64,000 nucleotides of DNA, taken from assembly GCA_050999655.1 (NCBI GenBank), contig JBPCPA010000282.1, positions 1,942 to 65,941 of the forward strand, given 5' to 3'. Below the pieces are notes generated by a model. The model worked only from the letters and a program-made list of their open reading frames with translations, did not search any database and had not been told where the DNA came from. Within the stretch, counting starts at the first letter, position 1, and each line of letters starts with the position of its first letter. The position numbers and the translations under genes are program-made. Below are positions 1 through 64,000 of this stretch, one piece after another. The stretch comes from Jatrophihabitans sp. GTDB lineage: Bacteria > Actinomycetota > Actinomycetes > Mycobacteriales > Jatrophihabitantaceae.

Positions 1-512
1 TCGGCGGCCCGGTCGATGAGGTAGCCGAGGTCCTTGCGTTCGGCGGCGGCGAACTCGCGCAGCACGTACTCGGCCGGGTCCTGCCGGCCCGGCGGGCGGC
101 CGATGCCGAAGCGGACCCGGGCGTAGTCCCGCGAGCCGAGGGCCGTCGAAGCCGACTTCAGCCCGTTGTGGCCACCCTCGCCGCCACCGCGCTTGAGCCG
201 CAGGCCGCCGAAGGGCAGGTCCAGCTCGTCGTGCACCACCACGACCCGCTCGATCCGCACCTTGTAGAACCGGCTGATCGCCACGATCGGACCACCGGAC
301 TCGTTCATGTAGCACTTGGGCTTGGCCAGCACCACCGGGTGCCCGGCCAGGCGTCCCTCGACGACGTCGGCACGTCCCTTGTGCGCCTTGAACTTCGCCC
401 CGAGCCGGTTGGCCAACTCCTCGGCCACGAGGAAACCGGCATTGTGCCTGGTGCCGGCATAGCGCGGGCCCGGATTGCCCAGGCCGACTATCAGAAATCG
501 ATCGTCAGCCAT
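1..512 (-). CDS. pth: peptidyl-tRNA hydrolase (3' end runs off the window)
   Basis: Manual translation from ATG at 512: [27 protein letters not shown]...[10 protein letters not shown]...HDELDLPFG...GGHNGLKS. All are Pth signature motifs. Not in the ORF track because it is truncated. Confidence 0.97.
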
Positions 513-554
513 CGGCAACTCCGGGCCCTTTCGCCACACCAGGCGGCGAATGCC

Positions 555-1205
555 TTACTCCTGCTCGTTGGTGCTCGACTCGGCAGCCTCGGCGGTCGGC
601 TGGTCCTGCACGATGCCGAGTTCTTCGGCCGCCTCGGCGGTGTCGGCTTCCAGTTCCTCGGCGGTCGGAGCGGAGTTGACCGCGATCAGCAACGTCTCCG
701 GGTCGGTCACCAGCGTGCTGCCGGCGGCCAGCTCCAGGTCACCGGCGGTCACGGTGGTGCCGACCTGCATGTCCTCGATCGAGATCTCGATCTCGGTCGG
801 CAGGTGGGTGGCCTCGGCCTCGACGGTCACCGTGGTGTGCTCCTGGGCCAGCAGGCCGCCCGGAGCGATCTCGCCGACCAGGGTCAACCGCACCTCGATG
901 GTGACCTTCTCGCCAAGCCGAACAGCCAGCAGGTCGACGTGCTCGTACTCGCCGCGGATCGGGTGCCGTTGGATCGCCTTGGGGATGGTCAGCTGGTCCT
1001 CGCCGTCCAGCGACAGGGTCAGTAGCACGTTGGCACCGCCCCGCTTGATGGCGTGGGTGAACTCGCGGGCAGGCAGCGAAACGTGCCGGGGATCGGCACC
1101 GTGGCCGTAGATGACGGCCGGGATCTTGCCGGCGCGGCGGGTGCGGCGAGCGCCCCCCTTGCCGAACTCGGTACGTACTTCGGCGGCCAGACGGACTTCG
1201 GACAC
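555..1205 (-). CDS. rplY: 50S ribosomal protein L25 / general stress protein Ctc
   Basis: R..FGKGGARR.RRAGKIPAVIYG and HVDL motifs, acidic tail. The likely start is GTG at 1205, after an AGGAG SD; the ORF track start at 1298 is too long. Confidence 0.96.
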   Translation of the reverse strand: MSEVRLAAEVRTEFGKGGARRTRRAGKIPAVIYGHGADPRHVSLPAREFTHAIKRGGANVLLTLSLDGEDQLTIPKAIQRHPIRGEYEHVDLLAVRLGEKVTIEVRLTLVGEIAPGGLLAQEHTTVTVEAEATHLPTEIEISIEDMQVGTTVTAGDLELAAGSTLVTDPETLLIAVNSAPTAEELEADTAEAAEELGIVQDQPTAEAAESSTNEQE

Positions 1206-1464
1206 GGGACTGCTCCTCTTATTGCCGGGTGATCGTGTGCGCACGAGCGCGGATGCGGTAGTGCCTGCGGTGCTGCCTTGGAACTTCACGGCTGCCACGG
1301 GTCCGGTCTACGCAGCGCTTGGCAAGCACCGCGTCGATAACGGGGCCCGCCACACGGGCTCCCTCGCCGAGGCAACCCTGCAATCCTACAAGCTGGCCGG
1401 TGGTGGCTGAAATCGGGTGGCTTGCCGTGCGGACGGTGCCCCGGGCCGGATTAGCATCGCTGCC

Positions 1465-2412
1465 GTGCCACCTACCCCGCCGAGCGTCGCCGATGTCCGG
1501 ACCGTCACCGTCCGGGTGCCGGCCAAGATCAACCTGGTGCTGTCGGTCGGCCCGACCCGTCCGGACGGCTTTCATGAGCTGCTGACCGTCTTTCACGCCG
1601 TCGGTCTGTACGACACGGTGACCGCGACCGCCAGCGACCGGCTCGGCCTGCAGGTCCGGGGCGACGAGGCCGCCGGGGTGCCGGCGGACCACCGCAACCT
1701 GGCCTGGCGGGCCGCGCTGCTGCTGGCCGAGCGGGCCGGTGTGGCCGCCGACGTCGGACTCACGGTGACCAAGCAGATTCCGGTGGCGGCCGGCCTGGCC
1801 GGTGGCTCGGCCGACGCTGCGGCCACCCTGCTGGCCTGCCAGCGGCTCTGGCAGTTGCGGCTGCCGGCAGGCGAGCTGGACCGGCTGGCCGCTGAGCTGG
1901 GCAGCGACGTCAGCTTCGCCCTGCACGGGCACTCAGCCGTCGGCACCGGACGCGGCGAGCAGCTGAGCGCGGTGGCCGGCGCTGCCGAGTTCCACTGGGT
2001 GCTGGCGGTCGCCGAGGGCGGGCTGTCCACGCCCGCCGTGTATGCCGAGTTGGATCGGCAGCGGGCCGCGCGACCCGACCGGCCGCGCGCCGCCAGCCTG
2101 CCGAAGGTGCTGGCCGCGCTGGACGGTGGCGTGGCGGCACGGCTGGCACCCCTGATCGGCAACGAACTGCAGGACGCCGCCCTCGCGCTGGCCCCGCAGC
2201 TACGCGACACCCTGGCGACCGGTGCGGCGGCCGGTGCGCTGGCCGGCCTGGTGAGCGGCTCCGGACCGACCTGCGCGTTCCTGGCGCGCGAGGCCGGCCA
2301 CGCCCGCGAACTCGCCGCCGCGCTGGCTGCCGGCCCGACCTGCCGCTACGCCGTGCCGGTGCTCGGCGGCGTGCCCGGTGCGGGCGTGCTCGATCCGGCA
2401 GCAGCCAGCTGA
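1465..2412 (+). CDS. ispE: 4-(cytidine 5'-diphospho)-2-C-methyl-D-erythritol kinase
   Basis: VRVPAKINL, IPVAAGLAGGSADAAA (GHMP kinase) and VSGSGPT motifs. GTG at 1465 lies 7 nt after TAGCAT, suggesting a leaderless start. Confidence 0.95.
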   Translation: MPPTPPSVADVRTVTVRVPAKINLVLSVGPTRPDGFHELLTVFHAVGLYDTVTATASDRLGLQVRGDEAAGVPADHRNLAWRAALLLAERAGVAADVGLTVTKQIPVAAGLAGGSADAAATLLACQRLWQLRLPAGELDRLAAELGSDVSFALHGHSAVGTGRGEQLSAVAGAAEFHWVLAVAEGGLSTPAVYAELDRQRAARPDRPRAASLPKVLAALDGGVAARLAPLIGNELQDAALALAPQLRDTLATGAAAGALAGLVSGSGPTCAFLAREAGHARELAAALAAGPTCRYAVPVLGGVPGAGVLDPAAAS

Positions 2413-4187
2413 TGGCGAACCTGATCAATCTGGAGAACGTCTCCAAGAGCTACGGCACCACGACCGTCCTGGACGGCGTGTCGCTGGGCATCGGCGACTC
2501 CGACCGGATCGGTGTGGTGGGCCGCAACGGCGGTGGCAAGTCGACGCTGTTGCGGATGATCACCGCGGTCGAGCCACCGGACGCCGGCCGGGCGACCCAC
2601 ACCGGTGGGCTGCGACTGGCCACCGTCGACCAGGCCGGCCTGCTGCCGGCCGGCTCGAGCGTGCGCGATGTGGTCGTGGGCGATACGGCCGAGCACGTCT
2701 GGGCCGGCGATGCCGCGGTACGCGAGGTCCTGACCGGTCTGGGGCTGGCCGCGCTGGGCCTGGACACCCAGGTTGATCGGCTGTCCGGTGGTGAGCGCCG
2801 GCGGGTGTCGCTGGCTGCTGCCCTGGTGACGGGTGCCGATCTGCTGGTGCTGGACGAGCCCACCAACCACCTGGACATCGAGGGCGTCACCTGGTTGGCC
2901 GGCTACCTCACCCGCAGCCGGGGCGCGCTGATCGCGGTGACGCACGACCGGTGGTTCTTGGACGCGGTGTGCACCCGGACCTGGGAGGTCACCGACGCCA
3001 CGGTCCGCAGCTTCGACGGCGGGTACGCCGCCTACGTGCTGGCCCGCGCCGAGCGCGACCGGCAGGCCAGCGCGAGCGAGAGCCGCCGGCAGAACCTGCT
3101 GCGCAAGGAGCTGGCCTGGTTGCGGCGCGGGCCGCCGGCCAGGACGTCCAAGCCGAAGTTCCGGATCGAGGCCGCCGAGGCGCTGATCGCCGACGTGCCG
3201 CAGCCACGCAGCAGCGTCGAGCTGCGGGCGCTGTCGAGCAAGCGGTTGGGTCGCACGGTCTATGACGTCGAGAACGTCTCGCTGAGCGTCGGCCAGGGCG
3301 AGTCGGCCCGGCAGCTGTTCGCCGGCGTCGAGTGGCACGTCGGGCCCGGTGACCGGATCGGCATCATCGGGGTGAACGGCTCGGGCAAGACCCACCTGCT
3401 GCGGCTGCTGGCCGGTGAGCTGCAGCCCGACGCCGGCCGGGTGGTCATCGGCCAGACGGTCCGGGTGGGCTACCTGTCCCAGAACGTCACCGAGCTGCCG
3501 AGCGAGTTGCGGGTGATCGAGGCGGTCACCGAGGTCCGCAGCTCGGCGGTGATCGGCGGTGTCGAGCAGTCGGCCAGCCAGCTGGCCGAGCGGTTCGGCT
3601 TTGCCAATGACCGGCAGTGGACGCCGGTGGGTGATCTATCCGGTGGGGAACGCCGCCGGTTGCAGCTGCTGCGCCTGCTGCTGACCCAGCCGAACGTGCT
3701 GCTGCTGGACGAGCCCACCAACGACCTGGACACCGACACCCTGGCCGAGCTGGAGGATCTGCTGGATTCGTGGGCCGGCACGCTGGTGGTGGTCAGTCAC
3801 GACCGGTACCTGGTCGAACGGATCTGCGATTCCACCGTGGCGTTGCTCGGCGACGGGTCGGTCGCGGCGCTGCCCGGCGGTATCGAGGAATACCTGAGCC
3901 GGCGGGCCGAAGACCTGCGCACGGCGCCGCTGCCCGCGGCCAAGGCCGAACGCAAGGCCGAGCACAACGCCGAACGCACCGATGCGCGCGCCGTTCGCAA
4001 GGAACTGACCAGGTTGGAAAGGGAGATCAGCCGGCTGGATCAGCGCGAGGCCGTGCTGCACGCGGCGCTGGCCACCCACGCCACCGACTACACCAGGATC
4101 TCCGAGCTCGACGCCGAGCTGCGCACCGTGCTGGCCGGCAAGGACGCCGCCGAGCATCGCTGGCTGGAGCTGTCCGAGCAGCTGTGA
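2412..4187 (+). CDS. ABC-F family ATP-binding protein (Uup-like)
   Basis: Two ABC cassettes (GRNGGGKST/LSGGE/LDEPTN and GVNGSGKT/LSGGE/LDEPTN), C-terminal coiled coil, no TM segments. Confidence 0.93.
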   Translation: MANLINLENVSKSYGTTTVLDGVSLGIGDSDRIGVVGRNGGGKSTLLRMITAVEPPDAGRATHTGGLRLATVDQAGLLPAGSSVRDVVVGDTAEHVWAGDAAVREVLTGLGLAALGLDTQVDRLSGGERRRVSLAAALVTGADLLVLDEPTNHLDIEGVTWLAGYLTRSRGALIAVTHDRWFLDAVCTRTWEVTDATVRSFDGGYAAYVLARAERDRQASASESRRQNLLRKELAWLRRGPPARTSKPKFRIEAAEALIADVPQPRSSVELRALSSKRLGRTVYDVENVSLSVGQGESARQLFAGVEWHVGPGDRIGIIGVNGSGKTHLLRLLAGELQPDAGRVVIGQTVRVGYLSQNVTELPSELRVIEAVTEVRSSAVIGGVEQSASQLAERFGFANDRQWTPVGDLSGGERRRLQLLRLLLTQPNVLLLDEPTNDLDTDTLAELEDLLDSWAGTLVVVSHDRYLVERICDSTVALLGDGSVAALPGGIEEYLSRRAEDLRTAPLPAAKAERKAEHNAERTDARAVRKELTRLEREISRLDQREAVLHAALATHATDYTRISELDAELRTVLAGKDAAEHRWLELSEQL

Positions 4188-4218
4188 GCCGGCCGAGCAG
4201 CTGAACCCGAAACGGTGA

Positions 4219-4686
4219 TCAGGCGATAACGGTGAACCGGCAGAAGCCGACCCGGGGCACCGCGCTGGTCGAGGCCGAGTCGTGGGTCGAGCCGCCGTTC
4301 ATGCCGACGAAGATAAGCACGTCCGGACCCATCTTGGCTCCGGCGTCGAGCTGAAAGCGGTAGCTGAGCTGGCCCACCCGGTCGGCCTGCACCAGCTGGC
4401 TCCAGCCGGGCCGGTTGAGCTCGCGGACCCGGACCTGTTCGCGCTGCCCGAAGCCGACCAGCTGCACCAGGACGCACTGTTCAGGACGCAGCACCTGCCG
4501 GCCGAGCGCGTGCTCGCTGCCGCAACTCAGCAGCCGGGACGCCAGCACCGGCGAGCTCGCGGCCACCGATCGGGACAGGCCACCGATGTTGAACAGCAGG
4601 GCCAGCGGTATCGAGATGGACAGCACGCCGGTCACCCCGACGGCGATTGCCGCCGAGCGCAGTGACCGCAACGATGAGCGTGGCAC
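4219..4686 (-). CDS. hypothetical secreted/membrane-anchored protein
   Basis: 155-aa ORF filling the gap between ABC-F and TetR, with a hydrophobic N-terminal segment. No family recognised. Confidence 0.45.
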   Translation of the reverse strand: MPRSSLRSLRSAAIAVGVTGVLSISIPLALLFNIGGLSRSVAASSPVLASRLLSCGSEHALGRQVLRPEQCVLVQLVGFGQREQVRVRELNRPGWSQLVQADRVGQLSYRFQLDAGAKMGPDVLIFVGMNGGSTHDSASTSAVPRVGFCRFTVIA

Positions 4687-4841
4687 GTCCTGGTTCCCGA
4701 CCGGTGAGTGTGGCGAGCGTGCCCTTCTGATCGGTCAACACGGTCGCTGGGTAACCCCTTCGGGTGACATTTCTCGCCGGACGGCGTCGGTATTCGCGAC
4801 ATAACTGTGGATAACTATCCACCACGAGCGTCCGGTCACGC

Positions 4842-5471
4842 TCAGGAATCCAGCGACAGCTGGGGCTTGGCCTCCAGGCCGCGCAGCCCGTTCCAGCCGA
4901 GGTTGACCAGGTGAGCGGCCACCTCCTCGCGCTTGGGTTTGCGCACCTCGAGCCACCACTGGCCGGTCAGCGCGACCATGCCGACCAGCATCTGGGCATA
5001 CATCCCGGCGAGCTTGGGGTTGAGCTTGCGGGCTCCGAACTCCCGCACCAGGATGTACTCGACCTGGCTGGCGATGTCGTTGAGCAGGGAGGAGAAGGTG
5101 CCGGTGCTGGTGGCAACCGGCGAGTCCCGCACCAGGATCCGAAAGCCGTCGGTCTGCTCCTCGATGTAGGTCAGCAGCGCCAGCGCCGCCTGCTCGACCA
5201 GGGCCCGCGGGTTGTCGCCGGTCAGGGCCGAGGTCACCGCCTCCAGCAGGGCGCCCATCTCGCGATCCACCACCACCGCGTACAGGCCCTCCTTGCCGCC
5301 GAAGTGCTCGTATACCACCGGCTTGCTGACACCGGCCCGGCTGGCGATCTCTTCGATCGAGGTTGCCTCAAATCCCTTTTCAGCAAAGAGTGAACGGCCC
5401 ACGTTCAGCAGCTGCGCCCGGCGGTCCTTGCCGGTCATCCGGACCCGGGGCCTGCTTTCGTTGTCATTCAC
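4842..5471 (-). CDS. TetR/AcrR family transcriptional regulator
   Basis: N-terminal HTH (LFAEKGFEATSIEEIASRAGVSKPVVYEHFGGKEGL). Resembles the conserved TetR found near tRNA-Gln/glmU in actinomycetes. Confidence 0.95.
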   Translation of the reverse strand: MNDNESRPRVRMTGKDRRAQLLNVGRSLFAEKGFEATSIEEIASRAGVSKPVVYEHFGGKEGLYAVVVDREMGALLEAVTSALTGDNPRALVEQAALALLTYIEEQTDGFRILVRDSPVATSTGTFSSLLNDIASQVEYILVREFGARKLNPKLAGMYAQMLVGMVALTGQWWLEVRKPKREEVAAHLVNLGWNGLRGLEAKPQLSLDS

Positions 5472-5505
5472 CTGATCATTGTCTCAGTGTTCGGGCCGGC
5501 CGGGG

Positions 5506-5943
5506 TCAGGCCAGCGGGGCGATCGGCTTCCAGGGCAGCGGGCTGGACAGCACCAGTGACGAGGTCGGCTTGCCGTAGCGGGCCAGCCGATCGATCACCT
5601 CCTGGAAACCGGCCATGTCGGCCACCGCGATCCGCAGCACCGTGCAGGCGTCGCCGGTGACCCGGTGCACCTCGAGTACCTCGGGCCAGTCGTGCACGCT
5701 CAGATCCTTGAGAATGCAGGTGGGGCCGTAGCAGTCGAGTTGGACGAAGGCCTGCACCGGCCGGCCCAGCGAACCGGGATCCACCCGGGCCGCATAACCC
5801 CGCAGCACCCCTGCATCGCTCAGCCGCCGCACCCGCTCGGCGACGGCCGGGGCGGACAGGTTGACCCGGCGCGAGATCTCGTTCTGGGACAGCCTGGCGT
5901 CGGCCTGCAGCTCGGCCAGGATCCGCCAGTCGACGTTGTCCAC
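5506..5943 (-). CDS. Lrp/AsnC family regulator (probable kynurenine-pathway regulator)
   Basis: DWRILAELQADARLS..EISRRVNLSAPAVAERVRRL...G HTH and EVHRVTG RAM domain. Divergent from kynA-kynU. Confidence 0.93.
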   Translation of the reverse strand: MDNVDWRILAELQADARLSQNEISRRVNLSAPAVAERVRRLSDAGVLRGYAARVDPGSLGRPVQAFVQLDCYGPTCILKDLSVHDWPEVLEVHRVTGDACTVLRIAVADMAGFQEVIDRLARYGKPTSSLVLSSPLPWKPIAPLA

Positions 5944-6061
5944 CCGGCCACTTTACAATCATGAATCGCCAGGACCGATCGCGATATACCCGTAAGCCAA
6001 CTGACGAGTCTGGTTGCCGTCCGCGCTTCCCGCAGCCGGCTCGGGTTGCGATCATGGTTGC

Positions 6062-6925
6062 ATGACCGATTCGCCCGCCAGCTCGACCGCGACAGCGGCC
6101 CGTCCGGACGCCGACGCACCCCAGCTGAACTACGCCGGACGCACCCCCTACGTCAGCTACACCGACAGTGACGTCCTCGCCGACCTGCTGCACCCGCAGA
6201 CCGCCGAGCCGCTCGAGGTGACCTTCATCATCGCCACCCAGGTGATGGAACTGCACTTCAACCTGCTGCAGCACGAGTGGCGGCTGGCCATCGCCGGCCT
6301 GGACGCTGATGACCTGACTGCCGCGCTGGCCGCGCTGCGCCGCTCGGTGGTGGTGCAGGATTGCCTTATCCAGTCGTGGAATCTGCTGTCGGTGATGTCA
6401 CCGGTGGAGTACAACCGGTTCCGCGGCGCGCTGGGCAAGGCCTCGGGCTTCCAGTCCTTCAGCTACCGCGAGTTGGAGTTCCTGATCGGCGCGAAGAACG
6501 CGCGGATGCTCACGCCACACGCCGGGATGCCGGCCATTCACGCCCGGTTGCAGGCCGCCTACGACGCACCGTCGCTCTATGACGCGACGCTGAGCATGCT
6601 CGCCCGCCGGGGCTTGGCCATCCCACCGGCGGTACTCAGCCGCGACGTGCGCGAGCCGTGGACCGAGTCCGATCCCGAGGTGATCGAGGCATGGCGTCAG
6701 GTCTACGCCCTCGACGCCTCCGATTCGCCGTTGCCGGCCCTGGCCGACGTGCTGAGCGCCGTCGCCGAGCGGCACACCACCTGGCGCTTCGTGCACTACA
6801 TGGCGGTCCGCCGGATCCTCGGTGCCAAGCCCGGCACCGGCGGCTCGGCAGGGCTGGCGTGGTTGAAACGCACCGTGGACCAGCCGGTTTTCATCGACCT
6901 GTGGGACGTTCGCAATGTCCTCTGA
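6062..6925 (+). CDS. kynA: tryptophan 2,3-dioxygenase
   Basis: FIIATQVMELHF, FRGALGKASGFQS..YRELEF and KPGTGGSAGLAWL motifs. ATG at 6062. Confidence 0.93.
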   Translation: MTDSPASSTATAARPDADAPQLNYAGRTPYVSYTDSDVLADLLHPQTAEPLEVTFIIATQVMELHFNLLQHEWRLAIAGLDADDLTAALAALRRSVVVQDCLIQSWNLLSVMSPVEYNRFRGALGKASGFQSFSYRELEFLIGAKNARMLTPHAGMPAIHARLQAAYDAPSLYDATLSMLARRGLAIPPAVLSRDVREPWTESDPEVIEAWRQVYALDASDSPLPALADVLSAVAERHTTWRFVHYMAVRRILGAKPGTGGSAGLAWLKRTVDQPVFIDLWDVRNVL

Positions 6926-8153
6926 GCCGAGCAGGGCGGCCGCGCTGGCCGCCGATGCCGCCGACCCGCTCGGGCCCGTCCGGGATCGGTTCCAGTTGCC
7001 GGCCGGCATCATCTACCTGGACGGCAACTCCCTGGGCGCGCCACCGGCCGCGGTGTTGCCGGCGGTGACCGACCTGGTGCAGCGCCAGTGGGGCCAGGAC
7101 CTGATCACCTCGTGGAACGTCAACGACTGGTGGGGCCTGCCGGCCCGGGTAGGCAACCAGATTGCCGCGCTGATCGGCGCCGGGGCCGGCCAGGTGATGT
7201 GCGGAGACTCCACCTCGATCCAGCTGTTCCAGGCGCTGGTGGCCGGTTGCCGGCTGCGTCCGGACCGCTCGGTGATCCTGACCGACGGGGCGAGCTTTCC
7301 CACCGACCAGTACCTGGCCGACTCGGTGGCCCGGCTGCTGGGCCTGCGGGTCCGCCCGCTGCATCCGGCGGAGCTGGCCGACCACCTGGACGAGCAGGTG
7401 GCGGTGGTGTCGTTCTCCCATGTGGACTACCGCACCGGTGAGCTCTTCGACGCCGGCGCGATCACCCGGACGGTGCAGGAGGCCGGCGCGATCATGCTCT
7501 GGGACCTGTGCCACAGCGCCGGAGCGCTGCCGGTGGCCCTGGACGACATCGGTGCCGATCTGGCCGTCGGCTGCAGCTACAAATACCTCAACGGCGGCCC
7601 CGGATCGCCGGCCTACATCTACCTGGCGCACCGGCACCAGGCAGCCGTCGAGCTGCCACTGACCGGCTGGCACGGCCACCGTGAGCCGTTCTCGCTGAAC
7701 CAGCACTACCTGCCGGCCGAATCCATCGAGCGGGCCCGGGTGGGCACCCCGCCGGTGGTCTCGATGGCAGCGCTGCACGCGGCGTTGAGCGTCTTCGACG
7801 ACCTCGATCTCGCCGTGATACGCGCGAAATCGCTCGCCCTGACCGAGCTCGCCATCGACTTCGCCGACACCCGGCTGGCCGAGTTCGGGGTCGAGGTGGT
7901 CACCCCGCGCGATGCCAGCCGGCGCGGTTCGCAGGTCTCGCTACGGATGCCGGCCGCCTACCAGGTGTGCCAGGCGCTCGCGGAGCGTGGCGTGATCGGC
8001 GACTTCCGGGCGCCGGATCTGCTACGGCTCGGGTTCACCCCGCTGTATCTGGGCTACACCGAGGTCTACGACGCGCTAAGCACGCTGGCCGAGGTGCTGG
8101 GCGACGGCAGCTACCGGCAGGACCGCTTCGCTCAGCGGGCGGCGGTGACCTGA
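6915..8153 (+). CDS. kynU: kynureninase
   Basis: IYLDGNSLG, WDLCHSAGA, VGCSYKYLNGGPG (PLP lysine) and RGSQVS motifs. Confidence 0.95.
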   Translation: MSSEPSRAAALAADAADPLGPVRDRFQLPAGIIYLDGNSLGAPPAAVLPAVTDLVQRQWGQDLITSWNVNDWWGLPARVGNQIAALIGAGAGQVMCGDSTSIQLFQALVAGCRLRPDRSVILTDGASFPTDQYLADSVARLLGLRVRPLHPAELADHLDEQVAVVSFSHVDYRTGELFDAGAITRTVQEAGAIMLWDLCHSAGALPVALDDIGADLAVGCSYKYLNGGPGSPAYIYLAHRHQAAVELPLTGWHGHREPFSLNQHYLPAESIERARVGTPPVVSMAALHAALSVFDDLDLAVIRAKSLALTELAIDFADTRLAEFGVEVVTPRDASRRGSQVSLRMPAAYQVCQALAERGVIGDFRAPDLLRLGFTPLYLGYTEVYDALSTLAEVLGDGSYRQDRFAQRAAVT

Positions 8154-9124
8154 GCTTCAGCGATCTTGCGCTCGGCCAGCTTGTCGAACCGCTCACGCCT
8201 GGGCCAGCGGACATCGGTGGCCCAGCCGAACTTCTCCAGCAGCCAGATCGTCCGGGCCGAGATGTCGAGCTGGCCGCGATCGACCCCGTGCCGGGCGCAG
8301 GTCGGGTCGGCGTGGTGGCTGTTGTGCCACGACTCACCCATGCTCAGGATCGCCAGCGGCCAGAAGTTGGCGGACTTGTCACGCGAGGCGTAGGGCCGCT
8401 CGCCGATCAGGTGACAGACCGAGTTGATCGACCAGGTCACGTGGTGCAGGACGCACAGCCGGACCAGTGAGGCCCAGAAGAACGCGGTCAGCGCCCCAAC
8501 CCAGGACCAGCTGATCAGGCCACCGAGGACGGCCGGCGCGAGCAGGGTGAACGCGACCCAGAGCGGGAACTGCCGATCGATCCTGACCAGGTCCCGGTCG
8601 GCGAGCAGATCCGGTGCGTACTTTTCCTGGTTGGTATGTTCCGGGTCGAACAGCCAGCCGAGGTGGGCGAACCAGAATCCCTTGGTGAGGCCGGCCAGCG
8701 ACTCGCCGAAACGCCAGGGCGAATGCGGGTCACCCTCCCGGTCGGAGAAGGCGTGGTGCCGGCGGTGGTCGGCTACCCAGCGGATCACCGGGCCCTCGAT
8801 CGCCAGCGAGCCCGCGATCGCCAGCGCGATCTTCAGACCTCGGTTGGCCTTGAAGGCACCGTGGGTGAAGTAACGGTGAAAGCCGACCGTGATGCCCAAT
8901 GCCGAGACCACGTAGAACGCCAGCGAGATGGCCAGGTCGGTCCAGCCGATGCCCCAGCCCCAGGCGAACGGGACAGCGGCCAGCACCGCAAGAAAGGGCA
9001 CCACCACGAAGAGGTAGAGCGCCGCCTGCTCACCGCGCGCCTTGCGGCCCGAAATCATTGGCTTTCCGGTCGGCTGGGCCGCACGCAGCGCTTGCGCCGT
9101 GTCCGGCTCGTCGATCATCGTCAC
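8132..9124 (-). CDS. acyl-CoA (delta-9) fatty acid desaturase
   Basis: His boxes GFHRYFTH, DHRRHH and WHNSHH, with TM helices. Confidence 0.94.
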   Translation of the reverse strand: MTMIDEPDTAQALRAAQPTGKPMISGRKARGEQAALYLFVVVPFLAVLAAVPFAWGWGIGWTDLAISLAFYVVSALGITVGFHRYFTHGAFKANRGLKIALAIAGSLAIEGPVIRWVADHRRHHAFSDREGDPHSPWRFGESLAGLTKGFWFAHLGWLFDPEHTNQEKYAPDLLADRDLVRIDRQFPLWVAFTLLAPAVLGGLISWSWVGALTAFFWASLVRLCVLHHVTWSINSVCHLIGERPYASRDKSANFWPLAILSMGESWHNSHHADPTCARHGVDRGQLDISARTIWLLEKFGWATDVRWPRRERFDKLAERKIAEAQVTAAR

Positions 9125-9190
9125 GAATGATTCCTCCAGTTCAGCGGGGTTGCCGAGGGCTTCGCGGCCGGGACGATGCCCGGTCGGCCT

Positions 9191-9225
9191 TACCTACGGA
9201 AGCGTAACCTACGCAACCGTAGGTT
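9191..9225. promoter_or_regulatory. tandem palindromic operator upstream of the desaturase
   Basis: Perfect IR AACCTACG-CAAC-CGTAGGTT (9206-9225), overlapped by an imperfect copy TACCTACG-GAAG-CGTAACCT (9191-9210). Confidence 0.6.
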
Positions 9226-9313
9226 CGAAGCTGACCGGGCCATATTCACAGTGAGTAAGCTGTCGCGGTCGGATGCCTGGACGATCGACTGTCTGGGGCT
9301 TGTCCGGTTTCAG

Positions 9314-9389
9314 TGGGAGATGGGGTAATCGGCAGCCCGCCGGCCTTTGGAGCCGTGCAGTCTCGGTTCGAGTCCGAGTCTCCCAGCCA
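9314..9389 (+). tRNA. tRNA-Gln (anticodon TTG)
   Basis: Acceptor stem TGGGAGA/TCTCCCA, D-arm GGGT/GCCC, anticodon loop CTTTGGA, T-loop GGTTCGAGTCC, encoded CCA end. Confidence 0.96.
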
Positions 9390-9418
9390 GCGCACCCGGT
9401 GCGGCCAGGTGGCCGGTG

Positions 9419-9895
9419 CTACTCACCCGTGCGTCCGTCCAGTAGTTCCCGGGTGGCATCGGCGTGGCCGGCATGCCGGGCGGTCTCGTTGATCAGGTGC
9501 AGCAGTACCCACCGCAGGTCGACGCCGGCCTCGGTCAGGCACGGCTGCGTCAGCGGGATGGAGACAACGGTGGCCTCGGTGGCCGCCGCGCGGGCACGGT
9601 AGGCGGTGATCGCCGCCGACACGGTGAGTTCGACGCCCGGGTTGAACTCGGCCTCGGTGCGGCTGACGTGGTGGCCGAGAAAGCCGCCGTCGATCCAGCG
9701 CCATTCGACGTGGGTCAGGTGATTGACCACCCCGAGCAGGCAGATGAGCCGCCCGTCAGGACGCCATCGAGCCTGCTCATCGGTCAGGTCCGCGAGATTG
9801 CGCAGGACCGCGCCTCGAAGGTAGGCCAACCAGCGCAGCAGCAGCTCGCGCTCGTCGGAGGTTCCGCCTGGAAACTCGATAACAGTGGGCGGCAT
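9419..9895 (-). CDS. DinB/DUF664 family protein
   Basis: ERELLLRWLAYLR, GVVNHLTHVEWRW and LHLINETARHAGHADATRELLDGRTGE, with the DinB His triad. Confidence 0.9.
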   Translation of the reverse strand: MPPTVIEFPGGTSDERELLLRWLAYLRGAVLRNLADLTDEQARWRPDGRLICLLGVVNHLTHVEWRWIDGGFLGHHVSRTEAEFNPGVELTVSAAITAYRARAAATEATVVSIPLTQPCLTEAGVDLRWVLLHLINETARHAGHADATRELLDGRTGE

Positions 9896-9908
9896 GGAAG
9901 GAAGGCTA

Positions 9909-10205
9909 CTAATGAGCCCGAGTTCTTTCTACTCGTTCGACCAAAGCAAGGAGCCAGGCGCGATAGGTCAGCCCATCTGCTTCGGGCCGGTAGTTTCCCT
10001 CAAACTTGTCGACCAGTTCCATCAGGTTCCTTTCGGAAGGTGCATCGCCAAGCAACGCCTCTACCTCGCCGGCCAATCTTGGCGCATCTTCTGGTTCTGA
10101 TAGCGCAAAGTCGTCTGCGGCTACCCAGACGTCAGCGTAATCGTCAGTCCAATCCTGGTGGAGATAACAACTGATAAACTGCGCGAGAGCCTCGGGTTCG
10201 GTCAT
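9909..10205 (-). CDS. CdiI-type toxin immunity protein
   Basis: 98-aa acidic protein (LAQFISCYLHQDW..DY...W). Its ATG overlaps the toxin TGA (ATGA at 10202-10205). Confidence 0.75.
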   Translation of the reverse strand: MTEPEALAQFISCYLHQDWTDDYADVWVAADDFALSEPEDAPRLAGEVEALLGDAPSERNLMELVDKFEGNYRPEADGLTYRAWLLALVERVERTRAH

Positions 10206-11512
10206 GGCTGTGGGTAGGCGGTATGAATCCGATAGCCCGCCGAGGTTGGATGATCTCTTCGAAGGATGACCTTCAGTCCGGACACGTGCATCAATTCCTC
10301 TCCATCTCTCGGTATCGAAACTCCAACTGGTTCGAAAAACTTGCCCGACAGACCAATGCCGCCCTTTGATCCCGTCAGCCAATTGGCAATAATATCGTCG
10401 TGCCTGGCAATGATCTCGCTGATCGAGTTTTCCGCCATCGCCCGACTGCTGAACGCCGAGGCGTGACTTATATGGGGCTCCGTCCGAAGTCGCTCCAGCA
10501 GTACCTGTGTAGGAATCTCTATGTGCTTTCGAATGGTATGTCCCATGGCTGCATCTCCAGTTATAGATTCGTGGGCGGCGAGGCCACCGCCGGGGACGAG
10601 GCGAACGCTGCGCTCGTTCTCGGTGAGCGCTTCGATACTCTTCGCGGCCCGGGCACCGGTCTCGCCCTCGCGGAGCAACCTGCCGCCGGGCAGCGCGGCC
10701 ATGGCATCCAGGCCCAGCGCACCGAGGCCGACGCCCGGATCATGTCGCCCGGCCCGCACCGCGTCGGTGGCCAACTGCGCCGCAGACATCACCGCGGCCG
10801 CCGCGAAGCAGGCCGCCGCTGCCGGTGGGCAGACCACCAGCAGCACCAGGCCGGCGATCGCCAGGTGGTTGCCGAGGTTGCCCAGCGCGTGTGACAGGCC
10901 GGCCAGACCGGAATGGTCCAGCAGCGGCGTGACCGGCGACAGCTCCGACAGCACCCGCACTAGGCCGTGGCCGAACGATGACCAGCCGGACCGATCGCGC
11001 CACACCGAACCGGCCTGTCCCAGCGCGTGCACACATCTGCGCAGCCCGGCGTCCCACTCCTGCCAGGCCTGGTCGAAGTCGCGGGCCAGCACGGCCAACC
11101 GCTCGTCCCTGTCGGCATCGCCGGCAGATCCCGGCAACTGCCCGGCCGCCGGTGCGCACCCTTCCCGTAGCTGGGCATGCAGTCTCAGCAACTGGGGCTG
11201 CACCCGATCCAGCACCCCGGCGTAGCCGATGAGCGCAACGGCGTACTGCTCGTAGCGTCCGGCCACCCGTCCCAGGTCCGGCGCCCGATCCGACATGGCG
11301 ACGACGAACGCGCGCTGGCCGGCACCGGACCAGTCCATCGCCTCCTGATAACCCGACAGCGCCCGAGACGTCCGGCGCAACTCCTCGGCCAGCCCGCCAG
11401 AACGCCGAGCGGCGGCCCGCAACCAGGCCGGATCGCCCGAGGGCAGCCGTCGCGCCAGGCACCGCTGCGCCGCGATCAGACCCACCTCGCCCACACCCGA
11501 CATGGCAGGCAA
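10202..11512 (-). CDS. polymorphic toxin: WXG100-like/T7SS N-terminus plus C-terminal bacterial RNase A-like (CdiA-CT type) domain
   Basis: N-terminal helical region with DWSGAG (WxG). C-terminus GGGLAAHE...GHTIRKH...SAF...GYRIHTAYP. Confidence 0.78.
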   Translation of the reverse strand: MPAMSGVGEVGLIAAQRCLARRLPSGDPAWLRAAARRSGGLAEELRRTSRALSGYQEAMDWSGAGQRAFVVAMSDRAPDLGRVAGRYEQYAVALIGYAGVLDRVQPQLLRLHAQLREGCAPAAGQLPGSAGDADRDERLAVLARDFDQAWQEWDAGLRRCVHALGQAGSVWRDRSGWSSFGHGLVRVLSELSPVTPLLDHSGLAGLSHALGNLGNHLAIAGLVLLVVCPPAAAACFAAAAVMSAAQLATDAVRAGRHDPGVGLGALGLDAMAALPGGRLLREGETGARAAKSIEALTENERSVRLVPGGGLAAHESITGDAAMGHTIRKHIEIPTQVLLERLRTEPHISHASAFSSRAMAENSISEIIARHDDIIANWLTGSKGGIGLSGKFFEPVGVSIPRDGEELMHVSGLKVILRRDHPTSAGYRIHTAYPQP

Positions 11513-11634
11513 CGCTAACCAACGGCGGCCGACCGCGACCGAAGTTATCCACAGGCTCGAACCGCGACGTGATCGCCATCGCTACCACCGGCGACCGGAC
11601 CGGAACAGCCACCGGACTCGGCTAGGCTCGCGGC

Positions 11635-13155
11635 GTGACCGCTCCGGACGCGCCCGCCGCACGCACGCCACTCACCGTCATCGTCCTGGCCGCCGGCGAA
11701 GGCACCCGGATGAAGTCGACAGCGCTACCGAAGGTGCTGCACGGCTTCGCCGGACGATCCCTGCTCGGTCACGCGCTGGCCGCCACCGCACCGCTGGCCG
11801 CCGACATCACCGCGGTAGTGATCGGGCACCGTCGCGCCGAGGTCGCCCAGCATCTCGCCGAGATCGCTCCTGACGCGGTTCCGGTCGTCCAGGCCGAACA
11901 GAACGGTACCGGGCACGCAGTGCGCACCGCCCTGGACGAGATCGAGCGACTCGCCGGGCGACCTACCACCGGCACCGTGCTGGTGCTGCCCGGCGACGCC
12001 CCGCTGCTGACCGCCACGACGCTGCGCGCCCTGCTGGCCGAGCATGCCGGATCGGGCGCGGCGGCCAGCCTGCTGACCAGCCTGGTCGCCGATCCCACCG
12101 GGTACGGCCGGGTGATCCGCGCCGGGCATGGCACCGGCGAGGTCGCACGGGTGGTCGAGCACAAGGACGCCACCGCCGACGAGCTCGCGATCGCCGAGGT
12201 GTCGGCGCTGGTCTACGCCTTCGACGCCGCCCTGCTGCGTGACGCGGTCAGCCGGTTGAGCACCGACAACGCCCAGGGTGAGGAGTACCTGCCCGAGGTG
12301 GTCAGCATCTTCGTCGCCGAGGGACGTGCCGTCCGAGCGCGCCTTGCCCCGGCACTGGAAACGGCCGGCGTCAACGACCGGGTACAGCTCGCGGCGGCGC
12401 ACCGCGCCTACAACGACCGGTTGCTCATCGAGCACATGCGCAACGGGGTGAGCGTGATCGACCCGGCCACCACCTGGGTGGACGCCGAGGTCAGCCTGGC
12501 CGCGGACGTCACCCTCGAACCGCAGGTGCAACTGCGTGGCAGCACCCGGATCGCCGCGGGCGCGGTGATCGGACCGGACAGCAGCCTGACCGATACCGAG
12601 GTCGGCGAGCGCAGCGTGCTGCAGCGCACCGTCGCGGTGCAGGCCCGGATCGGTGCGGCGGTGACCGTCGGCCCGTTCGCCTACCTGCGACCGGGCACCG
12701 TGCTGGCTGACCAGGTTCACGTCGGAACCTACGTAGAAATAAAGGGATCCGACGTCGGGACCGGCTCCAAGGTGCCGCATCTGAGCTATGTCGGAGACGC
12801 GAGCATCGGCGAGCACAACAACATCGGCGCCGCCACCGTGTTCGTCAACTACGACGGCGTGCACAAGCACCGCTCCCAGATCGGCAGCCACGTGCGCACC
12901 GGCGCGGACAACATGTTCGTGGCTCCGGTGACGGTCGGCGACGGCGCCTACACCGCCGCCGGCTCGGTCATCGTCAGCGACGTACCGCCGGGCGCCCTGG
13001 GCGTGGGGCGCGCGAAACAGCGCAACGTGGCAGGCTGGGTGGCCAGGCAGCGCGCGGGCACCGCCGCCGCCGAAGCAGCCCAGGCAGCCAGTCCGGCAGC
13101 GACACCCCAATCCGAACCAGACCAGCGCACCGACAGCGGGAGCAACCCAGCATGA
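11635..13155 (+). CDS. glmU: bifunctional UDP-GlcNAc pyrophosphorylase / glucosamine-1-P acetyltransferase
   Basis: VLAAGEGTRMKS, DNAQGEEYL, GVNDRVQL and hexapeptide repeats. TAGGCT -10 lies 6 nt before the GTG (leaderless). Confidence 0.97.
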   Translation: MTAPDAPAARTPLTVIVLAAGEGTRMKSTALPKVLHGFAGRSLLGHALAATAPLAADITAVVIGHRRAEVAQHLAEIAPDAVPVVQAEQNGTGHAVRTALDEIERLAGRPTTGTVLVLPGDAPLLTATTLRALLAEHAGSGAAASLLTSLVADPTGYGRVIRAGHGTGEVARVVEHKDATADELAIAEVSALVYAFDAALLRDAVSRLSTDNAQGEEYLPEVVSIFVAEGRAVRARLAPALETAGVNDRVQLAAAHRAYNDRLLIEHMRNGVSVIDPATTWVDAEVSLAADVTLEPQVQLRGSTRIAAGAVIGPDSSLTDTEVGERSVLQRTVAVQARIGAAVTVGPFAYLRPGTVLADQVHVGTYVEIKGSDVGTGSKVPHLSYVGDASIGEHNNIGAATVFVNYDGVHKHRSQIGSHVRTGADNMFVAPVTVGDGAYTAAGSVIVSDVPPGALGVGRAKQRNVAGWVARQRAGTAAAEAAQAASPAATPQSEPDQRTDSGSNPA

Positions 13156-14132
13156 GCACCCTCGAGCTAGCCGGCCGCAAGAGCATGACGCTGTTCTCCG
13201 GCCGGGCTTTTCCCGAGCTGGCCCAAGAGATCGCCGAACACCTGGGCACCGAGATCACCCCGATGGCCGCGATGGACTTCGCCAACGGCGAGATCTTCGT
13301 CCGGCCCGAGGAGTCGGTGCGTGGCTCGGACGCCTTCGTCATCCAGTCGCACACCACCCCGATCAACCACTGGGTGATGGAGACGCTGATCCTGGTGGAC
13401 GCGCTCAAGCGGGCATCGGCCAAGCGGATCACCGTGGTCGCACCGTTCTACCCCTACGCCCGGCAGGACAAGAAGCACCGTGGCCGGGAGCCGATCTCGG
13501 CCCGGCTGATGGCTGACCTGCTCAAGACCGCCGGCGCGGACCGGATCATGTCGATCGACCTGCACACCGCCCAGATCCAGGGCTTCTTCGACGGCCCGGT
13601 GGACCACCTGTTCGCCTTGCCGCTGCTGGCCGCCTACGTCGCCAAGACCTACGCCGGCGAGGAAATCACCATCGTCTCGCCGGACACCGGCCGGGTTCGG
13701 GCGGCCGAGCAGTGGGCCGACCGGATCGGCGGCGCGCCGATCGCGTTCATCCACAAGACCCGCGATCCCAGCGTCCCCAACGAGGTGGTGGCCAACCGCG
13801 TGGTCGGCGACGTGGCCGGCCGCCTCTGCATCCTCGCCGATGACATGATCGACACCGGCGGCAGCATCGTCAAGGCCGCCAACCTGCTGCACGAGGCCGG
13901 CGCGTCCGATGTGATCATCGCCGCCACGCACGGGGTGTTCTCCGATCCGGCCGCCGACCGGCTGAAGAACTGCCGCGCCCGCGAGGTGATCATCACCAAT
14001 ACGCTGCCGATCCGGCCGGAACAGCGTTTCGACAAGCTGACCGTCATCTCGATCGCCCCGATGATCGCCCGCGCCATCAAGGAAGTTTTCGAGGACGGCT
14101 CGGTCACCAGCCTGTTCGACGGCCGCAGCTAG
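13152..14132 (+). CDS. prs: ribose-phosphate pyrophosphokinase
   Basis: [29 protein letters not shown] and DDMIDTGGS motifs. Confidence 0.97.
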
Positions 14133-14992
14133 CGAACCGGACGGCCCGCCGCGGCGAAAGCCTCTGCGATCCGGGCGAAGCCGGCCACGTCCACCGTCTC
14201 TCCCCGCGCGGTCGGATCCACCCCGGCCTCGACCAGCAACGCCTCGGCGGCCGAGGACGAGCCGGCCGGGCCGGCCAGCACCGATCGCAGCATCTTGCGC
14301 CGCTGAGCGAAGGCCACATCGATCACCGCAAAGATCTCCCGCCGGCTCGCCGAGGATTTCGGCGGCATGCTCCGGGTGAACCGGACCAGCCCGGACTCGA
14401 CGTTGGGCACCGGCCAGAACACCGACCGGGGCACCACCCCGATCCGACGGGCCGAGCCGTACCAGGCCAGCTTCGCGCTGGGCACGCCGTAGACCTTCGA
14501 GCCGGGTGAGGCGGCCAGCCGGTCGGCGACCTCCAACTGCACCAGCACCAGGCCGTGCCGGATGCTCGGGAAGGCCGCGAGCAGGTTCAGCAGTACCGGC
14601 ACCGAGATGTTGTAAGGCAGGTTGGCCACCAGGGCGGTCGGCTGCGGGTCGGCCAGTTCGGTCAGGGTCAGCGCGTCGGCGGTGACGACGGTGAGCCGGT
14701 CCAGCAGCGGGGCCGCAAGGGCTTTGACGGTGAGCGGCAACTCGGCGGCCAGCCTGGTATCGATTTCTACGGCCGTCAGGTGGCCGCTGGCAGCCAACAG
14801 GCCCAGGCTGAGGGAACCCAGCCCCGGGCCGACCTCCAGCACCGACTCGTCCGGACTGAGCTCGGCGTCCCGGACGATGCGGCGGATGGTGTTCGGATCG
14901 TGCACGAAGTTCTGGCCAAGCGTCTTGGTGGGACGGATCCCCAGGCGCTCGGCCAGCTCACGTACCTGAGCTGGGCCGAGCAGGATGTCCAC
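14129..14992 (-). CDS. rsmA: 16S rRNA m6,2A1518/1519 dimethyltransferase
   Basis: [22 protein letters not shown] and VANLPYNIS motifs. The likely start is GTG at 14992; the 489-aa ORF call is over-extended. Confidence 0.94.
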
Positions 14993-15174
14993 GTCCCGCA
15001 GTATGCCGAACCCTGCCAACTCGGCCGCGGCGGGCGACGCGTGGCCTGCAGGTGGTCCATCAACGCCCGCCTCGTGCTCGTGCTCGTACTTCACGATTAC
15101 TGGAGCTGCTATGTCCGATGCACGATGCGAATTCCGCTCCGCATTTCTGGGTGTTTCATACTGAGGTAGGTGGA

Positions 15175-16434
15175 TCAGCCGAAGATCGCCCAGTGGAACT
15201 CGTGGTCGGAGTAGTAGCGCACCTGGCAGCCCTTGATCGCCGCGGCCGCCGCCGATCCACCCTTCCCGGCGCCCCACAGCGCGTCGCAGGCCGCGAAGGC
15301 CTCCCTGGACTCGAAGTAGTAGGCCTTGGCGGGGTCGGTAGTGTTCGGGTAATAGGTCTTGTAGTCGTAGTCGTAATTGGCCGACAGCACATTCAGGGTA
15401 CTGAAAATGTGGTCGATGCCGTTGTCGAAGGCGGGGCGATAGGCCGGGGCGAACTGGGTCGGGGTCGCGCTCACCGACGTCGGCGTGGTGAAGGCCGTCC
15501 ACATCTGCGATGGGGTGGGCGAGGGATCGCTGGTCGTGGGGACGCAGTTGGAATAGCCATAGGAAATGACACTCGGGTCGGAATTCGCAACGTAGCACGG
15601 GGTCATGTTCAGGTCGCCGCCCGCGATCGGGGTGGCGGTTGCCGACAGCGTCCGCAGCCGGTCCTTGATCACCTCCGTCCAGGCGCCCTTGTACAGGTCT
15701 GGAGACTTGATCATCTGGTTCGGCCGGTAATGCACGCTGGCGACCGCGAATTGCTTGTGCGCGCCGGACTTCTGGCTGATCAACATCATTGCCTGCCGCA
15801 TGCCGAGCCAGGAACTGATGCCGTAGTAGGGCTTGCCGGTGGACGGATCGATCGGGATGTCGTTGATCTGGGTCTTGTTGTAGCCCAGGCCCTGCGACGT
15901 GACGGTGCTGGGGACGCTCATCGTCGCGGCGTTGTACAGGATGGCGGTGTCCTGGATCTCACCCATCGCGGCCTCGGTCGGCTTGCGCAGCGTGCCATCG
16001 GAGTTGACCGTCCAGGCGCCGGTACCGGAATTGGACGATGCGCCGATCAGGTAGCTGTAGCCGAGCCGGCTGGTCAGCTGGGTGGCAACCGACTGGGCGG
16101 ACTGCTTGGTCGATTCCTGGAGCAGCACCAGGTCGGGGGCGTAGTTGGGCACCGCCGGGCCTCGCGAGTTGAGCCCGCTCAACACCGCCTGCACTCGGTA
16201 GGCGAAATGATCGGTCTCGCCGGCCTCGGCGTTGTCGGCGCCGTTGAGCAGTTCGGCGATATTGATGGTGAGCACCGACACCCGGCCAGCCGGCGACACC
16301 GGCAGCGCGGCAACAGCTGTCGCGGCGGCCCCGTCCGGCGCGGTCACCGCCCGCGCCTGCCCTGAACCGGCGACCAGCATCAGCAGCCCGGCGAGCACCG
16401 CCGTTGGCCTTGCCAGGTGGCCCGATATTGGCAT
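15175..16434 (-). CDS. secreted endonuclease/exonuclease/phosphatase (DNase I-like) family protein
   Basis: Signal peptide, then [24 protein letters not shown] and SDH: the ordered EEP catalytic motifs. ATG at 16434. Confidence 0.75.
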
Positions 16435-16555
16435 CCGCTGCTCCTCATCGCCAGTCGCCGGTCGCCCAGATGCGACGAACCATGGCGAACACGCTGTTGA
16501 GGGACGGACGCTACCCGGTGGGGCGGTCGATCCGAAACCGCACGGGCCGGGCCGA

Positions 16556-17704
16556 TCAGTACCAGTTGATGGCCTGCGAATGGGCCCACGCCGCGCACGG
16601 CGTGCCGTACACCCCGGAGATGTACTGCAGTCCCCAGGTGATCTGGGTCTTGGCGCTGGTCTGCCAGTCGGCGCCGGCCGAGGCCATCTTGCTGCCGGGC
16701 AGCGCCTGCGGGATGCCGTAGGCCCCCGAAGAGTTCGCGGCGTTGGTCCGCCAGCCACTCTCCTTGTTCCACAGACTGACCAGGCAGGAGAACTGGTCGC
16801 TGCCCCAGCCGTGCGCGGCCACCATGCCGGCGGCGATCTGCTGGGCGGCACCGGCCGGGATGGCCGCGCCCACCGGCACGCTCTTGGTGCCGACCTTGGT
16901 GCGCTGCGGGACGGCCGGGCTCAACACGGTGGTCTGGACCGGGACCCGGCCGGACAGTGTGCCGTCGACGTAGACCAGCTGATAGGTGATCTTGCTGAGG
17001 CCGTTCTTGCCCGCGGCCACCACCGAGTCGGTTCCGACGTAGCTGTTCGGATCGTCCTGCTTGAGCGTGCTGTAGGGCACCACCACCTGCCGGGCATCGC
17101 TACCGTAGGTGATCCGCTGGATGGTGATGACCTCGTTGTCCCGGATCGCGCTGGCACCCGACACCGAAAGCCGGTCGTTGGGGGCCAGGAAGATGCCGCC
17201 GTCGCTGATCGCCTGATAGACGGTCGGACCGGCGCTGACCACCGGGACAAGCTTGCCGGCGATCTTGAAGCTCAGCCGCTTCGGCGAGCTGATCGAGACG
17301 TCGGTGACGCCGTCGTCCAGTCGCTTGGAACGTGACACCGAGACCAGGTTCTGCGCGCTGTAGCCCAGCTGGGCGAGCGCCTCGTCCACCGAATCGGCGT
17401 TGACCCAGACGTCGCGGGCCACGCCGTTGACGCTCAGGTGCAGCAGGTGGCCGCGATCGATGACGATCTGGGCGCCGTTGCGCACCGGCGATTGCAGGTC
17501 CGGCGCGACCAGGTCGTGCTCACCGACCGAGACGTGGGCCGCGGCCAGCACGCCCTGGACGTCACCGGCCCGGGTGTGGATCTGCCGGTCCTGGCCGTCG
17601 ATGCGCAAGTCGACCGACTTGCCATGGTTGACCCAGCCGGCGGTGCCGCCCAGTAGTCCGGCAAGGACGATTCCGTACAGGCCTAGCTTGATTCCGCGAT
17701 GCAA
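16556..17704 (-). CDS. RpfB-like protein: DUF348 repeats + G5 + non-Rpf lytic transglycosylase (SLT-like) domain
   Basis: N-terminus similar to the adjacent RpfB. C-terminus CLVSLWNKESGW...AYGIPQALPG...QITWGLQYI..YGTPC.AW. Confidence 0.85.
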   Translation of the reverse strand: MHRGIKLGLYGIVLAGLLGGTAGWVNHGKSVDLRIDGQDRQIHTRAGDVQGVLAAAHVSVGEHDLVAPDLQSPVRNGAQIVIDRGHLLHLSVNGVARDVWVNADSVDEALAQLGYSAQNLVSVSRSKRLDDGVTDVSISSPKRLSFKIAGKLVPVVSAGPTVYQAISDGGIFLAPNDRLSVSGASAIRDNEVITIQRITYGSDARQVVVPYSTLKQDDPNSYVGTDSVVAAGKNGLSKITYQLVYVDGTLSGRVPVQTTVLSPAVPQRTKVGTKSVPVGAAIPAGAAQQIAAGMVAAHGWGSDQFSCLVSLWNKESGWRTNAANSSGAYGIPQALPGSKMASAGADWQTSAKTQITWGLQYISGVYGTPCAAWAHSQAINWY

Positions 17705-17830
17705 AACATGAACTCCTCGGATCTGCTACCGGCTACGGGGGTGACCCGCCGGTGCGCTGAAGCAGGACACCGCCCTCACGCGACGGCCGACGGTGGCCGG
17801 GCGACACGTAAAGGGGCGGCTTCGGGCAAC

Positions 17831-18985
<1,155 letters not shown>

Positions 18986-19044
18986 TCACAGCACCGTAAC
19001 GGCCCATCCCGCAGATGGCCAAACCTGATCTTGCCAAAATTTAC

Positions 19045-19911
19045 CTAAACGGGACCCTCTATGCCGAACACCTGTCGTCCGGTTGCCGAAATCGTGGCGC
19101 AGACCACCGAAACCGGCACCCCCTTGAGCTCGGCCAGCAGCCGGACCACGTGTGGCAGCAGGTACGGGGCATTCGGGCGTCCGCGGTAGGGGTGAGCGGT
19201 CAGAAACGGGGCGTCGGTCTCCACCAGAATCGACTCCAGAGACGTCACTTCGGCGGCTGCCCGCAGGGCCGGAGCGTTCTTGGAAGTCAGCACGCCAGAA
19301 AACGACCGCAGGTAGCCCGACCGGACGCACTCGCGGGCCAGATCTGCGTCGCCTGAGAAGGCGTGGAAGATCACCCCGGCCGGCGGCGCACCGGCGTCGG
19401 CGAGGATGGCCAGCACGTCGGCATGCGCGTCCCGGTCGTGGATCATCAGCGGCTTGCCGACCCGCTTGGCGAGCTCGATGTGCCGCCGGAAGTGCTCCTG
19501 CTGCAGCGCCGGCGCCGGGCGGTCCCAGTAGTAGTCCAGCCCGGTCTCACCGACCGCGACCACCCGCGGATGGTGCAGCAGTCGCTCGAGTTCGACGTAG
19601 TGCTCGTCGGTCAGGCCGGCCACCTCGGTCGGGTGCACCGCGATCGCGGCGTAGACGCCCGGGTGCTGGGTGGAGGCGATGGCCGAGTCCCACTCGGCAA
19701 CCTCGCAGCCGACGTTGATCAGCCGGGTAACGCCTACGGCAGCGGCCCGGGCCTGCGCGGCGGCCACGAAGTCCGGGCCGGCCGGCTCACCGCGCCGGAT
19801 CAACCCGGCCCGGGCCGCCATCGCGTCCAGGTGGCAGTGCGCGTCGAACACGGTGCCGTCCAACGGTTCCGGGTCTGGCGGCAGCCCGGAGTCGTTCTGC
19901 CTTGTGGACAT
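19045..19911 (-). CDS. tatD: TatD family hydrolase
   Basis: FDAHCH, AVGETGLDYYW, IHDRDAH, FHAFSG and ETDAPFL motifs. Confidence 0.95.
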   Translation of the reverse strand: MSTRQNDSGLPPDPEPLDGTVFDAHCHLDAMAARAGLIRRGEPAGPDFVAAAQARAAAVGVTRLINVGCEVAEWDSAIASTQHPGVYAAIAVHPTEVAGLTDEHYVELERLLHHPRVVAVGETGLDYYWDRPAPALQQEHFRRHIELAKRVGKPLMIHDRDAHADVLAILADAGAPPAGVIFHAFSGDADLARECVRSGYLRSFSGVLTSKNAPALRAAAEVTSLESILVETDAPFLTAHPYRGRPNAPYLLPHVVRLLAELKGVPVSVVCATISATGRQVFGIEGPV

Positions 19912-19916
19912 GGGTG

Positions 19917-21728
19917 TTACCCGGCCGCCTCGAGTCGAGCCAGCTCCTCATCGACCACCGACGGGTCGAGCTTGGTGATGATCGGCGTCGGTGCGGCCAG
20001 CGGGCGGCCGACCGCGATCGGCTGCGACTGCCAGCTGGCCTGGGTCTGGTAGTCACCGGTCAGCACCGAGTAGGACGGTGAGCCGGCCGCTGTCGGCTCG
20101 GCCACCTCGACCAGTTCGGGCATCGCCGCCCAGACCCCGGTGCCGCCGAGGGCGGCGTGCACCCGGGACGAGGTCGCCGGCAGGAAGGGCGTGATCAGGG
20201 TCTTGACGTCATCGACCACCTGCAGCGTGGTGTGCAGCACCGAGGCCATCCGGGCCGGGTCGTCGTTCTTCAGCTTCCACGGCGCGGTGTCGGACAGGTA
20301 CTTGTTGGCCTCGCCGACCAGCTTCATCACCTCGCCGAGCGCCGCCTTCTGCCGGTTCTTCTCGATCAGCGCACCGACCGTGTCGAAGGCCGCCACCGAG
20401 CTGGCCAGCAACGTCCGGTCGGCGTCGGTCAGCTCGCCGGCGGCCGGGATCGAACCCAGGTTCTTGGCGGTCATCGAGATCGTCCGGTTCACCAGATTGC
20501 CCCAACCTGCGACCAGCTCGTCGTTGTTGCGCCGGACGAACTCGGCCCAGGTGAAGTCGGTGTCCTGGTTCTCCGGGCCGGCGCTGGTCAGGTAGTAGCG
20601 CAGCGCGTCGGCGTCGTAGCGGAGGAGCATGTCGCCGACGTAGATCACCACGTTGCGCGAGGAGGAGAACTTGCGACCCTCCATGGTCAGAAACTCCGAG
20701 GACACCACGTCGTAAGGACGGTTGAGGGCGCCCAACTCGCCGGGCTTGCCGCCCTTGGTCCCGACGCCGGAGTAGCCGAAGAGCATCGCCGGCCAGATCT
20801 CGGCGTGGAACACGATGTTGTCCTTGCCCATGAAGTAATAGGCCCGGGCATCCGGGTTCTGCCACCAGGCCCGCCACGCCTGCGGGTCACCGGTCCGTGC
20901 GGCCCAATCGATGGACGCAGACAGGTAGCCGATGACCGCGTCGAACCAGACGTAGATCCTCTTGTCGTTGCGGTCGCGCCAGCCGTCCAGCGGCACCGGG
21001 ATGCCCCAGTCCAGATCCCGGGTGATCGCGCGGGGCTTGAGGTCATCGAGCAGGTTCAACGCGAACTTCTGCACGTTGGAGCGCCAGTGGCCCTGCTTGC
21101 GCAGCCACTCGGAGATCACGTCGGAGAAGGCCGGCAGGTCGAGGAAGAACTGCTCGGTGTCGACGAACTTCGGGGTCTCGCCGTTGATCTTCGAGCGCGG
21201 GTTGATCAGGTCGATCGGGTCGAGCTGGTTGCCGCAGTTGTCGCACTGGTCGCCCCGGGCGCTCGGGTAGCCGCAGATCGGGCAGGTGCCTTCTATATAG
21301 CGATCCGGCAGCGTCCGACCGGTGGACGGGCTGATCGCACCGAGTTCGGTGCGCGCGAAGATGTAGCCGTTGTCCAGCAGGCCCAGAAACAGCGCCTGGG
21401 TCACCTGGTAGTGGTTGGTGGTGGTGGTCCGGGTGAACAGGTCGTAGGACAGGCCCAGCTGCTGCAGGTCCTTGGCGATCACCAGGCTGTTGCGGTCGGC
21501 CAGCTCGCGCGGCGACACTCCCTCGCGCTCGGCCTGCACCTGGATCGGGGTGCCGTGCTCGTCGGTTCCCGACACCATCAGCACCTTGTTGCCGGCCAGC
21601 CGGTGGTAGCGGCTGAACACGTCGGACGGGACGCCGAAACCGGCGACGTGACCGATGTGCCGGGGGCCGTTGGCATAGGGCCACGCCACCGCCGTCAGCA
21701 CGTTCGTGGCCGAACCCTGTGCAGTCAC
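19917..21728 (-). CDS. metG: methionine--tRNA ligase
   Basis: [13 protein letters not shown], Zn knuckle (CPIC...CDNC), YVWFDA and KFSSS motifs. Confidence 0.97.
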
Positions 21729-21811
21729 CTTGCTCGCTCCTCGCTGGTGCCGTGCGGCGATGCCCGCTCGAATCGGTCAATCCGGGCGGGCATCGCCGGC
21801 CTGCCCCAAGC

Positions 21812-22723
21812 CTAGTGAGGCCGGCCACCGGGTTGCTCGGCGGAGTTGGCCGCACGCTTGGCCGCCACCACCGCGTCGAACACCAGCCGCTTGGCCAGCC
21901 CCGCCTGAGCCGCGACCTCGACGATGGCCTGCTTGCGATCCTGGCCGGCCGCCTCACGATCGGCCACCAGCCCGGCCAGCTCGGCCGGCTCGGGCTGGCC
22001 GGCCGGTTCGCTGGCACCGGCCACCACCAGGGTGATCTCGCCCCGGACCTCACCGGTCGCGGCCCAGGCCGCGAGTTCGGCCAGTGGGGCACGCTTGACC
22101 TGCTCGTAGGTCTTGGTCAGCTCCCGGCACACCGCCGCGGGCCGGTCACCGCCGAATCCGGCCGCCAGATCGGCCAGCGCCTCGGCCAGCCGGTGCGGGG
22201 ACTCGAAGAACACCATGGTGCGTCGCTCGGAGCCCAGCTCGGCCAGCAACCGGCGCAGGCCACCTCCCTTGCGCGGCAGGAAGCCCTCGAAACAGAACCG
22301 GTCGACCGGCAGTCCGGAGACCGCCAGCGCGGTGGTCACCGCCGACGGGCCGGGCAGCGAGGTGACCGCCAGGCCGGCGGCCACGGCAGCGACCACCAGC
22401 CGGTAACCGGGGTCCGAGACCGAGGGCATGCCGGCATCGGTGATCACCAGCACGTCCTGGCCGGCCCGCAGCTGCTCGATCAGCTGCGGCAGCCGTCCCT
22501 GCTCGTTGCCCTCGAAGAACGACAGCACCCGGCCGCTGATCTCGACGCCGAGGTCGCCGGCCAACCGGTACAGCCGGCGGGTGTCCTCGGCCGCGATCAG
22601 CGGGCTGGTCGCCAGCGCCAGCGCCAGGCCGGCCGAGGCGTCGCTGGGGCGTCCGAGCGGCGCGCCGGCGAGGATCACCCGGCCGGCTGGCGGCCCGTCC
22701 GCGGTCTCACCGCCCGATGTCAT
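21812..22723 (-). CDS. rsmI: 16S rRNA C1402 2'-O-methyltransferase
   Basis: PLGRPSDAS, AAEDTR, TDAGMPSVSDPG, FEGFLPRK and RELTKTYE motifs. ATG at 22723. Confidence 0.94.
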   Translation of the reverse strand: MTSGGETADGPPAGRVILAGAPLGRPSDASAGLALALATSPLIAAEDTRRLYRLAGDLGVEISGRVLSFFEGNEQGRLPQLIEQLRAGQDVLVITDAGMPSVSDPGYRLVVAAVAAGLAVTSLPGPSAVTTALAVSGLPVDRFCFEGFLPRKGGGLRRLLAELGSERRTMVFFESPHRLAEALADLAAGFGGDRPAAVCRELTKTYEQVKRAPLAELAAWAATGEVRGEITLVVAGASEPAGQPEPAELAGLVADREAAGQDRKQAIVEVAAQAGLAKRLVFDAVVAAKRAANSAEQPGGRPH

Positions 22724-22748
22724 AACTGCAGACCCTACGATCAGCCGT

Positions 22749-24452
22749 GTGACGACCGCGACCATGCTCCGCGCCCTGCCGGAGTCCGCTGCCGGTGGCA
22801 GCCGCCGCGAGGTCCCCGCGGCGCTGCGGCCCTGGCGGCCGGACTCGGCATTGCAGAGCTGGGCCTGGACGTTGCTGGTCACCGCGATTGCCGCCGGCAC
22901 CCGGTTCTGGGCGCTGGGCTTTCCGGCGTCCAAGAGCTTCGACGAGGTGTACTACGCCACCGAGGCGCAGGAGATGCTGCGTTACGGCTATGAGGACAAC
23001 CGCGACTACATGTTCATCGTGCACCCGCCGCTGGGCAAGTGGCTGATCGCGCTGACCTCGGCGATCTGGGGCGACAACTCGCTGGGCTGGCGGATCGCGC
23101 CGGCGATTGCGGGCACCGTGAGCGTGCTGATCATGGTCCGGTTGGCGCAGCGGATGTTTCGCTCCACCGTCCTGGGAGTGCTGGCCGGCCTGCTACTCGC
23201 CCTGGACGGCATCTCGCTGGTGATGTCGCGGGTGGCGCTGCTCGACATCTTCCTGCAGCTCTTCGTGCTGGCCGGTTTCGCGGCGCTGGTGGTCGATCGC
23301 GACCAGCTGCGCACCAGGTTGGGCCAGCTCTACGCAGCCGGGGTGGACCTGACCCACGAGGTACCCCGGCTGGGCCCGCGGCCATGGCGACTGCTCGGCG
23401 GCGCGCTGTTCGGACTCGCCCTGGCGGTCAAGTGGAGCGGGCTGTCGTTCTGGCTGGCCTTCGCGCTGCTGTCGATCCTGTGGGATCGTGGCGCGTTCAA
23501 GAGCGCGGGGGTGGAACAGCCCTGGCTGGCGGCCTTCAAGCGATCGATCCCGGCCGGCGTGCTCTCGCTGCTGGCCGCCCCGGTGGCGGTGTACTTCCTG
23601 AGCTGGACGGGCTGGTTCGTCGGCGAGAACTCCTGGAACCGGCACTGGGGTGACAGCCATCCCGGCACCGGGCTGTTCGCGTTACTGCCGTCGGGATTCC
23701 GCAGCCTGCTGGACTATCACCACCAGGCCTACGAGTTCCACAGCCACCTCTACGACCCGCACCCGTACAAGGCCAATCCCTGGTCCTGGCTGGTGCTCGG
23801 CCGGCCGATCTCGTTCTACGCGCCGTCCGGGGTGACCGGCTGCGGCGCCAGCAACTGCACCCGCGAGATCCTGCTGATCGGCACCCCGATCATGTACTGG
23901 GCCTTCCTGCCCGCGCTGGCCTGGCTGCTCTGGCACTGGGTCACCACCCGGGACTGGCGGGCCGGCGCGGTGTGGCTGGCGTTTCTGGCCGGCTGGGGCG
24001 TCTGGTTGCAGAACACCCGCCGCACCGGGTTCCTGTTCTACATGACGCCGCTGATGCCGTTTCTGGTGCTGGGCCTGACCCTGGCGGTGGGCGCGATGCT
24101 GAGCCGGACGGCCGGTGAGCGGGCCCGCGCCGCCAGCCGGCCGCCCGTCCCGCTGCCGGTGCCGGTGCGATCCGGAGCCGCCGAATCGCACGAGCCTCGG
24201 TCTGACCGCCTTGCGGCAGGCAGCGGTGAGGCGGCCGGCGATGAGCTCGACGCGCCGGTGCGGACGGTCGGGCTGCGCGAGTGGATCCAGATCCAGGGCA
24301 TCTCACTCGACCGGCTGCTGCGCTCCGCGGTGGTGGTGATCTGGCTCGGCGCGGTGGTTGCCGACTTCGTGTGGATGTGGCCGATCTTCACCGGCGGGAT
24401 GCTCACCAACCACGAGTGGCAGCTGCGCATGTGGTTCCCCGGCTGGATCTGA
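22749..24452 (+). CDS. pmt: dolichyl/polyprenyl-phosphate-mannose protein O-mannosyltransferase
   Basis: FDEVYY, VHPPLGKW, SRVALLDIF and HPYKANPWSW motifs, many TM helices. Divergent from rsmI, as in other actinomycetes. Confidence 0.9.
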   Translation: MTTATMLRALPESAAGGSRREVPAALRPWRPDSALQSWAWTLLVTAIAAGTRFWALGFPASKSFDEVYYATEAQEMLRYGYEDNRDYMFIVHPPLGKWLIALTSAIWGDNSLGWRIAPAIAGTVSVLIMVRLAQRMFRSTVLGVLAGLLLALDGISLVMSRVALLDIFLQLFVLAGFAALVVDRDQLRTRLGQLYAAGVDLTHEVPRLGPRPWRLLGGALFGLALAVKWSGLSFWLAFALLSILWDRGAFKSAGVEQPWLAAFKRSIPAGVLSLLAAPVAVYFLSWTGWFVGENSWNRHWGDSHPGTGLFALLPSGFRSLLDYHHQAYEFHSHLYDPHPYKANPWSWLVLGRPISFYAPSGVTGCGASNCTREILLIGTPIMYWAFLPALAWLLWHWVTTRDWRAGAVWLAFLAGWGVWLQNTRRTGFLFYMTPLMPFLVLGLTLAVGAMLSRTAGERARAASRPPVPLPVPVRSGAAESHEPRSDRLAAGSGEAAGDELDAPVRTVGLREWIQIQGISLDRLLRSAVVVIWLGAVVADFVWMWPIFTGGMLTNHEWQLRMWFPGWI

Positions 24453-24607
24453 CGAGACGTCTGATTGACCGCCGGCTGTTGCCGGCCAGGACCGTTGGCT
24501 GTGCCGGTAACCGCCGGCAGCCGCCACGGGAACTCAGCGCGTGCCATCATTCGTTGTCGGGATAGTCAGATCACCGGAGCGCCGGTGGCGATGAGAGGCG
24601 AGTTGCG

Positions 24608-25096
24608 ATGGCGATATCGGCGAACATTCCCCGGCCCGGGTTGGACCTGGAATACCCCCTGTCACTCGGGGTGTACGACGGTTACCCGCAAGCCCAGAAG
24701 GTGGTGGACTTCCTCTCGGACAACGAGTTCGAGGTGCAGCAGGTCGCGATCGTCGGTACCGAGCTCAAGACCGTCGAGCGGGTGACCGGTCGACTCACCC
24801 GCGGCAAGGTTGCGGCGGCCGGCGCGGTGTCCGGACTGTGGATGGGACTGTTCGTCGGTATCGCGTTTTCCATTTTCGGCAAAGGTAATCAGCTCGGATT
24901 TCTGATCAGCACGCCGATCTTCGGAGCGATCTTCGGGCTGATCTGGAGCCAGATCGGCTTCACCGCGGTGACCCGCGGTGGCACCCGGGACTTCTCCTCG
25001 GTCAGCCAGGTGGTGGCGACCAAGTACGAGGTGCTGGTGGAACACCGCTTCTTCGAGCAGGCCACCACCCTGCTGGCCCGGATGCCCGCCGGCTGA
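24608..25096 (+). CDS. general stress protein-like membrane protein
   Basis: YPQAQKVVDFLSDNEFEVQQVAIVG..LK.VERVTGRLT and RDFSSVSQVVA.KYEV, with two Gly-rich TM helices. Confidence 0.8.
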   Translation: MAISANIPRPGLDLEYPLSLGVYDGYPQAQKVVDFLSDNEFEVQQVAIVGTELKTVERVTGRLTRGKVAAAGAVSGLWMGLFVGIAFSIFGKGNQLGFLISTPIFGAIFGLIWSQIGFTAVTRGGTRDFSSVSQVVATKYEVLVEHRFFEQATTLLARMPAG

Positions 25097-25123
25097 TCTG
25101 ACCGACCCCAGCCGGGACGACCC

Positions 25124-26323
25124 TCAGCACGGCTCGATCACCCGGAAAACGATCCCGGCCGCGCTGAGTCGATCCACCAGCGACTGGCCCATCGCCACTG
25201 CCGGGGTGAGCTGGCCAGAGTGCGGCGGCAACTCGTCGAAGGCCACGCACAGCGCCGCCTCGCCGAGCATCTTGGCAGTCTCGCCATAGCCGGGATCGCC
25301 GCCGGACACCTCGGTGACGACACGCCGGCCACCGCCGGTTGCGGTGAACCGGACGCTGAACCAGCCCTCGGCCCGACGTTGCTCGGACGGGCCGTCGCCG
25401 GGCTGGATCCGGCCGAGCAGCAGCTTGCGGGTCGGTGGCAGCTGAGCCAGCGCGGCCAGCCCGGCCAACCCCAGCGTGGCGCCCACCGCGACCGGCAACC
25501 TCCGGACGCCGGCGTAGTGGTGGTAGTTAAAGTCCGGACCGTAGCGGGCCAGCGCCCGGCCGGAGCGCGCCACCACCTGGCCGTCGATGGTCGGCAACGG
25601 CAGCAGCCACAGCCCCGCCGACCGGCGCGGTGGGGTGTTCGTCGCCCGCGAGCGGCGGCCCTCGGCCGGTAACCGGTCTTCGGACTCGTGCCGGGCCCGG
25701 GCGGCGGCCGCGGAGCTGCGCACCCGGGAGAACGCGGTGACCGCCGAGTGCACGGTGCCGCCTGACAGGCTGCCACCGGCCCGAACCACCCCGTCGACGG
25801 TGATCGCCACATCATCGGGCAGCAGGCCCACCGCGACGTAGACGCCGAGGTCGTGGGGTATCGAGTCGAACCCGCAGCAGTGGATCAGCCGGGCGCCGGT
25901 GCGGCTGGCCTGCTCGTGGTAGCGGGTGTACATCAGGTCGACGAATTCCGGCTCGCCGGTCAGATCCAGGTAGTCGGTGCCGCTGGCCGCGCAGGCCGCA
26001 ACCAGCGGCTCGCCGTGCACGATATAGGGCCCGACCGTGCTGAGCACCACCCGGGCGCTGGCCGCGACGGTCCGTAGCGAGTCGGCATCGGAGGCGTCGG
26101 CGATCAGCAATGCCAGCTCAGACCATCGCCCGTCGATGGCGGCCAGTTCGGACCGGACGGCTTCGAGCTTGGCCCGATTGCGTCCGGCCAGCGCCCAGCG
26201 GCAGCCGTCCGGGGCGTTGCGCGCCAGGTACTGAGCGGTCAACCGGCCGGTGAAGCCGGTCGCGCCGAACAGCACCAGGTCGAAATCCCGGCCGGCCGTG
26301 GCCGCTCGCTCATGCTCGCTCAC
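25124..26323 (-). CDS. saccharopine dehydrogenase-like / trans-acting enoyl reductase family oxidoreductase
   Basis: FGATGFTG Rossmann motif, STVGPY, YLDLTGE, CGFDSIPHDLG and DPGYGETAKM. Confidence 0.9.
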   Translation of the reverse strand: MSEHERAATAGRDFDLVLFGATGFTGRLTAQYLARNAPDGCRWALAGRNRAKLEAVRSELAAIDGRWSELALLIADASDADSLRTVAASARVVLSTVGPYIVHGEPLVAACAASGTDYLDLTGEPEFVDLMYTRYHEQASRTGARLIHCCGFDSIPHDLGVYVAVGLLPDDVAITVDGVVRAGGSLSGGTVHSAVTAFSRVRSSAAAARARHESEDRLPAEGRRSRATNTPPRRSAGLWLLPLPTIDGQVVARSGRALARYGPDFNYHHYAGVRRLPVAVGATLGLAGLAALAQLPPTRKLLLGRIQPGDGPSEQRRAEGWFSVRFTATGGGRRVVTEVSGGDPGYGETAKMLGEAALCVAFDELPPHSGQLTPAVAMGQSLVDRLSAAGIVFRVIEPC

Positions 26324-26378
26324 CGAGTTCTCCCCTTCGAGCCGGCGGCGCTGCCCAGCGGGCAGGCACTGCCCAGCG

Positions 26379-28052
26379 CTAGTTGATGCAGCCGGCGGTG
26401 GCCGCGTTGATGGTCTGGGTGCTCGGCAGCGGGCTGGCGGCGGTGGAACTCGCCGCGCTGGACGGGTGCGCTGCCATCAGTGACTTCACCTGAACCCCGT
26501 TGTTGCCCAGCACCAGGGTCAGCACCTTGACGTCGCTGGTCTGGCTCATCACCGCGCCGGGCACCGCCGCCTGCAGCGCCTTGGCCGCGCTCTCGTCGCC
26601 CTTGGGGTACTTGATGGTGGTCTTGGCGACGACGGCGCTGGTGGCCGCCGGGATCGTGGTGCTGAACCCGAGCTTGTTCAGCGCGGCCGCGTTGGTCTTC
26701 TCCAACCCGTTGGAGTTGGTGTCGTTCACCACCGACACGGTGACCGTCTTGGGGTCGGCCGCCTTGGCCTTCTTGAGCGCGTCCGCCGAGGGGTTGCCGA
26801 TCAGGCTGTTGATGAAGTCGGGCATCGCCGCGGTGTTCACCAGCAGCACGTCCCCGACCGGCGAGTTCGGGTCGTCACCGGACAGCGGGATGGTGGTGAA
26901 GGTGACGTTGCCGGCGCTCAGGTTCTGCATCTGCTGGGCCAGCTTGGTCGGGTCCAGGGTCTGATCCATCGTCAGCGAGGACGTGACGGCCTTGAGCAGG
27001 TTCTGCAGCTTGAACGGGTTCAGCAGGGTGCCGCCCGAGGTGAGCTTGCGGAACACCGCCGACAAGAAGTACTGCTGGCGCTTGATCCGGTCCAGGTCGC
27101 CGGCGGGCAGGCCGTGCCGCTGGCGCACGAACGCCAGGGCCTGGGTGCCCTTGATGACGTTGTTGCCCTTCTTGAGGTTGATGCCGGAGTAGCTGTAGAC
27201 GAACTTGCCGTTCTCATAACCGGAATCGAAACCGTTGCCGACCTGACCCACGGTCTTGGCCGGGCCCATCGCCTGGTTCAGGCAGACGTTGACACCGCCG
27301 ATCGCGTTGGAGATTCGGTAGAAACCGAGCAGGTCCACCTGGACGAAGTGGTCGATGCTGAGCCCGGTCAGGTTCTCGATGGTGTCGACCAGCAGGGACG
27401 CGCCGGCCGCCTTGCTGCCATTGTTCTTGTTCAGCCCCGCGGTGTAGGCGGAATTGAGTTTCGCCTTTCCGACACCGGGAATATCGACATAGGAATCGCG
27501 CGGAAAGGAGATCACGGTGGCTTTGCGGCCATCGGCGGGCACGTGCAACAGCATCATGGTGTCGGTGTTGTAGGAACCACCGTCGCGGGTGGTACCCAGC
27601 TGGCGGAGCTCGGCGTCGGTGGCGGTGTCGCGGTCGTCGTTGCCGACGATCAGGATGTTCTGGTCGCTGCCGTCGATGTTCTTGGCCGCCGCGGTCGAGT
27701 GGGTCGAGATTTGAACCCGCTTGATGTTGGCGTTGAAGCTGCGGTAGGTCGCCCAGGCCCAGCCGCTGCCCACCAGCACCACCAACGACAGCGCGGCGGC
27801 CACGATCCGCAGCCCGAGCGCGGCGCCGTGCAGCACCGACGATCCACCGGCCGAGCGCCGACCGGGAGCGCGCCGCGCCTGGGCCCGCCCGCCGCGCGGG
27901 TCCAGCTGGGGCGGCAGGACGCTGTGATCCTCAGGTGCCGGGGGCTGCGGGTTGCGTGGACTTCGACGCGGCTGGCCACGGCGCGGGTCCAGGTGCGGTG
28001 GCAGGTCACCCGATCCCGAACCGGCAGGACCTCTGGAGTCAGAATTCACCAC
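26379..28052 (-). CDS. LytR-CpsA-Psr (LCP) family cell-wall glycopolymer ligase with C-terminal LytR_C domain
   Basis: NILIVGND, NTDTMMLLH, SFPRDSYV, ALAFVRQRH and DLDRIKRQQ motifs, single TM. Confidence 0.93.
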   Translation of the reverse strand: MVNSDSRGPAGSGSGDLPPHLDPRRGQPRRSPRNPQPPAPEDHSVLPPQLDPRGGRAQARRAPGRRSAGGSSVLHGAALGLRIVAAALSLVVLVGSGWAWATYRSFNANIKRVQISTHSTAAAKNIDGSDQNILIVGNDDRDTATDAELRQLGTTRDGGSYNTDTMMLLHVPADGRKATVISFPRDSYVDIPGVGKAKLNSAYTAGLNKNNGSKAAGASLLVDTIENLTGLSIDHFVQVDLLGFYRISNAIGGVNVCLNQAMGPAKTVGQVGNGFDSGYENGKFVYSYSGINLKKGNNVIKGTQALAFVRQRHGLPAGDLDRIKRQQYFLSAVFRKLTSGGTLLNPFKLQNLLKAVTSSLTMDQTLDPTKLAQQMQNLSAGNVTFTTIPLSGDDPNSPVGDVLLVNTAAMPDFINSLIGNPSADALKKAKAADPKTVTVSVVNDTNSNGLEKTNAAALNKLGFSTTIPAATSAVVAKTTIKYPKGDESAAKALQAAVPGAVMSQTSDVKVLTLVLGNNGVQVKSLMAAHPSSAASSTAASPLPSTQTINAATAGCIN

Positions 28053-28279
28053 TGGATTCTACCGAGAACCGGCGGCCGGTCCCGCGACCACGCTCAGCGG
28101 CGCCTCACCGATCGACCGAATCCGGTAGGTGGGCCGTCGAACCAGCCAGGCCCGGGGCCCTCGATCCGGCTGCGCCGTATGATCGGCCACGTCCTCGGAC
28201 GGTCGGTCCGGGCCGGACGCGCCGCAGCCCGGCCGATCACCGACGACCGCACCGCGCCAGCGACGAAACGGACCCCGAG

Positions 28280-31200
28280 TTGCCAGCCAAGACCGGTGTT
28301 GCGCAGCTGATTCGTTCCGCGGCCGCACCACCGGCCCGCACCCTCATCGACATCATCGCGGCCACCGCGGCCGCCCATCCGCAGGCGCCGGCACTCGATG
28401 ACGGGCACACCAGCCTGACCTACTCCCAGCTGCTGCGAGCTGCCCGATCCCGGGCCGGCGAGCTGGTCGCCGCCGGCGTGCGTCGGGGCGATCGGGTCGG
28501 CCTCCGGCTGGCCTCCGGCAGTTGCGAGCTCTACCTCAGCCTGCTGGCCATCCTGGCCACCGGCGCCAGTTACGTCCCGGTCGATGCCGATGACCCGGAC
28601 GAGCGGGCCCGGCTGGTCTTCGGCGAGGCGGGCGTGCGGACCGTGCTCGACGCGGCCACGGTCTGGCAGGGCGGCGTGGCCGCCGGGGCGCCGGTCGATC
28701 CAGAGATCACCGACGATGCCTGGATCATCTTCACCTCCGGTTCGACCGGAGTCCCGAAGGGGGTTGCCGTCAGCCATCGCAGCGCCGCCGCCTTCGTCGA
28801 CGCCGAGGCGCGAATGTTCTTGCAATCACGGCCGATCGGGCCGGGCGATCGGGTGCTGGCCGGGCTCTCGGTCGCTTTCGACGCCTCCTGCGAAGAGATC
28901 TGGCTGGCCTGGCGGCATGGTGGCTGCCTGGTGCCGGCGCCCCGGTCGCTGGTCCGTGGCGGGGTCGATCTCGGCGCCTGGCTGGTCAGCCGCCGGATCA
29001 CGGTGGTGTCAACGGTGCCGACGCTGGCCGCGCTCTGGCCGATCGACTCGCTGGATGGGGTACGGCTGCTGATCTTCGGCGGCGAGTCCTGCCCGCCCGA
29101 GCTGGCCGAGCGGCTGGTCGGTCCGGAGCGGGAGGTGTGGAACACCTACGGTCCGACCGAGGCAACCGTGGTGGCCTGCGCGGCCGAACTCATCGAGGAC
29201 GGCCCGGTCCGGATCGGCCTGCCGCTGGACGGCTGGGACCTGGCGGTCCTGGACCAGCAGCAGCAGCCGGTGGCCGCCGGCCAGGTGGGCGAGCTGATCA
29301 TCGGTGGGGTGGGCCTGGCCCGCTACCTGGACCCGGTGCGCGACGGCGAGAAGTTCGCCGCCATGCCGAGCCTCGGCTGGGATCGTGCCTACCGCAGCGG
29401 CGACCTGGTCCGCTACGAGCCGGACGGCCTGCTGTTCGTGGGCCGAGCCGATGATCAGGTCAAGATCGGCGGCCGGCGGATCGAACTCGGCGAGGTGGAC
29501 GCCGCGATGCAACGGTTGCCGATGGTGGCCGGCGCCGCCGCGGCGGTCCGCAGCACCGGCAGTGGCAACCAGATCCTGGTCGGCTACCTGGTTCTCGCGC
29601 CGGGTGCCCGCTTCGACCGGAGCGCCGCCCTGGACCAGCTCCGCCAGCAGCTGCCAGCGCCGCTGGTGCCGACGCTGGCGGTGCTGGACAGCCTGCCCAG
29701 CCGGGTGTCGGGCAAGATCGATCGGGACGCGCTGCCCTGGCCGCTGCCCGGCGTGCAGGTAAGCGCGACCGCGGCCGGCCTGACCGGCACCGAAGGCTGG
29801 CTTGCCGTCCAATGGGCCTCGGTGCTCGGAGCGAGCGTCGGCGGCCCGGACGATGACTTCTTCGCCCACGGTGGCGGCAGCCTGACCGCTGCCCGGCTGG
29901 TCTCGGCGATGCGCGAACGGTCGCCCTCGATCACCGTCGCCGATGTCTATGCGCACCCGAGGCTGGCCGACCTGGCGGGGCTGCTGGACGCCGCCGAGCC
30001 CGCCGCCACGGTGGTGACCCGGACGGTGCGGCCGGTGTCGCGGACGGCCCAGTCCGTCCAGGTCGCGGTCACCGCTGTGGTGAGCACACTGGCCGGCCTG
30101 CGCTGGCTGACCGTACTGGCCACCGCCGACAACGTGCTGGCGCACTCCTATCCGTTCAGCTGGGCACCCACCGCGTCCTGGTGGTGGGTGGGGCTGGGCT
30201 GGCTGCTACTGCTCAGCCCGCTGGGTCGGATGGGCATCGCGGCGACCGGGGCCAGGCTGCTGCTGTTGCGGGTCCGTCCGGGTGACTACCCGCGCGGAGG
30301 CAGCGTGCACCTGCGACTGTGGAGCGCCGAGCGGCTGGCCGACGCCGTGGACGCCGCCAACCTCGCCGGTGCGCCGTGGATTGCCTACTACGCAAGGGCA
30401 TTGGGTGCCACCGTGGGTCGCGGCGTCACGCTGCACACGGTGCCGCCGATCACCGGGATGCTGGTGCTGGGCCGGGACAGCTCGGTGGAGCCCGAGGTGG
30501 ACCTGGCCGGCTACTGGCTCGACGGCGACGTCCTGCACCTGGGCCGGATCACCATCGGAGCGGGTGCCACCGTCCGGTCACGCAGCACGCTGGGCCCCGG
30601 CGCTGAGATCGGTCGCAACGCCGAGATCAGCCATGGTTCCTGGGTCACCGGGCCCGTCCCGGACGGCGAGACCTGGGCCGGGTCACCGGCGGTGCGGCTC
30701 GGCCGGGCCGAGCACCGGTGGCCGGCCGCGCCGCCGCGCAAGCCCTGGTGGCTGGCCGGCTACGGGTTCACCTCGGTGGGGTTGTGGCTGCTGCCCGCGG
30801 TGGCCGCGCTGCCGGCCATGTGGTGGGCGCGACGCTGCCTCGGCGATGCGCACGCGCTGAGCACCGCCGCCGGCCGGTTGCTGCTCGCGGTGCCGGTCGC
30901 CGCGATCGGGTGGCTGGCAAGTTATGCGCTGCTCACCGTCCTGGTGGTGCGGCTGCTCGGCATCGGCCTGCGCGCCGGCCACCATCCGGTGCGCAGCCGG
31001 CTCGGCTGGCAGGTCTGGGCCACCGAGCGGATCCTGGACTCTGCCCGCTCGCTGCTGTTCCCGTTGTATTCGAGTCTGGTCACGCCGCTCTGGTTGCGGC
31101 TGCTCGGAGCCGACATCGGCCGGGGCGTGGAGGCCTCCACCGTCCTGCTGCTGCCGAAGATGACCACTGTCGGCGACGGCGCGTTCCTTGCCGACGACAC

Positions 31201-32131
31201 GATGGTCGGCTCCTACGAACTCGGTGGTGGCTACCTGCGGGTCGAGCGCGCCAAGATCGGCAAGCGCGCCTTTCTCGGCAACTCCGGCACCACCGGACCC
31301 GGCCGTTCGGTGCCGAAGAACGCTTTGGTGGCGGTGCTGTCGGCCGCGCCGCACAAGGCCAGAAAGGGATCGTCGTGGTTGGGCAGCCCGCCGGTCCAGT
31401 TGCGCCGCTCGGCCAACCTGGCCGATGTGAGCCGGACCTTCTCGCCGTCATGGGCACTGCGGGTCGCCCGGGCCCTGATCGAGTTGTGCCGGGTGGTCGC
31501 GGTGATCTGCACCGCGGCCATCGCGGTGCTGGTGCTGCTGTGCCTGCAGGCGCTGGCGAACACGCTCGGCTTCGGCGCGGCGGCCGCGCTGGGCGGGCTG
31601 GTGCTGCTCGCGGCTGGGGCGCTGGCCGGGGCGCTCACCTGTGCTGTCAAGTGGCTGCTGGTGGGACGGACCAGGGCGGTTCGCTACCCCCTGTGGTCCT
31701 CGTTCGTGTGGCGTAACGAGGTGGTGGACAGCTTCGTCGAGATGGTCGCCGCGCCCTGGTTCGCGCGGGCCGCCACCGGCACCGCGGTGCTCAACCTCTG
31801 GCTGCGCTGCTTGGGTTCGGCGATCGGCCGCGGCGCCTGGTTGGAAACCTACTGGCTGCCCGAGGCCGACCTGATCGAGATCGGGCCGGGCGCGTCGGTC
31901 AACCGGGGGTGCGTGCTGCAGACCCACCTGTTCCATGATCGAATCCTGCAGATGGACACGGTGCTGCTCGGCGCCGGCGCAACCCTCGGCCCGCACAGCG
32001 TGATCCTGCCGGGCGCCTCGATCGGGTCCGGCGCCACGGTCGGGCCGTCCTCGCTGGTGATGCGAGGCGACACCGTACCGGAGCACAGCAGGTGGATCGG
32101 CAACCCGATCTCGCCGTGGAGGCAGCGTTGA
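28280..32131 (+). CDS. Pls/PosA-family membrane NRPS-like homopolyamide synthetase (A-T-TM/C-like tandem domains)
   Basis: A domain (FTSGSTGVPKG, YGPTE, YRSGD), T domain (FFAHGGGS), then TM helices alternating with three beta-helix-like domains. No C or TE domain. The start codon is uncertain (27935-28300). Confidence 0.9.
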   Translation: MPAKTGVAQLIRSAAAPPARTLIDIIAATAAAHPQAPALDDGHTSLTYSQLLRAARSRAGELVAAGVRRGDRVGLRLASGSCELYLSLLAILATGASYVPVDADDPDERARLVFGEAGVRTVLDAATVWQGGVAAGAPVDPEITDDAWIIFTSGSTGVPKGVAVSHRSAAAFVDAEARMFLQSRPIGPGDRVLAGLSVAFDASCEEIWLAWRHGGCLVPAPRSLVRGGVDLGAWLVSRRITVVSTVPTLAALWPIDSLDGVRLLIFGGESCPPELAERLVGPEREVWNTYGPTEATVVACAAELIEDGPVRIGLPLDGWDLAVLDQQQQPVAAGQVGELIIGGVGLARYLDPVRDGEKFAAMPSLGWDRAYRSGDLVRYEPDGLLFVGRADDQVKIGGRRIELGEVDAAMQRLPMVAGAAAAVRSTGSGNQILVGYLVLAPGARFDRSAALDQLRQQLPAPLVPTLAVLDSLPSRVSGKIDRDALPWPLPGVQVSATAAGLTGTEGWLAVQWASVLGASVGGPDDDFFAHGGGSLTAARLVSAMRERSPSITVADVYAHPRLADLAGLLDAAEPAATVVTRTVRPVSRTAQSVQVAVTAVVSTLAGLRWLTVLATADNVLAHSYPFSWAPTASWWWVGLGWLLLLSPLGRMGIAATGARLLLLRVRPGDYPRGGSVHLRLWSAERLADAVDAANLAGAPWIAYYARALGATVGRGVTLHTVPPITGMLVLGRDSSVEPEVDLAGYWLDGDVLHLGRITIGAGATVRSRSTLGPGAEIGRNAEISHGSWVTGPVPDGETWAGSPAVRLGRAEHRWPAAPPRKPWWLAGYGFTSVGLWLLPAVAALPAMWWARRCLGDAHALSTAAGRLLLAVPVAAIGWLASYALLTVLVVRLLGIGLRAGHHPVRSRLGWQVWATERILDSARSLLFPLYSSLVTPLWLRLLGADIGRGVEASTVLLLPKMTTVGDGAFLADDTMVGSYELGGGYLRVERAKIGKRAFLGNSGTTGPGRSVPKNALVAVLSAAPHKARKGSSWLGSPPVQLRRSANLADVSRTFSPSWALRVARALIELCRVVAVICTAAIAVLVLLCLQALANTLGFGAAAALGGLVLLAAGALAGALTCAVKWLLVGRTRAVRYPLWSSFVWRNEVVDSFVEMVAAPWFARAATGTAVLNLWLRCLGSAIGRGAWLETYWLPEADLIEIGPGASVNRGCVLQTHLFHDRILQMDTVLLGAGATLGPHSVILPGASIGSGATVGPSSLVMRGDTVPEHSRWIGNPISPWRQR

Positions 32132-33450
32132 GCAGCACCGGGATCGGTGATCGCTACCTGCCGGCCAGCGGCAATCCCGGCTACCGGGTGCACCACTACG
32201 ACCTCACCCTGAACTACCGGGTCGGCACCAACCGGCTGACCGGGCGGGCCAGCCTGACCGCGACGGCCGACCAGCCGCTCAGCAGCTTCAGCCTGGACCT
32301 GGTGGGGCTGAAGGTGGCCAAGGTGTCGGTGGACGGATCCCGGGCGGCGAAGTTCAGCACCGGGCGCGACAAGCTGACCATCCGGCCGTCGACGCCGGTG
32401 CCGGCCGGGGCCCGGTTCACCATCGACGTCCAGTACGAGGGGCACCCCGAGCCGCGGCCGGGGCCTTGGGGCGAGCTGGGTTGGGAGGAACTCACCGACG
32501 GGGTGATCGTGGCCGGCCAGCCGGACGGCGCTCCGACCTGGTTCCCGTGCAACGACCACCCCAGCCAGAAGTCGACCTATCGGGTGGCGGTCACCACCGA
32601 GTCGGCCTACCGGGTGGTGGCCTGCGGGGTGCTCAGCTCGCACACCACCCGTGCCAGCCAGAGCACCTGGGTCTTCGAGCAGCCCGATCCGATGGCGAGC
32701 TACCTGGCGACGATCCAGATCGGCCGGTATGAGCTGATCGAGCTGGCGGTCGGCCCGGTGCCGCAGCGAGCCGCGGTACCCGATCGGCTCCGAGCCGCCT
32801 GCCGGACGGACCTGTCCCGGCAGCCGCAAATGCTGGAGACCTTCGTCCGGCTGTTCGGGCCCTACCCGCACCCGGAGTACGTCGTGGTCGTCACCGACGA
32901 CGAGCTGGAGATTCCCCTGGAATCACAAGGGGTGTCGGTGTTCGGTGCCAATCACATGGACGGCCGGCGCGGCTCCGAACGGCTGATCGCACACGAGTTG
33001 GCTCACCAGTGGTTCGGCAACAGCGTCACCGTCCGCGCCTGGCAGCACATCTGGCTCAACGAGGGATTCGCTTGCTACGCCGAGTGGTTGTGGTCAGAGA
33101 ACTCCGGCGGCCCGGCGGCTGACCGGACCGCACAGCTGGCCCGGCAGCGTCTCGCCGACCTGCCGCAGGATCTGCTGATCGGCGATCCCGGCCCGCAGCT
33201 GATGTTCGATGACCGGCTCTACCAACGTGGCGCGCTGACCCTGCATGCGCTGCGGTTGGCGCAGGGCGACGCCAGCTTCTTTTCCATGTTGCGGGCCTGG
33301 ACCGAGCTCAACCGGCACCGCACGGTGACCACCGACATGTTCATCGAACATGCCGGCCGGTTCAGCGATCCGCCGGTGGCCGAGCTGTTCGACCGCTGGC
33401 TGTGGCTGGCCGAACTGCCGGAGTTGCCGGCCCCCGATCGGCGCCGCTGA
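32128..33450 (+). CDS. M1 family zinc metallopeptidase
   Basis: HELAHQWFGN...WLNEGFA (HEXXH-x18-E) and YQRG. The TTG start overlaps the synthetase TGA and has a GGAGG SD. Confidence 0.92.
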   Translation: MSSTGIGDRYLPASGNPGYRVHHYDLTLNYRVGTNRLTGRASLTATADQPLSSFSLDLVGLKVAKVSVDGSRAAKFSTGRDKLTIRPSTPVPAGARFTIDVQYEGHPEPRPGPWGELGWEELTDGVIVAGQPDGAPTWFPCNDHPSQKSTYRVAVTTESAYRVVACGVLSSHTTRASQSTWVFEQPDPMASYLATIQIGRYELIELAVGPVPQRAAVPDRLRAACRTDLSRQPQMLETFVRLFGPYPHPEYVVVVTDDELEIPLESQGVSVFGANHMDGRRGSERLIAHELAHQWFGNSVTVRAWQHIWLNEGFACYAEWLWSENSGGPAADRTAQLARQRLADLPQDLLIGDPGPQLMFDDRLYQRGALTLHALRLAQGDASFFSMLRAWTELNRHRTVTTDMFIEHAGRFSDPPVAELFDRWLWLAELPELPAPDRRR

Positions 33451-33572
33451 GCTCCGTCGCCGGGCCGCCCGTCCGGGCGCTTTTGGTCAGTGCCAGACGT
33501 TGATGTAGCGGTTTCTCCTGCCGTGCCGTGGTTGCCGCCGATGCTGTACGGGGCGGCGATGGCGCGGTTACC

Positions 33573-34046
33573 GTGACGGACGTGGAAGCGACGATCTCGA
33601 AAACAGTGACGATCGCCGCCGACGCCGACCTGGTCTGGTCGCTGGTGACCGACCTGCCGCGGATGGGCGAGTTCAGCCCGGAGAATCTCGGCGGTCGCTG
33701 GGTCGGTGGTGCCGACGGGCCAGCCGTCGGGGCGCGGTTCCGGGGTGTCAACCACAACGGCGACAAGCGTTGGAAGACTTTCTCGACCGTGGTCGAGTAC
33801 GTGCCCGGCATGTTGCTGACCTTCGACGTGCGCACCTCGTTCGGATTGCGCGTGTCACGCTGGTCCTACCAGGTGGAACCCACCGAGGCCGGTTGCCGAC
33901 TCACCGAACGCTGGTATCGCGTCGGCAACCTGATGGTCCAACGCTATCTCGGTCCGCGGGTCACCGGACGGACCGACCGCCCCGGCTTCAACGTCGAGTC
34001 GATCGAGCACACCCTCGCGGCCGTGAAGGCCCGGGCCGAGCAGTAG
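33573..34046 (+). CDS. SRPBCC (polyketide cyclase-like) family protein
   Basis: VWSLVTDLPRMGEFSPE...GARFRGVN...W pattern. Confidence 0.85.
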   Translation: MTDVEATISKTVTIAADADLVWSLVTDLPRMGEFSPENLGGRWVGGADGPAVGARFRGVNHNGDKRWKTFSTVVEYVPGMLLTFDVRTSFGLRVSRWSYQVEPTEAGCRLTERWYRVGNLMVQRYLGPRVTGRTDRPGFNVESIEHTLAAVKARAEQ

Positions 34047-34139
34047 CCCGTCGACCTCGCCACTACTCGGCCCTGCCGAGCAGCCGTAGCTCGTAGAGCG
34101 CCGCCCCAGCTGGTAGGCGCTGAACCGCGCTTGCCGGAT

Positions 34140-34853
34140 TCAGCTGAGATGCAGCAGGGCCGCCGCGGCGCCGTCTCCCACGCCCGGATCGGGATTGCCG
34201 GCCACGTCGTTGGCCCGGGCGGCTGCCTCGCACATCTGGCCCACCCGGTTGCGCAACTGCGCGAGCACCTCGGCATCATGGGTCTCCAGGTACTGGGCCA
34301 GCAACGGCCCCACCTCCGCGCCGGTGTTGTAGACGGCAGCGGCCGCCGCAAGCTGGGACTCGTTTGCCAGGTTCTGAAAGGCTTGAACGTCTTCCATGAA
34401 CGTGGGGTAGACGTTGGCGACCGCCTGCACGTCGTCCTCGTCCTCCTCGCCGTTGAACGCCTCCACCGCGCGCGCGATCTCGGCGGCGATGCTGTTGAAC
34501 CGGGCGGCGAAGCTCAGCCGAGCCTCGCGCCGCTCCTCCGCGCTCGGACCGTCCCCGGTGGCGCCCTCGAACAACTGCTCGCGTACCTTGCGCTCGAACA
34601 CCGCGCGCAACGCGTCATCGCTGAGAGCGGCGAGCCGATGCGGGTCGTTCTCGGGTAGCGACCAGATCCAGGCGAAGAACGCGTCCTCGCCGGCGTCGGC
34701 GAGATACTGCCTGGTTGCCGGCAGGAACTGAGCCGGGCCGGCAAGGTGGACGTCCATCGCGGCCTGGTCCGGTGCGTCCAGGTATCCACGCACCTCCCGT
34801 TGCAGGTCTGCGGGCAGGCGACTCAGTAAGTCGTCGGCGTTCTGTGGCTGCAT
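34140..34853 (-). CDS. hypothetical acidic alpha-helical protein
   Basis: Strong SD (AGGAGG) before ATG at 34853. No recognisable family. Confidence 0.65.
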   Translation of the reverse strand: MQPQNADDLLSRLPADLQREVRGYLDAPDQAAMDVHLAGPAQFLPATRQYLADAGEDAFFAWIWSLPENDPHRLAALSDDALRAVFERKVREQLFEGATGDGPSAEERREARLSFAARFNSIAAEIARAVEAFNGEEDEDDVQAVANVYPTFMEDVQAFQNLANESQLAAAAAVYNTGAEVGPLLAQYLETHDAEVLAQLRNRVGQMCEAAARANDVAGNPDPGVGDGAAAALLHLS

Positions 34854-35182
34854 ATGTCCTCCTAGTAGGGCTGTGGGGACATTCTGGGCGGGCGCCTTCA
34901 CCGGCGACCATGACCGGACGGGCCCCCGAAACGGGCAGTGGTGGTTGCCTCAAGGTGCAGGAGCAGCCAGCACGAACTGTTGCCGGCAGGATCAGCACAC
35001 TCACCCGGCCGGCAGCGGCCAGCGCAGTGCGAGCACCGCGGATGGTGAGCAATGCGGCGGTGATCTCGGTCCGCGGCCGGTGTTACGGTGCGGACATCGG
35101 TGCTGTAACCGCGAAGAAGCATCGCCGAAGGCAGCCCGGAGCCTCGCCGATACCGACGGACGTCCGATTGCGGGGTGATGAT

Positions 35183-36208
35183 GTGGCGTACCTGCGACTG
35201 ATCGACACGCACGAGGCGGACGGCGACCTTCTGGCCGCATATCAGGCGATGGCCGCTCGTCCGATGCCGTCGGTGTACCAGCCAGAGCACGGTGGCGCGC
35301 CTGGGATCATCCGAGCGCATTCCCTCGACCCCGAGTTGCTGCGACGTACCTTCGCTGTTTCGGGCTCGCTGAGCAACGACCTGCTTGCCTGGCAATCCCG
35401 AGAACTGATCAATGCCGTGACCTCGCGGGAGAACGAGTGCTTCTATTGAACGACCGCTCACGCGGAGTTTCTGCGTGTAGCAAGCGGCGATGAGACCGTT
35501 AGCCGCAACATCGTCCTGGGGCAGACCTCTGATCAGCTCTCACCTCAGGATGCCGGCCTGGTGGATTTCGCCCGATCGTTGACGGCTCGCCCCTGGACGA
35601 TCGGACCTGCCGATATTCAGCGGCTGTCCGCAGTGGGGTTGTCCCGCGAATCGATCGTCCTCGTCATCGGCCTGGTCGCCATGTTCAACTACCTCACCCG
35701 GGTAGCCGACGGCACCGGGATCGAGGCAGATTACGGAGCCGTCCTTCCGCGGTTCGTCTATCGCGGCGTCACCGAGTCGGCCGGGCGACCTGAGCCGGCA
35801 CAGTGGCCGCCAGTCGGGGACTCCCTCGAACTCCTCACGCTGTTGCCTGGCGTGCATGAGGCGTGGTGTCGCTGGCGCGACTACGTAGTAGACGGCCTCG
35901 GCCAGTTGTCACCGGCAACCCGGCTCCAGCTTCGGACGATAGCGGCCAGAAATGCCTGCGACAGTGTCCTCGGACTGGTTGATACGGCCGATCCGGCGCG
36001 GACCGAGCCGTGCGCCCTGGCAGACTTCGCGGGAAAGCTGAGCCGGACACCGTGGCTCACGACCTCGTCGGACGTCGACACGCTGCGTTCGATGGGCATG
36101 AACGATCTTTCCATCCTTCACGCCATCGCCGTCGTCGCCTATCAGTCGGCTGAATCGCGTCTACGCATTGGACTGTCTGCCCTCAGCAGTTCCGGAATCT
36201 CAACCTAG
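35183..36208 (+). CDS. AhpD/carboxymuconolactone decarboxylase-like peroxidase, probable selenoprotein (TGA 35447-35449 = Sec89)
   Basis: Two track ORFs (ending 35449 and starting 35561) are in one frame with 37 sense codons between them. Read-through gives SRENECFY-U-TTAH, the AhpD SxxNxCxYCxxxH motif. Confidence 0.72.
35454..35487 (+). promoter_or_regulatory. bacterial SECIS-like hairpin
   Basis: CCGCT-CACGCGGA-GTT-TCTGCGTG-(TAGCA)-AGCGG. The apical loop starts with GU, 17 nt after the TGA. Confidence 0.6.
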
Positions 36209-36452
36209 GTAACGACCGGGCAGGCGAAGGTGACGGCTGCGCCGCTTAGGGAATGGCCGCCACGCCGGGCGCGCTCTTGGCTGCCACCGGCAACCCACCA
36301 GAGTGGCTAGCCTGCCCATTGCCACCCGATCGATACTCGACGTTGTTGGCAAATGCCACAGACGCGCGGCTTCCTCAGTTCGAGATCGGCATGCTCTTTC
36401 GCAATTACCGTCGACCCCCTACGCTACGTGCCAGCGGCCGGGAGGACACATC

Positions 36453-37067
36453 ATGACCGAACCCTTCGTCGAAGACGTCCCGCCAGAATCGCTGCCAGAG
36501 CCGACGCATCAAGGATCCGATGATGTGCTCGGTGAGTGGACGTCTGACAGCGATCTGCCTGATGGCGGAAGCGAAAATGTCCAAGCGATCGAGTTCTCCG
36601 CGATGGGCAGCTCTGCAGGCTCGGCTGCTGTGGCCAATGCCCGGACGCAGGCGGGCGTATCCGAGCAACCCCCTGGGTCGAACTGCGGGGTACCGCACGA
36701 CCGCTACGTCGTCTGGATCGCCGGGGCCGGAGTGGGGTGTGTGCCGTGGTGTGCCTACTTCGTCGGCTGGGCGTTCGACACGAGTTCGCTCGGGAATCAC
36801 GATCATCGCTCCCCTTGGGGCAATTCTGGATATGTTCCATGGATCTACCAGTGGGCCCGCAATCACAACAAGATCGTGTCGAGGCCCGAGCACGGTGACG
36901 TTTTCTTCCTCAACCCGACCGATCCGCAGCATTCGCACATGGGTCTCGTCGCTGGCGCCGACCCCGTGGCCGGCACCATATATACCTGCGAGGGAAACTG
37001 GAGCGATCGAGTGCTGAGCCAAGTGCGGGCGTACCGGTCAGGTGTCTACACGTTTGCCCGAATCTGA
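36453..37067 (+). CDS. CHAP-domain (NlpC/P60-like) peptidoglycan hydrolase with acidic N-terminus
   Basis: PWCAYFVGW (Cys), GDVFF, SHMGLV (His) and EGN motifs. GGAGG SD before ATG at 36453. Confidence 0.8.
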   Translation: MTEPFVEDVPPESLPEPTHQGSDDVLGEWTSDSDLPDGGSENVQAIEFSAMGSSAGSAAVANARTQAGVSEQPPGSNCGVPHDRYVVWIAGAGVGCVPWCAYFVGWAFDTSSLGNHDHRSPWGNSGYVPWIYQWARNHNKIVSRPEHGDVFFLNPTDPQHSHMGLVAGADPVAGTIYTCEGNWSDRVLSQVRAYRSGVYTFARI

Positions 37068-37087
37068 GTGTCGGGACATCGAGCATC

Positions 37088-37798
37088 ATGACCTATGTCG
37101 AGCACTTTGTGAAGGCGGCAAAGTACAGCGGTTACGTCATTCTGCCGACCCTGGGCGCAGGTCAATCGCCTATGGCTCAGGCCCTGTCAGCGGCTCGGTC
37201 GAAACTGACCTCGCTCAGCCGGAATGCCAACTGGGACGCGATCACCGAGCATGTCAGTTCGCTTCAGGGCGCCGGGATAGCCGCAGTCGGCTTCGAACAC
37301 GCTGGTTGGACGGCTCGCGAGCAGGGGTTTCATGTGCTAGCCCTACGGCAGCCTCCGAACGTCGACATCCGGCGGGAGCAGGCGTTCGTCGGATCGTTCG
37401 GTCCATGGCTGGACGAACTGAAGGGCCTGCTGCCCTCCTTCGCCCTGTCTGGGGACGCCCAAGCCGCCGTCACCTCCTTGGTGAGCGCAGCCGGTCTCGC
37501 AGATCCGTTGCTCAGTGCCGGACTCGCAGCAGTCTTGACCTTCGCGCAGAGCAGTGGATCGATCAAGTGCCTCTCCGTCGTGCCGGCGTCAAGCGCATCG
37601 GGAGATTTCGTGAAGCGTTGGCAGGCCACCGATCTGGTTTCTGAGCCGATGTTCCGTCCATGGATCATCGAATGGCTCTGGAACGTCGAGGACAACACGG
37701 TGCTGGAACCGGGGCACGGGCCGGGCGAAAGAAGTGACCGAACCCTGTTCGGAGGCGCCAAAGGCCTGCAGAACGCGCTGATGGTGACAGGAGGCTAG
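37088..37798 (+). CDS. hypothetical protein
   Basis: 236-aa ORF 20 nt downstream of the CHAP gene. No family recognised. Confidence 0.6.
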   Translation: MTYVEHFVKAAKYSGYVILPTLGAGQSPMAQALSAARSKLTSLSRNANWDAITEHVSSLQGAGIAAVGFEHAGWTAREQGFHVLALRQPPNVDIRREQAFVGSFGPWLDELKGLLPSFALSGDAQAAVTSLVSAAGLADPLLSAGLAAVLTFAQSSGSIKCLSVVPASSASGDFVKRWQATDLVSEPMFRPWIIEWLWNVEDNTVLEPGHGPGERSDRTLFGGAKGLQNALMVTGG

Positions 37799-37853
37799 CC
37801 CGGATGCGGTCGATCTATGCCACTGCCGCATGACTATCAGCATCGTTTCCCAG

Positions 37854-38252
37854 TCAAAACGAGCAGGCGTTCAGGTGATCGACCATCGAGACGAGATGGT
37901 GCGCCAACAGCAGAGCATCACCCTGAGTAAGTCGGAGCTGGTATGGCTGGAAGCCAGGGTCTGAACCGCACACACTCAACACAATCGAGGGCGTGGTGGA
38001 CTCATGGATGCCTGTTCGCTCCTGACCGAAGCGAAAGGGCTGCGCCACAAAGAGTTCCAGTGTCGAGACCCCGGACGATCCCACGCAGTCCACATGCTGA
38101 CTTCGCGAACGGCACTCGTCGTGGGGCAGGTGGATCTCCGCATCCGGGTAGCCGTCGTTGGCATTGGGGTGACCGCGGCCGTTGACGCACCAGGCCGCGC
38201 CATGGTCGTAGAGCCGACTGAGGTCGGCAGCGTCCGGCCAGGGTTTCGTCAT
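37854..38252 (-). CDS. phage/integrative-element hypothetical protein
   Basis: Coupled (ATGA) to the upstream HTH gene. The P.WC...H...H pattern is typical of small actinophage/AICE genes. Confidence 0.6.
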   Translation of the reverse strand: MTKPWPDAADLSRLYDHGAAWCVNGRGHPNANDGYPDAEIHLPHDECRSRSQHVDCVGSSGVSTLELFVAQPFRFGQERTGIHESTTPSIVLSVCGSDPGFQPYQLRLTQGDALLLAHHLVSMVDHLNACSF

Positions 38253-38509
38253 TGCTGATTCTTCTTAGCTGCGAGGCGATCGATGGCGGCCTGCTCGACT
38301 CGGGTGTCAGCAGCGAACAGCGTGGCCACCGGGCAGCCGAGCGCGCGAGTAATCGCAACCGCGGTGGTGAGCGAGCAGGAGACGCGGCGACCGGTCATCA
38401 GGTGATTCACCGTCGAGTGGCTGAGGTTGGCGCGGCGAGAGAGTTCGCGCTCGGAGATCCCGAGTTCTTCGATCAGCGAAACGAAGATGAGGCGGTTACG
38501 CAGTTGCAT
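38249..38509 (-). CDS. XRE/Cro-like HTH protein
   Basis: LGISERELSRRANLSHSTVNHLMTGRR..CS...A.AI..ALG HTH. Confidence 0.85.
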   Translation of the reverse strand: MQLRNRLIFVSLIEELGISERELSRRANLSHSTVNHLMTGRRVSCSLTTAVAITRALGCPVATLFAADTRVEQAAIDRLAAKKNQQ

Positions 38510-38770
38510 CGCGGGCCCCCGACCGGAGCCGGCGCGTGCGAGTCTGGGAGCTGTTCAGGCTGCCTGCGCGGGCGCAGCCACATGCCACAATATGGAGTGT
38601 CACTCGGTGTTCTCCTCGACTGGAGCGTTGGGTGGCAGAAAGGCCCGCCGGGGGTGCCAGCCCCCGGCGGTGCCATGAAAAACAGTCTATCGCAAGTCGA
38701 TGCGACGTGCGATAGGCTGCGGCCTTCGGGTTATCAGGTCGTCATCGCTGTCGAGCGAAGGAGCAGGCGC

Positions 38771-39301
38771 GTGTCCAAACTGTCGGACTACCTGAACGCG
38801 CACGTGCCCGCCGGCTGGTCCAAGATCCAGGTGGTCCAGGCCCTCGAAGGTCGGGTCGATCGAGCCACGGTCTATCGCTATCTATCCGGCCATCACCCGC
38901 AGCGGCCGAGCGAGGCCGTCCTCGAAGCTTTCGCCGCATGCCTGCCCGGCGTCTCGATCACCGAGTTGCGGGCCGTCCTTGGCGCCGCCGTCGGTGAGGA
39001 AGAGCCGTGGATCCCAACGCCTGAAGCCAACCGGTTGAACTACGGACAGCGGTTGGCGCTCGACGCGTTCATCCGCGCCACGGTCGGCGCCCAAGATGAT
39101 GCCGGCACCGTCGACCTGATTCAGGAGCTGCTCGCCGAGCAGCAGCCCGCCCGGCTGCTGCAGCCGAAAACCCGAGCCGATCTTGAGGCCTACGCCGAGC
39201 AGCTCTATGCCTCCGGGCGGAGTGACCTCGGCGATCGGTTGACGGCGTCTCTAGCGACAAGCTCGGCCTCGCAGATCGCTAAGAGGTCGTCCAAGGATTG
39301 A
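38771..39301 (+). CDS. actinophage immunity-repressor-like HTH protein
   Basis: VDRATVYRYLSG HTH and the EPWIPTPEANRLNYGQRLALDAFIRA C-terminal motif. GTG start with GGAG SD; divergent from the Cro-like gene. Confidence 0.7.
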   Translation: MSKLSDYLNAHVPAGWSKIQVVQALEGRVDRATVYRYLSGHHPQRPSEAVLEAFAACLPGVSITELRAVLGAAVGEEEPWIPTPEANRLNYGQRLALDAFIRATVGAQDDAGTVDLIQELLAEQQPARLLQPKTRADLEAYAEQLYASGRSDLGDRLTASLATSSASQIAKRSSKD

Positions 39302-39431
39302 CCATCACGTGGCTTGGCCGCCACGGCAACGCTGCCGTCCACACCCTGATGGTGGAGTGCGGCCCGGACGCGGGCGGCCAGGGCGTCACCATTCACGTCT
39401 GGACAATCGACAAGGAGTAAGGCCAGACCAA

Positions 39432-39853
39432 GCCTCGCCGTCCTCCTCGGCGCAGCCGGCGTCGCGCTCGGCTGGAAACAAGCCGACCCGATCATCGGCC
39501 TCGTCATCACCGTCGCCATCCTCGGCGTCCTGCGGTCAGCGGTCCGCCAAGTCGGCGCCCGACTGATGGACGCCGTCGACCCCGCCCTCGTCGATCAAGC
39601 CACCGCCGCCGTCACTAGCGTCACCGGCATCAGCGGGGTCCGCGAACTGCGCATCCGCTGGATCGGCCACACCCTCCGCGCCGAAGCCGACGTCACCGTC
39701 AACCCCGACCTCTCACTCACCCAAGCGCACGACCTGGCCCACCATGCCGAAGCCCACCTCCTCGCCCAAGTCCGACGCCTCACCGCCGCCACCATCCACG
39801 CCAGTCCCGCCGGAGCCCATCAGCACGGGACCACAATCTCCGGCGACAGCTAA
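39432..39853 (+). pseudogene. 5'-truncated cation diffusion facilitator (CzcD-like)
   Basis: Only the last TM helices and the cytoplasmic domain remain: SLAVLLGAAGVALGW..ADPIIGLVI...RLMDAVDP...RIRWIGHTLRAE. Confidence 0.8.
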
Positions 39854-39979
39854 GGTCCGATCTCGCTGAGCGTGCTTCTCGCGAGCCTGAATTGGGTGCT
39901 GCCCCCGAACCCTGAGCGCCGAAGCCGCCGTGATGAGCGGCCCCGGCAACTAGGGAGTCCTTTACTGAACTTGGCTCGG

Positions 39980-40605
39980 TCAGCTGGCGGGCAGCGCGGA
40001 GAGCAGGGTTTTCAGTTGCTGGATCTGCTGAGTCTGGTTAGTGATGATCGATTGGGCCAGGGCTTTCGCTTCGGGGTTCTGCCCGCCCGCGAGTTCGGTG
40101 TGGGCCATGGTCAGCGCGCCTTGGTGGTGAGTGGTCATCATCTGCACCCACATCCGGTCGAACGCAGCGCCGCTGGCCTTATCCAGACCAGCCATGTCGG
40201 CATCGCTCATCATGCCGGGCATCGACATCTGACCCATCGACCCCATCGAGGACGAGGGGACGGGCGCGCCCCAGCCGCTCAGCCACCCGACATCCTCACG
40301 ATCTCCGGGTCCTGGTCTCCCTTGATGGTGGTAGCCAGCGATTTCAGCTGGGCGTTAGTTGCTTTGGCCGGGGCGCTATCGGCCATCTGCACCGCCTGGC
40401 GGTGGTGCGGGATCATGTCGGTCGCGAAGGCGATGTCGGCGCTGTTGTGCGGACCACTAGCCGAGGCCGCCACAGCCGCGGGGCCGCTCATGGTCATGCC
40501 GGCACTGCTGTTGCTGGTTGAGGTCGGGGAGTTGCTGGAGCAGGCAGTCAGGCCGATCGCCGCGAGCGCGGCTATGACAGTCGTGATCTGGTATTGCTTG
40601 GTCAT
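39980..40605 (-). pseudogene. DUF305 (CopM-like) metal-binding lipoprotein, frameshifted
   Basis: Lipobox LTAC and two MIPHH/MTTHH motifs, split between two frames at ~40285 (a 1-nt deletion in a G run). Confidence 0.8.
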
Positions 40606-40729
40606 GCGGGTGTCCTTTCAGGACGAATGTGCTTACGTCGGAATGGCAAACGGAGTCTGAGAGCCCCGACATCTCGGCACGCATGTCTTGTGACACGAAG
40701 CCAGATGGGAGGGTTCCCCGGTGCTCTGC

Positions 40730-41176
40730 TCAGGTCCGGCTGATGCACAACCCGATCAACGACACGTCCGGTGGCATAGGCGGTCCGGCGCGTAAACACA
40801 CCGCTGAGGAGGCCGCCGGTGCGCCTGAGGCGTGGACAGCTGGCAACACCACGGATAACGGCGACAACGGCGCGGACTTGCGTAGCACCGCGACACAGTT
40901 GCCGTGATCCATTCCGCAGCTCATCACCAACCCGCTAACGGTGCCGAGAGGTGATGCCGACGTGCTCACGCCACTAGTGGGTGCTGCGGTGCGGATCAGG
41001 GCAACACCGGGGTTAGTTACGGCGTGCTCGAATCGCATCGAGCTCATCGCTGCAGTCGGGGAAGTGGTCGGCAGGCCGCCAGCCAGACCATGCATGCCGA
41101 GAAGGCCCAGCAATACCAGCAGCGTCACCAACGGGTGGGCACGAACGGCCTGCCCCGATTCAAGCCACCGCCTCAT
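40730..41176 (-). CDS. small membrane protein with the LLGMH...C.A...L.R..LCISRT pattern, usually upstream of DUF305 genes
   Basis: GLLGMHGL, MSCGMDHGNCVAVL and C-terminal LCISRT. Confidence 0.7.
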   Translation of the reverse strand: MRRWLESGQAVRAHPLVTLLVLLGLLGMHGLAGGLPTTSPTAAMSSMRFEHAVTNPGVALIRTAAPTSGVSTSASPLGTVSGLVMSCGMDHGNCVAVLRKSAPLSPLSVVLPAVHASGAPAASSAVCLRAGPPMPPDVSLIGLCISRT

Positions 41177-41301
41177 ATACCCAGGCTAGCCCGGTATCTG
41201 GTTATCCGCACATCCGTACGGACTTGCATATCGGCGCGAATCGGCGTACACCAGAACGTGAACATCCGCAAAGCCGTACGGATGTCGAGGAAGGCATAGC
41301 G

Positions 41302-42639
41302 ATGACAATTTTTGGTGGGGCGTGGCACGGCCTGGATGAGGCGTTCTTCATGTTCTGGGAGACGCTGTGGGCGTTGGTGTTGGGCTTTGGCCTGTCCGGA
41401 GCGGTGCAGGCATTCGTGTCACGCGGGGAGATGCGTAAGGCTCTCGGTAACCACCGGCCGGCGACGCTGGGTAAGGCCAGCTTCTTCGGAGTGATCAGCT
41501 CCTCGTGCTCCTACGCGTCCTCGGCGCTGGCCAAGTCACTGTTCGCGCGAGGGGCGGACTTCACCGCCTCGATGGTGTTCATGATCGCTTCGACCAACCT
41601 GGTCGTAGAGCTCGGGATCGTGCCGTGGTTGCTGATTGGTTGGCAGTTCGCGTTGGCCGAGTTCGTCGGCGGCGCGATCATGATCGTCCTGCTCGGCCTG
41701 GTCCTGCCGCGCCTGATCCCCGAAGCCTGGATTAGCGAGGCCCGCGACCGGCTCAACGCGAACGAGGCCGCGACCGGCAGCGAAGCGGCGACGGACCCGC
41801 ACGCCGGGCACGGGCAGATTCAGGACGACGGCGAGCCGCATGAGGCCGAACCGCTGCGCCAGCGGCTACGGTCACGCCGTGGCTGGGGCGATGCATCGGG
41901 CTACACGATCAGTGACCTCACCATGCTGCGCAAGGAACTGGTGATCGGCTTCGTGGTCGCCGGTTACCTGGCCGCTCTCGTACCGACCGGGTTCTGGCGT
42001 TCGCTGTTCCTTACCGGGCACGGCTTCTGGTCCTCCCTGGAGAACGTCATCCTCGGCCCGTTCCTGGCCATTATCAGCTTCGTCTGCTCGGTCGGCAACG
42101 TCCCCCTCGCCGCAGCCCTGTGGCAGGGCGGGATCAGCTTCGGCGGTGTCGTGTCCTTCGTCTTCGCCGACCTGATCACGCTGCCGCTGCTCTCGATCTA
42201 CCGCAAATACTTCGGCACGCAGATCACGCTGCGGATCCTCGTCATCTTCTGGGCCACCATGAGCAGCGCCGGCCTCGCCGTCGAATACCTCTTCAAACTC
42301 GCCCGAATCCCCGAGCCATCCCGGCCGACAATGATCATCCGCACCGGCTTCCAGTGGAACTACACCACCATCCTCAACCTGCTCGCCCTCGCCGTATTCG
42401 CTGTCATCTACTGGCTCTACCGCCACCGGGACACGACGGACAGCCGGTACGCGAAGGACCCCGTCTGCGGGATGCAGGTCGAAACCGCGGACGCCCCCGC
42501 CAGCCGCCAAACGCACGACGGGCCGGTGTACTTTTGCTCCGATCACTGCGCTCACCGCTATGACAGCGACCCCGCACGCCGCCCAGCCAGCGCGCAGCCA
42601 AGCCCAGATGACGGCAACTTTCGGCAAGGAGGCCTCTGA
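41302..42639 (+). CDS. DUF318-type permease with C-terminal YHS/TRASH metal-binding domain
   Basis: SSSCSYAS, ASTNLVVELG and FVCSVGNVPLAA motifs. C-terminal DPVCGM...YFCSDHC. Confidence 0.88.
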   Translation: MTIFGGAWHGLDEAFFMFWETLWALVLGFGLSGAVQAFVSRGEMRKALGNHRPATLGKASFFGVISSSCSYASSALAKSLFARGADFTASMVFMIASTNLVVELGIVPWLLIGWQFALAEFVGGAIMIVLLGLVLPRLIPEAWISEARDRLNANEAATGSEAATDPHAGHGQIQDDGEPHEAEPLRQRLRSRRGWGDASGYTISDLTMLRKELVIGFVVAGYLAALVPTGFWRSLFLTGHGFWSSLENVILGPFLAIISFVCSVGNVPLAAALWQGGISFGGVVSFVFADLITLPLLSIYRKYFGTQITLRILVIFWATMSSAGLAVEYLFKLARIPEPSRPTMIIRTGFQWNYTTILNLLALAVFAVIYWLYRHRDTTDSRYAKDPVCGMQVETADAPASRQTHDGPVYFCSDHCAHRYDSDPARRPASAQPSPDDGNFRQGGL

Positions 42640-43040
42640 TGAGCATCACCGACCACGACCACCCGATCGACCCCGAGCGGGTCGCGCACGCCCGCTCCCG
42701 GCTGCCCTCCGCCGAGGACGCCGCCCGCCTCACCAGCCTGCTCTCCCTCATGGCTGACCCGGTACGACTACGCCTAATTTATGCTCTCGACGTTGCGGAA
42801 GAACTCTGCGTCGGAGACCTAGCGCTCGCCCTCGACGTCAGCGAAGACTCCGTCTCCTACGCCCTACGCCTGCTCCGCACCGCCGGGCTCATCGTTACCC
42901 GCAGAGCCGGCCGAATCATGTTCAACCGACTCGCCGACGACTTCCCAGCACCACTACGCGACCACTGCCTCCGACAACTTATCGCCCTCACTCACACCGG
43001 AGACGACAGCGATGGGGACTCGACAGCACTGACCTCATGA
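42639..43040 (+). CDS. ArsR/SmtB family metalloregulator
   Basis: LMADPVRLRLIYAL..EELCVGDLA..L.VSE..VSYALRLLR.AGL, plus a C-terminal HC site. Confidence 0.9.
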   Translation: MSITDHDHPIDPERVAHARSRLPSAEDAARLTSLLSLMADPVRLRLIYALDVAEELCVGDLALALDVSEDSVSYALRLLRTAGLIVTRRAGRIMFNRLADDFPAPLRDHCLRQLIALTHTGDDSDGDSTALTS

Positions 43041-43055
43041 TCAAGCCCTCACTAG

Positions 43056-43469
43056 CTAGGCCGGGGCAAGCAGCTCGCTGACGAGCACCTGGATGCGCTG
43101 CTTAATGTCGTCGCGGACTTCGCGTACGACGTCGATATCTTGGCCGGCGGGGTCGGTCAGGTCCCAGTCCTCGTAGCGTTTGCCGGGGAAGTAGGGGCAG
43201 GTGTCCCCGCAGCCCATCGTGATGACGACATCGGCGCGGGAGACAGAGTCGGTGGTGAGGATCTTGGGTGTTTCGGCGCTGATGTCGATGCCGACCTCGC
43301 GCATCGCCTCGACGGCAATGGAGTTGACTTGGTTGGCGGGTTCGGATCCGGCGGACCAGATCTCGATGCGGTCACCGGCCAGCTGTTTGAGCCAGCCAGT
43401 TGCCATTTGCGAGCGGCCGGCGTTGTGGACGCACACGAACAGCACAGTGGGTTTGTAACCAGTTGTCAT
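43056..43469 (-). CDS. arsC: arsenate reductase (LMW-PTP family)
   Basis: VLFVCVHNAGRSQMA, ITMGCGDTCP and DWDLTDP motifs. ATG at 43469. Confidence 0.9.
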   Translation of the reverse strand: MTTGYKPTVLFVCVHNAGRSQMATGWLKQLAGDRIEIWSAGSEPANQVNSIAVEAMREVGIDISAETPKILTTDSVSRADVVITMGCGDTCPYFPGKRYEDWDLTDPAGQDIDVVREVRDDIKQRIQVLVSELLAPA

Positions 43470-43485
43470 GGCAGTGCCTTTCAGG

Positions 43486-43545
43486 TTAGGGCCGGGCGAT
43501 GGCGTCGGCAGCGATAGCAGGTGTGTCCGGGTAGAGGCCGCGGCG
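43486..43545 (-). pseudogene. 3'-terminal remnant of an upstream ars-operon gene (possibly aquaglyceroporin)
   Basis: RGLYPDTPAIAADAIARP* directly upstream of arsC resembles the C-terminus of actinobacterial ars-associated MIP proteins. The upstream part is non-homologous. Confidence 0.35.
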
Positions 43546-43832
43546 TTGGCTCTGGCCAAAGACGCCGTAACGGGGGTACAGGGCCAATACATTTGCACGT
43601 TGAACAGCAATGATTTGATCCCCGAGGTCGCCGAGGCTGAATGGTTCACCACGTCTATCGTCCGGACTGTCCTCGACACTGAACACGGTGGAATCCTTGG
43701 GGTGTCGTTCTAGCGACCCACCAACGGTCGGTCGCAAGATATCCCTGGGTTGAGGCAAGCAACGCAGGAGTAACAGGACACCTGTCGTCGGCAAGTGCAA
43801 GTCAATGGCGTGCACTCATCCATTCCTGCCGT

Positions 43833-44132
43833 CTAGCGAGGGACTGGAGGCTCGCTGGTTCCCTTGCTTCGGTCGAGATCGGCTAGCAGTTTGGCGTCCA
43901 AATGTGCTAGCGCGGACCGGTATGCCGGCGTAGTGCGCGCCAACTCGGTGAGGTACCCGCGGACGGCGGCATCGATGATCGCTTGAAGACTGCCGTACCC
44001 AGTGAACTGACGGGCCATCTCAAGCTGCCGTCGCGTTGCCAGGGTCGCTCGATAGCCGGTCGGAGCCGCTTCCTCGACTCGCGCTGGACGGCCTCGTCGA
44101 CGCGGCAAGGCGGAGCCCGGCGTGTCAGACAT
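43833..44132 (-). CDS. small putative DNA-binding (RHH-like) protein
   Basis: 99 aa, RRRGRP AT-hook-like motif, SLQAIIDAAVRGYL helix. Divergent from the 44246 gene. Confidence 0.55.
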   Translation of the reverse strand: MSDTPGSALPRRRGRPARVEEAAPTGYRATLATRRQLEMARQFTGYGSLQAIIDAAVRGYLTELARTTPAYRSALAHLDAKLLADLDRSKGTSEPPVPR

Positions 44133-44245
44133 CGCTACACCCCCAAAGTCATTGGGCCTCGGTGTAGTCTAATATAAGAAATAAAGTTTCATAATACCTA
44201 GACCAAACACCTGTCTGGCAGGCTTCACACTGCAAGGAGGACCCC

Positions 44246-45289
44246 GTGACCACGACTCTTTCGGCTCGTCATCAGGACGCGGCAATGCTTCCGTTTTTGA
44301 GCGGAGTAACTCAAGCAAAGCGGACGATCGTGGTCGCGGGTCGTAGCTTCGAGGTCACCCCGGTGTTTGACACCTACTGGCGATTCGCAGCAGCTCGCCA
44401 GCACATTTATGAGGCTCGACAGGCTGGGCGTCCCGGGCCGTGGACCAACGATCCGATTCTTCGGCTGCACCGGTTCACCAACTGCTTCCGCGCGGCCGAT
44501 CGCGTCAGTCAGTTCCTCATTGGTGAGGTCGCCTATCGTGGATCACAGGAGCCGGAAGAAGTCGTCTTCCGGACGCTGTTATTTAAGCTCTTTAACAAGG
44601 TGTCTACCTGGCGTCTGCTCCAACAGCACATCGGAGAGCTGACTTGGCACGGAGCAGACCTCGTGGCCTACGATGCCGTGCTTACGCAGGCATTCGCCGA
44701 GGGCCGCCGACTTTACTCGGCTGCCTACGTAATTCCTCCGCCGCAGCTTGGTGGGGAGCGGAAGCACTCTAATCACCTGCATCTTTTGCGCCTCCTGATG
44801 GAAGACCGGGTACACGAGCGATTGGCTGCAGCGCCAAGCATGGCGCACGCATTCGAGGTGCTGAGGAGCTACCCGGCAATCGGGGACTTTCTGGCCTACC
44901 AGTTCCTCATCGACATCAACTACAGCGGGGCATTGGCCTTCGATGAAGGCGAGTTCGTCGTACCCGGCCCCGGCGCGCGCGACGGCATCCGCAAGTGCTT
45001 CGGTGCCGCCGCGTCCGGATTTGAGGCTGAGGTAATCCGCTACATGGCCGACAGCCAAGAAGAACACTTCGATCGGCTGGGCTTAGAGTTCCACGGCCTT
45101 CGGGGCCGTCGCTTGCAGCTTATAGACTGTCAGAATCTCTTCTGCGAGGTAGACAAGTACGCCCGTGTCGCCCACCCCGATGTCCAGGGCATCTCCGGTC
45201 GGACCCGGATCAAGCAGAAGTATGCACCCGACGCAGCACCGTTGACGGCTTGGTTTCCGCCAAAATGGAATCTAAACGCCGCGTCCTGA
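44246..45289 (+). CDS. 5-hmdU DNA kinase helical-domain / aGPT-pyrophosphorylase family protein (standalone)
   Basis: YWRFAAARQHIY..R..G...PWTNDPIL...RFTNCFRAADRVSQ, RTLLFKLFNK, IGDFLAYQ...D.NYS, GPGARDG and DCQNLFCEVDKY.RV motifs. Confidence 0.82.
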   Translation: MTTTLSARHQDAAMLPFLSGVTQAKRTIVVAGRSFEVTPVFDTYWRFAAARQHIYEARQAGRPGPWTNDPILRLHRFTNCFRAADRVSQFLIGEVAYRGSQEPEEVVFRTLLFKLFNKVSTWRLLQQHIGELTWHGADLVAYDAVLTQAFAEGRRLYSAAYVIPPPQLGGERKHSNHLHLLRLLMEDRVHERLAAAPSMAHAFEVLRSYPAIGDFLAYQFLIDINYSGALAFDEGEFVVPGPGARDGIRKCFGAAASGFEAEVIRYMADSQEEHFDRLGLEFHGLRGRRLQLIDCQNLFCEVDKYARVAHPDVQGISGRTRIKQKYAPDAAPLTAWFPPKWNLNAAS

Positions 45290-45297
45290 CCGACTGA

Positions 45298-46251
45298 TCA
45301 GGTGGCGTTCATCGCCTCGTACTGCTCGACGGTGTACGGGATGAGCGTCCGGTTATGCAGATCCGCGACTAGGACACCGCTGCGATGTTCTATGAGGAAT
45401 CTGAAGGCGTTGTACCCGGCCAAGATGGCGTGCTGCCAGTCGGGAATGCTGCGACTCTTTACCTCGAGATGAGCCGTTGCGCGCCTGCACGACTTCAGGA
45501 GGTCTCGTGGTACGCGAGTAGTGGTCTTGAAGAACGAGTAGTCGGCTGCCTCGGCGAACACAGACGCCGTGAGGCCTTCTTCGATCACGACTGCTCTAGC
45601 GCCGTCCTCGACCCGGTCGAGCCGTTCAACGCTCTTCCGCTTGCACTTCGGGTCGAGGATTGCCCTAATCACCGGCGACCAGCCGAGGACTGCCATGTGG
45701 CCCAGGTGCAGCGCGTCGTGGTAGCGATAGAAATCATCGATGTCGCTGTTGTCATCGATTGGGTCGCCCATCCGGCGGAAGGTCGTCTCACCGTTTAGTA
45801 CCGTCAGGGTCACGACGCCAATTTCTCGACCGTCGCGGATCTCGGTGTGTTCGTTGAAGCGCACGACAAGCTGACGCGGCAACTGCTCATGTGGTTCCAT
45901 ATCTTCGTCGAAGAGATCGTGCGGACGCGGTGGCTCATTGGACAGGAATTCACCGGCAGCTTTGTCCAGGTTTGCTTGGGCAATTTCGCCGAGGGTCAGT
46001 CCGACTCGCGACGCCAGTGCGGCCATGTACCACAACGCATCGCCTAATTCCTCCTGCACGGACTCGCCGAATGCCCTGTAGCCTGTTGAGTCACGGTTGC
46101 GCTTCTTCCACTCTGCTGCGAGTTCGCCGACCTCACCTACAATGCCGAACAGTGGAAGCACCAAATCGCTAGCCGACCCATCTTTTGGCAGGATATCGGT
46201 AGCGAGTGCCCGTCGTTGGTATTCGTCCAGAGACAGTTCAGTAGTACTCAT
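45298..46251 (-). CDS. MazG-like nucleotide pyrophosphohydrolase with C-terminal MazG_C domain
   Basis: GEVGE and EELGDALWY metal motifs. C-terminus GDPIDDN...YRYHDALHLGHMAVLGWSPVIRA...KRKS...VEDGARAVVIEE. Confidence 0.88.
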   Translation of the reverse strand: MSTTELSLDEYQRRALATDILPKDGSASDLVLPLFGIVGEVGELAAEWKKRNRDSTGYRAFGESVQEELGDALWYMAALASRVGLTLGEIAQANLDKAAGEFLSNEPPRPHDLFDEDMEPHEQLPRQLVVRFNEHTEIRDGREIGVVTLTVLNGETTFRRMGDPIDDNSDIDDFYRYHDALHLGHMAVLGWSPVIRAILDPKCKRKSVERLDRVEDGARAVVIEEGLTASVFAEAADYSFFKTTTRVPRDLLKSCRRATAHLEVKSRSIPDWQHAILAGYNAFRFLIEHRSGVLVADLHNRTLIPYTVEQYEAMNAT

Positions 46252-46949
46252 ATCAAGATCCTCGCTGCTTGTGCGCCGAAGTTGATCAAATATTCTACCG
46301 GGAGAAGCCCATAGCCGCCTGCCCCCCAGAATTCACCCCATGAGTTACGGATCAGAAACACCCGGCCATGCGTGAGATCGGTCCACGCCCCTGTGACGAC
46401 CACAGCGTGATAGCCCTCGGCGGGGGCCGTGATGGGTGGAACTGTTACGTAGCCGTCCAGATCGGGCGTGCGAAAGTTGGCGCTTATCTCGATCACTAGC
46501 ACCACTGGATGGCCGTCCGCGAGTTCGTGCTCAACTGCGTCTTCCACGCCATCGTGCGCTATGACGACAGGCGAAAGGTTGGCGCGGGTCCAAGGCGGAA
46601 TACCGGCGGATGCAGGCGGTGGCTCAGACTCGAACCCGAGGCTGTCGTTGTAGGGCCACAGATCAGCGTCGCAATGGCCGGTGTGCGGCAGCGCGTGGCC
46701 TGCTGAGCCTAGGGTCGTACCGTCGTGTCCGGCCAAGCCCCACTCACGAAGGCGCCACCAGATGGGCTCGATCGCGGCCTCGAATCCAGAGCGTTCGGCC
46801 TCATGAGCAGCAGCCAGAGCACAGGCAACGCACGTCGGTCGCGGGCCTTGATCCATGACGTCGCTTGAGATCTGCGACGTCAGGTCGACCGCAGGGCGCC
46901 CAGCGGCGGACTCACGGAGTTTCTTAAGCCGCTCAGCAGCGGTGGTCAC
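46248..46949 (-). CDS. papain-like (C1) cysteine peptidase
   Basis: DQGPRPTCVACA (Gln/Cys), YHAVVVTG (His) and IRNSWGEFWGAGGYG (Asn). No signal peptide. Confidence 0.9.
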   Translation of the reverse strand: MTTAAERLKKLRESAAGRPAVDLTSQISSDVMDQGPRPTCVACALAAAHEAERSGFEAAIEPIWWRLREWGLAGHDGTTLGSAGHALPHTGHCDADLWPYNDSLGFESEPPPASAGIPPWTRANLSPVVIAHDGVEDAVEHELADGHPVVLVIEISANFRTPDLDGYVTVPPITAPAEGYHAVVVTGAWTDLTHGRVFLIRNSWGEFWGAGGYGLLPVEYLINFGAQAARILI

Positions 46950-48229
46950 GCGACATCGACCTCGAACTCGGCGTCGTCATCAGGGTCGCCTGGCAACCGC
47001 CGGTCTAGGTCACTCTCTAGCTGTCGCCGCCGGAACGCAGTATTCGGAGTTGGCTGGACCGCCAACTGCAGCTCGTAGGTGAAAAGCGGTTCGTCCCGTG
47101 GGTCGTAGGCGTGAGCGTAAAAGAGTTGGAGTTGCCACCCACCGGGCCTGACGGTACGCACGATGACCGTACGAACGCCGTTGCCGCCGATCGGTGGGCC
47201 ATCGGCGATCTCCATGGCTGGGCCACCTTGGCGGGCACGGATTCTGCGTCGACGTTGCCGTTGGATCTTGGTCTGCGGCTCGTCGCCAGCGGTAAACGAA
47301 TCCTCGACCACGGTGGCCGGCGCGGCATCCTCGTCCGCGTCAGAATCGTCAGGGGCGGAATCGAGGGTTCGAATTTGTCCCAGGGCGGCGAGTGTGTAGT
47401 CCGTCGCCGAGAATTGGTCCCGCCGTCGAAGGCTACCGTCGATGACGGGGACTTCCGGCGGTGCAATTGGACGGGACCGAGGCCTCCATGATCCGCCATT
47501 GCGTTGGGCCAGCTCATCCTCCGTCTGCCAGCGCCAGCCAGCGAGACGTTGCTCGACCAGGTCCACCATGACCTCGTCGTGCTCCTCGACGACGAGGCTG
47601 ACGAGCTCATCGTTGCTCGTCGCGTCCCACATGTCAGCTAGCCCGTTTTCCGGGCGGTGGTTGCCGGACGCCCGTCGGAGGGCGGACATCCGACCCAGGT
47701 CCAAAATTCGTTGAAATGCAGCCTGGTTGATGAACCGAGCGGCGAGCAGTCGTCGGGCGGTGGCCTCGTAGCTCACACCCAGATCGCGGCTCAATCGGTA
47801 GACGTGCTCCGGTTTGATCTGACCTCGTCGCAATCCGTAGGCTGCGACGGCGTGATTCAACAACGTCGGAGGCATCAGGAAGTAGCCAGCGAATAACTGC
47901 GCCTCGCGCTCCAACTCGCTGGACGGGTGCCCGAGAACCTCAGCTTCGCCGTCCATCCGTAGGTGGTCCGCGTGTAGAACCCAGTGACCAATCTCGTGCG
48001 CTGCTGTATATCGCTGGATCGCAGAGCTCCGCTGTGACGTAATCAGGACCCCGCCATTCCCGTCAGGAACGACTGCGCCGAGCAGGTTGTCCAAGTTAGT
48101 GATATGCAGAGCTAGGCCGAGTCGGTCGATTGCCGCGAAGGGATCGATTACATATCTTTGATCGATGCCGAGGAGTTCGAGGGTCTCATCTGCGGCAACT
48201 AAGGCGTCGGCGCGCCCCGAGACGGTCAC
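46946..48229 (-). CDS. ImmA/IrrE family Zn metallopeptidase with C-terminal chagasin (I42)-like domain
   Basis: QRYTAAHEIGH, EREAQLFAGYFLMP and LGVSYEATARRL. The C-terminal beta-domain pattern is described under findings. Confidence 0.85.
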   Translation of the reverse strand: MTVSGRADALVAADETLELLGIDQRYVIDPFAAIDRLGLALHITNLDNLLGAVVPDGNGGVLITSQRSSAIQRYTAAHEIGHWVLHADHLRMDGEAEVLGHPSSELEREAQLFAGYFLMPPTLLNHAVAAYGLRRGQIKPEHVYRLSRDLGVSYEATARRLLAARFINQAAFQRILDLGRMSALRRASGNHRPENGLADMWDATSNDELVSLVVEEHDEVMVDLVEQRLAGWRWQTEDELAQRNGGSWRPRSRPIAPPEVPVIDGSLRRRDQFSATDYTLAALGQIRTLDSAPDDSDADEDAAPATVVEDSFTAGDEPQTKIQRQRRRRIRARQGGPAMEIADGPPIGGNGVRTVIVRTVRPGGWQLQLFYAHAYDPRDEPLFTYELQLAVQPTPNTAFRRRQLESDLDRRLPGDPDDDAEFEVDVA

Positions 48230-48624
48230 GTTGGCTCCTCCTCCGGCGGTCGTGGGCGTGAGCGAGTGTTTGTCCCGTCTTCCGTGCGTTGTTGTGCGGC
48301 CAGAAACTCCGCGAAGCGGAGTACCTGTTCCTTATCGGCATTAGTGAGGTTCGCTGTAGCGCGGTGTAGGGCACTACCGGCAGCTGCCTCGGGCTCTTCC
48401 TCGCCTAGCAACCAAGCCACATCTCGTTGATAGAGACGAGCCAGTCGACGGAGTTCCAGGCCAGTAATTTTACGTGTGCCCTTCTCCACTGCGGCTAAGG
48501 TCGGACGACTCAAGCCGAGCGCGTCGGCGACATCGGCTTGAGTCAGGCCCATAGCAAGACGCGCATCCCGAAGCCGAGCCCCGACGACTCTGTGTTCGTT
48601 CGGTTGATCGCTCAACGGACTCAC
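48226..48624 (-). CDS. XRE family HTH regulator
   Basis: GARLRDARLAMGLTQADVADALGLSRPTLAAVEKGTRKITGLEL. The GTG start overlaps the AcpS TGA. Confidence 0.92.
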   Translation of the reverse strand: MSPLSDQPNEHRVVGARLRDARLAMGLTQADVADALGLSRPTLAAVEKGTRKITGLELRRLARLYQRDVAWLLGEEEPEAAAGSALHRATANLTNADKEQVLRFAEFLAAQQRTEDGTNTRSRPRPPEEEPT

Positions 48625-48992
48625 GCGGCGTCGCCGATCGCTACGACGAATGCCAGAGCGAGGCCCATTTCGTGGCTCAGACTTAGCGACCATTCAGTGA
48701 GGCGAAGGTTTGATGCATACTTCGCGGCATCCCCACTGAGACGTAGGCACGGCGTCTCGCCTTGTGCGCTTACGACCTCGATATCCAAATGCTCGATGTC
48801 AGGGAATCCCGCTCCGAGCGCCTTCATCACCGCCTCCTTTGCTCCCCATCGAGCGGCCAACCGCTCGGCGTTCCCAGCGCAGTACGCCTGCTCTGCTTCG
48901 GTCCATGTCTGATCCAAAAAGGTTCGACCACCCGACTCGGCCAGCCGGCGGAGACGATCGATGTCGACAAGGTCAACTCCCGTTCGCAGCAT
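48621..48992 (-). CDS. acpS: holo-ACP synthase (AcpS-type 4'-phosphopantetheinyl transferase)
   Basis: GVDLVDIDR, LAARWGAKEAVMKALG and SLSLSHE motifs. Confidence 0.92.
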   Translation of the reverse strand: MLRTGVDLVDIDRLRRLAESGGRTFLDQTWTEAEQAYCAGNAERLAARWGAKEAVMKALGAGFPDIEHLDIEVVSAQGETPCLRLSGDAAKYASNLRLTEWSLSLSHEMGLALAFVVAIGDAA

Positions 48993-48996
48993 CTAG

Positions 48997-49857
48997 TCAG
49001 CTCACCGAATCGTCTTGCTGGATCTGACTGCGGACCGTCGTGATGAGCTTCTTAAGAACGGTGTGACTGAACGTGCCGATCTCGGCGTTCGCGACGGTCC
49101 CGTGAATCATCAATTCTCCTGGTTCGTAGCCGGTCTGTTGAGACATAAAGTGGAGCAAACGAGTCAAGCCGATGAGGTTGCCATAGGCCTTGTGAATTAG
49201 GTGCCAGTGCCGGTAGACGGCCACTAAACTCAGACGATTGTGGACCACGCTGATATCGACATGGACGAGGCAGGGAAAAGCAATCTGACGTTCGTCATTG
49301 GCTTTGTATATTTGCAGGCCGGCGGATCCGACTGCGGATTCGATCTCGGCTACGCCTTCGAGAGCGAAGTCGGCGGCATTTGTAGCGGTATGTGCTTGAT
49401 TACGGTGTGAACGGAGCTGTTTAACGCGGCTCTTCAGTTGGTTGTACCCGTCACTTTCTTTACCCGGCCAGGACACGAGTCGTCCGAAGTAGGTTCCGTG
49501 GGCGTTGCCGTTAAACCCGCAGAGGTCCGGCAACATGTCTCGGTAGTTGGCGTACAGATCTTCGGCGGCAGCGTCCAGCAGATGGAGCTGCCCCGGCCTG
49601 AGATCGGGGTGATAATCAAGATCGGGTGGGGAGTAGAGATTCGCAGGGAATAGCGTATTAGCAACGGTATCGACTGAGTGATCGCCGCGCGGGATGAGCA
49701 ACGCATCGTTCGCCGCCACGATCTCGGGCAGGGGTGCGGACGGTTCGGTGATCGACAGCACAGTGTGGAGCAGTCGACCGTCGCGCCTAGCTTCTGCAGC
49801 TTCCAACACGCTCAGCCAGGCTACTTCGATGTTAGTGAATGAAGGAAACGCAATCAT
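48997..49857 (-). CDS. divergent thymidylate synthase / dUMP-hydroxymethylase homolog
   Basis: TYFGRL...NQL, FPCL (catalytic Cys), LSLVAVYR....KAYGN and G.L..H..A. ATG at 49857 overlaps the upstream TGA. Confidence 0.75.
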   Translation of the reverse strand: MIAFPSFTNIEVAWLSVLEAAEARRDGRLLHTVLSITEPSAPLPEIVAANDALLIPRGDHSVDTVANTLFPANLYSPPDLDYHPDLRPGQLHLLDAAAEDLYANYRDMLPDLCGFNGNAHGTYFGRLVSWPGKESDGYNQLKSRVKQLRSHRNQAHTATNAADFALEGVAEIESAVGSAGLQIYKANDERQIAFPCLVHVDISVVHNRLSLVAVYRHWHLIHKAYGNLIGLTRLLHFMSQQTGYEPGELMIHGTVANAEIGTFSHTVLKKLITTVRSQIQQDDSVS

Positions 49858-50315
49858 GCGACCACCACCGCTCGGCGCAGTCGAGCGATGACTCCGGCGA
49901 CTGACCGGACACTCACAAAATCCTTCGGCTCGCAGTTGCCGCGCAGTCGCGTCCAGTCGCGTGGTCCGAGTACCCGCGCCACAATTCTGCATACGAAGAC
50001 CGCGAGCATGCTGTCGATAGCCAGGCTGCCGTCGCTAGCAAGTTCGCCAACCTTTAGCTCCGCGATGGTGCGTTGCGTTGAGGCAGTGAGGATGGTGAGA
50101 ACCTGCTGTTCGATCTCGGTCAACGACCCGGTCTGAAGTACAGAACGGTCGGCCACGAGGACTGCTGGCGCCGTCGCCAAGTCACCAGCCGCGTGCGGCG
50201 AGCCCTCATCGGCTTGATGCCGGGGTATCGGCTGTACGGTCCGGTGACGGCCAGAGGCCGGTCCAAACAATGCTGCACGCCGGGCCGATCGCGCGGCGGC
50301 ATCCATCTCTGTCAT
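49854..50315 (-). CDS. acyl carrier protein-like protein with N-terminal extension
   Basis: C-terminal ~90 aa: helix I (IEQQVLTIL), IDSM (Ppant Ser site), helix II and F.SVRSVAGVI (terminal helix). Two genes from acpS. Confidence 0.65.
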   Translation of the reverse strand: MTEMDAAARSARRAALFGPASGRHRTVQPIPRHQADEGSPHAAGDLATAPAVLVADRSVLQTGSLTEIEQQVLTILTASTQRTIAELKVGELASDGSLAIDSMLAVFVCRIVARVLGPRDWTRLRGNCEPKDFVSVRSVAGVIARLRRAVVVA

Positions 50316-50324
50316 TGGACTAGT

Positions 50325-50360
50325 GTCAGGATAACTGACGTCAATGTCAAGCAGCCTGAC
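50325..50360. promoter_or_regulatory. tandem operators upstream of the ACP-TS operon
   Basis: GTCAG-GATAA-CTGAC (50325-39) and GTCAA-GCAGC-CTGAC (50346-60), 21 bp apart and 10 nt from the ATG. Confidence 0.6.
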
Positions 50361-50423
50361 TATCTACAGGTGCACGGACCTCGGCCTCGGTCGGCGCATC
50401 CGCTGGACACACACAAGACTGGC

Positions 50424-50675
50424 TCAGTCGTATGGCGGATTTGCTAGGCCGTTGACCAGCATGGCTGCATCGATGTCAAGCGCCGCTGCGAGCTTGAGGA
50501 TGTTGTGCAGTGTCAGGTTTCGTCGGCCCCGTTCGACCTGCCCCACGAACGTCCAGTGCAGGTGCGCCAGGTCGGCCAGGGCTTCCTGAGTCAACCCAAG
50601 TTCATTACGCCGTACCCGGACCCGTCGCCCAAACTCTGCGGTCGCGGCGGACAACGGCGTGGGGGTGCTCGGCAT
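50424..50675 (-). CDS. small XRE family HTH protein
   Basis: FGRRVRVRRNELGLTQEALADLAHLHWTFVGQVERGRRNLTLHNILKLAAAL. Confidence 0.88.
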   Translation of the reverse strand: MPSTPTPLSAATAEFGRRVRVRRNELGLTQEALADLAHLHWTFVGQVERGRRNLTLHNILKLAAALDIDAAMLVNGLANPPYD

Positions 50676-50800
50676 GGTCCGGCAAGCACATACGTCCCAT
50701 GCCTATTGATCCAGAGACCATACGTATAGAGACTTTACATCCTGCCTGTCTACATGCGAAGGTGCCGTCTCGGACCCCAACACCGTCTGAGAGGGCACCA

Positions 50801-51703
50801 ATGCGTCTGACCATCCCGCCACACCGGCGACCCGCCTGGCACCTGATCCACATCGCCTTAGGTCGCCGCCGCCGCCTCACCGCAATCGCGATCTTGCTCA
50901 TGACCGCTACGGTGCTCACCGCGTGCTCGTCGGCGAAGGACAAGACCTTTCGGGCACCGTTCACGCCGGAGCCATTGAGCAGCCTGGCACCAGGCCAAAC
51001 ACTGACCCCCACACCGCCCTTCCAGCAGGACGACACCGTCTCACCGAGCGCTAGCGTTGGCGATTCTTCGGTCGATGGCGGCTACACCCCGATCGGCCAC
51101 ATGGTGCAGCACTGGGATGGCGTCACGATCACCGACGACTGGTCAGTCGGCCCGATCACCTACGGCAACCAATCTGGCGCACCGGCCGCAGTGCTGTCGG
51201 CCTGCAACATCACGGACCCATCCCAGGTCGCCTCGATCGCCGCCATTCCGGTGCACCTCGTCGTCACCTTCCACGGCACAGTGACAACCTCAGTCCTCAT
51301 CCCACCCAACGCCGGCCTGCAGATCGGCCTCCAACCCCAGGCCAACGGAGGCGCCTACGCCGCCTTCACCGACACCAGCGGCGTGACCAACTGGGACTGC
51401 AGCGACCAAACCCAGAGCTACAGCATGTACGACGGCGGCCATGCCGACCTGACCATCTGGCTCATCGTGCCCGGCACAGTCACCAACGCCAATCCGCGCC
51501 CGGGCGACACCACATTCCGTACCTGGAGCTTCGGCGAACCGACCAGCATCATCGGCGCCGGCAACGACACCGTCGGAGTCAGCGGAGCGCTCGCCATGAG
51601 CTGCCAGACCGACAACGGCAAATCGCTCGCCATCGCCCTCGCAACTGCGACCGAATCCTTCACCGGAGCCGACGGCGCCGCGGTCAAATGCGCTCCCGCC
51701 TAG
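50801..51703 (+). CDS. putative lipoprotein, beta-rich, unknown function
   Basis: Basic N-terminus, hydrophobic core and lipobox LTAC. Pro/Thr linker; several Cys. Confidence 0.65.
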   Translation: MRLTIPPHRRPAWHLIHIALGRRRRLTAIAILLMTATVLTACSSAKDKTFRAPFTPEPLSSLAPGQTLTPTPPFQQDDTVSPSASVGDSSVDGGYTPIGHMVQHWDGVTITDDWSVGPITYGNQSGAPAAVLSACNITDPSQVASIAAIPVHLVVTFHGTVTTSVLIPPNAGLQIGLQPQANGGAYAAFTDTSGVTNWDCSDQTQSYSMYDGGHADLTIWLIVPGTVTNANPRPGDTTFRTWSFGEPTSIIGAGNDTVGVSGALAMSCQTDNGKSLAIALATATESFTGADGAAVKCAPA

Positions 51704-53258
51704 CTCGACCGGGCCGCCTTTGCTTCGGCGCGCCGGACACTCTGATGCAGATGCGCCTGCAGCGTCTGCGGTCGCGCCATCAGATCAAGCAGGTAGAGAT
51801 AGGCGAGTAGTCCGAGGTCGTGAGGCAGCGTGCCGTCGTGCTGTGCTAGCAACGCGTCCGTCTGGTGGACCTTCTCCTCACGATTCGATCCATGACCATG
51901 GGTGGCGTTCCGCAGCACCCGCACGTACTCAGCGGCAGCAGCTTCCAGCGACAGCTTCAATGGGTTGCCGTCGCTGTCCTCAAACTCAACCGTTGAGGAT
52001 TGCATCTGCTTTGCAAGGTAAAACCCGTGTTGCAGTGCAAGCAATGCTCGCACGGCCCGGTCTGCAGCCGGTAACAAGACCTCTGACGCCTGCGGCGGCA
52101 GTTGTTTGCGGAGCTTGTTCAGCACCGCGGTTGCGGTGGACAGCGTGCACATCTCGATGAGACTGCGAGAGGTGACGCGCTCAAACGTATCGAGCACGTT
52201 GAACAACAGCACCCGTCGAGCATGAGTGTCTCGGTGCGCCTGCTGGATTGAGGCCGTAGGGCGAAAGACCTGCTCAATGCTCAGCGTCGCGTGCATATGC
52301 CGGACAGCAAGGTAATTGCCCTCGGCATCGCTGAAGACCGCCGGATCTGACACGACACTCAGGGTCTTGCCGAGGTGCTTGGCCCACCACGCAATCGCCT
52401 TGCCAGAGGCCGGTGGGCTCAGGTCCGGGCGCGGCGTTGAGTCCCGCGCGCCGTGGGACGGCAGGATTTGTAGTGGCTCGGCGGCGTATGGAAGTACGCC
52501 GGACATCGCCATGCCTAGCGCATAGACCACAACCCCGGATGCCCTTGTGGCCGGGACGGCCCAGATGAACGGGGATAAGCAGCCGAAGAGCGGACCGAGA
52601 TAGGGATCGAGGAGGGTGACGCCGTCGCTCAGTCCGCTGGAGGCTGTGAAGACGAGCTGGCCAGCAAGGTTCGCGGCGGCCACGCCGGAAAGGTCTGCGT
52701 CTTTGAGTTGCTGGTCGTGCTGCAGCCGGAGCAGGACTGACGGCAACTTGAAGCGATACAGCAACGCAACGTCGCGTTGGACGAAGTGAACACTGGCACT
52801 CGGGAACGCGGCATGGCCGCTGTCAGTCTTGAGTCAAGGAGGTCTTCGAAGATCGTCGTTAGCGCAGCGTCGAGGTCTTCATTCGTAGCGAGCATGGTTT
52901 GGAGCTGGCGGAGGCTGAACATGGCAGCTATACCCTGCAGCCCACTGAGCCGGTGGAGCGTCGCTTCCAGTCGCTCGATCTCTATCAGAGACCGTCGCCG
53001 GCCCGCCTGCGACTGAACCGCAACGCCTAAGGCCACGGCGCGATCCGCTGCCGCCAGCGACGCGAAGTCGCTCGTCTTCCTACTCGGGCCGGCGATGTCG
53101 AGATGGGTTACTAGAGGCGACGCATCCTTCGCTCCAACTCTCTCTTCGACAGCCACCTTCGCACTCCCTGGTGCGGGCGTATCCTCACCTCTGGCCAATC
53201 GGGCGATCTCGAAGTATCCATCGACAGACGAACCCCAGAACCAGGCCGGTAACGACAC
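51700..53258 (-). pseudogene. ~520-aa protein with a C-terminal RNxxxxH (HEPN-like) motif, split by a probable frameshift at ~52830
   Basis: ORFs 52629..53258 and 51700..52764 overlap in different frames. The downstream frame is open from ~52830 (LKTDSGHAAFPSASVHFVQRD...). Confidence 0.5.
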
Positions 53259-53477
53259 GAAGCGTAGAGCGGCAGTTCGACCTTGTTCATAAAGGAAATC
53301 TAACTCACTCTGCGGGCATAGCGCTGGGTGTACCTTCCCATTTGATCACTGTGCGCGATTGGCAAGCTCGATACTCGACTTGCCGCCATCGCAGGCTGAT
53401 AATCGGGGTCGCGGGCAAGCTGGTGTAGTTGCGATGTCGATCCATTGGCGTAGCCGCGATGGCGCACCGCTGCGGCC

Positions 53478-54233
53478 CTAGCCTTCGTACCGGATCAACC
53501 GTGGCGGCTGGTTGCGTCGTCCGCCTTCAGCTTGCCGGCGGCTCAGCTCCTCGGCCCTTCGTTCCGCCTCCTGTTCAATTCTCCATTCGGCTTGCATATC
53601 CGCGGTCAAGAGTTCGGCGGTGTTGGGCAGCAGTCGGATTGCTTCTTTTCGTGTGGGAGGCAGCGGATCATCGGGTTGAAGTACCTCGTTGACGAGGGTC
53701 GCAAGGAACTCGACCTTCAGCTGGCTACCACGGCTCCAGGCGTGTGGATCAAGTCGACTGGCTCGGAGGCGGTCGTACATGCTGCGCAGGCCAAGCACAG
53801 AGGTGTGTTCGTGTTCATTGCTCGGTGATAGTCGGATGACGGCCCCGTAGGCGTCCGGCGGGATCCAGCTATCTCGTGTCCCGGATGACCAGCGAGTCAT
53901 GAGCCACGTCACCGAGGCGCGCAGCTCAGGCAGGTTGTGGCGCTCGGCGTAGGCCAAGAAGTCCTGCCGCGATATCGGCACGGCGGCGGCGATCTGCTCT
54001 TTGCTGAGAGGCTGAGAGACCGGAGCGGTTGCCTCAGCTGCTTGGCCGAGCGGTTGATGCCAGATCGGGGTGATCTCAACGTCGGCTAGAGATGCATTGC
54101 TCTTCTGAATGATCGAGATGAAGCGCTCAGCCTGCTCCGGGTTCAGCCCTGTCAGGTGTTCAGCCGTGATTAAGAGACCCTGCAGTTCAGGTGGGCGCTG
54201 GAATTGTGATGGATCACTGTCTGGAATTTGCAT
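53478..54233 (-). CDS. hypothetical protein
   Basis: 251-aa ORF preceded by a consensus promoter. No family recognised. Confidence 0.6.
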   Translation of the reverse strand: MQIPDSDPSQFQRPPELQGLLITAEHLTGLNPEQAERFISIIQKSNASLADVEITPIWHQPLGQAAEATAPVSQPLSKEQIAAAVPISRQDFLAYAERHNLPELRASVTWLMTRWSSGTRDSWIPPDAYGAVIRLSPSNEHEHTSVLGLRSMYDRLRASRLDPHAWSRGSQLKVEFLATLVNEVLQPDDPLPPTRKEAIRLLPNTAELLTADMQAEWRIEQEAERRAEELSRRQAEGGRRNQPPRLIRYEG

Positions 54234-54256
54234 GTATTGCTCGATTTAACGCTCTT

Positions 54257-54284
54257 ATTATATTATTTCTGTAGGAATTGTCAA
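54257..54284 (-). promoter_or_regulatory. consensus housekeeping-sigma promoter
   Basis: TTGACA (54284-54279) - 16 nt - TATAAT (54262-54257) on the minus strand. Confidence 0.75.
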
Positions 54285-54319
54285 TATAGGAGGTAACGTC
54301 CGTTACTTAGCGCGCTGGC

Positions 54320-56413
54320 TCAGGCCGTTGGCGCGGCGGCGCTGTCCAGAGAGCTAGCAATCTTGGTGATGTCGAAACAGACTTGCAGGAGCTCCTTCGA
54401 CAGGGCCAGGAAGACCTGCGTGTGTGCCTGCCAGAGTGCGCCTTGGCAGGCGTCGTAAAGCACGAATGCTGCTCGCCAATGATCCAGCTCGGTGGTTGTG
54501 CTTGCTCCGGAGCCGAGGTCGGCGTCGGCCAGCCGTCGCAGAATCACTTCATCGCTGGGCGGTGCCCAGGTGGACAGCAAGTGTTTTGCCGTCTGGAGCT
54601 TCGAGACGGAGTTACGGAGCTGGTCCTGAATGCTGATCCACGGTGCCATAAGGTGTTCCACACCTCGTCGAAGCTGGCGCCGTTGAACCGTGGCATAGAA
54701 CTTTTGGAATAGGTCGCTGTCGAGAAATTGGAACGCACTGAAGCAAGCTTGCCATATCCTTTGGCAAGCCTCGTCGACATCAAGCCCGTAGTCCTCGACA
54801 TCTCGCATGGCTCGGGCGTCAGGCTCATAGTTCACAAGGCTGATGTCGATCCTGAACATTGCCACGGAGCGCATCGTGAAGTAGCTGGCGATGTCGGCTG
54901 CGCCCCAGCCGTAGGCTTTCAGGTCCCATGCCTCGAAGAGCGTCTGCTGGGGGTTGTCGTAGCAAAAATAGAGTACCGCCGCACATGCTGCGGTCATCTC
55001 CAGATGCCGGCAGTACGTGCGAACGAGATGAGCTGTGAAGGGGTCAAGATAGATCCGATCGTCTTGGCGGCGCACCAGACCCATGCTCAGCAGTGGACGA
55101 ATGGCGGCCGCGTACTCGATTTGTGCCGGAGCCGGATTGTCATGGAAGTAACCGGGGTTCCTCGCAAAGAGTGTCATCGCGCACCGCTCGGTCACGTTGG
55201 CATGCCCGCAAAACGCGAGGAACACCAGCAGATCGATCGACGAGGACCCCCGCACTGCTACGAGCATCTGCAGGTAGGTCGCGGCGATCGACGCCTGGCC
55301 GGGCGGTGTTGAGGCTCGCAGGACCGTTCGGATATCTTTACGCACCACCTGACAGAACTCCGCGATCCCGATCTCAGGGTGCTCCGATAGGAATGCGCAG
55401 GCATTGGCAAGGGCGCGCGGTCGTCGGCCCATCGTGGTAGCCAAATCAGCGGCGCTGTCGCCGAGCGCCGGGTTCAGGAGACGGACCAGTGTGATCGCTT
55501 GATCTGCAGTGAGTTCACGAACGGTCAAGACCGGCGCCACCACATGCGGTAGAACGCCGCGAGTGGTGACAACGATCAGACAGGCCGGTTCGTCCGGCAG
55601 CCATCCGCGCATGCTGACGCCTGTTGGCCAGCCATCGATTACAACGACTTCCGGGCCCCGACCTGAGCTGAGCAGCTGTGTGAAGCGATCTTGAATCGCT
55701 GGCACGCTGAGCGTCGAGACATCTTTGTCGTGCTGCTGAAATAGCTGATACGTGGAAAGGAGTAACGCTTGTTCTGTATCAGCTTGCAGCCATTCCACCG
55801 ACCGATTGCGGAAGTAGTCGGCCACGAAGTGGGACTTGCCGACGCCAGCCTCGCCCTCGATAAAGATCAGTCCGGGTTGAAGGATCGTATTTCGACCCAG
55901 AGATGCATAAACTAGTTCATCCATTTTCTGGGTCAGGTCGTAGCGAGCGACAACGGCATCGACGCTGGGCGTAGGCGCATTGCGGTACGTGCGCCGCGCG
56001 ATCACCTGGAGTTCTCGCGCGACGAGTTCGAGAATTCTCGGCTCGTACTCGACTCCGCTTTGAAAAGTGCGAGGAGAGACCTTGAACTTGTCCATCGCTG
56101 CTTTGCGTCGTTCTCCGATGCCTCGAAGGTCGCCTGAAGCGAGACCGAACTCCTCGTGAGCCGCCTCCCGGTAGGTCTTAACGTCGATGGCTCTGACTGC
56201 GGAGCGCATCATCAGCTCAATCGCAGTTCGGATGTCTCTTGCTTGCGGGTACGCCCGAGGAGCGTTTTCGACGAGCCACGGATACGGCGGTTCAAACCCG
56301 CCGTCGCTGAGACCATGCACACCAGGCTCACGAAACGCAAGAAGCTCAAGCACGAGGGGGTCGGCATTCTCGTACGGCTTCGGCACCTTGAATGTCGGCG
56401 ATCCCGTAGTCAC
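54320..56413 (-). CDS. STAND/NB-ARC-like P-loop NTPase with uncharacterised N- and C-terminal domains
   Basis: GEAGVGKS (Walker A), VVVIDG (Walker B), IVVTTR (sensor 1), then an L...EA..L / G.P.AL helical region. Confidence 0.75.
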   Translation of the reverse strand: MTTGSPTFKVPKPYENADPLVLELLAFREPGVHGLSDGGFEPPYPWLVENAPRAYPQARDIRTAIELMMRSAVRAIDVKTYREAAHEEFGLASGDLRGIGERRKAAMDKFKVSPRTFQSGVEYEPRILELVARELQVIARRTYRNAPTPSVDAVVARYDLTQKMDELVYASLGRNTILQPGLIFIEGEAGVGKSHFVADYFRNRSVEWLQADTEQALLLSTYQLFQQHDKDVSTLSVPAIQDRFTQLLSSGRGPEVVVIDGWPTGVSMRGWLPDEPACLIVVTTRGVLPHVVAPVLTVRELTADQAITLVRLLNPALGDSAADLATTMGRRPRALANACAFLSEHPEIGIAEFCQVVRKDIRTVLRASTPPGQASIAATYLQMLVAVRGSSSIDLLVFLAFCGHANVTERCAMTLFARNPGYFHDNPAPAQIEYAAAIRPLLSMGLVRRQDDRIYLDPFTAHLVRTYCRHLEMTAACAAVLYFCYDNPQQTLFEAWDLKAYGWGAADIASYFTMRSVAMFRIDISLVNYEPDARAMRDVEDYGLDVDEACQRIWQACFSAFQFLDSDLFQKFYATVQRRQLRRGVEHLMAPWISIQDQLRNSVSKLQTAKHLLSTWAPPSDEVILRRLADADLGSGASTTTELDHWRAAFVLYDACQGALWQAHTQVFLALSKELLQVCFDITKIASSLDSAAAPTA

Positions 56414-56552
56414 TCTCGCATGGTGCTAGACATCGGCCCCTCCCGCCAGTGCCGACCCGTCGAACTGTTTGCCGACCTTCTGCCGACCCCACGTACTTGT
56501 GTTCCAGACATCGCACCGCACAGGGCGGGGCGGCGGAAGGAAGAAGGAACGC

Positions 56553-56861
56553 ATGTACGACATGCAGCAGTACGGTCAGCAGAACATCGCGGGTCCAGGC
56601 AACTGGCTCATCCGCCGTCAGCAAGCTCAGATCGCTCAGCAGGCCAACCAGATCGTGGCCGATGCGATGCTGACCAGCGTGCGGCTGAGTGCCGCCCACT
56701 ACGTGACCATGACGGCAATGAACCATCTGGCATCGCTCGCACAGCAGGGGTACGCCATCGCCGGCAGTGATCAGTATTTGGCAAGTCAGCTGCAAGCACT
56801 GATCGGCTGTTACGTCGGCTACGCCCGTCAGCAGATCTGGCCCGACGGACCAAGTTACTGA
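56553..56861 (+). CDS. hypothetical Gln-rich helical protein of the mobile element
   Basis: GAAGGA SD before ATG at 56553. First gene of the transfer module. Confidence 0.6.
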   Translation: MYDMQQYGQQNIAGPGNWLIRRQQAQIAQQANQIVADAMLTSVRLSAAHYVTMTAMNHLASLAQQGYAIAGSDQYLASQLQALIGCYVGYARQQIWPDGPSY

Positions 56862-56905
56862 GGTGACTCATCGTTCAGTCGCGCACCTAGCGATCGGACT
56901 GGCTG

Positions 56906-57106
56906 GTGATGGCCCGCCATAACGGTGGGTCGTGGCTCGACCAGCTGGTTGGAGCATGCTTCAGCCTGCTGGTCGGGGCCGCGGCCCTGTATGTCACCGT
57001 CCATCTGCTCGAACGGGTCTGGGTGGCGCTGGTGCTCATTCTGGCTATCAGTGCCGCGTCTGCAATTGGTTGGCGAATCTTCCGGCAACGCGATCACGGC
57101 TGGTGA
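56906..57106 (+). CDS. small two-TM membrane protein
   Basis: 66 aa with two hydrophobic helices. Confidence 0.55.
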   Translation: MMARHNGGSWLDQLVGACFSLLVGAAALYVTVHLLERVWVALVLILAISAASAIGWRIFRQRDHGW

Positions 57107-57314
57107 ATATGGCAGCCGACTTACGGTAACAAGCAAATATGTACTTTTCATTAACTCCTCTCGGTCATCCCATGCTCCAGGTGATCCGATCGGTGTTGTG
57201 AAATTAGTAGAAAACATTGACGAGAAATTGCAAGCATCGTTAACTGTCTCGACTCGCGGCTAGTCACTGGTCGCCGAAATTCAGCAAACCTTTGAACGAA
57301 AGGAGGGCATTGCC

Positions 57315-57569
57315 ATGTCCAGAACCTACAAAGACTCCCCGAAGTACAACTCACCAGCCGGTCACGGCCCACGTCGTGGACGTGGACGGCAACGCAACAT
57401 CTCGGTCCGGGCCGTCCGTCGTGATCCGCCGGATCTGCGCAAGCTCAGCCGGGCTCTGATCAACCTGGCGATGGATGAAGCCGCCGCCGAAGCTGAGACG
57501 GCTAAGCCAACGTCAGGCACTAACAGCCCGACCAACATTGCCGAAACCGAAACGGCGGCGGATGACTAG
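57315..57569 (+). CDS. small hypothetical protein
   Basis: AGGAGG SD; R.ISVRAVRRDPPDLRKLSRALI pattern. Overlaps the start of the VirD4-like gene. Confidence 0.65.
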   Translation: MSRTYKDSPKYNSPAGHGPRRGRGRQRNISVRAVRRDPPDLRKLSRALINLAMDEAAAEAETAKPTSGTNSPTNIAETETAADD

Positions 57570-59709
57570 CCGCTATATCTGGCAGCAGTTGCACTGGCCC
57601 CGTCCGCTGGAGGCGGCGGGGCCAGTGTCGGCTGTGCGCGCCTGGGCCGCTGACCAGCGGTCACCGGAGATTGTGCTGGAGGCGCGGGCTCAGGGTGGCC
57701 AGATCCATTACCTGTTGGGCTGCGCCCCGACGGCGATGTTCAGTATCCACCAGCGGCTGACCACGGCGGTGCCGCAAGCCCGACTCACCAAATTCGGCCA
57801 GCCACGAGCGGCCGTCGCCGTGGCCGGGATGGTCAAGCTCTCCACCCGCCACCGAGCGCTGCGCAGTGACACCTTCGACGTGGCAGTGCGCCAGATCCTC
57901 GGCGCGCTCAGCACCGTCAATAGCGATGAACTGCTGGTACTGCAACTGATTCTCGGTCCGCGCCGCATCCCGCTGGCGGTGCCGAATCAGTCGCCGTCCA
58001 CAGTGGCCATGCCCTGGTACCAGGCCGCCTGGATCGGCAACGGCGGAACTGTCGACGGGGAGAAACGCGCCGCGCTTCGGGACAAGGTCAGTGACCACGG
58101 CTTCGCCGCCACTATCCGCATCGGCGTGTCAGCTGCCACCAAGGTCCGGCGACGGAGTCTGCTGCTGGGCCTGTTTGCTGCGCTGCGGGTGACCGAGGCC
58201 CCCGGCTTGAAAGCCCGGCTGGGCCATGAGCCGGCCACCCACCTGAACCTTGCAGCCATCCCGTGGCGCTGGCCGCTGCGCCTGAACGTGGCCGAAGCTG
58301 TGGCTTGGACTGGCTGGCCGATCGGTGACGACGAACTACCGGGTCAACCGCCGCTGCATCCCAAGCAGGTCGCCCCGATGGCCTTGGCTGTCAAGGGGGA
58401 TAGGGTGGTTGGTGAGGCATTGGCTCCTGGCGTGACCGGGCAGCTGGGTTACTCGGTAACGGATTCGCTGCGGCATACCTGGGTGCTCGGGCCGACCGGC
58501 ACCGGCAAGTCCACGCTGTTATTGAACCTGATCCACCAAGATTTGCTGGCTAATCGGCCGGTGGTGGTGATCGAGCCGAACGACCTGATCACCGACCTGC
58601 TGGCCCGCATCCCCGAGTCCCGCAGGGATGATGTGGTGCTGCTGGACTGCCTCGACCCGGCCCCGGTCGGCATCAACCCACTGGCGCGACATGGCCGCAG
58701 TCCGGAGCTGGTGGCCGACTCACTGCTGGGGATGTTCCAGTCCCTCTACGGCGAAGGCATCGGGCCGCGTTCCACCGACATTCTGGCCAACTGCCTGAAC
58801 GTCCTGGCCCGGCGTGATGATGCCTCCCTGGTCATGTTGCCGCTGCTGCTCACCAACAACGGCTTTCGTCGTTCCGTGACTCAACAGGTCAGCCGCGACG
58901 ACCCGATCGCCGCCGGCCCGTTCTGGGCCTGGTTCAACCAGCTGTCCGACGATGCCCGCTCCCAGGTCATCGCACCGCTGCAGAACAAGCTCCGACCCCT
59001 GCTGCGGCCGACGCTGCGCAACGTCCTGGCCCAACGCTCGCCACGGTTCAACATCCGCCAAGTCCTGACCGAGAACAAGGTGCTACTGGTGCCACTGCAG
59101 AAAGGAGTCATCGGGCCGGACACTGCCGAACTGCTCGGTGCGTTGGTGATTGCCGAGCTGTGGCTGGCTATCCGCGAACGCCGCGCTATCTCTGAAAACC
59201 AGCGGACTCCGGTCAGGGTCTACATCGACGAAGCCCAGGACTACCTGCGACTACCCACCGATCTGTCCGATGCTCTCGCGACCTCCCGCTCGCTGAAGGT
59301 CGGCTGGCACCTGGCTCACCAGTACCGCGACCAGCTCAGCCCGAGCATGCGGGCGGCGTTCGAGGCCAACGCCCGCTCCCGGATCTGCTTTCAACTTGGT
59401 AGCGGCGATGCCCGGGCCATGGCCGCCGGGCAAAGCGTGATCGCTCCGGAGGACTTCACGGCACTCCCGGCCTACCAGATCTACGCCAGCCTGCTACAGC
59501 GCGGGAGCGTCCAACCGTGGGCCTCGGCCACCACCCAGCCAGCACCCGAGAAATGCAGCCAACCCAGCGACATCCGGGCTCGCAGCCGCCGCCAGTACGG
59601 CCAACCCCTCGCCGACATCACGGCCGACTTCGCGGCCCTCATCGACACCCCAACTACCGATCCGACCACTAACGCGGCCCCCGGCCGTCGTCGCAGGAGC
59701 ACGCCATGA
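57562..59709 (+). CDS. VirD4/TraD-like coupling ATPase (type IV secretory conjugative DNA transfer family)
   Basis: HTWVLGPTGTGKST (Walker A), YIDEAQDY (Walker B) and WHLAHQYRDQL. Confidence 0.88.
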   Translation: MTSRYIWQQLHWPRPLEAAGPVSAVRAWAADQRSPEIVLEARAQGGQIHYLLGCAPTAMFSIHQRLTTAVPQARLTKFGQPRAAVAVAGMVKLSTRHRALRSDTFDVAVRQILGALSTVNSDELLVLQLILGPRRIPLAVPNQSPSTVAMPWYQAAWIGNGGTVDGEKRAALRDKVSDHGFAATIRIGVSAATKVRRRSLLLGLFAALRVTEAPGLKARLGHEPATHLNLAAIPWRWPLRLNVAEAVAWTGWPIGDDELPGQPPLHPKQVAPMALAVKGDRVVGEALAPGVTGQLGYSVTDSLRHTWVLGPTGTGKSTLLLNLIHQDLLANRPVVVIEPNDLITDLLARIPESRRDDVVLLDCLDPAPVGINPLARHGRSPELVADSLLGMFQSLYGEGIGPRSTDILANCLNVLARRDDASLVMLPLLLTNNGFRRSVTQQVSRDDPIAAGPFWAWFNQLSDDARSQVIAPLQNKLRPLLRPTLRNVLAQRSPRFNIRQVLTENKVLLVPLQKGVIGPDTAELLGALVIAELWLAIRERRAISENQRTPVRVYIDEAQDYLRLPTDLSDALATSRSLKVGWHLAHQYRDQLSPSMRAAFEANARSRICFQLGSGDARAMAAGQSVIAPEDFTALPAYQIYASLLQRGSVQPWASATTQPAPEKCSQPSDIRARSRRQYGQPLADITADFAALIDTPTTDPTTNAAPGRRRRSTP

Positions 59710-60803
59710 CCGAAGCTCACTCTGACCCACACCAGCAAGCCAGGCGGCAAGCAGACCCTGACCGCAGCCGGACCAACCATCCTCATATCCAGCCAGACAG
59801 TTGGCTCAACCCGACCGATCCCAGCCGCTCCGATCGCTGCTCCAGTCGTGTCGACTCACCGACCCCTGTAACCCCCGAATCATCGGCCATCCGGTCGCAA
59901 TTCGCGCCCGAATGTCTCACGCGCAGCGGGAGACATCTACTCGCCGAGGGCCGCCCGCAGCAGGCAGCGAACAAATCAGCCACGAAGCATCGTGGTCCAG
60001 GCCGCAACAGCCAACGCCGCCAGGCCGAACTACTCCAACCCAAACTCACTACCCGCGACCACGCAGTCCTTACCAGCCTGCAAGACCACCACTACCTGAC
60101 TACAACTCAACTACAACGACTTCATTTTGACGATCACCAAACCACGTCGGCGGCCGGTCGAATCTGCCGCCGGGCGCTGACCCGGCTGGCGGAGCTGGGC
60201 GTCATCGAGCACCTAGAACGGCGGGTCGGCGGTGTCCGGGCCGGCTCCGCCTCCTACGTCTGGCGACTGGGCCGGATCGGGGAAGCGTCGCTGCGACTCA
60301 ACCAACCGCAGCGGCCACGCGGCCGCCATAAAGAACCATCGCTGCACCACTTAGAGCACTGCCTGGCGATCGCAGACAGCCACCTCGCTCTGCTGGACCT
60401 GATGCGGCGGAACCTTGTCGAGTCGGCAACTGTCGTCACCGAACCGACTTGCTGGCGGCGCTACCTGACGCCGAGCGGGGCGATGGCCACCCTGAAGCCG
60501 GACCTGTACGCCATGACGACCAGCGGTGAGTTCGAGGACCACTGGTTCATCGAGGTCGACCGGGGCACCGAGAGTTTGCCGACGCTGCTTACTAAGTGTG
60601 CCCAGTACGAGGACTACCGCCGGACCGGCGACGCCCAACACGACAACGGCGTCTTCCCATTGGTGCTGTGGCTGATGCCCTCCGTACAGCACGCCGAATG
60701 GCTCGGACAGGCCATCGCCAGGGTCAAGAACCTGGACAGCGGCCTGTACCGGATCGGCACCCTGGCCGAACTTGAGCGGATCCTCAGTGAGGTTCAACCA
60801 TGA
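59706..60803 (+). CDS. replication-relaxation (Replic_Relax) family protein
   Basis: wHTH (LTTRDHAVL...LTTTQL...LTRL..LG), H.LAIAD, LKPD and WFIEVDRGTESL...K...Y. Confidence 0.88.
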   Translation: MTEAHSDPHQQARRQADPDRSRTNHPHIQPDSWLNPTDPSRSDRCSSRVDSPTPVTPESSAIRSQFAPECLTRSGRHLLAEGRPQQAANKSATKHRGPGRNSQRRQAELLQPKLTTRDHAVLTSLQDHHYLTTTQLQRLHFDDHQTTSAAGRICRRALTRLAELGVIEHLERRVGGVRAGSASYVWRLGRIGEASLRLNQPQRPRGRHKEPSLHHLEHCLAIADSHLALLDLMRRNLVESATVVTEPTCWRRYLTPSGAMATLKPDLYAMTTSGEFEDHWFIEVDRGTESLPTLLTKCAQYEDYRRTGDAQHDNGVFPLVLWLMPSVQHAEWLGQAIARVKNLDSGLYRIGTLAELERILSEVQP

Positions 60804-61822
60804 CCGCGCTCGATCCAATGATCCGGAACCGAATCGTAGTCGGTGACGCGCTCGAGCAGCTGCGCCAGCTGCCAGACGCTTCCGTCGACATGGTGCTGAC
60901 CAGCCCGCCGTACTTCCGGCTGCGCGACTACGACGTCGCCGGCCAACTCGGCCTGGAATCGCACGTCGAGGAATGGGTCAACAACCTGTTCCTTATCGCG
61001 GCCGAACTACGGCGGGTGCTGCTGCCGACCGGCACCCTGTGGCTGAACCTCGGCGATAGCTACTCCATCCACGCCGATCAAGGCTCGGCCAAGAAGGGCC
61101 TGCTGCTCGGACCAGAACGCCTGACGCTGGCCCTGATCCAAGACGGCTGGCTACTGCGCAACAAGATCGTCTGGCAGAAGGCCAACCCGATGCCGAGCCC
61201 GGTACGTGACCGACTAGCGGCGACTTGGGAGGCGGTCTACGTCTTCACTCGCAACCCGCGCTACTTCTTCGACCTCGACAGCGTCCGCATACCGCACACC
61301 AGCTCGCACAAACCGATCAGACAACGGACTCGTACAGCTCAGCCCTGGCGCAGCAGTAACAGCAACGACACCGACGGTCTGGCACGGCTCAAAGCTCGGG
61401 GACTCGCAGGGCACCCGCTCGGTAAGAACCCCGGCGATGTCTGGCGATTGGCTTCCAGTGGCTACCGCAGTGCCCACCACGCGACTTTCCCAACGTCCTT
61501 GGCCAGCCGGGCACTTCAAGCCGGTGCGCCGGAAGCTCGCTGCAGCCGCTGCCGATCCCCGTGGCAACGCAGCGTGCTCCGCGCGGCCGATGGCAGTGCC
61601 AGCAGGACGGCCCTCGGCCCGACCTGTGGCTGCGACGCTGACCGCGAACCAGCCCTCGTCCTCGACCCATTCTTCGGCGCCGGCACAACCGCGGTGGCCG
61701 CCGAACAGCTCGGCCGCGACTGGCTCGGTATCGAACTGAATCCGGAGTTCGCGCGCCAAGCCGAACAGCGCATCTTGGCCAGCCGTCCTCCCCGTGCCGG
61801 TCCGAAGAATACGGCGGCCTGA
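60800..61822 (+). CDS. beta-class N4-C/N6-A DNA methyltransferase
   Basis: TSPPY precedes HHATFP and DPFFGAGTT. Carries a CxxC...CxC insertion. Confidence 0.92.
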   Translation: MTALDPMIRNRIVVGDALEQLRQLPDASVDMVLTSPPYFRLRDYDVAGQLGLESHVEEWVNNLFLIAAELRRVLLPTGTLWLNLGDSYSIHADQGSAKKGLLLGPERLTLALIQDGWLLRNKIVWQKANPMPSPVRDRLAATWEAVYVFTRNPRYFFDLDSVRIPHTSSHKPIRQRTRTAQPWRSSNSNDTDGLARLKARGLAGHPLGKNPGDVWRLASSGYRSAHHATFPTSLASRALQAGAPEARCSRCRSPWQRSVLRAADGSASRTALGPTCGCDADREPALVLDPFFGAGTTAVAAEQLGRDWLGIELNPEFARQAEQRILASRPPRAGPKNTAA

Positions 61823-61914
61823 CGGCTGCCTCATCGCTGTCATGCGGTTGAGCACCACAAGAGGTTTGCAACCAAAGCAAATCCGCTCGCCCGCACCGCA
61901 TCGAGGAGGTAACA

Positions 61915-62277
61915 ATGTCTGTACCGGACAACGGCGCTGGCAACGGCAAGAACGGCGTCAAAACCCTGGCCTTCCGGTTCAAGCCGGAACTGCACGCTCA
62001 GATCAGCTTGGTCGCTGGGCTGCGCGTCCATACCTTGCAAGACGAGGTGATGGCCGCCATCGAAGCCCATGTAGCGGCAGCCAAGGCTGACCCGGAATTG
62101 CTGGGCCGCGTCGAAGCCGCCCGGGCCGAGATCGAACAGGAGGCCGCCGAACGGCAAGCCACCATCGCCACCCTGTTCGACCCGCCAGCACCGGAACCAG
62201 AAACGGCAGCAGCTGAAGGACCGGCAACGGCCAAGCCCACCAAGGCGACCGGCCGGGGCACAGCTTCACGGCAGTAA
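61915..62277 (+). CDS. hypothetical DNA-binding protein
   Basis: GAGGAGG SD. KTLAFRFKPELHAQISLVA (RHH-like strand-helix) followed by a coiled coil. Confidence 0.7.
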   Translation: MSVPDNGAGNGKNGVKTLAFRFKPELHAQISLVAGLRVHTLQDEVMAAIEAHVAAAKADPELLGRVEAARAEIEQEAAERQATIATLFDPPAPEPETAAAEGPATAKPTKATGRGTASRQ

Positions 62278-62300
62278 CTCTGCACCACCCCATGCACCAC

Positions 62301-62361
62301 CTGGCGGCAGGCCGGACGGTTCGAGACAGCACTTCTCGTCTCACCGTCCGCCTGCCGCCAG
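62301..62361. repeat. long inverted repeat upstream of ardA
   Basis: CTGGCGGCAGG/CCTGCCGCCAG + CGGACGGT/ACCGTCCG + GAGAC/GTCTC; 24 paired bases with two small bulges. Confidence 0.8.
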
Positions 62362-62391
62362 TAACACCCTGAACCTGAAAGGAGGTCACCC

Positions 62392-63051
62392 ATGAACCAA
62401 CACGAACAACCAACCGATCCCGAGCCACCAGCTACCGAAAGCGAAGCAGCACCGCCAACCGCTGAGATAGCAGATCAGCAAGCAATACAACAAGAAACGA
62501 CGCCAGCTCCGACACCGCGGATCTGGGTGACCTCAGAACTCGACGCTGCCAACGGCATCACCCACGGCCGCTGGATCGACGCCAACCAACCCGTCGAACA
62601 GCTCCGCAGCGACATCGACGAACTGCTGGCCACCTCGCCGTATCAGGCCGTGACCCGCACACCGGCCACCAGCTGGACCGTCGCAGACAGCCGCGACTTC
62701 GGCGACTGCTCGATCCGCGAACACGCAGACTTGCAGTGGATCACCTTGGTAGCACAAGGCATTGTCGAACACGGCTTGGCCTTTGCCGCCTGGGCGGACG
62801 TCATGGAGGAGGAAGAACACCTGGCCGGCTTCGATACGGCTTACCTGGGTCACTACGACAGCCTGCATGCCTACATCGAGCAGCTGATCAATGACCTCGG
62901 CTACGACCAACTCCTAGACAATGCCGTCCCGGCCAGCATCCGGCCCTACGTCAAGATCGACATCACCGCGACCGCCAACGACTTGCTGCTGGGTGGGGAC
63001 CTGCACGCTTTACCAGCGCCCGGGGGCGGAGTCTGGATATTCCGTGGATAA
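62392..63051 (+). CDS. ardA: antirestriction protein ArdA
   Basis: PRIWV......NGITHGRWID, W.V.D...F, GLAFAAW, F...YLG.YDS..AY and YVKID....A.DL...G motifs; acidic. Confidence 0.85.
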   Translation: MNQHEQPTDPEPPATESEAAPPTAEIADQQAIQQETTPAPTPRIWVTSELDAANGITHGRWIDANQPVEQLRSDIDELLATSPYQAVTRTPATSWTVADSRDFGDCSIREHADLQWITLVAQGIVEHGLAFAAWADVMEEEEHLAGFDTAYLGHYDSLHAYIEQLINDLGYDQLLDNAVPASIRPYVKIDITATANDLLLGGDLHALPAPGGGVWIFRG

Positions 63052-63228
63052 CGCCTGGCTGCTTGATGCAGCAATGAAGAAAATAGTCCCAGCCCGAGTA
63101 ATTCAGAGATGCCAAGCGCATTCTTTGGCGCGTCTGAGAATTGGTCGACAACTTAGGCTCGCCTTTTCGGTTTTCGGCTTATACCTTTCCTGGCCTTCAC
63201 CCGTCTCCATTTCGTGGAAAGGCCCACC

Positions 63229-63603
63229 ATGTGCCAGTCAGACCAAGCCGTCAGCCCCGACCAGACGATCGCCGGACCACCACCAGACACCATCGCCGAC
63301 CAGATCCGCGACGCCGCCTACCAGGCCTGGTCCCGGAGCCGCGAAGCCTGGCAAGACAGCTCACAAGGCTTATTCGATAGAGCATATCTCGGTCACTACG
63401 CCGCCGTCGCGGCCTACACCGAACAGCTCGTCGACGACTACCAACTGGATGCCAAGCTCGACGCCGCGATCGCCGAACCGTTCCGGCCGTTCGTGGACAT
63501 CGACGTTGTCGCACTGTCACGCTCGCTGGTCCGCAACGGCAGCCTCTACGCACTCATGGCCGCACCGATCGGGGTCTGGGTATTCAACGGCGATATTGAA
63601 TAG
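63229..63603 (+). CDS. second, shorter ArdA-like protein (C-terminal domain only)
   Basis: FDRAYLGHY...AY.EQLVDD...PFVDID...L.R.L...G......GVWVF parallels the C-terminal half of the upstream ArdA. Confidence 0.75.
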   Translation: MCQSDQAVSPDQTIAGPPPDTIADQIRDAAYQAWSRSREAWQDSSQGLFDRAYLGHYAAVAAYTEQLVDDYQLDAKLDAAIAEPFRPFVDIDVVALSRSLVRNGSLYALMAAPIGVWVFNGDIE

Positions 63604-63764
63604 GAAAGGCTGTCCTTTCTTATTTACGGACTCGCTTCGGGCGCAAATTGGGAATATAATCATTAATGGAATGAGGAGTTATTCGTTAATAAATAATGCG
63701 TGGCTACAAAAGTTATTCGACAACCAGCGAGCGCGCTTTGCTCAGCACTCGGAGGTAGTACGGC

Positions 63765-64000
63765 ATGGCTAGCACCACTCAACTTTCGACAGCAACCACC
63801 ACCAGCGTCGGCGAGCTCGCGCACGCGCTGGTCTACCTGCGGGTCTCTACGAAGCGGCAGATGGACACCGCCATCGACATCGACACTGACGGTAACTCCA
63901 TCTCAACCCAGCGAGACTTCACCGCACGCCGAGCTGTCTCCGTGAATACGCAGATCGATCAAGTGTTCATCGAGCCAGGTAACTCCGCCCAGAGCATCGA
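63765..64000 (+). CDS. large serine recombinase/integrase (N-terminus only; runs off the window)
   Basis: Manual translation: MASTTQLS...ALVYLRVSTKRQMDTAIDIDTDGNSISTQR...VFIEPGNSAQSI (YxRVS catalytic Ser motif). GGAGG SD. Confidence 0.88.
   Translation, partial: MASTTQLSTATTTSVGELAHALVYLRVSTKRQMDTAIDIDTDGNSISTQRDFTARRAVSVNTQIDQVFIEPGNSAQSI

Follow-up and report, generated by a model that had tools for sequence, protein, structure and literature searches.

A conserved in-frame UGA and a SECIS-type hairpin mark a two-domain AhpD-like gene as a very probable selenoprotein

The window analysed here, a 64-kb stretch of a metagenome contig, contains a plus-strand reading frame at 35183-36208 whose translation has a single internal stop, the TGA at 35447-35449, in the context ...SRENECFY*TTAHAEFLRV. 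A preliminary description of this DNA had placed the TGA on the second Cys of an AhpD motif and had the frame open for another 252 codons, and translation confirms both points. The N-terminus was set at the GTG at 35183, which aligns with residue 1 of the homologs (MAW...). Standard ORF calling does split the gene in two, as the same description held: the mechanical ORF list cuts it into 34715-35449 and 35561-36208. The features of the locus are as follows.

35183-36208, plus strand: predicted selenoprotein gene, complete; GTG start, 341 codons, Sec as codon 89, TAG stop at 36206-36208
35447-35449, plus strand: UGA predicted to be read as selenocysteine (U89), at the second-Cys position of the CxxC motif
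34715-35449, plus strand: artefactual ORF from stop-to-stop calling; the real coding part is only 35183-35446, and homologs begin at the position of the GTG at 35183
35561-36208, plus strand: artefactual truncated ORF of 215 aa, identical to P0001 and the database form of the gene
35456-35481, plus strand: putative bacterial SECIS hairpin within the coding sequence, from fold, conservation and synonymous constraint
35459-35466 / 35470-35477, plus strand: upper stem of the hairpin, 8 bp, from the fold
35467-35469, plus strand: apical loop of the hairpin, GUU, from the fold
35456-35458 / 35479-35481, plus strand: lower stem of the hairpin, 3 bp, with a bulged U at 35478, from the fold
35402-35461, plus strand: catalytic helix-turn-helix motif; E74 (35402-35404), C86 (35438-35440), Y88 (35444-35446), U89 and H93 (35459-35461)
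35270-35752, plus strand: N-terminal AhpD-like (peroxid_rel) domain, catalytically complete, residues ~30-190
35765-36205, plus strand: C-terminal degenerate second AhpD-like domain, residues 195-341

About 115 of the 120 listed homologs are stored in the protein databases truncated just past the TGA site; the listed entries are 190-247 aa long and cover just 50-71% of the query. Public records name the relatives of the gene as truncated "hypothetical protein" or "YciW". P0083, a close "full-length" homolog, has W at the putative Sec site, its DNA there being TGA read with code 4, and P0048 likewise has W. In the databases, the gene and more than 100 relatives are found either as truncated pieces called "hypothetical" or "YciW" or with W in the putative Sec position, and the genomes of cultured strains are among those annotated with truncated hypothetical proteins. 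The 215-aa ORF of the window has no identical entry in public assemblies, and a scan for promoters and terminators found neither.

Homologous genome loci were retrieved via patterns from the C-terminal domain, and the search was therefore unbiased for Sec versus Cys. TGA occupies the aligned codon in 73 of the 74 loci, which come from soil Actinomycetota and Myxococcota and extend down to ~40% protein identity. One of them, L003, lies on the complete MAG chromosome OY969101.1 and codes for a 72%-identical protein. The TGA and the hairpin recur together in at least 120 metagenome contigs as well, and their recurrence in these contigs and in 73 genome loci is far beyond chance. At the U89 codon, TGC and TGT are absent from all close homologs. 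It is in distant homologs and solved structures that Cys is aligned to U89, namely in P0117 (CSYC), in P0107 (TGC, locus L077) and in the PDB entries 6k40, 3c1l, and 2oyo. Compared with its closest relatives, the gene has dN/dS values of 0.11-0.24 upstream of the TGA and 0.19-0.37 downstream (dS 0.5-1.2). Purifying selection thus acts on both sides of the TGA, which shows that the part after the TGA is translated.

The hairpin at 35456-35481 has a minimum free energy of -14.2 kcal/mol and a z of -3.75, and 1 of 200 shuffled sequences folds equally well; the 81-nt context of the hairpin by itself is not significant (z = -1.48). The preliminary description had reported a GU-starting loop 17 nt after the TGA. 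The loop is indeed GUU, and the spacing from the A of the UGA to the loop G is exactly 17 nt. In the bSECIS model, the loop has 3-9 nt with a G in its first two positions, the upper stem has 4-16 bp, the distance from the UGA is 16-37 nt and the minimum free energy is -7.5 kcal/mol or lower (PMC13188914). The hairpin agrees with all of these constraints, with its GUU loop, 8-bp stem, 17-nt spacing and -14.2 to -15.7 kcal/mol. An Rfam search of 35000-36400 in E-value mode gave only chance matches and no family.

In the hairpin alignment of 66 distinct sequences, 92% of the cells are paired. The comparison with homologs that the preliminary description had proposed finds TGA at the site in nearly all loci and the hairpin retained. 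A covariation test on 73 hairpins found the helix nearly invariant, with no double compensatory change and no excess over shuffles; the sole double change lies in the weak lower stem. One-sided compatible stem changes are seen from C-G to U-G six times and between A-U and G-U 23 times. Judged from the aligned sequences, the stem is supported by conservation and these one-sided changes and not by covariation. The invariant peptide HAEFLR itself accounts for some of the conserved nucleotides in the hairpin. Codons 90-99 have a synonymous entropy of 0.20, compared with 0.61 in the remainder of the gene (p = 4e-6), and a sliding window along the gene reaches its minimum at codons 92-99. TTT is fixed in the hairpin codons (97% versus 10% elsewhere), as is CGT (98% versus 9%), and A94 is encoded by GCA or GCG only. 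This pattern indicates that the rare codons TTT and CGT are held fixed to keep the stem. The Cys form L077 uses TTC, CGC and TAC and has lost both A-U pairs; the constraint on the hairpin is relaxed in the Cys form.

The active-site string reads E74...C86-F-Y-U89-T-T-A-H93, in which E74, C86, Y88, and H93 are invariant among 66 genes. In the AhpD-like protein 2PRR, the corresponding residues are Glu74/Cys86/Tyr88/Cys89/His93, matching the window protein in identity and numbering (PMC4674687), and the equivalents in Mycobacterium tuberculosis AhpD are Glu118/Cys130/His132/Cys133/His137 (PMC3141380). On the whole protein, TIGR01926 scores 131.4 bits against a curated cutoff of 81.8, with the best stretch at residues 33-176, and the PDB entries 6k40, 3c1l, 2oyo, 2pfx, and 2prr match the N-domain over residues 31-181 with E = 1e-10 to 1e-16. 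The C-domain has neither the CxxC nor the His and keeps a lone conserved Cys259; it is matched by TIGR01926 at E = 1.3e-7 (profile positions 101-173) and by 2oyo at E = 0.001. TIGR01926 thus matches both halves of the two-domain 341-aa protein proposed earlier. The fold was read from the AF2 model of the homolog P0048 (47% identical to the window protein, pLDDT 86), which predicts an all-helical AhpD/CMD fold for the family. Foldseek with this model returned 2oyo, 6k40, 3c1l, and 2prr with TMt ~0.7, and Sestrin2 was also among the top PDB matches; the whole chain of the model resembles the two-domain Sestrin2 with TMq 0.62-0.68.

Genes of the Sec machinery were sought in the window and in all loci by tblastn with E. 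coli SelA, SelB, and SelD and by ARAGORN. No selA, selB, selD or tRNA-Sec lies within the 64-kb window of this metagenome contig. In the ortholog locus of Actinophytocola xinjiangensis (L019), the gene is directly preceded by tRNA-Sec and selB, and this selB scores 281 bits with TIGR00475 against a cutoff of 242; among all loci searched, L019 is the only one with selB and tRNA-Sec beside the gene. The source metagenomes contain contigs related to the L019 tRNA-Sec, whose depths do not tie them to the window's organism. The best 120 matches of a SelB homolog search are all from Pseudonocardiales, plus one Mycobacterium. To call such a gene unusual for an aerobic actinomycete, as the preliminary description did, is an overstatement: SelB is common in aerobic Pseudonocardiales, and the gene is carried by dozens of actinomycete and myxobacterial genomes. 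Its placement on an accessory island is uncertain. The gene borders a mobile region of the window with lower GC and has no neighbours in common with the homologous loci. None of seven neighbouring window ORFs is common to any homologous locus, one stray match aside, and when all ORFs within ±5 kb of the 74 loci were clustered, no partner was conserved and the largest cluster comprised 9 loci. No ahpC or lipoamide-system gene is linked to the gene in any of the 74 loci, and no conserved neighbour, such as a reductase gene, indicates a particular pathway. One relative, L070, carries a truncated remnant of the gene.

We consider it very probable that 35183-36208 is one gene for a 341-residue AhpD-like (TIGR01926 / COG2128, CxxU) selenoprotein in which the UGA at codon 89 specifies Sec. 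TGA conservation, Sec/Cys pairing, the bSECIS fit, synonymous constraint, downstream purifying selection and the selB and tRNA-Sec beside an ortholog all support this reading, which the preliminary description had put forward together with two caveats. One was that an ordinary CxxC AhpD-like gene had been inactivated in the source organism by a TGC-to-TGA nonsense mutation. One base change would suffice for this, and the border with the mobile region and the remnant in L070 would fit a pseudogene; the same TGA across two phyla, the purifying selection on 252 open downstream codons and the lack of TGC or TGT in close homologs refute it, and we regard such a mutation as extremely unlikely. The other caveat was a sequencing or assembly error at 35447-35449, for which the low coverage of the contig (word depth ~6 in run X1) might speak. 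There is next to no chance of this, as Logan contigs of two separate runs, X1 (35100-35598) and X3 (35303-35551), reproduce the TGA with 0 differences, and the homologs have TGA at this codon too.

If the UGA were instead a true stop, the products would be an 88-residue N-terminal peptide and a re-initiated C-terminal protein of ~215-250 residues. Gene callers throughout the databases annotate this two-piece form, and in-frame GTG, ATG or TTG codons are present downstream. However, termination would break the catalytic CxxC-xxx-H helix mid-way, and the codons that lie between the TGA and the earliest conceivable restart (TTAHAEFLRVASG...) keep a conserved protein sequence in that frame. Where translation might restart differs between homologs, the N-termini in the databases being spread over ~50 codons, and a stop would leave the hairpin and the selB/selC adjacency without explanation. 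We therefore find termination very unlikely. UGA might also be read through with no selenium involved, if near-cognate Trp or Cys is inserted or tRNA-Sec carries Cys, and this would give a full-length protein that is not a selenoprotein in the host. This reading has on its side that the Sec machinery of the host is a presumed one and that there are database calls with W at the site, though these are a code-4 artefact. A conserved SECIS-type hairpin with a GU loop and the correct spacing is, however, a specific signal for SelB, and it is in the Cys form that its constraint is relaxed. Moreover, 18 of the 29 confident ORFs of the window end on TGA, its most frequent ordinary stop, and the codon is therefore not reassigned; a scan of the window for further in-frame TGAs with coding signal on both sides returned gene boundaries only and no second selenoprotein candidate. 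Selenium-free read-through thus appears highly improbable.

In the selenoprotein reading, the UGA at codon 89 would be decoded as selenocysteine, with the mRNA hairpin just 3' of it recruiting SelB with Sec-tRNA(Sec) to the ribosome, and we infer that this insertion takes place in the source host. The hairpin would be encoded in the H-A-E-F-L-R-V codons of the catalytic helix, and the unusual synonymous codons would be fixed because it is written into these codons. With a SECIS inside the catalytic-helix codons, the gene would illustrate neatly how protein and RNA constraints overlap. Two AhpD folds in one chain would make the protein a pseudo-dimer, whose N-domain has the full AhpD active site (Glu74, Cys86, Tyr88, Sec89, His93) and whose C-domain, like that of sestrins, is a degenerate copy. 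A Glu/Tyr/His proton relay may activate the selenolate of Sec89 for attack on a hydroperoxide or on the oxidised thiol of a partner; Cys86 would then resolve the selenenic acid to a selenenylsulfide, to be re-reduced by a cellular thiol system. We would accordingly expect peroxidase or disulfide-reductase activity with such a reductant, the label "peroxidase" being suggested by the motif and the predicted fold.

By its sequence, the window protein belongs to the AhpD-like CxxU selenoprotein family (COG2128 / TIGR01926), known since 2005 and listed in PMC1088965, PMC2398784, and PMC13188914. The gene is a real yet ordinary addition to this family. Like the window gene, members of "AhpD-like 1" from the Sargasso Sea and GOS selenoproteomes have CxxU and a SECIS directly after the UGA, and single-domain metagenome members (C[HE]Y-U-T[QE]SHAEFLRV, ~113 codons after the UGA) share the exact TGA-plus-hairpin sequence with it. 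Unlike these single-domain members, the window protein has a fused degenerate second AhpD domain (341 aa, ~250 codons after the UGA), and the resulting sestrin-like pseudo-dimer is what sets it apart from the known family. The carriers differ as well, being soil Actinomycetota and Myxococcota, whereas the AhpD-like 1 family is from marine plankton. NF041238 AhpD_rel_CFYUT ("hypothetical protein 1" of the Sargasso Sea) has the C-F-Y-U-T motif and an AhpD-type domain as in the window protein, but its Sec domain is C-terminal and that of the window protein is N-terminal. Membership in NF041238 was rejected, at 71.9 bits against a cutoff of 175 and with only profile positions 220-337 of 357 covered.

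In the hexameric single-domain proteins 2PRR, 2OYO, 6K40 (D. radiodurans AhpD), and 3C1L, ~150 residues align to the N-domain with the same catalytic set. These proteins have Cys rather than Sec, and their one-domain chains pair non-covalently, whereas the window protein has its partner domain in the same chain, and that domain no longer carries the motif. M. tuberculosis AhpD, which re-reduces AhpC, shares the CxxC-xxx-H motif and a Glu/His proton relay with the window protein (PMC3141380), an analogy that suggests a similar thiol/selenol redox cycle, but its motif lies elsewhere in the chain. A canonical AhpD with AhpC as partner was rejected, as TIGR00778 scores 19.8 against a cutoff of 27.8 and there is no ahpC linkage in the 74 loci. 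Sestrins (human Sestrin2, PA26) are the best whole-chain structural match of the P0048 model. They consist of two pseudo-symmetric AhpD folds in one chain, of which the N-domain is active and the C-domain degenerate (PMC4674687), and the window protein has the same layout. A sestrin retains just the first Cys (Cys125) and has Leu at the Sec position of the window protein. Weak PA26 matches occur on the window protein and on many homologs; membership in PF04636 PA26 was rejected, at 15.5 bits against a gathering threshold of 29.4. The resemblance is one of architecture, not membership, and implies no leucine or GATOR2 function.

It is conceivable, and we put this forward only tentatively, that the two-domain form is a so far overlooked clade of AhpD selenoproteins with a sestrin-like single chain, apparently confined to soil Actinomycetota and Myxococcota and probably exchanged between them, that arose by duplication and fusion of the widespread single-domain form while keeping the identical UGA-plus-SECIS module. 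If so, no other prokaryotic protein would come closer to sestrins in architecture, and the clade would have Sec where sestrins have lost the second Cys. The gene leaves what is known of selenoprotein biology unchanged in kind; it would give aerobic soil actinomycetes and myxobacteria one more selenoprotein. Cultured carriers of the gene include Actinophytocola xinjiangensis, A. algeriensis, Labedaea rhizosphaerae, Minicystis rosea, and Polyangium sp., and because the family occurs in cultured strains the biochemical role of AhpD-like selenoproteins is directly testable.

The gene at 35183-36208 (+) very probably encodes a true selenoprotein of the AhpD-like family, and the main finding of the preliminary description, which had proposed this, proves correct and well supported. 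Read directly from the sequence, it forms a single frame of 341 codons from GTG at 35183 to TAG at 36206-36208. The sole interruption is the TGA at 35447-35449, which lies within SRENECFY*TTAHAEFLRV (asterisk, the TGA), inside the AhpD motif SRENECFY*TTAH as originally described. The split by ORF calling that had been predicted is also seen, as a mechanical listing breaks the gene into 34715-35449 and 35561-36208. In comparisons with its seven nearest relatives, the part before the TGA has a dN/dS of 0.11-0.24 and the part after it 0.19-0.37, with dS of 0.5-1.2. The 252 codons after the TGA, previously noted only as an open frame, are therefore translated in this frame.

The preliminary description had left room for a TGC-to-TGA change or a sequencing error. 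The window derives from sediment metagenome data, and Logan contigs from two separate sequencing runs, X1 (35100-35598) and X3 (35303-35551), show 0 differences from it, which rules out a sequencing error at the TGA. A nonsense mutation is ruled out by the low dN/dS 3′ of the TGA together with the presence of TGA in 73 of 74 homologous loci. Nor is the codon reassigned, since TGA is the most frequent ordinary stop in the window (18 of 29 confident ORFs).

These 74 loci were collected by a genome scan with peptide patterns from the C-terminal domain, which is blind to Sec versus Cys. They include actinobacteria (Jatrophihabitans, Pseudonocardiaceae such as Actinophytocola and Labedaea, Streptosporangiaceae, Frankiaceae, Micromonosporaceae) and myxobacteria (Polyangium, Minicystis, Byssovorax), and the TGA lies in a C-[FLM]-Y-U-T motif. 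The only locus without TGA, in Actinophytocola glycyrrhizae (L070, 10001-10609), is a 5′-truncated remnant in which only residues ~134-330 survive, the N-terminal region and its CxxU motif having been lost; it may represent loss of the selenoprotein with retention of the Sec machinery, as a SelB (P0131) apparently lies on the same contig. At another locus (L073, ~10252), the frame is shifted by one inserted base (GTC-A-GCC) shortly after the hairpin; this copy is a pseudogene unless the insertion is an indel error of the long-read MAG. Cys occupies the Sec site in distant full-length homologs (CSYC in the protein P0117; TGC in P0107, locus L077), and the CxxC of the solved AhpD-like structures 6k40, 3c1l, 2oyo, 2pfx and 2prr aligns with C86/U89. 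Searching proteins with the read-through translation gave 125 relatives, of which 120 were listed. About 115 of these 120 are 190-247 aa long and begin shortly past the TGA position, the signature of gene callers halting at a Sec codon. Two close "full-length" entries from JGI gene calls, P0048 and P0083, have W at the Sec site. The DNA of P0083 (L078, 515-1561) has TGA at this position, so its W is the product of a code-4 gene call. Code-4 calling of that contig masks the selenoprotein as an apparently normal protein.

A hairpin follows directly after the TGA, at 35456-35481, with these parts:
Upper stem, 8 bp: CACGCGGA / UCUGCGUG
Apical loop, 35467-35469: GUU
Lower stem: 3 bp with one bulged U

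Its folding energy is -14.2 kcal/mol (z = -3.75 against dinucleotide shuffles); the fold of the larger 81-nt context is not significant by itself (z = -1.48). The loop G lies 17 nt from the UGA, as first described. The published bacterial SECIS model specifies a loop of 3-9 nt starting with G then G/U, a stem of 4-16 bp, a spacing of 16-37 nt and an MFE of at most -7.5 kcal/mol (PMC13188914), and the window hairpin fits every one of these constraints.

Synonymous variation was assessed across 66 distinct full-length genes aligned by codon. Codons 90-99 have a normalised synonymous-codon entropy of 0.20 at conserved residues, compared with 0.61 for the rest of the gene (Mann-Whitney p = 4e-6), and the gene-wide minimum of the sliding-window entropy, at codons 92-99, coincides with the stem. 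Codons rare in these GC-rich genes are fixed where U must pair with A: TTT in 64 of 66 genes (10% elsewhere) and CGT in 65 of 66 (9% elsewhere). For Ala94 the only codons are GCA and GCG, each able to pair with U; GCC, the dominant codon elsewhere, does not occur. Judged from this codon usage, the hairpin is under RNA-level selection. For the Tyr codon 5′ of the UGA (35444-35446), 63 of the 66 genes use TAT, which elsewhere accounts for 21% against 79% for TAC; this preference suggests that the sequence preceding the Sec codon is selected too. The single Cys-form gene with readable DNA (L077) has TAC, TTC and CGC; both A-U pairs are gone and the fold is different. Pair counting gives 92% paired cells overall and essentially 100% in the upper stem. 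The helix varies so little that it offers no double changes to learn from, and it scores no higher than shuffled controls. Evidence for the structure therefore comes from its conservation and from changes in one partner that stay compatible with pairing (C-G to U-G in six cases, A-U/G-U in 23), rather than from covariation.

The protein scores 131.4 bits with TIGR01926 (NCBIfam, "peroxidase-related enzyme"; cutoff 81.8) and 25.7 with Pfam CMD (cutoff 23). It does not belong to NF041238 by score (71.9/175 bits, alignment limited to the C-terminal domain of that family), although the family name itself carries the motif CFYUT found in the window protein. The two domains expected for the 341-aa product are as follows:
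Residues ~30-190: N-domain with Glu74, Cys86, Tyr88, Sec89 and His93
Residues 195-341: second, degenerate copy (TIGR01926 E = 1.3e-7; 2oyo E = 0.001), with CxxC and His absent

The catalytic set of 2PRR has the same residues and numbering as the N-domain, with Cys89 at the position of Sec89 (PMC4674687), and Glu118, Cys130, His132, Cys133 and His137 of M. tuberculosis AhpD (PMC3141380) are the equivalents of Glu74, Cys86, Tyr88, Sec89 and His93. The AlphaFold model of P0048, a 47%-identical homolog, has pLDDT 86 and pTM 0.85. Half its length matches single-domain AhpD-like structures (TMt ~0.7), and its best full-length match is human Sestrin2 (TMq 0.62-0.68), also a pseudo-symmetric AhpD-fold pair, whose N-domain is active and whose C-domain is degenerate (PMC4674687). 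By homology, the window protein is an AhpD-fold protein of oxidoreductase type with a full active-site set.

At the level of sequence, the UGA and its SECIS-type hairpin are conserved and constrained and the downstream part is translated. The hairpin would be recognised by SelB bound to Sec-tRNA(Sec), leading to insertion of Sec at codon 89. The Sec89 selenolate, with a Glu74/Tyr88/His93 relay, could then attack either a hydroperoxide or an oxidised partner; with Cys86 as the resolving residue, the product would become a selenenylsulfide, presumably recycled by some thiol system.

The Sargasso Sea study already listed AhpD-like proteins (COG2128/TIGR01926, CxxU) as a family of selenoproteins, and in marine metagenomes they are among the most abundant such families (PMC1088965, PMC2398784, PMC13188914). 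The exact pattern of TGA plus window hairpin occurs in at least 120 metagenome contigs. Among the matches listed, 94 contigs have a complete ORF 3′ of the UGA: ~64 encode a single-domain form with ~95-128 codons past the UGA (typically ~113) and the motif C[HE]Y-U-T[QE]SHAEFLRV, and 28 a two-domain form with 240-282 codons. The single-domain form, the commoner among the matches listed, uses the identical TGA and hairpin (metagenome contigs L079-L158). As both forms carry the same TGA and hairpin, the window gene is a two-domain member using a common UGA/SECIS module. The novelty is a publicly mis-annotated two-domain member of a known selenoprotein family and not a new kind of system.

No selA, selB, selD or tRNA-Sec lies within the 64-kb metagenome contig stretch. 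In Actinophytocola xinjiangensis (L019, 8116-11020), selB, tRNA-Sec and the orthologous selenoprotein gene lie together: selB (8116-9837; TIGR00475, 281 bits, cutoff 242) and tRNA-Sec (9850-9944) are immediately upstream of the ortholog, which starts at 10001, and on the opposite strand; neither selA nor selD turned up within 10 kb. SelB is widespread among aerobic Pseudonocardiales, and the data indicate its presence also on the MAG contig of locus L010 and on the A. glycyrrhizae contig. The source metagenomes contain tRNA-Sec-like contigs, not tied to the window organism.

The upstream side has an M1 aminopeptidase, an SRPBCC protein and a 253-aa ORF without assignment. The ~28 kb downstream hold mobile or accessory genes:
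36303-37067: CHAP
38249-38509 (-): XRE-type HTH
41224-42639: ArsP permease with YHS
44246-46251: 5-hmdU DNA kinase (PF18723, E = 5e-113) beside a MazG + MazG_C protein, opposite strand
46946-48229 (-): IrrE-like/M78 peptidase
59706-60803: Replic_Relax
60800-61822: N6/N4 DNA methylase

The pairing of a 5-hmdU kinase with MazG is typical of phage thymidine hypermodification systems. GC content is 0.58-0.66 in 36300-64000 and 0.67-0.73 upstream, and the downstream region is probably an integrated conjugative or mobilisable element. The placement of the gene on an accessory island is uncertain, as the gene has a GC content of 0.64 and sits at the border of the lower-GC mobile region. No neighbors are shared between the window gene and any of the 74 homologous loci, giving it the look of a solitary mobile gene. 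The sole tRNA gene in the window is a tRNA-Gln (TTG) at 9314-9389.

Follow-up and report, generated by a model that had tools for sequence, protein, structure and literature searches.

A conserved, mobile-DNA-borne actinobacterial gene system akin to the anti-phage system DS-4 and predicted to act on pyrimidine nucleotides or DNA bases

The described system nearest to the operon presented here is DS-4 ('NTTI') of the DefensePredictor study, which has been experimentally validated in E. coli and comprises a TS, a dNMP/adenylate kinase, an HMUDK_hel protein, a ThsB-like TIR and Nmad2 (Science 2026, PMC13092281). The lambda row of its EOP table records a drop of ~0.9 log, and the same paper also contains predicted, unvalidated systems with MazG and MazG-C (PMC13092281). 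As to the chemistry, the exocyclic methylene that Cys-dependent enzymes form at C5 is attacked by thiols (PMC8989533), and a passage of PMC6457204 states that 5hmU in template DNA, once enzymatically phosphorylated, turns bacterial transcription off. As to regulation, T-rich ssDNA activates CapP, the peptidase that cleaves CapH (bioRxiv 10.1101/2022.04.27.489752).

We analyzed 64,000 nucleotides of Jatrophihabitans sp. DNA (hereafter the window), which carries an eight-gene system that is real, conserved in many actinobacteria and borne on mobile DNA, and that most probably represents an undescribed branch of this recently validated anti-phage defence family. Seven minus-strand genes make up the TS operon, in the order ACP-like, TS-like, AcpS, XRE, IrrE, C1 peptidase and MazG/MazG_C, and the HMUDK_hel gene converges on it, the two stop codons lying 8 bp apart as an earlier note on this DNA had claimed (Table 1). 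The single operon proposed there is borne out by five 4-nt gene overlaps read from the sequence, namely ATGA at 49854-49857 (ACP-like/TS-like) and 46248-46251 (C1 peptidase/MazG), and GTGA at 48621-48624, 48226-48229 and 46946-46949; the TS-like/AcpS junction, given as 3 nt, is a 4-nt gap (48993-48996). The gene identities proposed in the note were confirmed with Pfam, NCBIfam, PADLOC and AF2/Foldseek, and its mobile island is upheld by the window neighbors (Replic_Relax, a TrwB/FtsK-like ATPase, a DNA methylase and a CHAP protein) and by a fall in GC from ~70% to ~60%. Integrases, relaxases or T4SS genes adjoin homologous loci too.

Table 1. Genes and control region of the system, with window coordinates and supporting matches.
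Feature	Position	Strand	Support	Length
HMUDK_hel	44246-45289	+	Pfam E 5e-113	347 aa
MazG + MazG_C	45298-46251	-	Pfam MazG 3e-5, MazG_C 3e-61	317 aa
Peptidase_C1	46248-46949	-	Pfam 2e-6	233 aa
Peptidase_M78/IrrE (CapP-like)	46946-48229	-	Pfam 8e-14; PADLOC capP 4e-22	427 aa
XRE HTH (CapH-like)	48226-48624	-	Pfam HTH_3 3e-14; PADLOC capH 3e-11	132 aa
AcpS	48621-48992	-	Pfam ACPS 1e-13; NCBIfam holo-ACP synthase 4e-26	123 aa
TS-like	48997-49857	-	Pfam 7e-4 only; AF2 fold match	286 aa
ACP-like	49854-50315	-	without own Pfam match	153 aa
Promoter/operator	50316-50351	-	directly upstream of ACP-like ATG; CTTGACATTGACGTCAGTTATCCTGACACTAGTCCA	

The recurrence of this gene set elsewhere, which had been predicted, was found: over 100 loci spread across many genera share the same gene order, which is thus more than chance. 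It is kept in 50 loci retrieved via the TS-like gene, and the majority of the best 80 HMUDK_hel loci contain the system as well. The TS-like family itself forms 305 clusters at E<=1e-30 in a representative library. Co-occurrence was counted over 80 non-redundant complete TS-like loci, in which HMUDK_hel is present in all 80, XRE and IrrE in 79 each, the carrier protein in 73, and MazG_C in 71, with a kinase plus thymidylate synthase in five others. Two forms can be distinguished, a compact one frequent in Streptomyces and Nocardia, and the extended one of the window, which has in addition two accessory genes, those for AcpS and the C1 peptidase, as well as an IrrE fused to a chagasin-type inhibitor domain (I42). 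C1 and the I42 domain co-occur strictly (39/39 loci vs 0/41). Gene fusions and neighbors in relatives tie the parts together: TS-like is fused to AcpS in locus L178 and MazG_C to TMPK in L008, and a TMPK-like gene adjoins HMUDK_hel in Streptomyces-type loci, which, together with the restriction of I42 to loci with C1, indicates that the modules are coupled. In Rhodococcus locus L089, HMUDK_hel and MazG_C stand alongside a ThsB-type TIR and TPR-S.

All enzymes of the operon keep their catalytic residues. The TS-like protein is a divergent thymidylate-synthase-fold enzyme: Foldseek matches its AF2 model (pLDDT 88.7) to thymidylate synthases and to MilA at probability 1.0, and also to a phage dCMP hydroxylase, and the sequence matches NCBIfam thy_syn_methano at 3e-9. 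In alignments it retains the catalytic Cys196 (E. coli C146), Arg216 (R166), Tyr123 (Y94) and the uracil-specifying Asn227 (N177); His takes the place of the folate-contacting Asp169. Its assignment as a DS-4-type synthase was rejected, since sibling loci carry both and the match to the DS-4 TS has an E of 0.63. MazG conserves the metal-binding residues E40, E67, E68 and D71, and its nearest solved relative is DCTPP1/RS21-C6 (PDB match, 7e-4); for MazG_C no solved relative was detectable by sequence. HMUDK_hel, the helical domain known from phage 5-hmdU DNA kinases, here stands alone, with an invariant Cys300-Glu301 pair and invariant K304 and R307.

The ACP-like protein has a conserved peptide at its N-terminus (RRAALFGPASGRHR), followed by a variable linker and by a four-helix domain modeled at pLDDT ~90, in which Ser102 (AIDS102ML), invariant in alignments, lies at a helix start. 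Its top three Foldseek matches, all with weak E-values of 0.5-1.2, include 3lmo, titled as a specialised ACP, and 8iao_U, which we take to be the ACP subunit of complex I, and in the hhalign alignment Ser102 falls on the serine of ACP (E 0.0035, probability 9%). The compact-type carrier shows the canonical LPVDSIL motif and matches Pfam PP-binding weakly, and an HMM built from it also matches members of the extended type. On these fold and profile scores, weak as they are, the window protein is probably a carrier protein. The neighboring gene product, with D7, K52, E53 and K57 invariant in 48 homologues, is an AcpS-type 4'-phosphopantetheinyl transferase. No loading enzyme (adenylation, acyltransferase or ketosynthase) was seen in the Pfam-annotated loci or with ten family profiles, which leaves the ACP-borne acyl group of the earlier note unsupported.

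The C1 peptidase has an intact active site (Gln34/Cys40/His181/Asn202/Trp204) whose catalytic residues are invariant in 52/52 homologues, and its best solved relative is PDB 3OIS (5e-11). IrrE has its HEIGH motif at residues 78-82 within an M78 domain at ~47747-48058, the HExxH being invariant among homologues, and further carries the I42 domain (chagasin-family, PF09394) at ~47045-47608, interrupted by a long disordered insert. The window copy is degenerate (14 bits, E 0.055); 9/10 homologues score above the Pfam gathering score, and in L178 the domain is uninterrupted (4e-16). The protease-controlled switch proposed earlier thus takes a more specific form than was claimed, the I42 domain of IrrE being found only where C1 occurs.

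The proposal of a CapH/CapP-like regulator was likewise sustained by the PADLOC matches (Table 1), of which that of capH to XRE, a 132-aa protein counted from the GTG overlapping the AcpS stop codon, spans almost the entire profile, and that of capP to IrrE covers only positions 9-152 of 242. IrrE also matches the RmrA and spr1629 repressor/antitoxin profiles. Upstream of the operon, which is separated from the preceding gene by a terminator-like hairpin closing that gene at 50417-50429, the operator combines a TTGACA box with the palindrome GTCAG-N5-CTGAC (50325-50339), likely the binding site of XRE. A leaderless start is suggested by the short distance, 6 nt, from GACACT to the ACP-like ATG. 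In the window the pattern CTTGACNNNNAYGTCRGNNNNNNNGAC is found once vs 0 expected; 30/58 loci have exactly one copy, always on the gene strand, ~400-500 nt upstream of TS-like, and in aligned loci immediately before the ACP-like start. The operator is conserved across genera.

An inducible conflict system acting on pyrimidine nucleotides or DNA bases would be consistent with all of these findings, and we regard a mobile-element-borne, stress-inducible anti-phage system of the HMUDK_hel family, with three coupled modules, as on balance the probable explanation. Its link to defence is supported by the kinship with DS-4, the TIR/TPR-S pairing in L089 and the capP/capH profile matches. What has been observed is the nature of the genes, their intact active sites and conserved linkage, the operator, a gene fusion and the kinship with DS-4; from these we infer every biochemical step that follows. 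Going by homology and the operator, XRE would repress the operon by binding the palindrome overlapping the promoter of the first gene, and ssDNA arising from DNA damage or phage replication would lead the IrrE/CapP-like peptidase to cleave the repressor and turn the operon on. In the extended form, as domain identity and perfect co-occurrence suggest, the I42 domain on IrrE may keep the C1 peptidase inactive until the trigger, and a likely target of C1 would be the extension at the N-terminus of the carrier. The MazG domain would hydrolyze a pyrimidine dNTP; TS-like, via its conserved Cys and uracil-specifying Asn, would alter C5 of a uridine nucleotide, working with holo-carrier protein made by AcpS; MazG_C, by its predicted function, or in sibling loci the thymidylate-kinase-like protein, would return the product to the nucleotide pool; and HMUDK_hel would act on the 5-substituted uracil so produced, in DNA. 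If true, the replicating phage genome or nucleotide pool would be chemically corrupted, and replication or transcription would fail.

The same parts can be read in other ways. The carrier ICE, plasmid or prophage might hypermodify its own thymidines at induction or transfer and so escape recipient restriction, XRE/IrrE coupling expression to the element's SOS-type induction. The loci do lie on integrative or conjugative elements, and because XRE/IrrE (ImmR/ImmA-type) pairs classically govern the induction of such elements, prophages and ICEs included, the regulation could serve the element and not defence; moreover, large phage genomes hold HMUDK_hel with a true TS that serve the phage's own hypermodification. 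We nevertheless judge this reading unlikely, given that no close TS-like relative was found among 2.9 million viral contigs, that neither the aGPT-Pplase transferase nor the P-loop kinase of phage 5-HMUDKs was found in the window, that DS-4, the closest validated relative, is a defence system, and that TIR and TPR-S accompany HMUDK_hel and MazG_C in L089. A toxin-antitoxin-like abortive module, in which TS-like and the carrier are the toxin (thymineless death or nucleotide poisoning), restrained by XRE, IrrE and I42 at the levels of transcription and proteolysis, would suit both the repressor/antitoxin profile matches of IrrE and the company of XRE, IrrE and TS-like in every variant, those of Paenibacillus and viral contigs included. 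It would make MazG and HMUDK_hel auxiliary, which is hard to explain for a gene as invariant as HMUDK_hel (80/80 loci), and seems distinctly unlikely.

A specialised defence against phages using 5-hmdU-derived bases, with a DCTPP1-like MazG destroying the non-canonical dNTP and HMUDK_hel recognizing hmU-containing phage DNA, would agree with the MazG domain being nearest to DCTPP1, an enzyme with a preference for pyrimidine dNTPs modified at C5. The HMUDK_hel domain does come from enzymes acting on 5-hmdU in DNA (PMC8989533), and actinophages with thymine hypermodification clusters are mentioned in PMC11955845. However, DS-4 lowered the plating of lambda, a phage of ordinary DNA, according to its EOP table, and TS-like, the carrier protein and AcpS would be left unexplained, making this very unlikely. 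That the genes serve to make a nucleoside natural product, as a small biosynthetic cluster with a MilA-like TS-fold enzyme and a carrier protein, is most improbable: MilA, a CMP hydroxymethylase, gives the best superposition with the TS-like model (TM 0.57) and the hosts are actinomycetes with a carrier protein and PPTase, but no transporter, adenylation, condensation or tailoring genes were seen, and a DNA-directed HMUDK_hel, a CapH/CapP-type regulator, a mobile location and TIR/TPR-S partners in relatives speak against it.

The system has features in common with several known ones. With CapH/CapP of CBASS, DdrO/IrrE and ImmR/ImmA it shares an HTH repressor beside an HExxH M78 peptidase and a conserved promoter operator; unlike CapH/CapP, the pair of the window type lies mid-operon, and the C-terminal sensor region of CapP is replaced in extended-form IrrE by the chagasin-type inhibitor domain. 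Extended-form homologues show the NPTTG-like (PENRTTGYRW), GxGG-like and RPW-like loops of chagasin, and as in the chagasin/papain pairing, I42-bearing loci always encode a neighboring C1 peptidase. Unlike chagasin, I42 is here fused to a metallopeptidase, a fusion for which a literature search found no published description; in most actinobacterial copies a disordered stretch of some 60-150 residues interrupts the domain; and unlike stand-alone inhibitors the domain is presumably intracellular and regulatory.

Phage thymidine hypermodification (M6, ViI, PaMx11, SP10, PhiW-14) shares with the system the TS-fold enzyme, the HMUDK_hel domain, an NTP pyrophosphatase plus kinase logic and Cys-dependent chemistry at uracil C5/C6 (PMC5889632, PMC8989533). 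In contrast to it, the system is encoded by bacteria or mobile elements under a repressor/protease switch, and has no close TS-like relatives in viral contigs, and no P-loop 5-HMUDK kinase domain, aGPT-Pplase/AADT, or PLP or radical-SAM enzyme was found in it. PADLOC recognizes the regulator pair alone within the window. The earlier note knew of no described system with this gene set, but the set does have a partial precedent in DS-4. Its HMUDK_hel (WP_087900470, named 'putative DNA base hypermodification protein' at NCBI) is homologous over the full length to that of the window (26% identity, E 6e-29), and its synthase is 36% identical (E 2e-41) to that of type-D sibling loci such as L003, in which a kinase and a DS-4-like synthase replace MazG/MazG_C. 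Unlike DS-4, the window is without TIR, Nmad2, a DS-4-type synthase and a P-loop kinase, and has instead MazG/MazG_C, a different TS-like enzyme, the carrier protein, AcpS, XRE, IrrE-I42 and the C1 peptidase.

A series of seven co-directional genes on the minus strand and one convergent gene on the plus strand occupies 44246-50315, according to the ORF list and the sequence itself, and the gene identities proposed in the earlier note were borne out by profile searches with Pfam, NCBIfam, and PADLOC. That note had also described a single operon held together by five ATGA/GTGA overlaps, and these can be read from the sequence at five junctions; the gap between the TS-like and AcpS genes is 4 nt instead of the claimed 3 nt, and the stop codons of MazG and HMUDK_hel do lie 8 bp apart. 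When checked against catalogued systems, PADLOC 2.0 recognizes only a capH/capP-like pair.

Genes and domains of the system in the window, with profile support and their occurrence among 80 non-redundant loci having enough flank, over which the feature counts were taken
Feature	Position	Strand	Support	Loci
HMUDK_hel	44246-45289	+	Pfam 5e-113	80/80
MazG_C, with N-terminal MazG domain on the same protein		-	Pfam 3e-61	71/80
C1 peptidase		-	Pfam Peptidase_C1 2e-6; PDB 3OIS	39/80
IrrE		-	Peptidase_M78 8e-14; PADLOC capP 4e-22	79/80
I42 domain on IrrE				39/80
XRE HTH		-	Pfam 3e-14; PADLOC capH 3e-11	79/80
AcpS		-	Pfam 1e-13; NCBIfam 4e-26	39/80
TS-like		-	weak thymidylate-synthase Pfam match, 7e-4	
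ACP-like (putative carrier protein), first gene of the operon	start 50315	-	without Pfam match	73/80

The system is recurrent and more structured than had been described. Recurrence of the gene set in other genomes, as anticipated in the earlier note, was found across many genera, and the order of the window is repeated in neighbourhoods from a Mycobacterium MAG, Cellulosimicrobium, Kocuria, Blastococcus, and Streptomyces. A first scan, in which the TS-like profile was run against 185,579 species representatives, gave 50 loci that were annotated with HMMs built from the window proteins. In these loci ACP-like, TS-like, AcpS, XRE, IrrE, and C1 are followed by a variable tail, being MazG_C alone, MazG_C with a thymidylate-kinase-like domain, or a kinase with a second, ordinary-looking thymidylate synthase, and HMUDK_hel is found downstream in convergent orientation or upstream in the same orientation. 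The TS-like homologues come from Actinomycetota, and a library of 1.84 billion representatives contains 305 clusters of this family at E<=1e-30. A second scan of 185,579 species representatives gave at least 576 relatives of HMUDK_hel, and most of the best 80 of these at least 576 loci have a compact form, in which MazG_C in one direction is followed by the carrier, XRE, a short IrrE, TS-like, and then a convergent HMUDK_hel. The extended form, which includes the window, adds AcpS, the C1 peptidase, and a chagasin-type (I42) domain on IrrE, and these additions travel together: AcpS occurs in 38 of 39 C1-positive loci vs. 1 of 41 C1-negative loci, and the I42 domain in all 39 of the former vs. 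none of the 41 latter. A Firmicute version, with carrier, XRE, IrrE bearing a chagasin domain, C1, TS-like, and HMUDK_hel in this order, is found in Paenibacillus koleovorans (locus L058, 862-6502), where the chagasin domain is compact and canonical (NPSSGFVW, YSRPW); the system is therefore also present outside Actinomycetota. Viral contigs have no close relatives of TS-like, and their HMUDK_hel genes are found mainly in large phages, beside ordinary synthases.

The first gene is directly preceded by an element, CTTGAC-N4-AYGTCRG-N7-GAC, that is kept across genera and occurs once in the window against an expectation of 0. It holds a TTGACA box and the palindrome GTCAG-N5-CTGAC, and the ATG of the first gene comes 6 nt past its last conserved hexamer; given this conserved upstream element, the operon start was set at 50315. 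The pattern is present once per locus in 30 of 58 loci, always on the gene strand and ~400-500 nt upstream of TS-like, which is what one expects of a binding site for the operon's own XRE, as we predict it to be. The repressor itself is accompanied by an adjacent M78 peptidase with HExxH, in the form of a HEIGH that is invariant in 57 IrrE homologues. CapP is the closest characterized peptidase, being activated by T-rich ssDNA and cleaving CapH (bioRxiv 10.1101/2022.04.27.489752). No C-terminal GAF-like sensor is present on the IrrE of the window, where the capP profile match ends at position 152 of 242. Its place is taken in the family by an I42 domain of chagasin type, in most cases interrupted by a disordered insert, which exceeds the Pfam gathering score in 9 of 10 homologues and is uninterrupted (59 bits) in the distantly related locus L178. 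The window copy is degenerate (14 bits), its NPTTG-like loop now being QRLAGWRW. The C1 peptidase has an intact active site with invariant Gln, Cys, His, Asn, and Trp. Our literature search found nothing relevant on a chagasin-IrrE fusion.

The AlphaFold2 model of the TS-like protein (pLDDT 88.7) adopts the thymidylate-synthase fold, with the CMP hydroxymethylase MilA as its best superposition. In the alignment, the family retains equivalents of the catalytic Cys (C196, corresponding to E. coli C146), Arg166, Asn177, and Tyr94, and the folate-contacting Asp169 is replaced. The enzyme may be a dUMP hydroxymethylase, with the fold and the catalytic Cys, Arg, and Asn kept but the folate-contacting Asp replaced. 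Identity with the synthase of DS-4, a DefensePredictor system, was rejected (E 0.63 against the DS-4 TS), and type-D loci, siblings with a kinase and a synthase instead of MazG/MazG_C, encode both TS-like and a DS-4-type synthase. In L178 the TS-like protein is fused to AcpS in one polypeptide, so that the synthase-fold enzyme is functionally tied to phosphopantetheinylation. The same locus (1021-3706 and 4132-5409) has a TylF-type O-methyltransferase and an unassigned 210-aa gene beside HMUDK_hel, in addition to the fusion, a combination suggestive of additional tailoring at a hydroxyl group.

The ACP-like protein has an invariant Ser at a helix start within a four-helix domain, as seen from alignments and an AlphaFold2 model, whose helices fit the pattern of a carrier. 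Its fold matches are weak (E 0.5-1.2) and include 3lmo, titled a specialized ACP, and 8iao_U, which we take to be the ACP subunit of complex I. Comparison of its profile with four known ACPs aligned the serines with a probability of just 9%, and Pfam scans of 21 ACP-like members returned one weak PP-binding match. The compact-form carrier is canonical: it bears an LPVDSIL motif and matches Pfam PP-binding weakly. An HMM built from it also matches extended-type members, providing a transitive link. The AcpS-type phosphopantetheinyl transferase has invariant catalytic residues. The ACP-borne acyl group suggested in the earlier note did not find backing, since no loading enzyme (adenylation, acyltransferase, or ketosynthase) was found in the window operon, the minority of loci annotated with Pfam, or the ten-family tables of other loci. 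The motif [LF]F[GFP][PSW] occurs at the carrier N-terminus in 23 of 45 C1-positive loci vs. 0 of 58 C1-negative loci, and is a candidate site for cleavage or docking. As for a role of ACP and PPTase in defence, nothing relevant was found in the literature.

For the MazG domain, DCTPP1 is the nearest solved relative, and the MazG_C profile detected no relative by sequence among solved structures. HMUDK_hel gave nothing meaningful against solved structures, either as a single sequence or as a profile, and the latter did not retrieve PaMx11 gp46 (8Z2M) from the PDB. Residues 300-307 of HMUDK_hel form an invariant Cys-Glu-x-x-Lys-x-x-Arg that the DS-4 protein shares, and this “helical domain” may itself be catalytic. 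Its Cys and Glu recall the essential Cys/Glu of phage amino-acid:DNA transferases; such a common theme suggests a homology to aGPT-Pplase2 that we do not claim here.

The window is part of a 68.7-kb sediment-metagenome contig, matched in sediment and soil metagenome runs only, with no isolate and no RNA run among the matches. The system region has ~60% GC vs. ~70% further left. Its neighbours include a Replic_Relax protein, a TrwB/FtsK-like ATPase, a DNA methylase, and a CHAP protein, which places the system on a conjugative or integrative element, in agreement with the mobile island proposed previously. At 57475-61822 on the plus strand, the TrwB/FtsK-like ATPase (PADLOC mad8 4e-15), Replic_Relax, and an N6/N4 DNA methyltransferase (type II MTase profile 2e-68) make up the element's backbone for transfer and replication, and no cognate endonuclease for the methyltransferase was seen there. 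Four co-directional genes at 51700-56413 on the minus strand, of which three (354, 209, and 251 aa) have no family match and the fourth encodes a 697-aa AAA_16/STAND-like NTPase with a marginal Avs2 match, may represent a further conflict system of this element. What looks by eye like metal-resistance cargo adjoins the system at 40279-43679, comprising genes for an ArsR/SmtB-like HTH (42639-43040), a protein resembling low-molecular-weight phosphatase/ArsC (43056-43679), and a permease whose C-terminus bears a metal-binding motif (41224-42639), besides small Met/His-rich proteins. Two flanking genes were not counted as members. An 83-aa XRE-type HTH protein (50424-50675, minus strand), matching restriction-modification “control protein” profiles at 1.6e-17, does not recur upstream in any other locus, is separated from the operon by a terminator-like hairpin (50417-50429), and seems to belong to the neighbouring DNA. 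A 99-aa gene (43833-44132, minus strand), divergent from HMUDK_hel and without a family match, is kept only in two Mycobacterium-type loci, L001 and L011, where it adjoins HMUDK_hel (E ~1e-20).

The reading best supported by these sequence comparisons is that of an inducible defence that would act in three steps: IrrE would cleave XRE and so relieve repression, the C1 peptidase would be freed from the inhibitor domain borne by IrrE, and a uridine or thymidine nucleotide, together with the corresponding DNA base, would be enzymatically rewritten. In the last step the phosphopantetheine thiol itself may be the reactive group, as suggested by the fusion of TS-like to AcpS and by the failure to find a carrier-loading enzyme in the loci covered. 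A chemical precedent is the Cys-dependent transferase of phage M6, which generates a C5 exocyclic methylene to which thiols add (PMC8989533). In a bolder version, the carrier would bear no acyl group, and TS-like would add its thiol to such a methylene of a uridine nucleotide, or of a 5-substituted uracil in DNA, the resulting protein-tethered nucleotide or DNA-protein crosslink serving as immune effector. Licensing would be proteolytic, with IrrE sensing ssDNA, its inhibitor domain releasing the papain-type peptidase, and the latter processing the carrier. We regard this version as rather unlikely.

Three further explanations were weighed against the inducible defence. The mobile element might use these enzymes to modify its own DNA, a somewhat improbable reading; the genes might form a toxin module acting through thymineless death, which appears quite improbable; or the defence might be specialized against hmU phages, for which we see little likelihood.

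Most of the 80 closest of at least 576 HMUDK_hel loci carry the system, yet only its distant relative DS-4 has been tested. For experimenters, the comparative anatomy offers the compact/extended split, three separable modules, named targets for point mutation, and the location of a predicted operator. If the three-step model holds, thymidine-hypermodification chemistry, so far a phage counter-defence, would be linked to host immunity, a carrier protein and PPTase would gain a role outside lipid and natural-product synthesis, and an intracellular cysteine protease switch would be controlled by chagasin. The protease cascade, if true, would be the first bacterial metalloprotease-chagasin-cysteine-protease switch, and the thiol chemistry the first carrier-protein-dependent nucleic-acid chemistry in immunity. 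Should the model hold, the enzymes could also serve as tools for site-directed DNA base modification.

Contexts of MazG_C and HMUDK_hel were reportedly first predicted, probably, by Burroughs et al. in 2015 (NAR), who may thereby have foreseen parts of the window's system. Compared with phage thymidine hypermodification, the window has the helical domain only, without the P-loop kinase domain of 5-hmdU DNA kinase, and Pfam found no aGPT-Pplase/amino-acid:DNA transferase in any gene of its operon; in other loci, TMPK-like genes adjoin HMUDK_hel. The closest tested system is DS-4, which was validated in E. coli and is composed of TS, kinase, HMUDK_hel, ThsB-like TIR, and Nmad2 (PMC13092281). The DS-4 paper also lists systems with MazG and MazG-C as predicted and unvalidated, and cites Burroughs et al. 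2015. The stand-alone HMUDK_hel of the window matches DS-4 protein WP_087900470 (BLASTP E 6e-29), and the additional synthase in type-D loci has 36% identity to that of DS-4. The window lacks a DS-4-type synthase and a P-loop dNMP kinase, both present in siblings such as L003, and Pfam and PADLOC found neither a ThsB-like TIR nor Nmad2 in its operon. In Rhodococcus baikonurensis (locus L089, 7881-13068), the partners of HMUDK_hel and MazG/MazG_C are a ThsB-type TIR and a TPR-S sensor, which stand where other loci have the block of carrier, XRE, IrrE, and TS-like. We infer that HMUDK_hel and a nucleotide module form a core combined with varying partner modules. In the window's system these partners would be carrier, TS-like, XRE, and IrrE as one block, to which AcpS, C1, and I42 may or may not be added. 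The earlier statement that no described system has this gene set stands for the variant and not for its kinship: the system belongs to the HMUDK_hel-centred nucleotide-modification defences, of which one, DS-4, is validated, and within them it is an undescribed variant with two unprecedented modules.

Follow-up and report, generated by a model that had tools for sequence, protein, structure and literature searches.

A divergent carrier protein and its phosphopantetheinyl transferase in a putative nucleotide-modifying cassette of Actinomycetota

Carrier proteins are known as shuttles of acyl, aminoacyl and peptidyl groups in lipid and natural-product synthesis, and ordinary acyl carrier proteins (ACPs) are strongly acidic. 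Outside acyl chemistry, the phosphopantetheine arm of 10-formyltetrahydrofolate dehydrogenase moves a one-carbon unit between folate-dependent active sites, and ACPs act as subunits or sensors in mitochondrial complex I/LYR complexes, in the Ycf2-FtsHi motor and in SpoT regulation. Pairs of a helix-turn-helix (HTH) repressor and an M78 metallopeptidase occur as CapH/CapP in CBASS and other defence operons and as ImmR/ImmA, which also govern the induction of mobile elements, and chagasin-type inhibitors (family I42) bind the substrate cleft of true papain-like peptidases. With respect to nucleotide chemistry, the E. coli system DS-4, which consists of a thymidylate synthase (TS), a dNMP kinase, a HMUDK_hel protein, a TIR protein and Nmad2, has been experimentally validated as anti-phage (DeWeirdt et al., PMC13092281), and systems with aGPT-Pplase, MazG and MazG-C are predicted in the same study to be defensive, with MazG_C being termed a 'predicted nucleotide kinase' (PMC13092281). 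In the thymidine hypermodification pathways of phages such as M6, ViI, SP10 and PhiW-14, a TS-family C5 enzyme, kinase and pyrophosphatase steps and an aGPT-Pplase-related protein lead to an exocyclic C5-methylene intermediate that takes amine, hydroxyl and thiol nucleophiles (Lee et al., PMC8989533). The reaction of the phage aGPT-Pplase2 passes through an adduct of C6 with a Cys and through an exocyclic methylene at C5, the latter of which can be captured as a thioether by the thiol of beta-mercaptoethanol (PMC8989533).

The stretch of DNA analysed here (the window; 64,000 nucleotides from Jatrophihabitans sp., GCA_050999655.1 JBPCPA010000282.1:1942-65941) contains an operon which starts with a carrier protein gene and continues with genes for a TS-like enzyme, an AcpS, a CapH-like repressor, a CapP-like protease with a chagasin-like tail, a papain-family (C1) peptidase and a MazG-MazG_C fusion. 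A convergent gene beyond the operon encodes a HMUDK_hel protein, related according to Pfam to phage DNA base-hypermodification proteins. An earlier note, made from the sequence alone, had described a dedicated carrier and AcpS in a nucleotide-metabolism operon devoid of loading or condensing enzymes, and our analysis bears out this description; the carrier ORF, the TS-like gene and AcpS lie on the minus strand where they had been placed. In the literature we found no description of a carrier and an AcpS within a nucleotide-modifying cassette. The features are as follows.

50345..50350, minus strand: putative -35 element (TTGACA) of the promoter; in many window-like loci CTTGACA stands at constant spacing to the start codon of the carrier gene
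50325..50339, minus strand: inverted repeat GTCAG-TTATC-CTGAC, candidate operator, overlapping the -10 region about 10 nt upstream of the ATG
49854..50315, minus strand: gene of the 153-aa carrier protein, at the head of the operon; full-length conservation in 49 homologues, most of which also have 153 aa
50220..50279, minus strand: N-terminal motif RRAALFGPASGRHRTVQPIPR, carrier residues 13-32, from alignments and the locus survey
49857..50138, minus strand: predicted carrier (ACP-fold) domain, residues ~60-153 (pLDDT > 90, four helices, fold matches)
50010..50012, minus strand: Ser102 codon AGC, predicted phosphopantetheine attachment site (conservation, first residue of helix II)
48997..49857, minus strand: TS-fold enzyme, 286 aa; start ATG at 49857 in an ATGA overlap with the carrier stop
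48621..48992, minus strand: AcpS-type 4'-phosphopantetheinyl transferase, 123 aa, pI 4.8 (Pfam, NCBIfam, alignment to S. coelicolor AcpS)
48226..48624, minus strand: CapH-like XRE helix-turn-helix repressor, 132 aa; start GTG at 48624 in a GTGA overlap with the AcpS stop
46946..48229, minus strand: CapP/ImmA-like M78 zinc metallopeptidase with C-terminal chagasin-like tail; HEIGH at 47984-47998
47093..47545, minus strand: part of the M78 protein resembling chagasin (Inhibitor_I42); LAGWRW at 47528-47545, IGGNGVR at 47171-47191, YAHAYDP at 47099-47119
46248..46949, minus strand: papain-family (C1) cysteine peptidase, cytoplasmic, 233 aa; QGPRPTC at 46830-46850, YHAV at 46401-46412, NSWG at 46335-46346
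45298..46251, minus strand: MazG nucleotide pyrophosphohydrolase-MazG_C fusion, 317 aa, last gene of the operon (Pfam)
44246..45289, plus strand: HMUDK_hel protein, 347 aa, convergent (Pfam); invariant LFCEVDKY at 45137-45160, which includes a Cys-Glu pair

Five of the six junctions within the operon are 4-nt ATGA or GTGA overlaps and the sixth is a 4-nt gap; judging by this arrangement, the genes are translationally coupled. The start of the CapH-like gene was inferred from the AcpS junction and from its homologues, which are 131-135 aa long. Since the inverted repeat and the -10 region reach to within about 10 nt of the ATG, the carrier mRNA is expected to be near-leaderless. In distantly related loci, too (L001-L003, L005, L010-L014, L022, L025, L028, L037, L039, L049, L051), a palindrome of the form TGTCRG-N4-5-CYGACA separates TTGACA from the start codon, and the repeat in the window is probably the operator of the CapH-like repressor.

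The gene caller's version of the carrier (P0041, 89 aa) is too short when compared with the 153-aa ORF. The core of the N-terminal motif of the carrier, [LF]F[GF]P, recurs among window-like carriers and is followed by a variable linker of low pLDDT in the AlphaFold model, while residues ~50-150 are modelled with pLDDT > 90. The helices span residues 65-80, 102-120, 130-133 and 136-152, the second one starting exactly at Ser102. Carrier proteins (AcpP, DltC, NDUFAB1, PigG, PltL) make up about 23 of the best 25 fold matches in the PDB, the matches themselves being weak (E 0.4-3, TM by target 0.52-0.64). D101-S102-M103 is invariant in 25 close homologues, Ser102 is the sole invariant column in a 37-sequence alignment reaching down to ~20% identity, and 86 of 88 carrier ORFs, namely those that entered the aligned set, have the aligned serine. 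Neither the window carrier nor any of 24 close homologues matches a Pfam, NCBIfam or PDB sequence profile, hhalign against single ACPs gave no significant result, and the domain in the window does not have the acidic character of carrier proteins (PF00550), in which AcpS recognises an acidic helix II. Among the wider relatives, 4 of 37 match Pfam PP-binding (best 4.4e-6), and distant Streptomyces-type cassettes encode at the equivalent position a canonical ACP of 80 aa, with a match to AcpM at 1.7e-4, which lends independent support to the assignment. As the window protein matches no sequence profile, the assignment rests on fold, family conservation and context. On these grounds the ACP layout which the earlier note had recognized in the C-terminal part of 49854..50315 is upheld, including the helical bundle with carrier proteins as its top, albeit weak, matches and the conservation of the serine in homologues. 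The 153-aa protein is thus well supported, by alignment and model, as a divergent non-acidic carrier in which an N-terminal extension with the LFGP motif precedes an ACP-fold domain with Ser102 as predicted attachment site.

The AcpS encoded two genes downstream is intact, as had been proposed. It scores 51.7 bits (1e-13) against Pfam ACPS (cut-off 25) and 68 bits against NCBIfam TIGR00556 (cut-off 45), stays under the cut-offs of every housekeeping 'equivalog' model, and aligns over its full length with Streptomyces coelicolor AcpS (2jbz; 1.6e-11), with the motifs GVD (GVDLV), AKEA.xKALG (AKEAVMKALG) and SLSH (SLSHE) retained. The carrier domain of the window has a net charge of +3 and a pI of 9.5. 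Across the family, domains of carriers with an AcpS of their own have a median charge of +1 (pI 8.2), whereas those without have a median of -10 (pI 4.3) and are as acidic as ordinary ACPs; the dedicated AcpS proteins are themselves acidic, with a median charge of -6. From co-occurrence and complementary charge, the AcpS is predicted to be the dedicated, charge-matched phosphopantetheinyl transferase that modifies the carrier. In comparison with type II fatty-acid and polyketide ACPs and their AcpS (2jbz), the small helical bundle with a serine opening helix II and the ~120-aa single-domain AcpS with equal motifs are shared. Unlike in those systems, the carrier of the window is basic and its AcpS acidic, an N-terminal extension of ~60 aa is present, PP-binding profiles do not detect the carrier, and a synthase, ligase or transacylase partner is missing. 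The stand-alone aminoacyl carriers (DltC with DltA; the glycine:[carrier protein] ligase with its carrier, 4h2u) likewise act outside PKS, NRPS or FAS and are among the best fold matches, but these always have a dedicated adenylating ligase, which none of 89 related loci encodes. The carrier domain of 10-formyltetrahydrofolate dehydrogenase (2cq8) also appears among the fold matches, at rank 28, which is of interest because the enzyme encoded beside the carrier has a thymidylate-synthase fold; 2cq8 differs in being a domain of a large eukaryotic enzyme.

The cassette was found in about 140 actinobacterial species. Within the 89 related loci, the TS-like gene is present in 89, the carrier in 88, the HTH gene in 88, the M78 gene in 87, HMUDK_hel in 83, MazG in 78 and AcpS and C1 in 56 each; the single locus without a carrier ends at a contig edge. 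The carrier is a universal core part of the cassette. AcpS and C1 occur together in 54 loci, are both missing from 31 and occur alone in 2 each, and in the 31 loci devoid of both, the carrier is still accompanied by the TS-like, MazG and HMUDK_hel genes. Together with AcpS and C1, the chagasin-like tail makes up an accessory module, which is gained and lost as a unit; a second gene order (L070, L083, L088) has AcpS and C1 along with a TS-like enzyme that is nearer to the C1-less type. When all surrounding ORFs were clustered, no adenylation, ligase, ketosynthase or acyltransferase gene emerged in any of the 89 loci, so that the absence of PKS, NRPS and FAS genes, claimed earlier for the vicinity, extends from the window to its relatives. 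The same unbiased clustering yielded no further family common to the architectures. A Tmk-like kinase gene, found separately in 32 of the 89 loci, all window-like, is the sole extra recurrent gene. Mobile flanks are represented by a relaxase and a coupling ATPase in the window, ParAB in L005 and an integrase in L003; relaxase-like and other large flanking genes, putatively Tn7-like, occur in some loci. From these sequence contexts, the cassette travels on mobile elements in Actinomycetota, and its regulators are encoded inside it and move with it between very different flanks.

The TS-like enzyme is very divergent and remains below the Pfam Thymidylat_synt threshold (18.7 versus 24.3 bits). 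Its AlphaFold model (pLDDT 82) is matched by Foldseek to Lactobacillus casei TS at 1e-9 with a probability of 1.0, and also to the dCMP hydroxylase AfhB and the CMP hydroxymethylase MilA. The motifs FPCLVH with Cys196 (49261-49278), YR (49204-49215) and YGN (49177-49185) align with those of TS, and FPCL.H, YR and GN, corresponding to the catalytic Cys, the phosphate-binding Arg and the base-reading Asn, are invariant; the retained catalytic Cys is in line with the C5 chemistry precedent. The MazG fusion matches Pfam MazG_C at 3e-61 and MazG at 3.3e-5, and its N-terminal domain resembles dCTP pyrophosphatase 1. The convergent protein matches Pfam HMUDK_hel at 5.3e-113, and shares 26% identity (6e-29) with the DS-4 protein of E. 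coli, a 'putative DNA base hypermodification protein', 29% with 'aGPT-Pplase clade 1' of phage SN1 and 39% with a protein of Brevibacterium phage LuckyBarnes; homologues occur in 505 phage records, among them M6-like and ViI-like phages. Of the annotated phage proteins, the one nearest to it belongs to 'clade 1', the activity of which is not established, and not to the characterised clade 2 transferases. The Cys-Glu pair is invariant in the family found here. The protein consists of the helical domain alone, with neither a Walker A motif upon sequence reading nor a Pfam kinase-domain match that would indicate a P-loop kinase.

The cassette shares with DS-4 a TS-fold enzyme, a HMUDK_hel protein and, through the Tmk-like gene of related loci, a nucleotide kinase. 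Only the HMUDK_hel proteins are clearly homologous; sequence similarity between the DS-4 TS and the TS-like protein of the window is not detectable. DS-4 differs in having no carrier, AcpS, C1, MazG or CapH/CapP, while the window contains no TIR, Nmad2 or Tmk-like gene. The cassette provides a handle on the mechanism of the DS-4-related class (TS, HMUDK_hel and kinase), which was recently shown to be protective in E. coli (PMC13092281). In the phage pathways, amino acids or polyamines are used in free form, a P-loop 5-hmdU DNA kinase takes part, and tailoring is of the PLP or radical-SAM type, whereas the window has neither a P-loop HMUDK domain nor tailoring enzymes and, as we propose, would use a protein-bound thiol instead; moreover, the cassette is carried by mobile elements of bacteria, and its switch consists of a repressor and a protease.

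With respect to this switch, the CapH-like repressor matches Pfam HTH_3 at 2.6e-14 and PADLOC capH at 3.3e-11, and the CapP-like protease, with an intact HEIGH motif, matches Pfam Peptidase_M78 at 7.9e-14 and PADLOC capP at 3.6e-22; the core enzymes of the cassette match no PADLOC model. As in the CapH/CapP systems, the two genes are adjacent and an operator-like repeat is located at the promoter, and the pair also resembles ImmR/ImmA-type mobile-element regulators. Unlike the CapH/CapP systems, the cassette has no CD-NTase or other known effector, and its protease bears the chagasin-like tail. In the window, this tail scores 14.3 bits (E 0.049) against PF09394, for which the cut-off is 27.2 bits, and the I42 loop motifs NPTTG, GxGG and RPW are degenerate (LAGWRW, IGGNG, HAY). 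Equivalent tails at other loci match at 2.8e-10 to 1.5e-3, three exceed the gathering score, and the scores of orthologous tails, in which the motifs read ENPSTGYRW, GAP/GGP and RPF, go up to 37-41 bits. The tail is found on the M78 protein only where the C1 gene comes next (median M78 length 440 versus 298 aa), and we met no earlier description of a chagasin-like inhibitor tail on CapP. The C1 protein matches Pfam Peptidase_C1 at 2.1e-6 (28.4 bits, cut-off 20.7), and its Gln, Cys, His and Asn (QGPRPTC, YHAV, NSWG) are at least 90% conserved among 55 distinct sequences. Because of this standard papain set and the constant chagasin-type partner domain, C1 resembles a tightly held protease and not a biosynthetic acyltransferase. 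Three pairs from the locus are directly testable, namely the charge-swapped carrier and AcpS, the papain-like peptidase with the chagasin-type inhibitor on the CapP-like protease, and the conserved operator.

The best explanation, to which we assign a probability of roughly 0.55, is that the cassette is an inducible nucleotide-modifying conflict system, probably anti-phage as judged from its relatives and regulators, in which the phosphopantetheine thiol is the working group. Upon DNA damage or infection, the CapP-like protease would become active and clear the repressor from the operator that precedes the carrier gene, so that the operon would be switched on. The enzymes might then reproduce the scheme by which phages hypermodify thymidine: MazG would convert dNTPs to dNMPs, the TS-fold enzyme would activate C5 of the pyrimidine nucleotide, MazG_C, or the Tmk-like kinase at other loci, would re-phosphorylate it, and the HMUDK_hel protein would work on the modified base. 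Since a loading enzyme for an acyl or aminoacyl group is never present, the holo-carrier most likely provides its thiol directly, as nucleophile or covalent handle for an electrophilic C5-methylene pyrimidine intermediate, and such a capture would tether the nucleotide, or DNA, to the carrier. We infer this step from the missing loading enzyme and by analogy; a host enzyme could still load the carrier. C1 may be restrained by the chagasin-like tail until activation and then cut the carrier, at its N-terminal extension or conjugate, or another target, and the outcome would be that replication of the invading phage or of the infected cell is blocked. The carrier is a fixed core part of a small mobile cassette of putative nucleotide-modifying enzymes, with a presumably damage-responsive switch and no loading enzyme. 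If the proposal holds true, phosphopantetheine chemistry would serve to modify nucleotides or DNA and would probably contribute to phage defence. A more far-reaching form of the proposal, which we regard as speculative and unlikely to hold in full, has the TS-fold enzyme and/or the HMUDK_hel protein join the thiol as a thioether to the pyrimidine C5-methylene, so that the immune effector step consists in conjugating the carrier to a nucleotide, or in crosslinking it by design to replicating (phage) DNA, with the chagasin-gated C1 processing the carrier or the adduct. We found no precedent for carrier-protein or coenzyme-A-derived chemistry in nucleic-acid immunity.

The earlier note had suggested that the holo-carrier bears an acyl or aminoacyl thioester and that C1 possibly acts as acyltransferase onto a base, nucleotide or protein. 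The almost perfect co-variation of AcpS and C1, which includes the second gene order, makes it plausible that the carrier module and C1 are functionally linked, and the catalytic residues of C1 are intact; this part of the suggestion stands. As the core route of the carrier, C1 fails because the 31 loci mentioned above keep the carrier without C1 and AcpS, and the lack of an adenylating enzyme, ligase or acyltransferase throughout the 89 loci and the constant pairing of C1 with an inhibitor domain leave acyl delivery through C1 an unlikely option. Alternatively, the cassette might not serve defence: the mobile element could hypermodify its own DNA as anti-restriction during transfer, or the genes could be a small cluster that makes a nucleoside metabolite, with the carrier tethering the group or intermediate to be attached. 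Its location on conjugative or plasmid-like elements, the control of mobile-element induction by HTH and M78 pairs, and the resemblance of the TS-fold enzyme to MilA of mildiomycin biosynthesis would fit, as would an enzyme set that mirrors phage DNA hypermodification, the role of which is protection from restriction (PMC8989533). Internal regulators that accompany the cassette between different flanks are, on the other hand, typical of self-contained defence cassettes, DS-4 as the sole experimentally tested relative protects against phage, and conservation around the 89 loci does not extend to transporter, resistance or tailoring genes, so that we consider a non-defensive role rather unlikely.

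It is quite improbable, in our estimate, that the carrier takes no part in catalysis and serves as a subunit or metabolic sensor whose phosphopantetheine, or a host-derived acyl chain on it, gates the TS-like, MazG or HMUDK_hel protein. The best structural matches do include ACP subunits of large complexes (8xqw_J, 8iao_U, 7qsd_T), no loading enzyme is encoded, and the carrier is, as product of the first gene, probably the most abundant one of the operon; a purely structural role would leave the charge co-evolution of carrier and AcpS and the lone invariant serine unexplained, which weighs to some extent against it. Even as a structural subunit, the carrier would be part of a new and widespread actinobacterial gene cassette. 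The further suggestion of the earlier note, a mimic of host ACP that traps or detects ACP-binding phage proteins, has nothing beyond the ACP fold in its favour and is very improbable, as a mimic should resemble the host protein and carriers of the window type are basic or neutral, are missed by ACP profiles and need their own acidic AcpS. The charge-swapped carrier/AcpS pair is also of interest for orthogonal labelling.

The 153-aa protein encoded within the operon is, judging from its modeled fold and serine position, a carrier protein of the ACP type, with Ser102 as the predicted phosphopantetheine site. To the joint reading that this protein is a carrier with a dedicated transferase, that its genes form a single switched operon, and that it is a core part of a conserved mobile cassette, we assign a probability of about 0.85. 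The features concerned are the following.

49854-50315, minus strand: carrier ORF, 153 aa
50220-50279, minus strand: N-terminal motif [LF]F[GF]P of window-type carriers, ahead of the variable linker
49857-50138, minus strand: carrier domain
48621-48992, minus strand: AcpS-type phosphopantetheinyl transferase, 123 aa, intact
50322-50351, minus strand: promoter/operator-like element, CTTGACA followed by the inverted repeat GTCAG-TTATC-CTGAC
46946-48229, minus strand: M78 gene of the window with chagasin-like tail (tail at about 47093-47545)

The public gene call, P0041, comprises 89 aa and begins within the carrier gene, while the homologues indicate 153 aa as the conserved form. Most of the 49 homologues (59-83% identity; from soil and sediment metagenomes and one Streptosporangiaceae MAG) are exactly 153 aa long and are conserved over the full length, including an N-terminal motif, RRAALFGxASGRHRxVQPIPR, which is followed by a variable linker. 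As this motif is retained at the protein level with in-frame indels, we rejected the possibility that the long N terminus stems from a mis-called start. Its variants range from RRAALFGP in the window to VFDLYGMP in Microbacteriaceae-type loci, and the motif could serve for docking or be cleaved.

The carrier had no profile match in Pfam, NCBIfam, PADLOC or PHROGs; none of 25 aligned close homologues was matched by Pfam, nor did a PDB profile search with this alignment return a match. The ACP nature was therefore tested by other routes. The AlphaFold model, computed with the homologue alignment as input, reached a pLDDT above 90 for residues ~50-150 and contains helices at 65-80, 102-120, 130-133 and 136-152, the second of which starts exactly at Ser102. 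When the PDB was searched with Foldseek, carrier proteins (AcpP, DltC, complex-I ACP, PigG, PltL and others) made up about 23 of the top 25 matches, at target-normalised TM scores of 0.52-0.64 and weak E-values of 0.4-3; a fold search against viral proteins gave no match. D101-S102-M103 is invariant among the close homologues. Only 35 relatives emerged when 1.8 billion representative proteins were searched exhaustively with a profile; in an alignment of these with the carrier counterparts of other loci, no column except the serine is invariant. Pfam PP-binding matches four of the 37 sequences of this wider set (best 4.4e-6). In Streptomyces and its relatives, which have the most divergent version of the cassette, the counterpart of the carrier is a canonical ACP of 80 aa ('ELPVDSILIVEILTRIEERYG'), similar to mycobacterial AcpM (1.7e-4). 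By hhalign, the close-homologue alignment showed no significant similarity to a single, approximate E. coli AcpP sequence or to the Streptomyces-type ACP, although in the latter case the DS motifs are in register. Measured against the carrier-protein family, the fold and the serine position fit, whereas the sequence profile and the acidic character fail. The ACP layout which the earlier note had read from this ORF is thus correct, as is its description of an intact AcpS two genes downstream.

The 123-aa protein belongs to the AcpS family by its sequence, with scores of 1e-13 for Pfam ACPS and 68 bits for NCBIfam TIGR00556 (cut-off 45); it aligns over its full length with Streptomyces coelicolor AcpS (2jbz, 1.6e-11) and retains the GVD, AKEA.xKALG and SLSH motifs. 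Charges were compared for 86 carrier ORFs from the 89 loci surveyed (L001-L089). Carrier domains from cassettes with an AcpS range from neutral to basic (median net charge +1, pI 8.2; +3 and 9.5 in the window), and the dedicated AcpS proteins are acidic (median charge -6; pI 4.8 for that of the window). Carriers of cassettes without AcpS are acidic like ordinary ACPs (median -10, pI 4.3). The acidic helix II is the part of ACP that ordinary AcpS enzymes recognise, so that the non-acidic nature of the window-type carriers explains the need for a private AcpS. This charge swap is the best indirect evidence at hand and suggests that AcpS and carrier are an enzyme/substrate pair; it could represent a naturally orthogonal carrier/transferase pair.

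The start of the TS-like gene (286 aa) is the ATG at 49857, in an ATGA overlap with the carrier stop. AcpS is followed, in this order, by an XRE repressor (132 aa, start GTG 48624), an M78 (ImmA/IrrE) metallopeptidase carrying HEIGH (427 aa), a C1 peptidase (233 aa) and a MazG-MazG_C protein (317 aa), and the gene for an HMUDK_hel protein (347 aa) is convergent with the operon. Five of the six operon junctions are ATGA or GTGA overlaps, the remaining one being a 4-nt gap. Repressor and metallopeptidase match the PADLOC models capH (3.3e-11) and capP (3.6e-22), respectively. The inverted repeat ends about 10 nt 5' of the carrier ATG, and the arrangement TTGACA, N5-6, TGTCRG-N4-5-CYGACA is conserved in distant loci with protein identities of only 40-50%; TTGACA and the repeat probably serve as promoter and operator, and the transcript would be near-leaderless. 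That the genes from carrier to MazG form a single operon under a CapH/CapP-type switch is strongly supported. Just upstream, and outside the conserved cassette, 50424-50675 (minus strand) encodes an 83-aa XRE protein matching models of restriction-modification 'control proteins' (PADLOC 1.6e-17).

Relatives of the TS-like protein were found on 139 stretches in a collection with one genome per species, nearly all from Actinomycetota. We surveyed 89 loci, 80 retained from this set and nine from other assemblies, using iteratively built profiles. The use of six-frame ORFs and home-built profiles makes single calls, such as start sites and a few fragments, approximate, and the loci are kin and phylogenetically non-independent. 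The TS-like gene is present in all 89 and the carrier in 88, the single miss being truncated by a contig end; the HTH repressor occurs in 88, the M78 protease in 87, HMUDK_hel in 83, MazG in 78, and AcpS and C1 in 56 each. Two gene orders prevail: the window type (carrier, TS, AcpS, HTH, M78, C1, MazG, with HMUDK_hel on either side) and the Streptomyces type, which lacks AcpS and C1 (carrier, HTH, M78 and TS, preceded by a MazG gene on the other strand, with HMUDK_hel opposite). A rare third type (L070, L083, L088) has the Streptomyces order with AcpS upstream and C1 before TS. A Tmk-like P-loop kinase occurs in 32 loci (among them L016-L024, L027-L030 and L034-L041) as a frequent extra of the window type, between HMUDK_hel and the carrier gene or after MazG/C1; it is fused to MazG in L047, stands in the place of MazG in seven of the 11 loci without the latter, and was sought in the window without success. 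Unbiased clustering of all ORFs around the 89 loci revealed no further family common across architectures, the other recurrent clusters being shadow ORFs or flanking mobile-element genes, and no adenylation enzyme, acyl-CoA/acyl-ACP ligase, ketosynthase or acyltransferase; the absence of such genes near the carrier, pointed out earlier for the window, thus holds across the survey. There is strong support for a conserved mobile cassette of nucleotide-modifying enzymes of which the carrier is a core part.

The TS-like protein is predicted to adopt the thymidylate-synthase fold (pLDDT 82; Foldseek 1e-9), which also matches the dCMP hydroxylase AfhB and the CMP hydroxymethylase MilA, and its invariant residues, the cysteine of FPCL.H, the arginine of YR and the asparagine of GN, align with TS active-site motifs. 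The MazG domain resembles dCTP pyrophosphatase 1. The HMUDK_hel protein contains an invariant Cys-Glu pair within LFCEvDKY. Homologues of it appear in 505 phage records, among them thymidine-hypermodifying phages of the M6-like and ViI-like kinds; its nearest annotated phage relative is 'aGPT-Pplase clade 1' of phage SN1, and a PDB sequence search found no relative.

AcpS and C1 occur together in 54 of the 89 loci, are both missing from 31 and are separated in only four. We considered this co-variation as an effect of a single clade; both genes are also present in another architecture, the rare third type (L070, L083, L088). The pattern could nevertheless have arisen from a single joint loss in the Streptomyces-type branch. 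Wherever a C1 gene follows, the M78 protein is ~140 aa longer (median 440 versus 298 aa), the extra C-terminal part being a chagasin-like (I42) inhibitor domain restricted to cassettes with C1 as the next gene (noted in the window, L005, L025, L028, L037, L049, L051, L070, L083 and L088). Tails of other loci match PF09394 at 2.8e-10 to 1.5e-3 and show the loop motifs ENPSTGYRW, GAP/GGP and RPF; that of the window is degenerate (E 0.049). This suggests that the activity of C1 is gated by an inhibitor carried on the regulatory M78 protease. Given the co-variation and the tail found only with C1, AcpS, C1 and the inhibitor tail form one accessory module.

All statements on function are computational. 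The cassette is likely a conflict system, most likely directed against phages, because of its similarity to DS-4 and to related predicted defence systems, and the homology of HMUDK_hel to its DS-4 counterpart. DS-4 of E. coli (thymidylate synthase, dNMP kinase, HMUDK_hel, TIR, Nmad2) protects against phages, and systems with aGPT-Pplase, MazG and MazG-C ('predicted nucleotide kinase') were predicted, but not validated, as defence in the same study (PMC13092281). DS-4 is the only experimentally tested relative of the cassette; the window HMUDK_hel is 26% identical to the DS-4 protein (6e-29), whereas the TS-like profile has no significant similarity to the DS-4 thymidylate synthase. In phage thymidine hypermodification, a Cys-C6 adduct leads to an electrophilic exocyclic C5 methylene, which reacts with amines or hydroxyls; in experiments, beta-mercaptoethanol trapped it through its thiol (PMC8989533). 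Like these pathways, the cassette has a C5-acting TS-family enzyme, pyrophosphatase/kinase steps and an aGPT-Pplase-related protein. It is distinct from DS-4, phage hypermodification clusters and CBASS, having one or two parts in common with each. Within our incomplete coverage of the literature, we found no paper connecting conflict systems, whether anti-phage or nucleotide-centric, with a carrier protein or a phosphopantetheinyl transferase; a Streptomyces defence-system preprint does not mention the domains in question, and the portion of the PMC13092281 supplementary tables covered here contains neither PP-binding nor ACPS. The carrier would thus be an unprecedented component in nucleotide-modifying cassettes of the defence type.

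As no loading route is encoded and the one extra universal part is a protein-bound thiol, we propose, with low confidence, that the phosphopantetheine thiol serves as nucleophile or covalent handle for a pyrimidine C5-methylene intermediate on a nucleotide or DNA. Processing of the carrier (e.g. its N-terminal extension) or of the adduct would fall to C1, restrained by the chagasin-like tail; C1 cannot belong to the core chemistry, since 31 loci lack it. Delivery of an acyl or aminoacyl unit through C1, as proposed in the earlier note, is partly supported: the co-variation of AcpS and C1 fits this model, but the cassettes contain no loading enzyme, some do without C1, and C1 comes with an inhibitor of the protease type. 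Rival explanations are that the carrier is a structural or sensor subunit, comparable to ACP in complex I or Ycf2-FtsHi, or that the cassette provides DNA modification for a mobile element or a small biosynthetic function instead of defence. The other suggestion of that note, a decoy for ACP-binding phage proteins, is disfavoured because the carrier differs from host ACP in both charge and sequence.

The mobile setting of the cassette is apparent from flanks that vary by locus, with ParAB in L005, an integrase in L003 and, in L001, a copy interrupted by an IS. The window derives from a sediment metagenome represented solely by DNA runs; its mobile-element genes next to the cassette are the following.

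54320-56413, minus strand: AAA_16/STAND-like ATPase, 697 aa
57475-59709: TrwB/mad8-like coupling-type ATPase, 744 aa
59706-60803: Replic_Relax relaxase
60800-61822: N6/N4 DNA methyltransferase

A relaxase-like gene of ~1040 aa lies near eleven further loci. Three large conserved genes (~750, 360 and 680 aa) flank L058-L064, L017, L019, L075, L076 and L084, mostly of the Streptomyces type, and from reading their sequences look Tn7-like (TnsB/TnsC/TnsD). In L001 (6210-8784), the closest long relative, a DDE transposase (IS) splits the M78 gene and HMUDK_hel is fragmented; this copy is decaying. The G+C content of the window is lower from ~36 kb to its end than elsewhere. The same island probably also carries cargo for resistance to metal or arsenic, namely genes for an ArsP-type permease with YHS domain (41224-42639) and for a low-molecular-weight phosphatase/ArsC-like protein (43056-43679).
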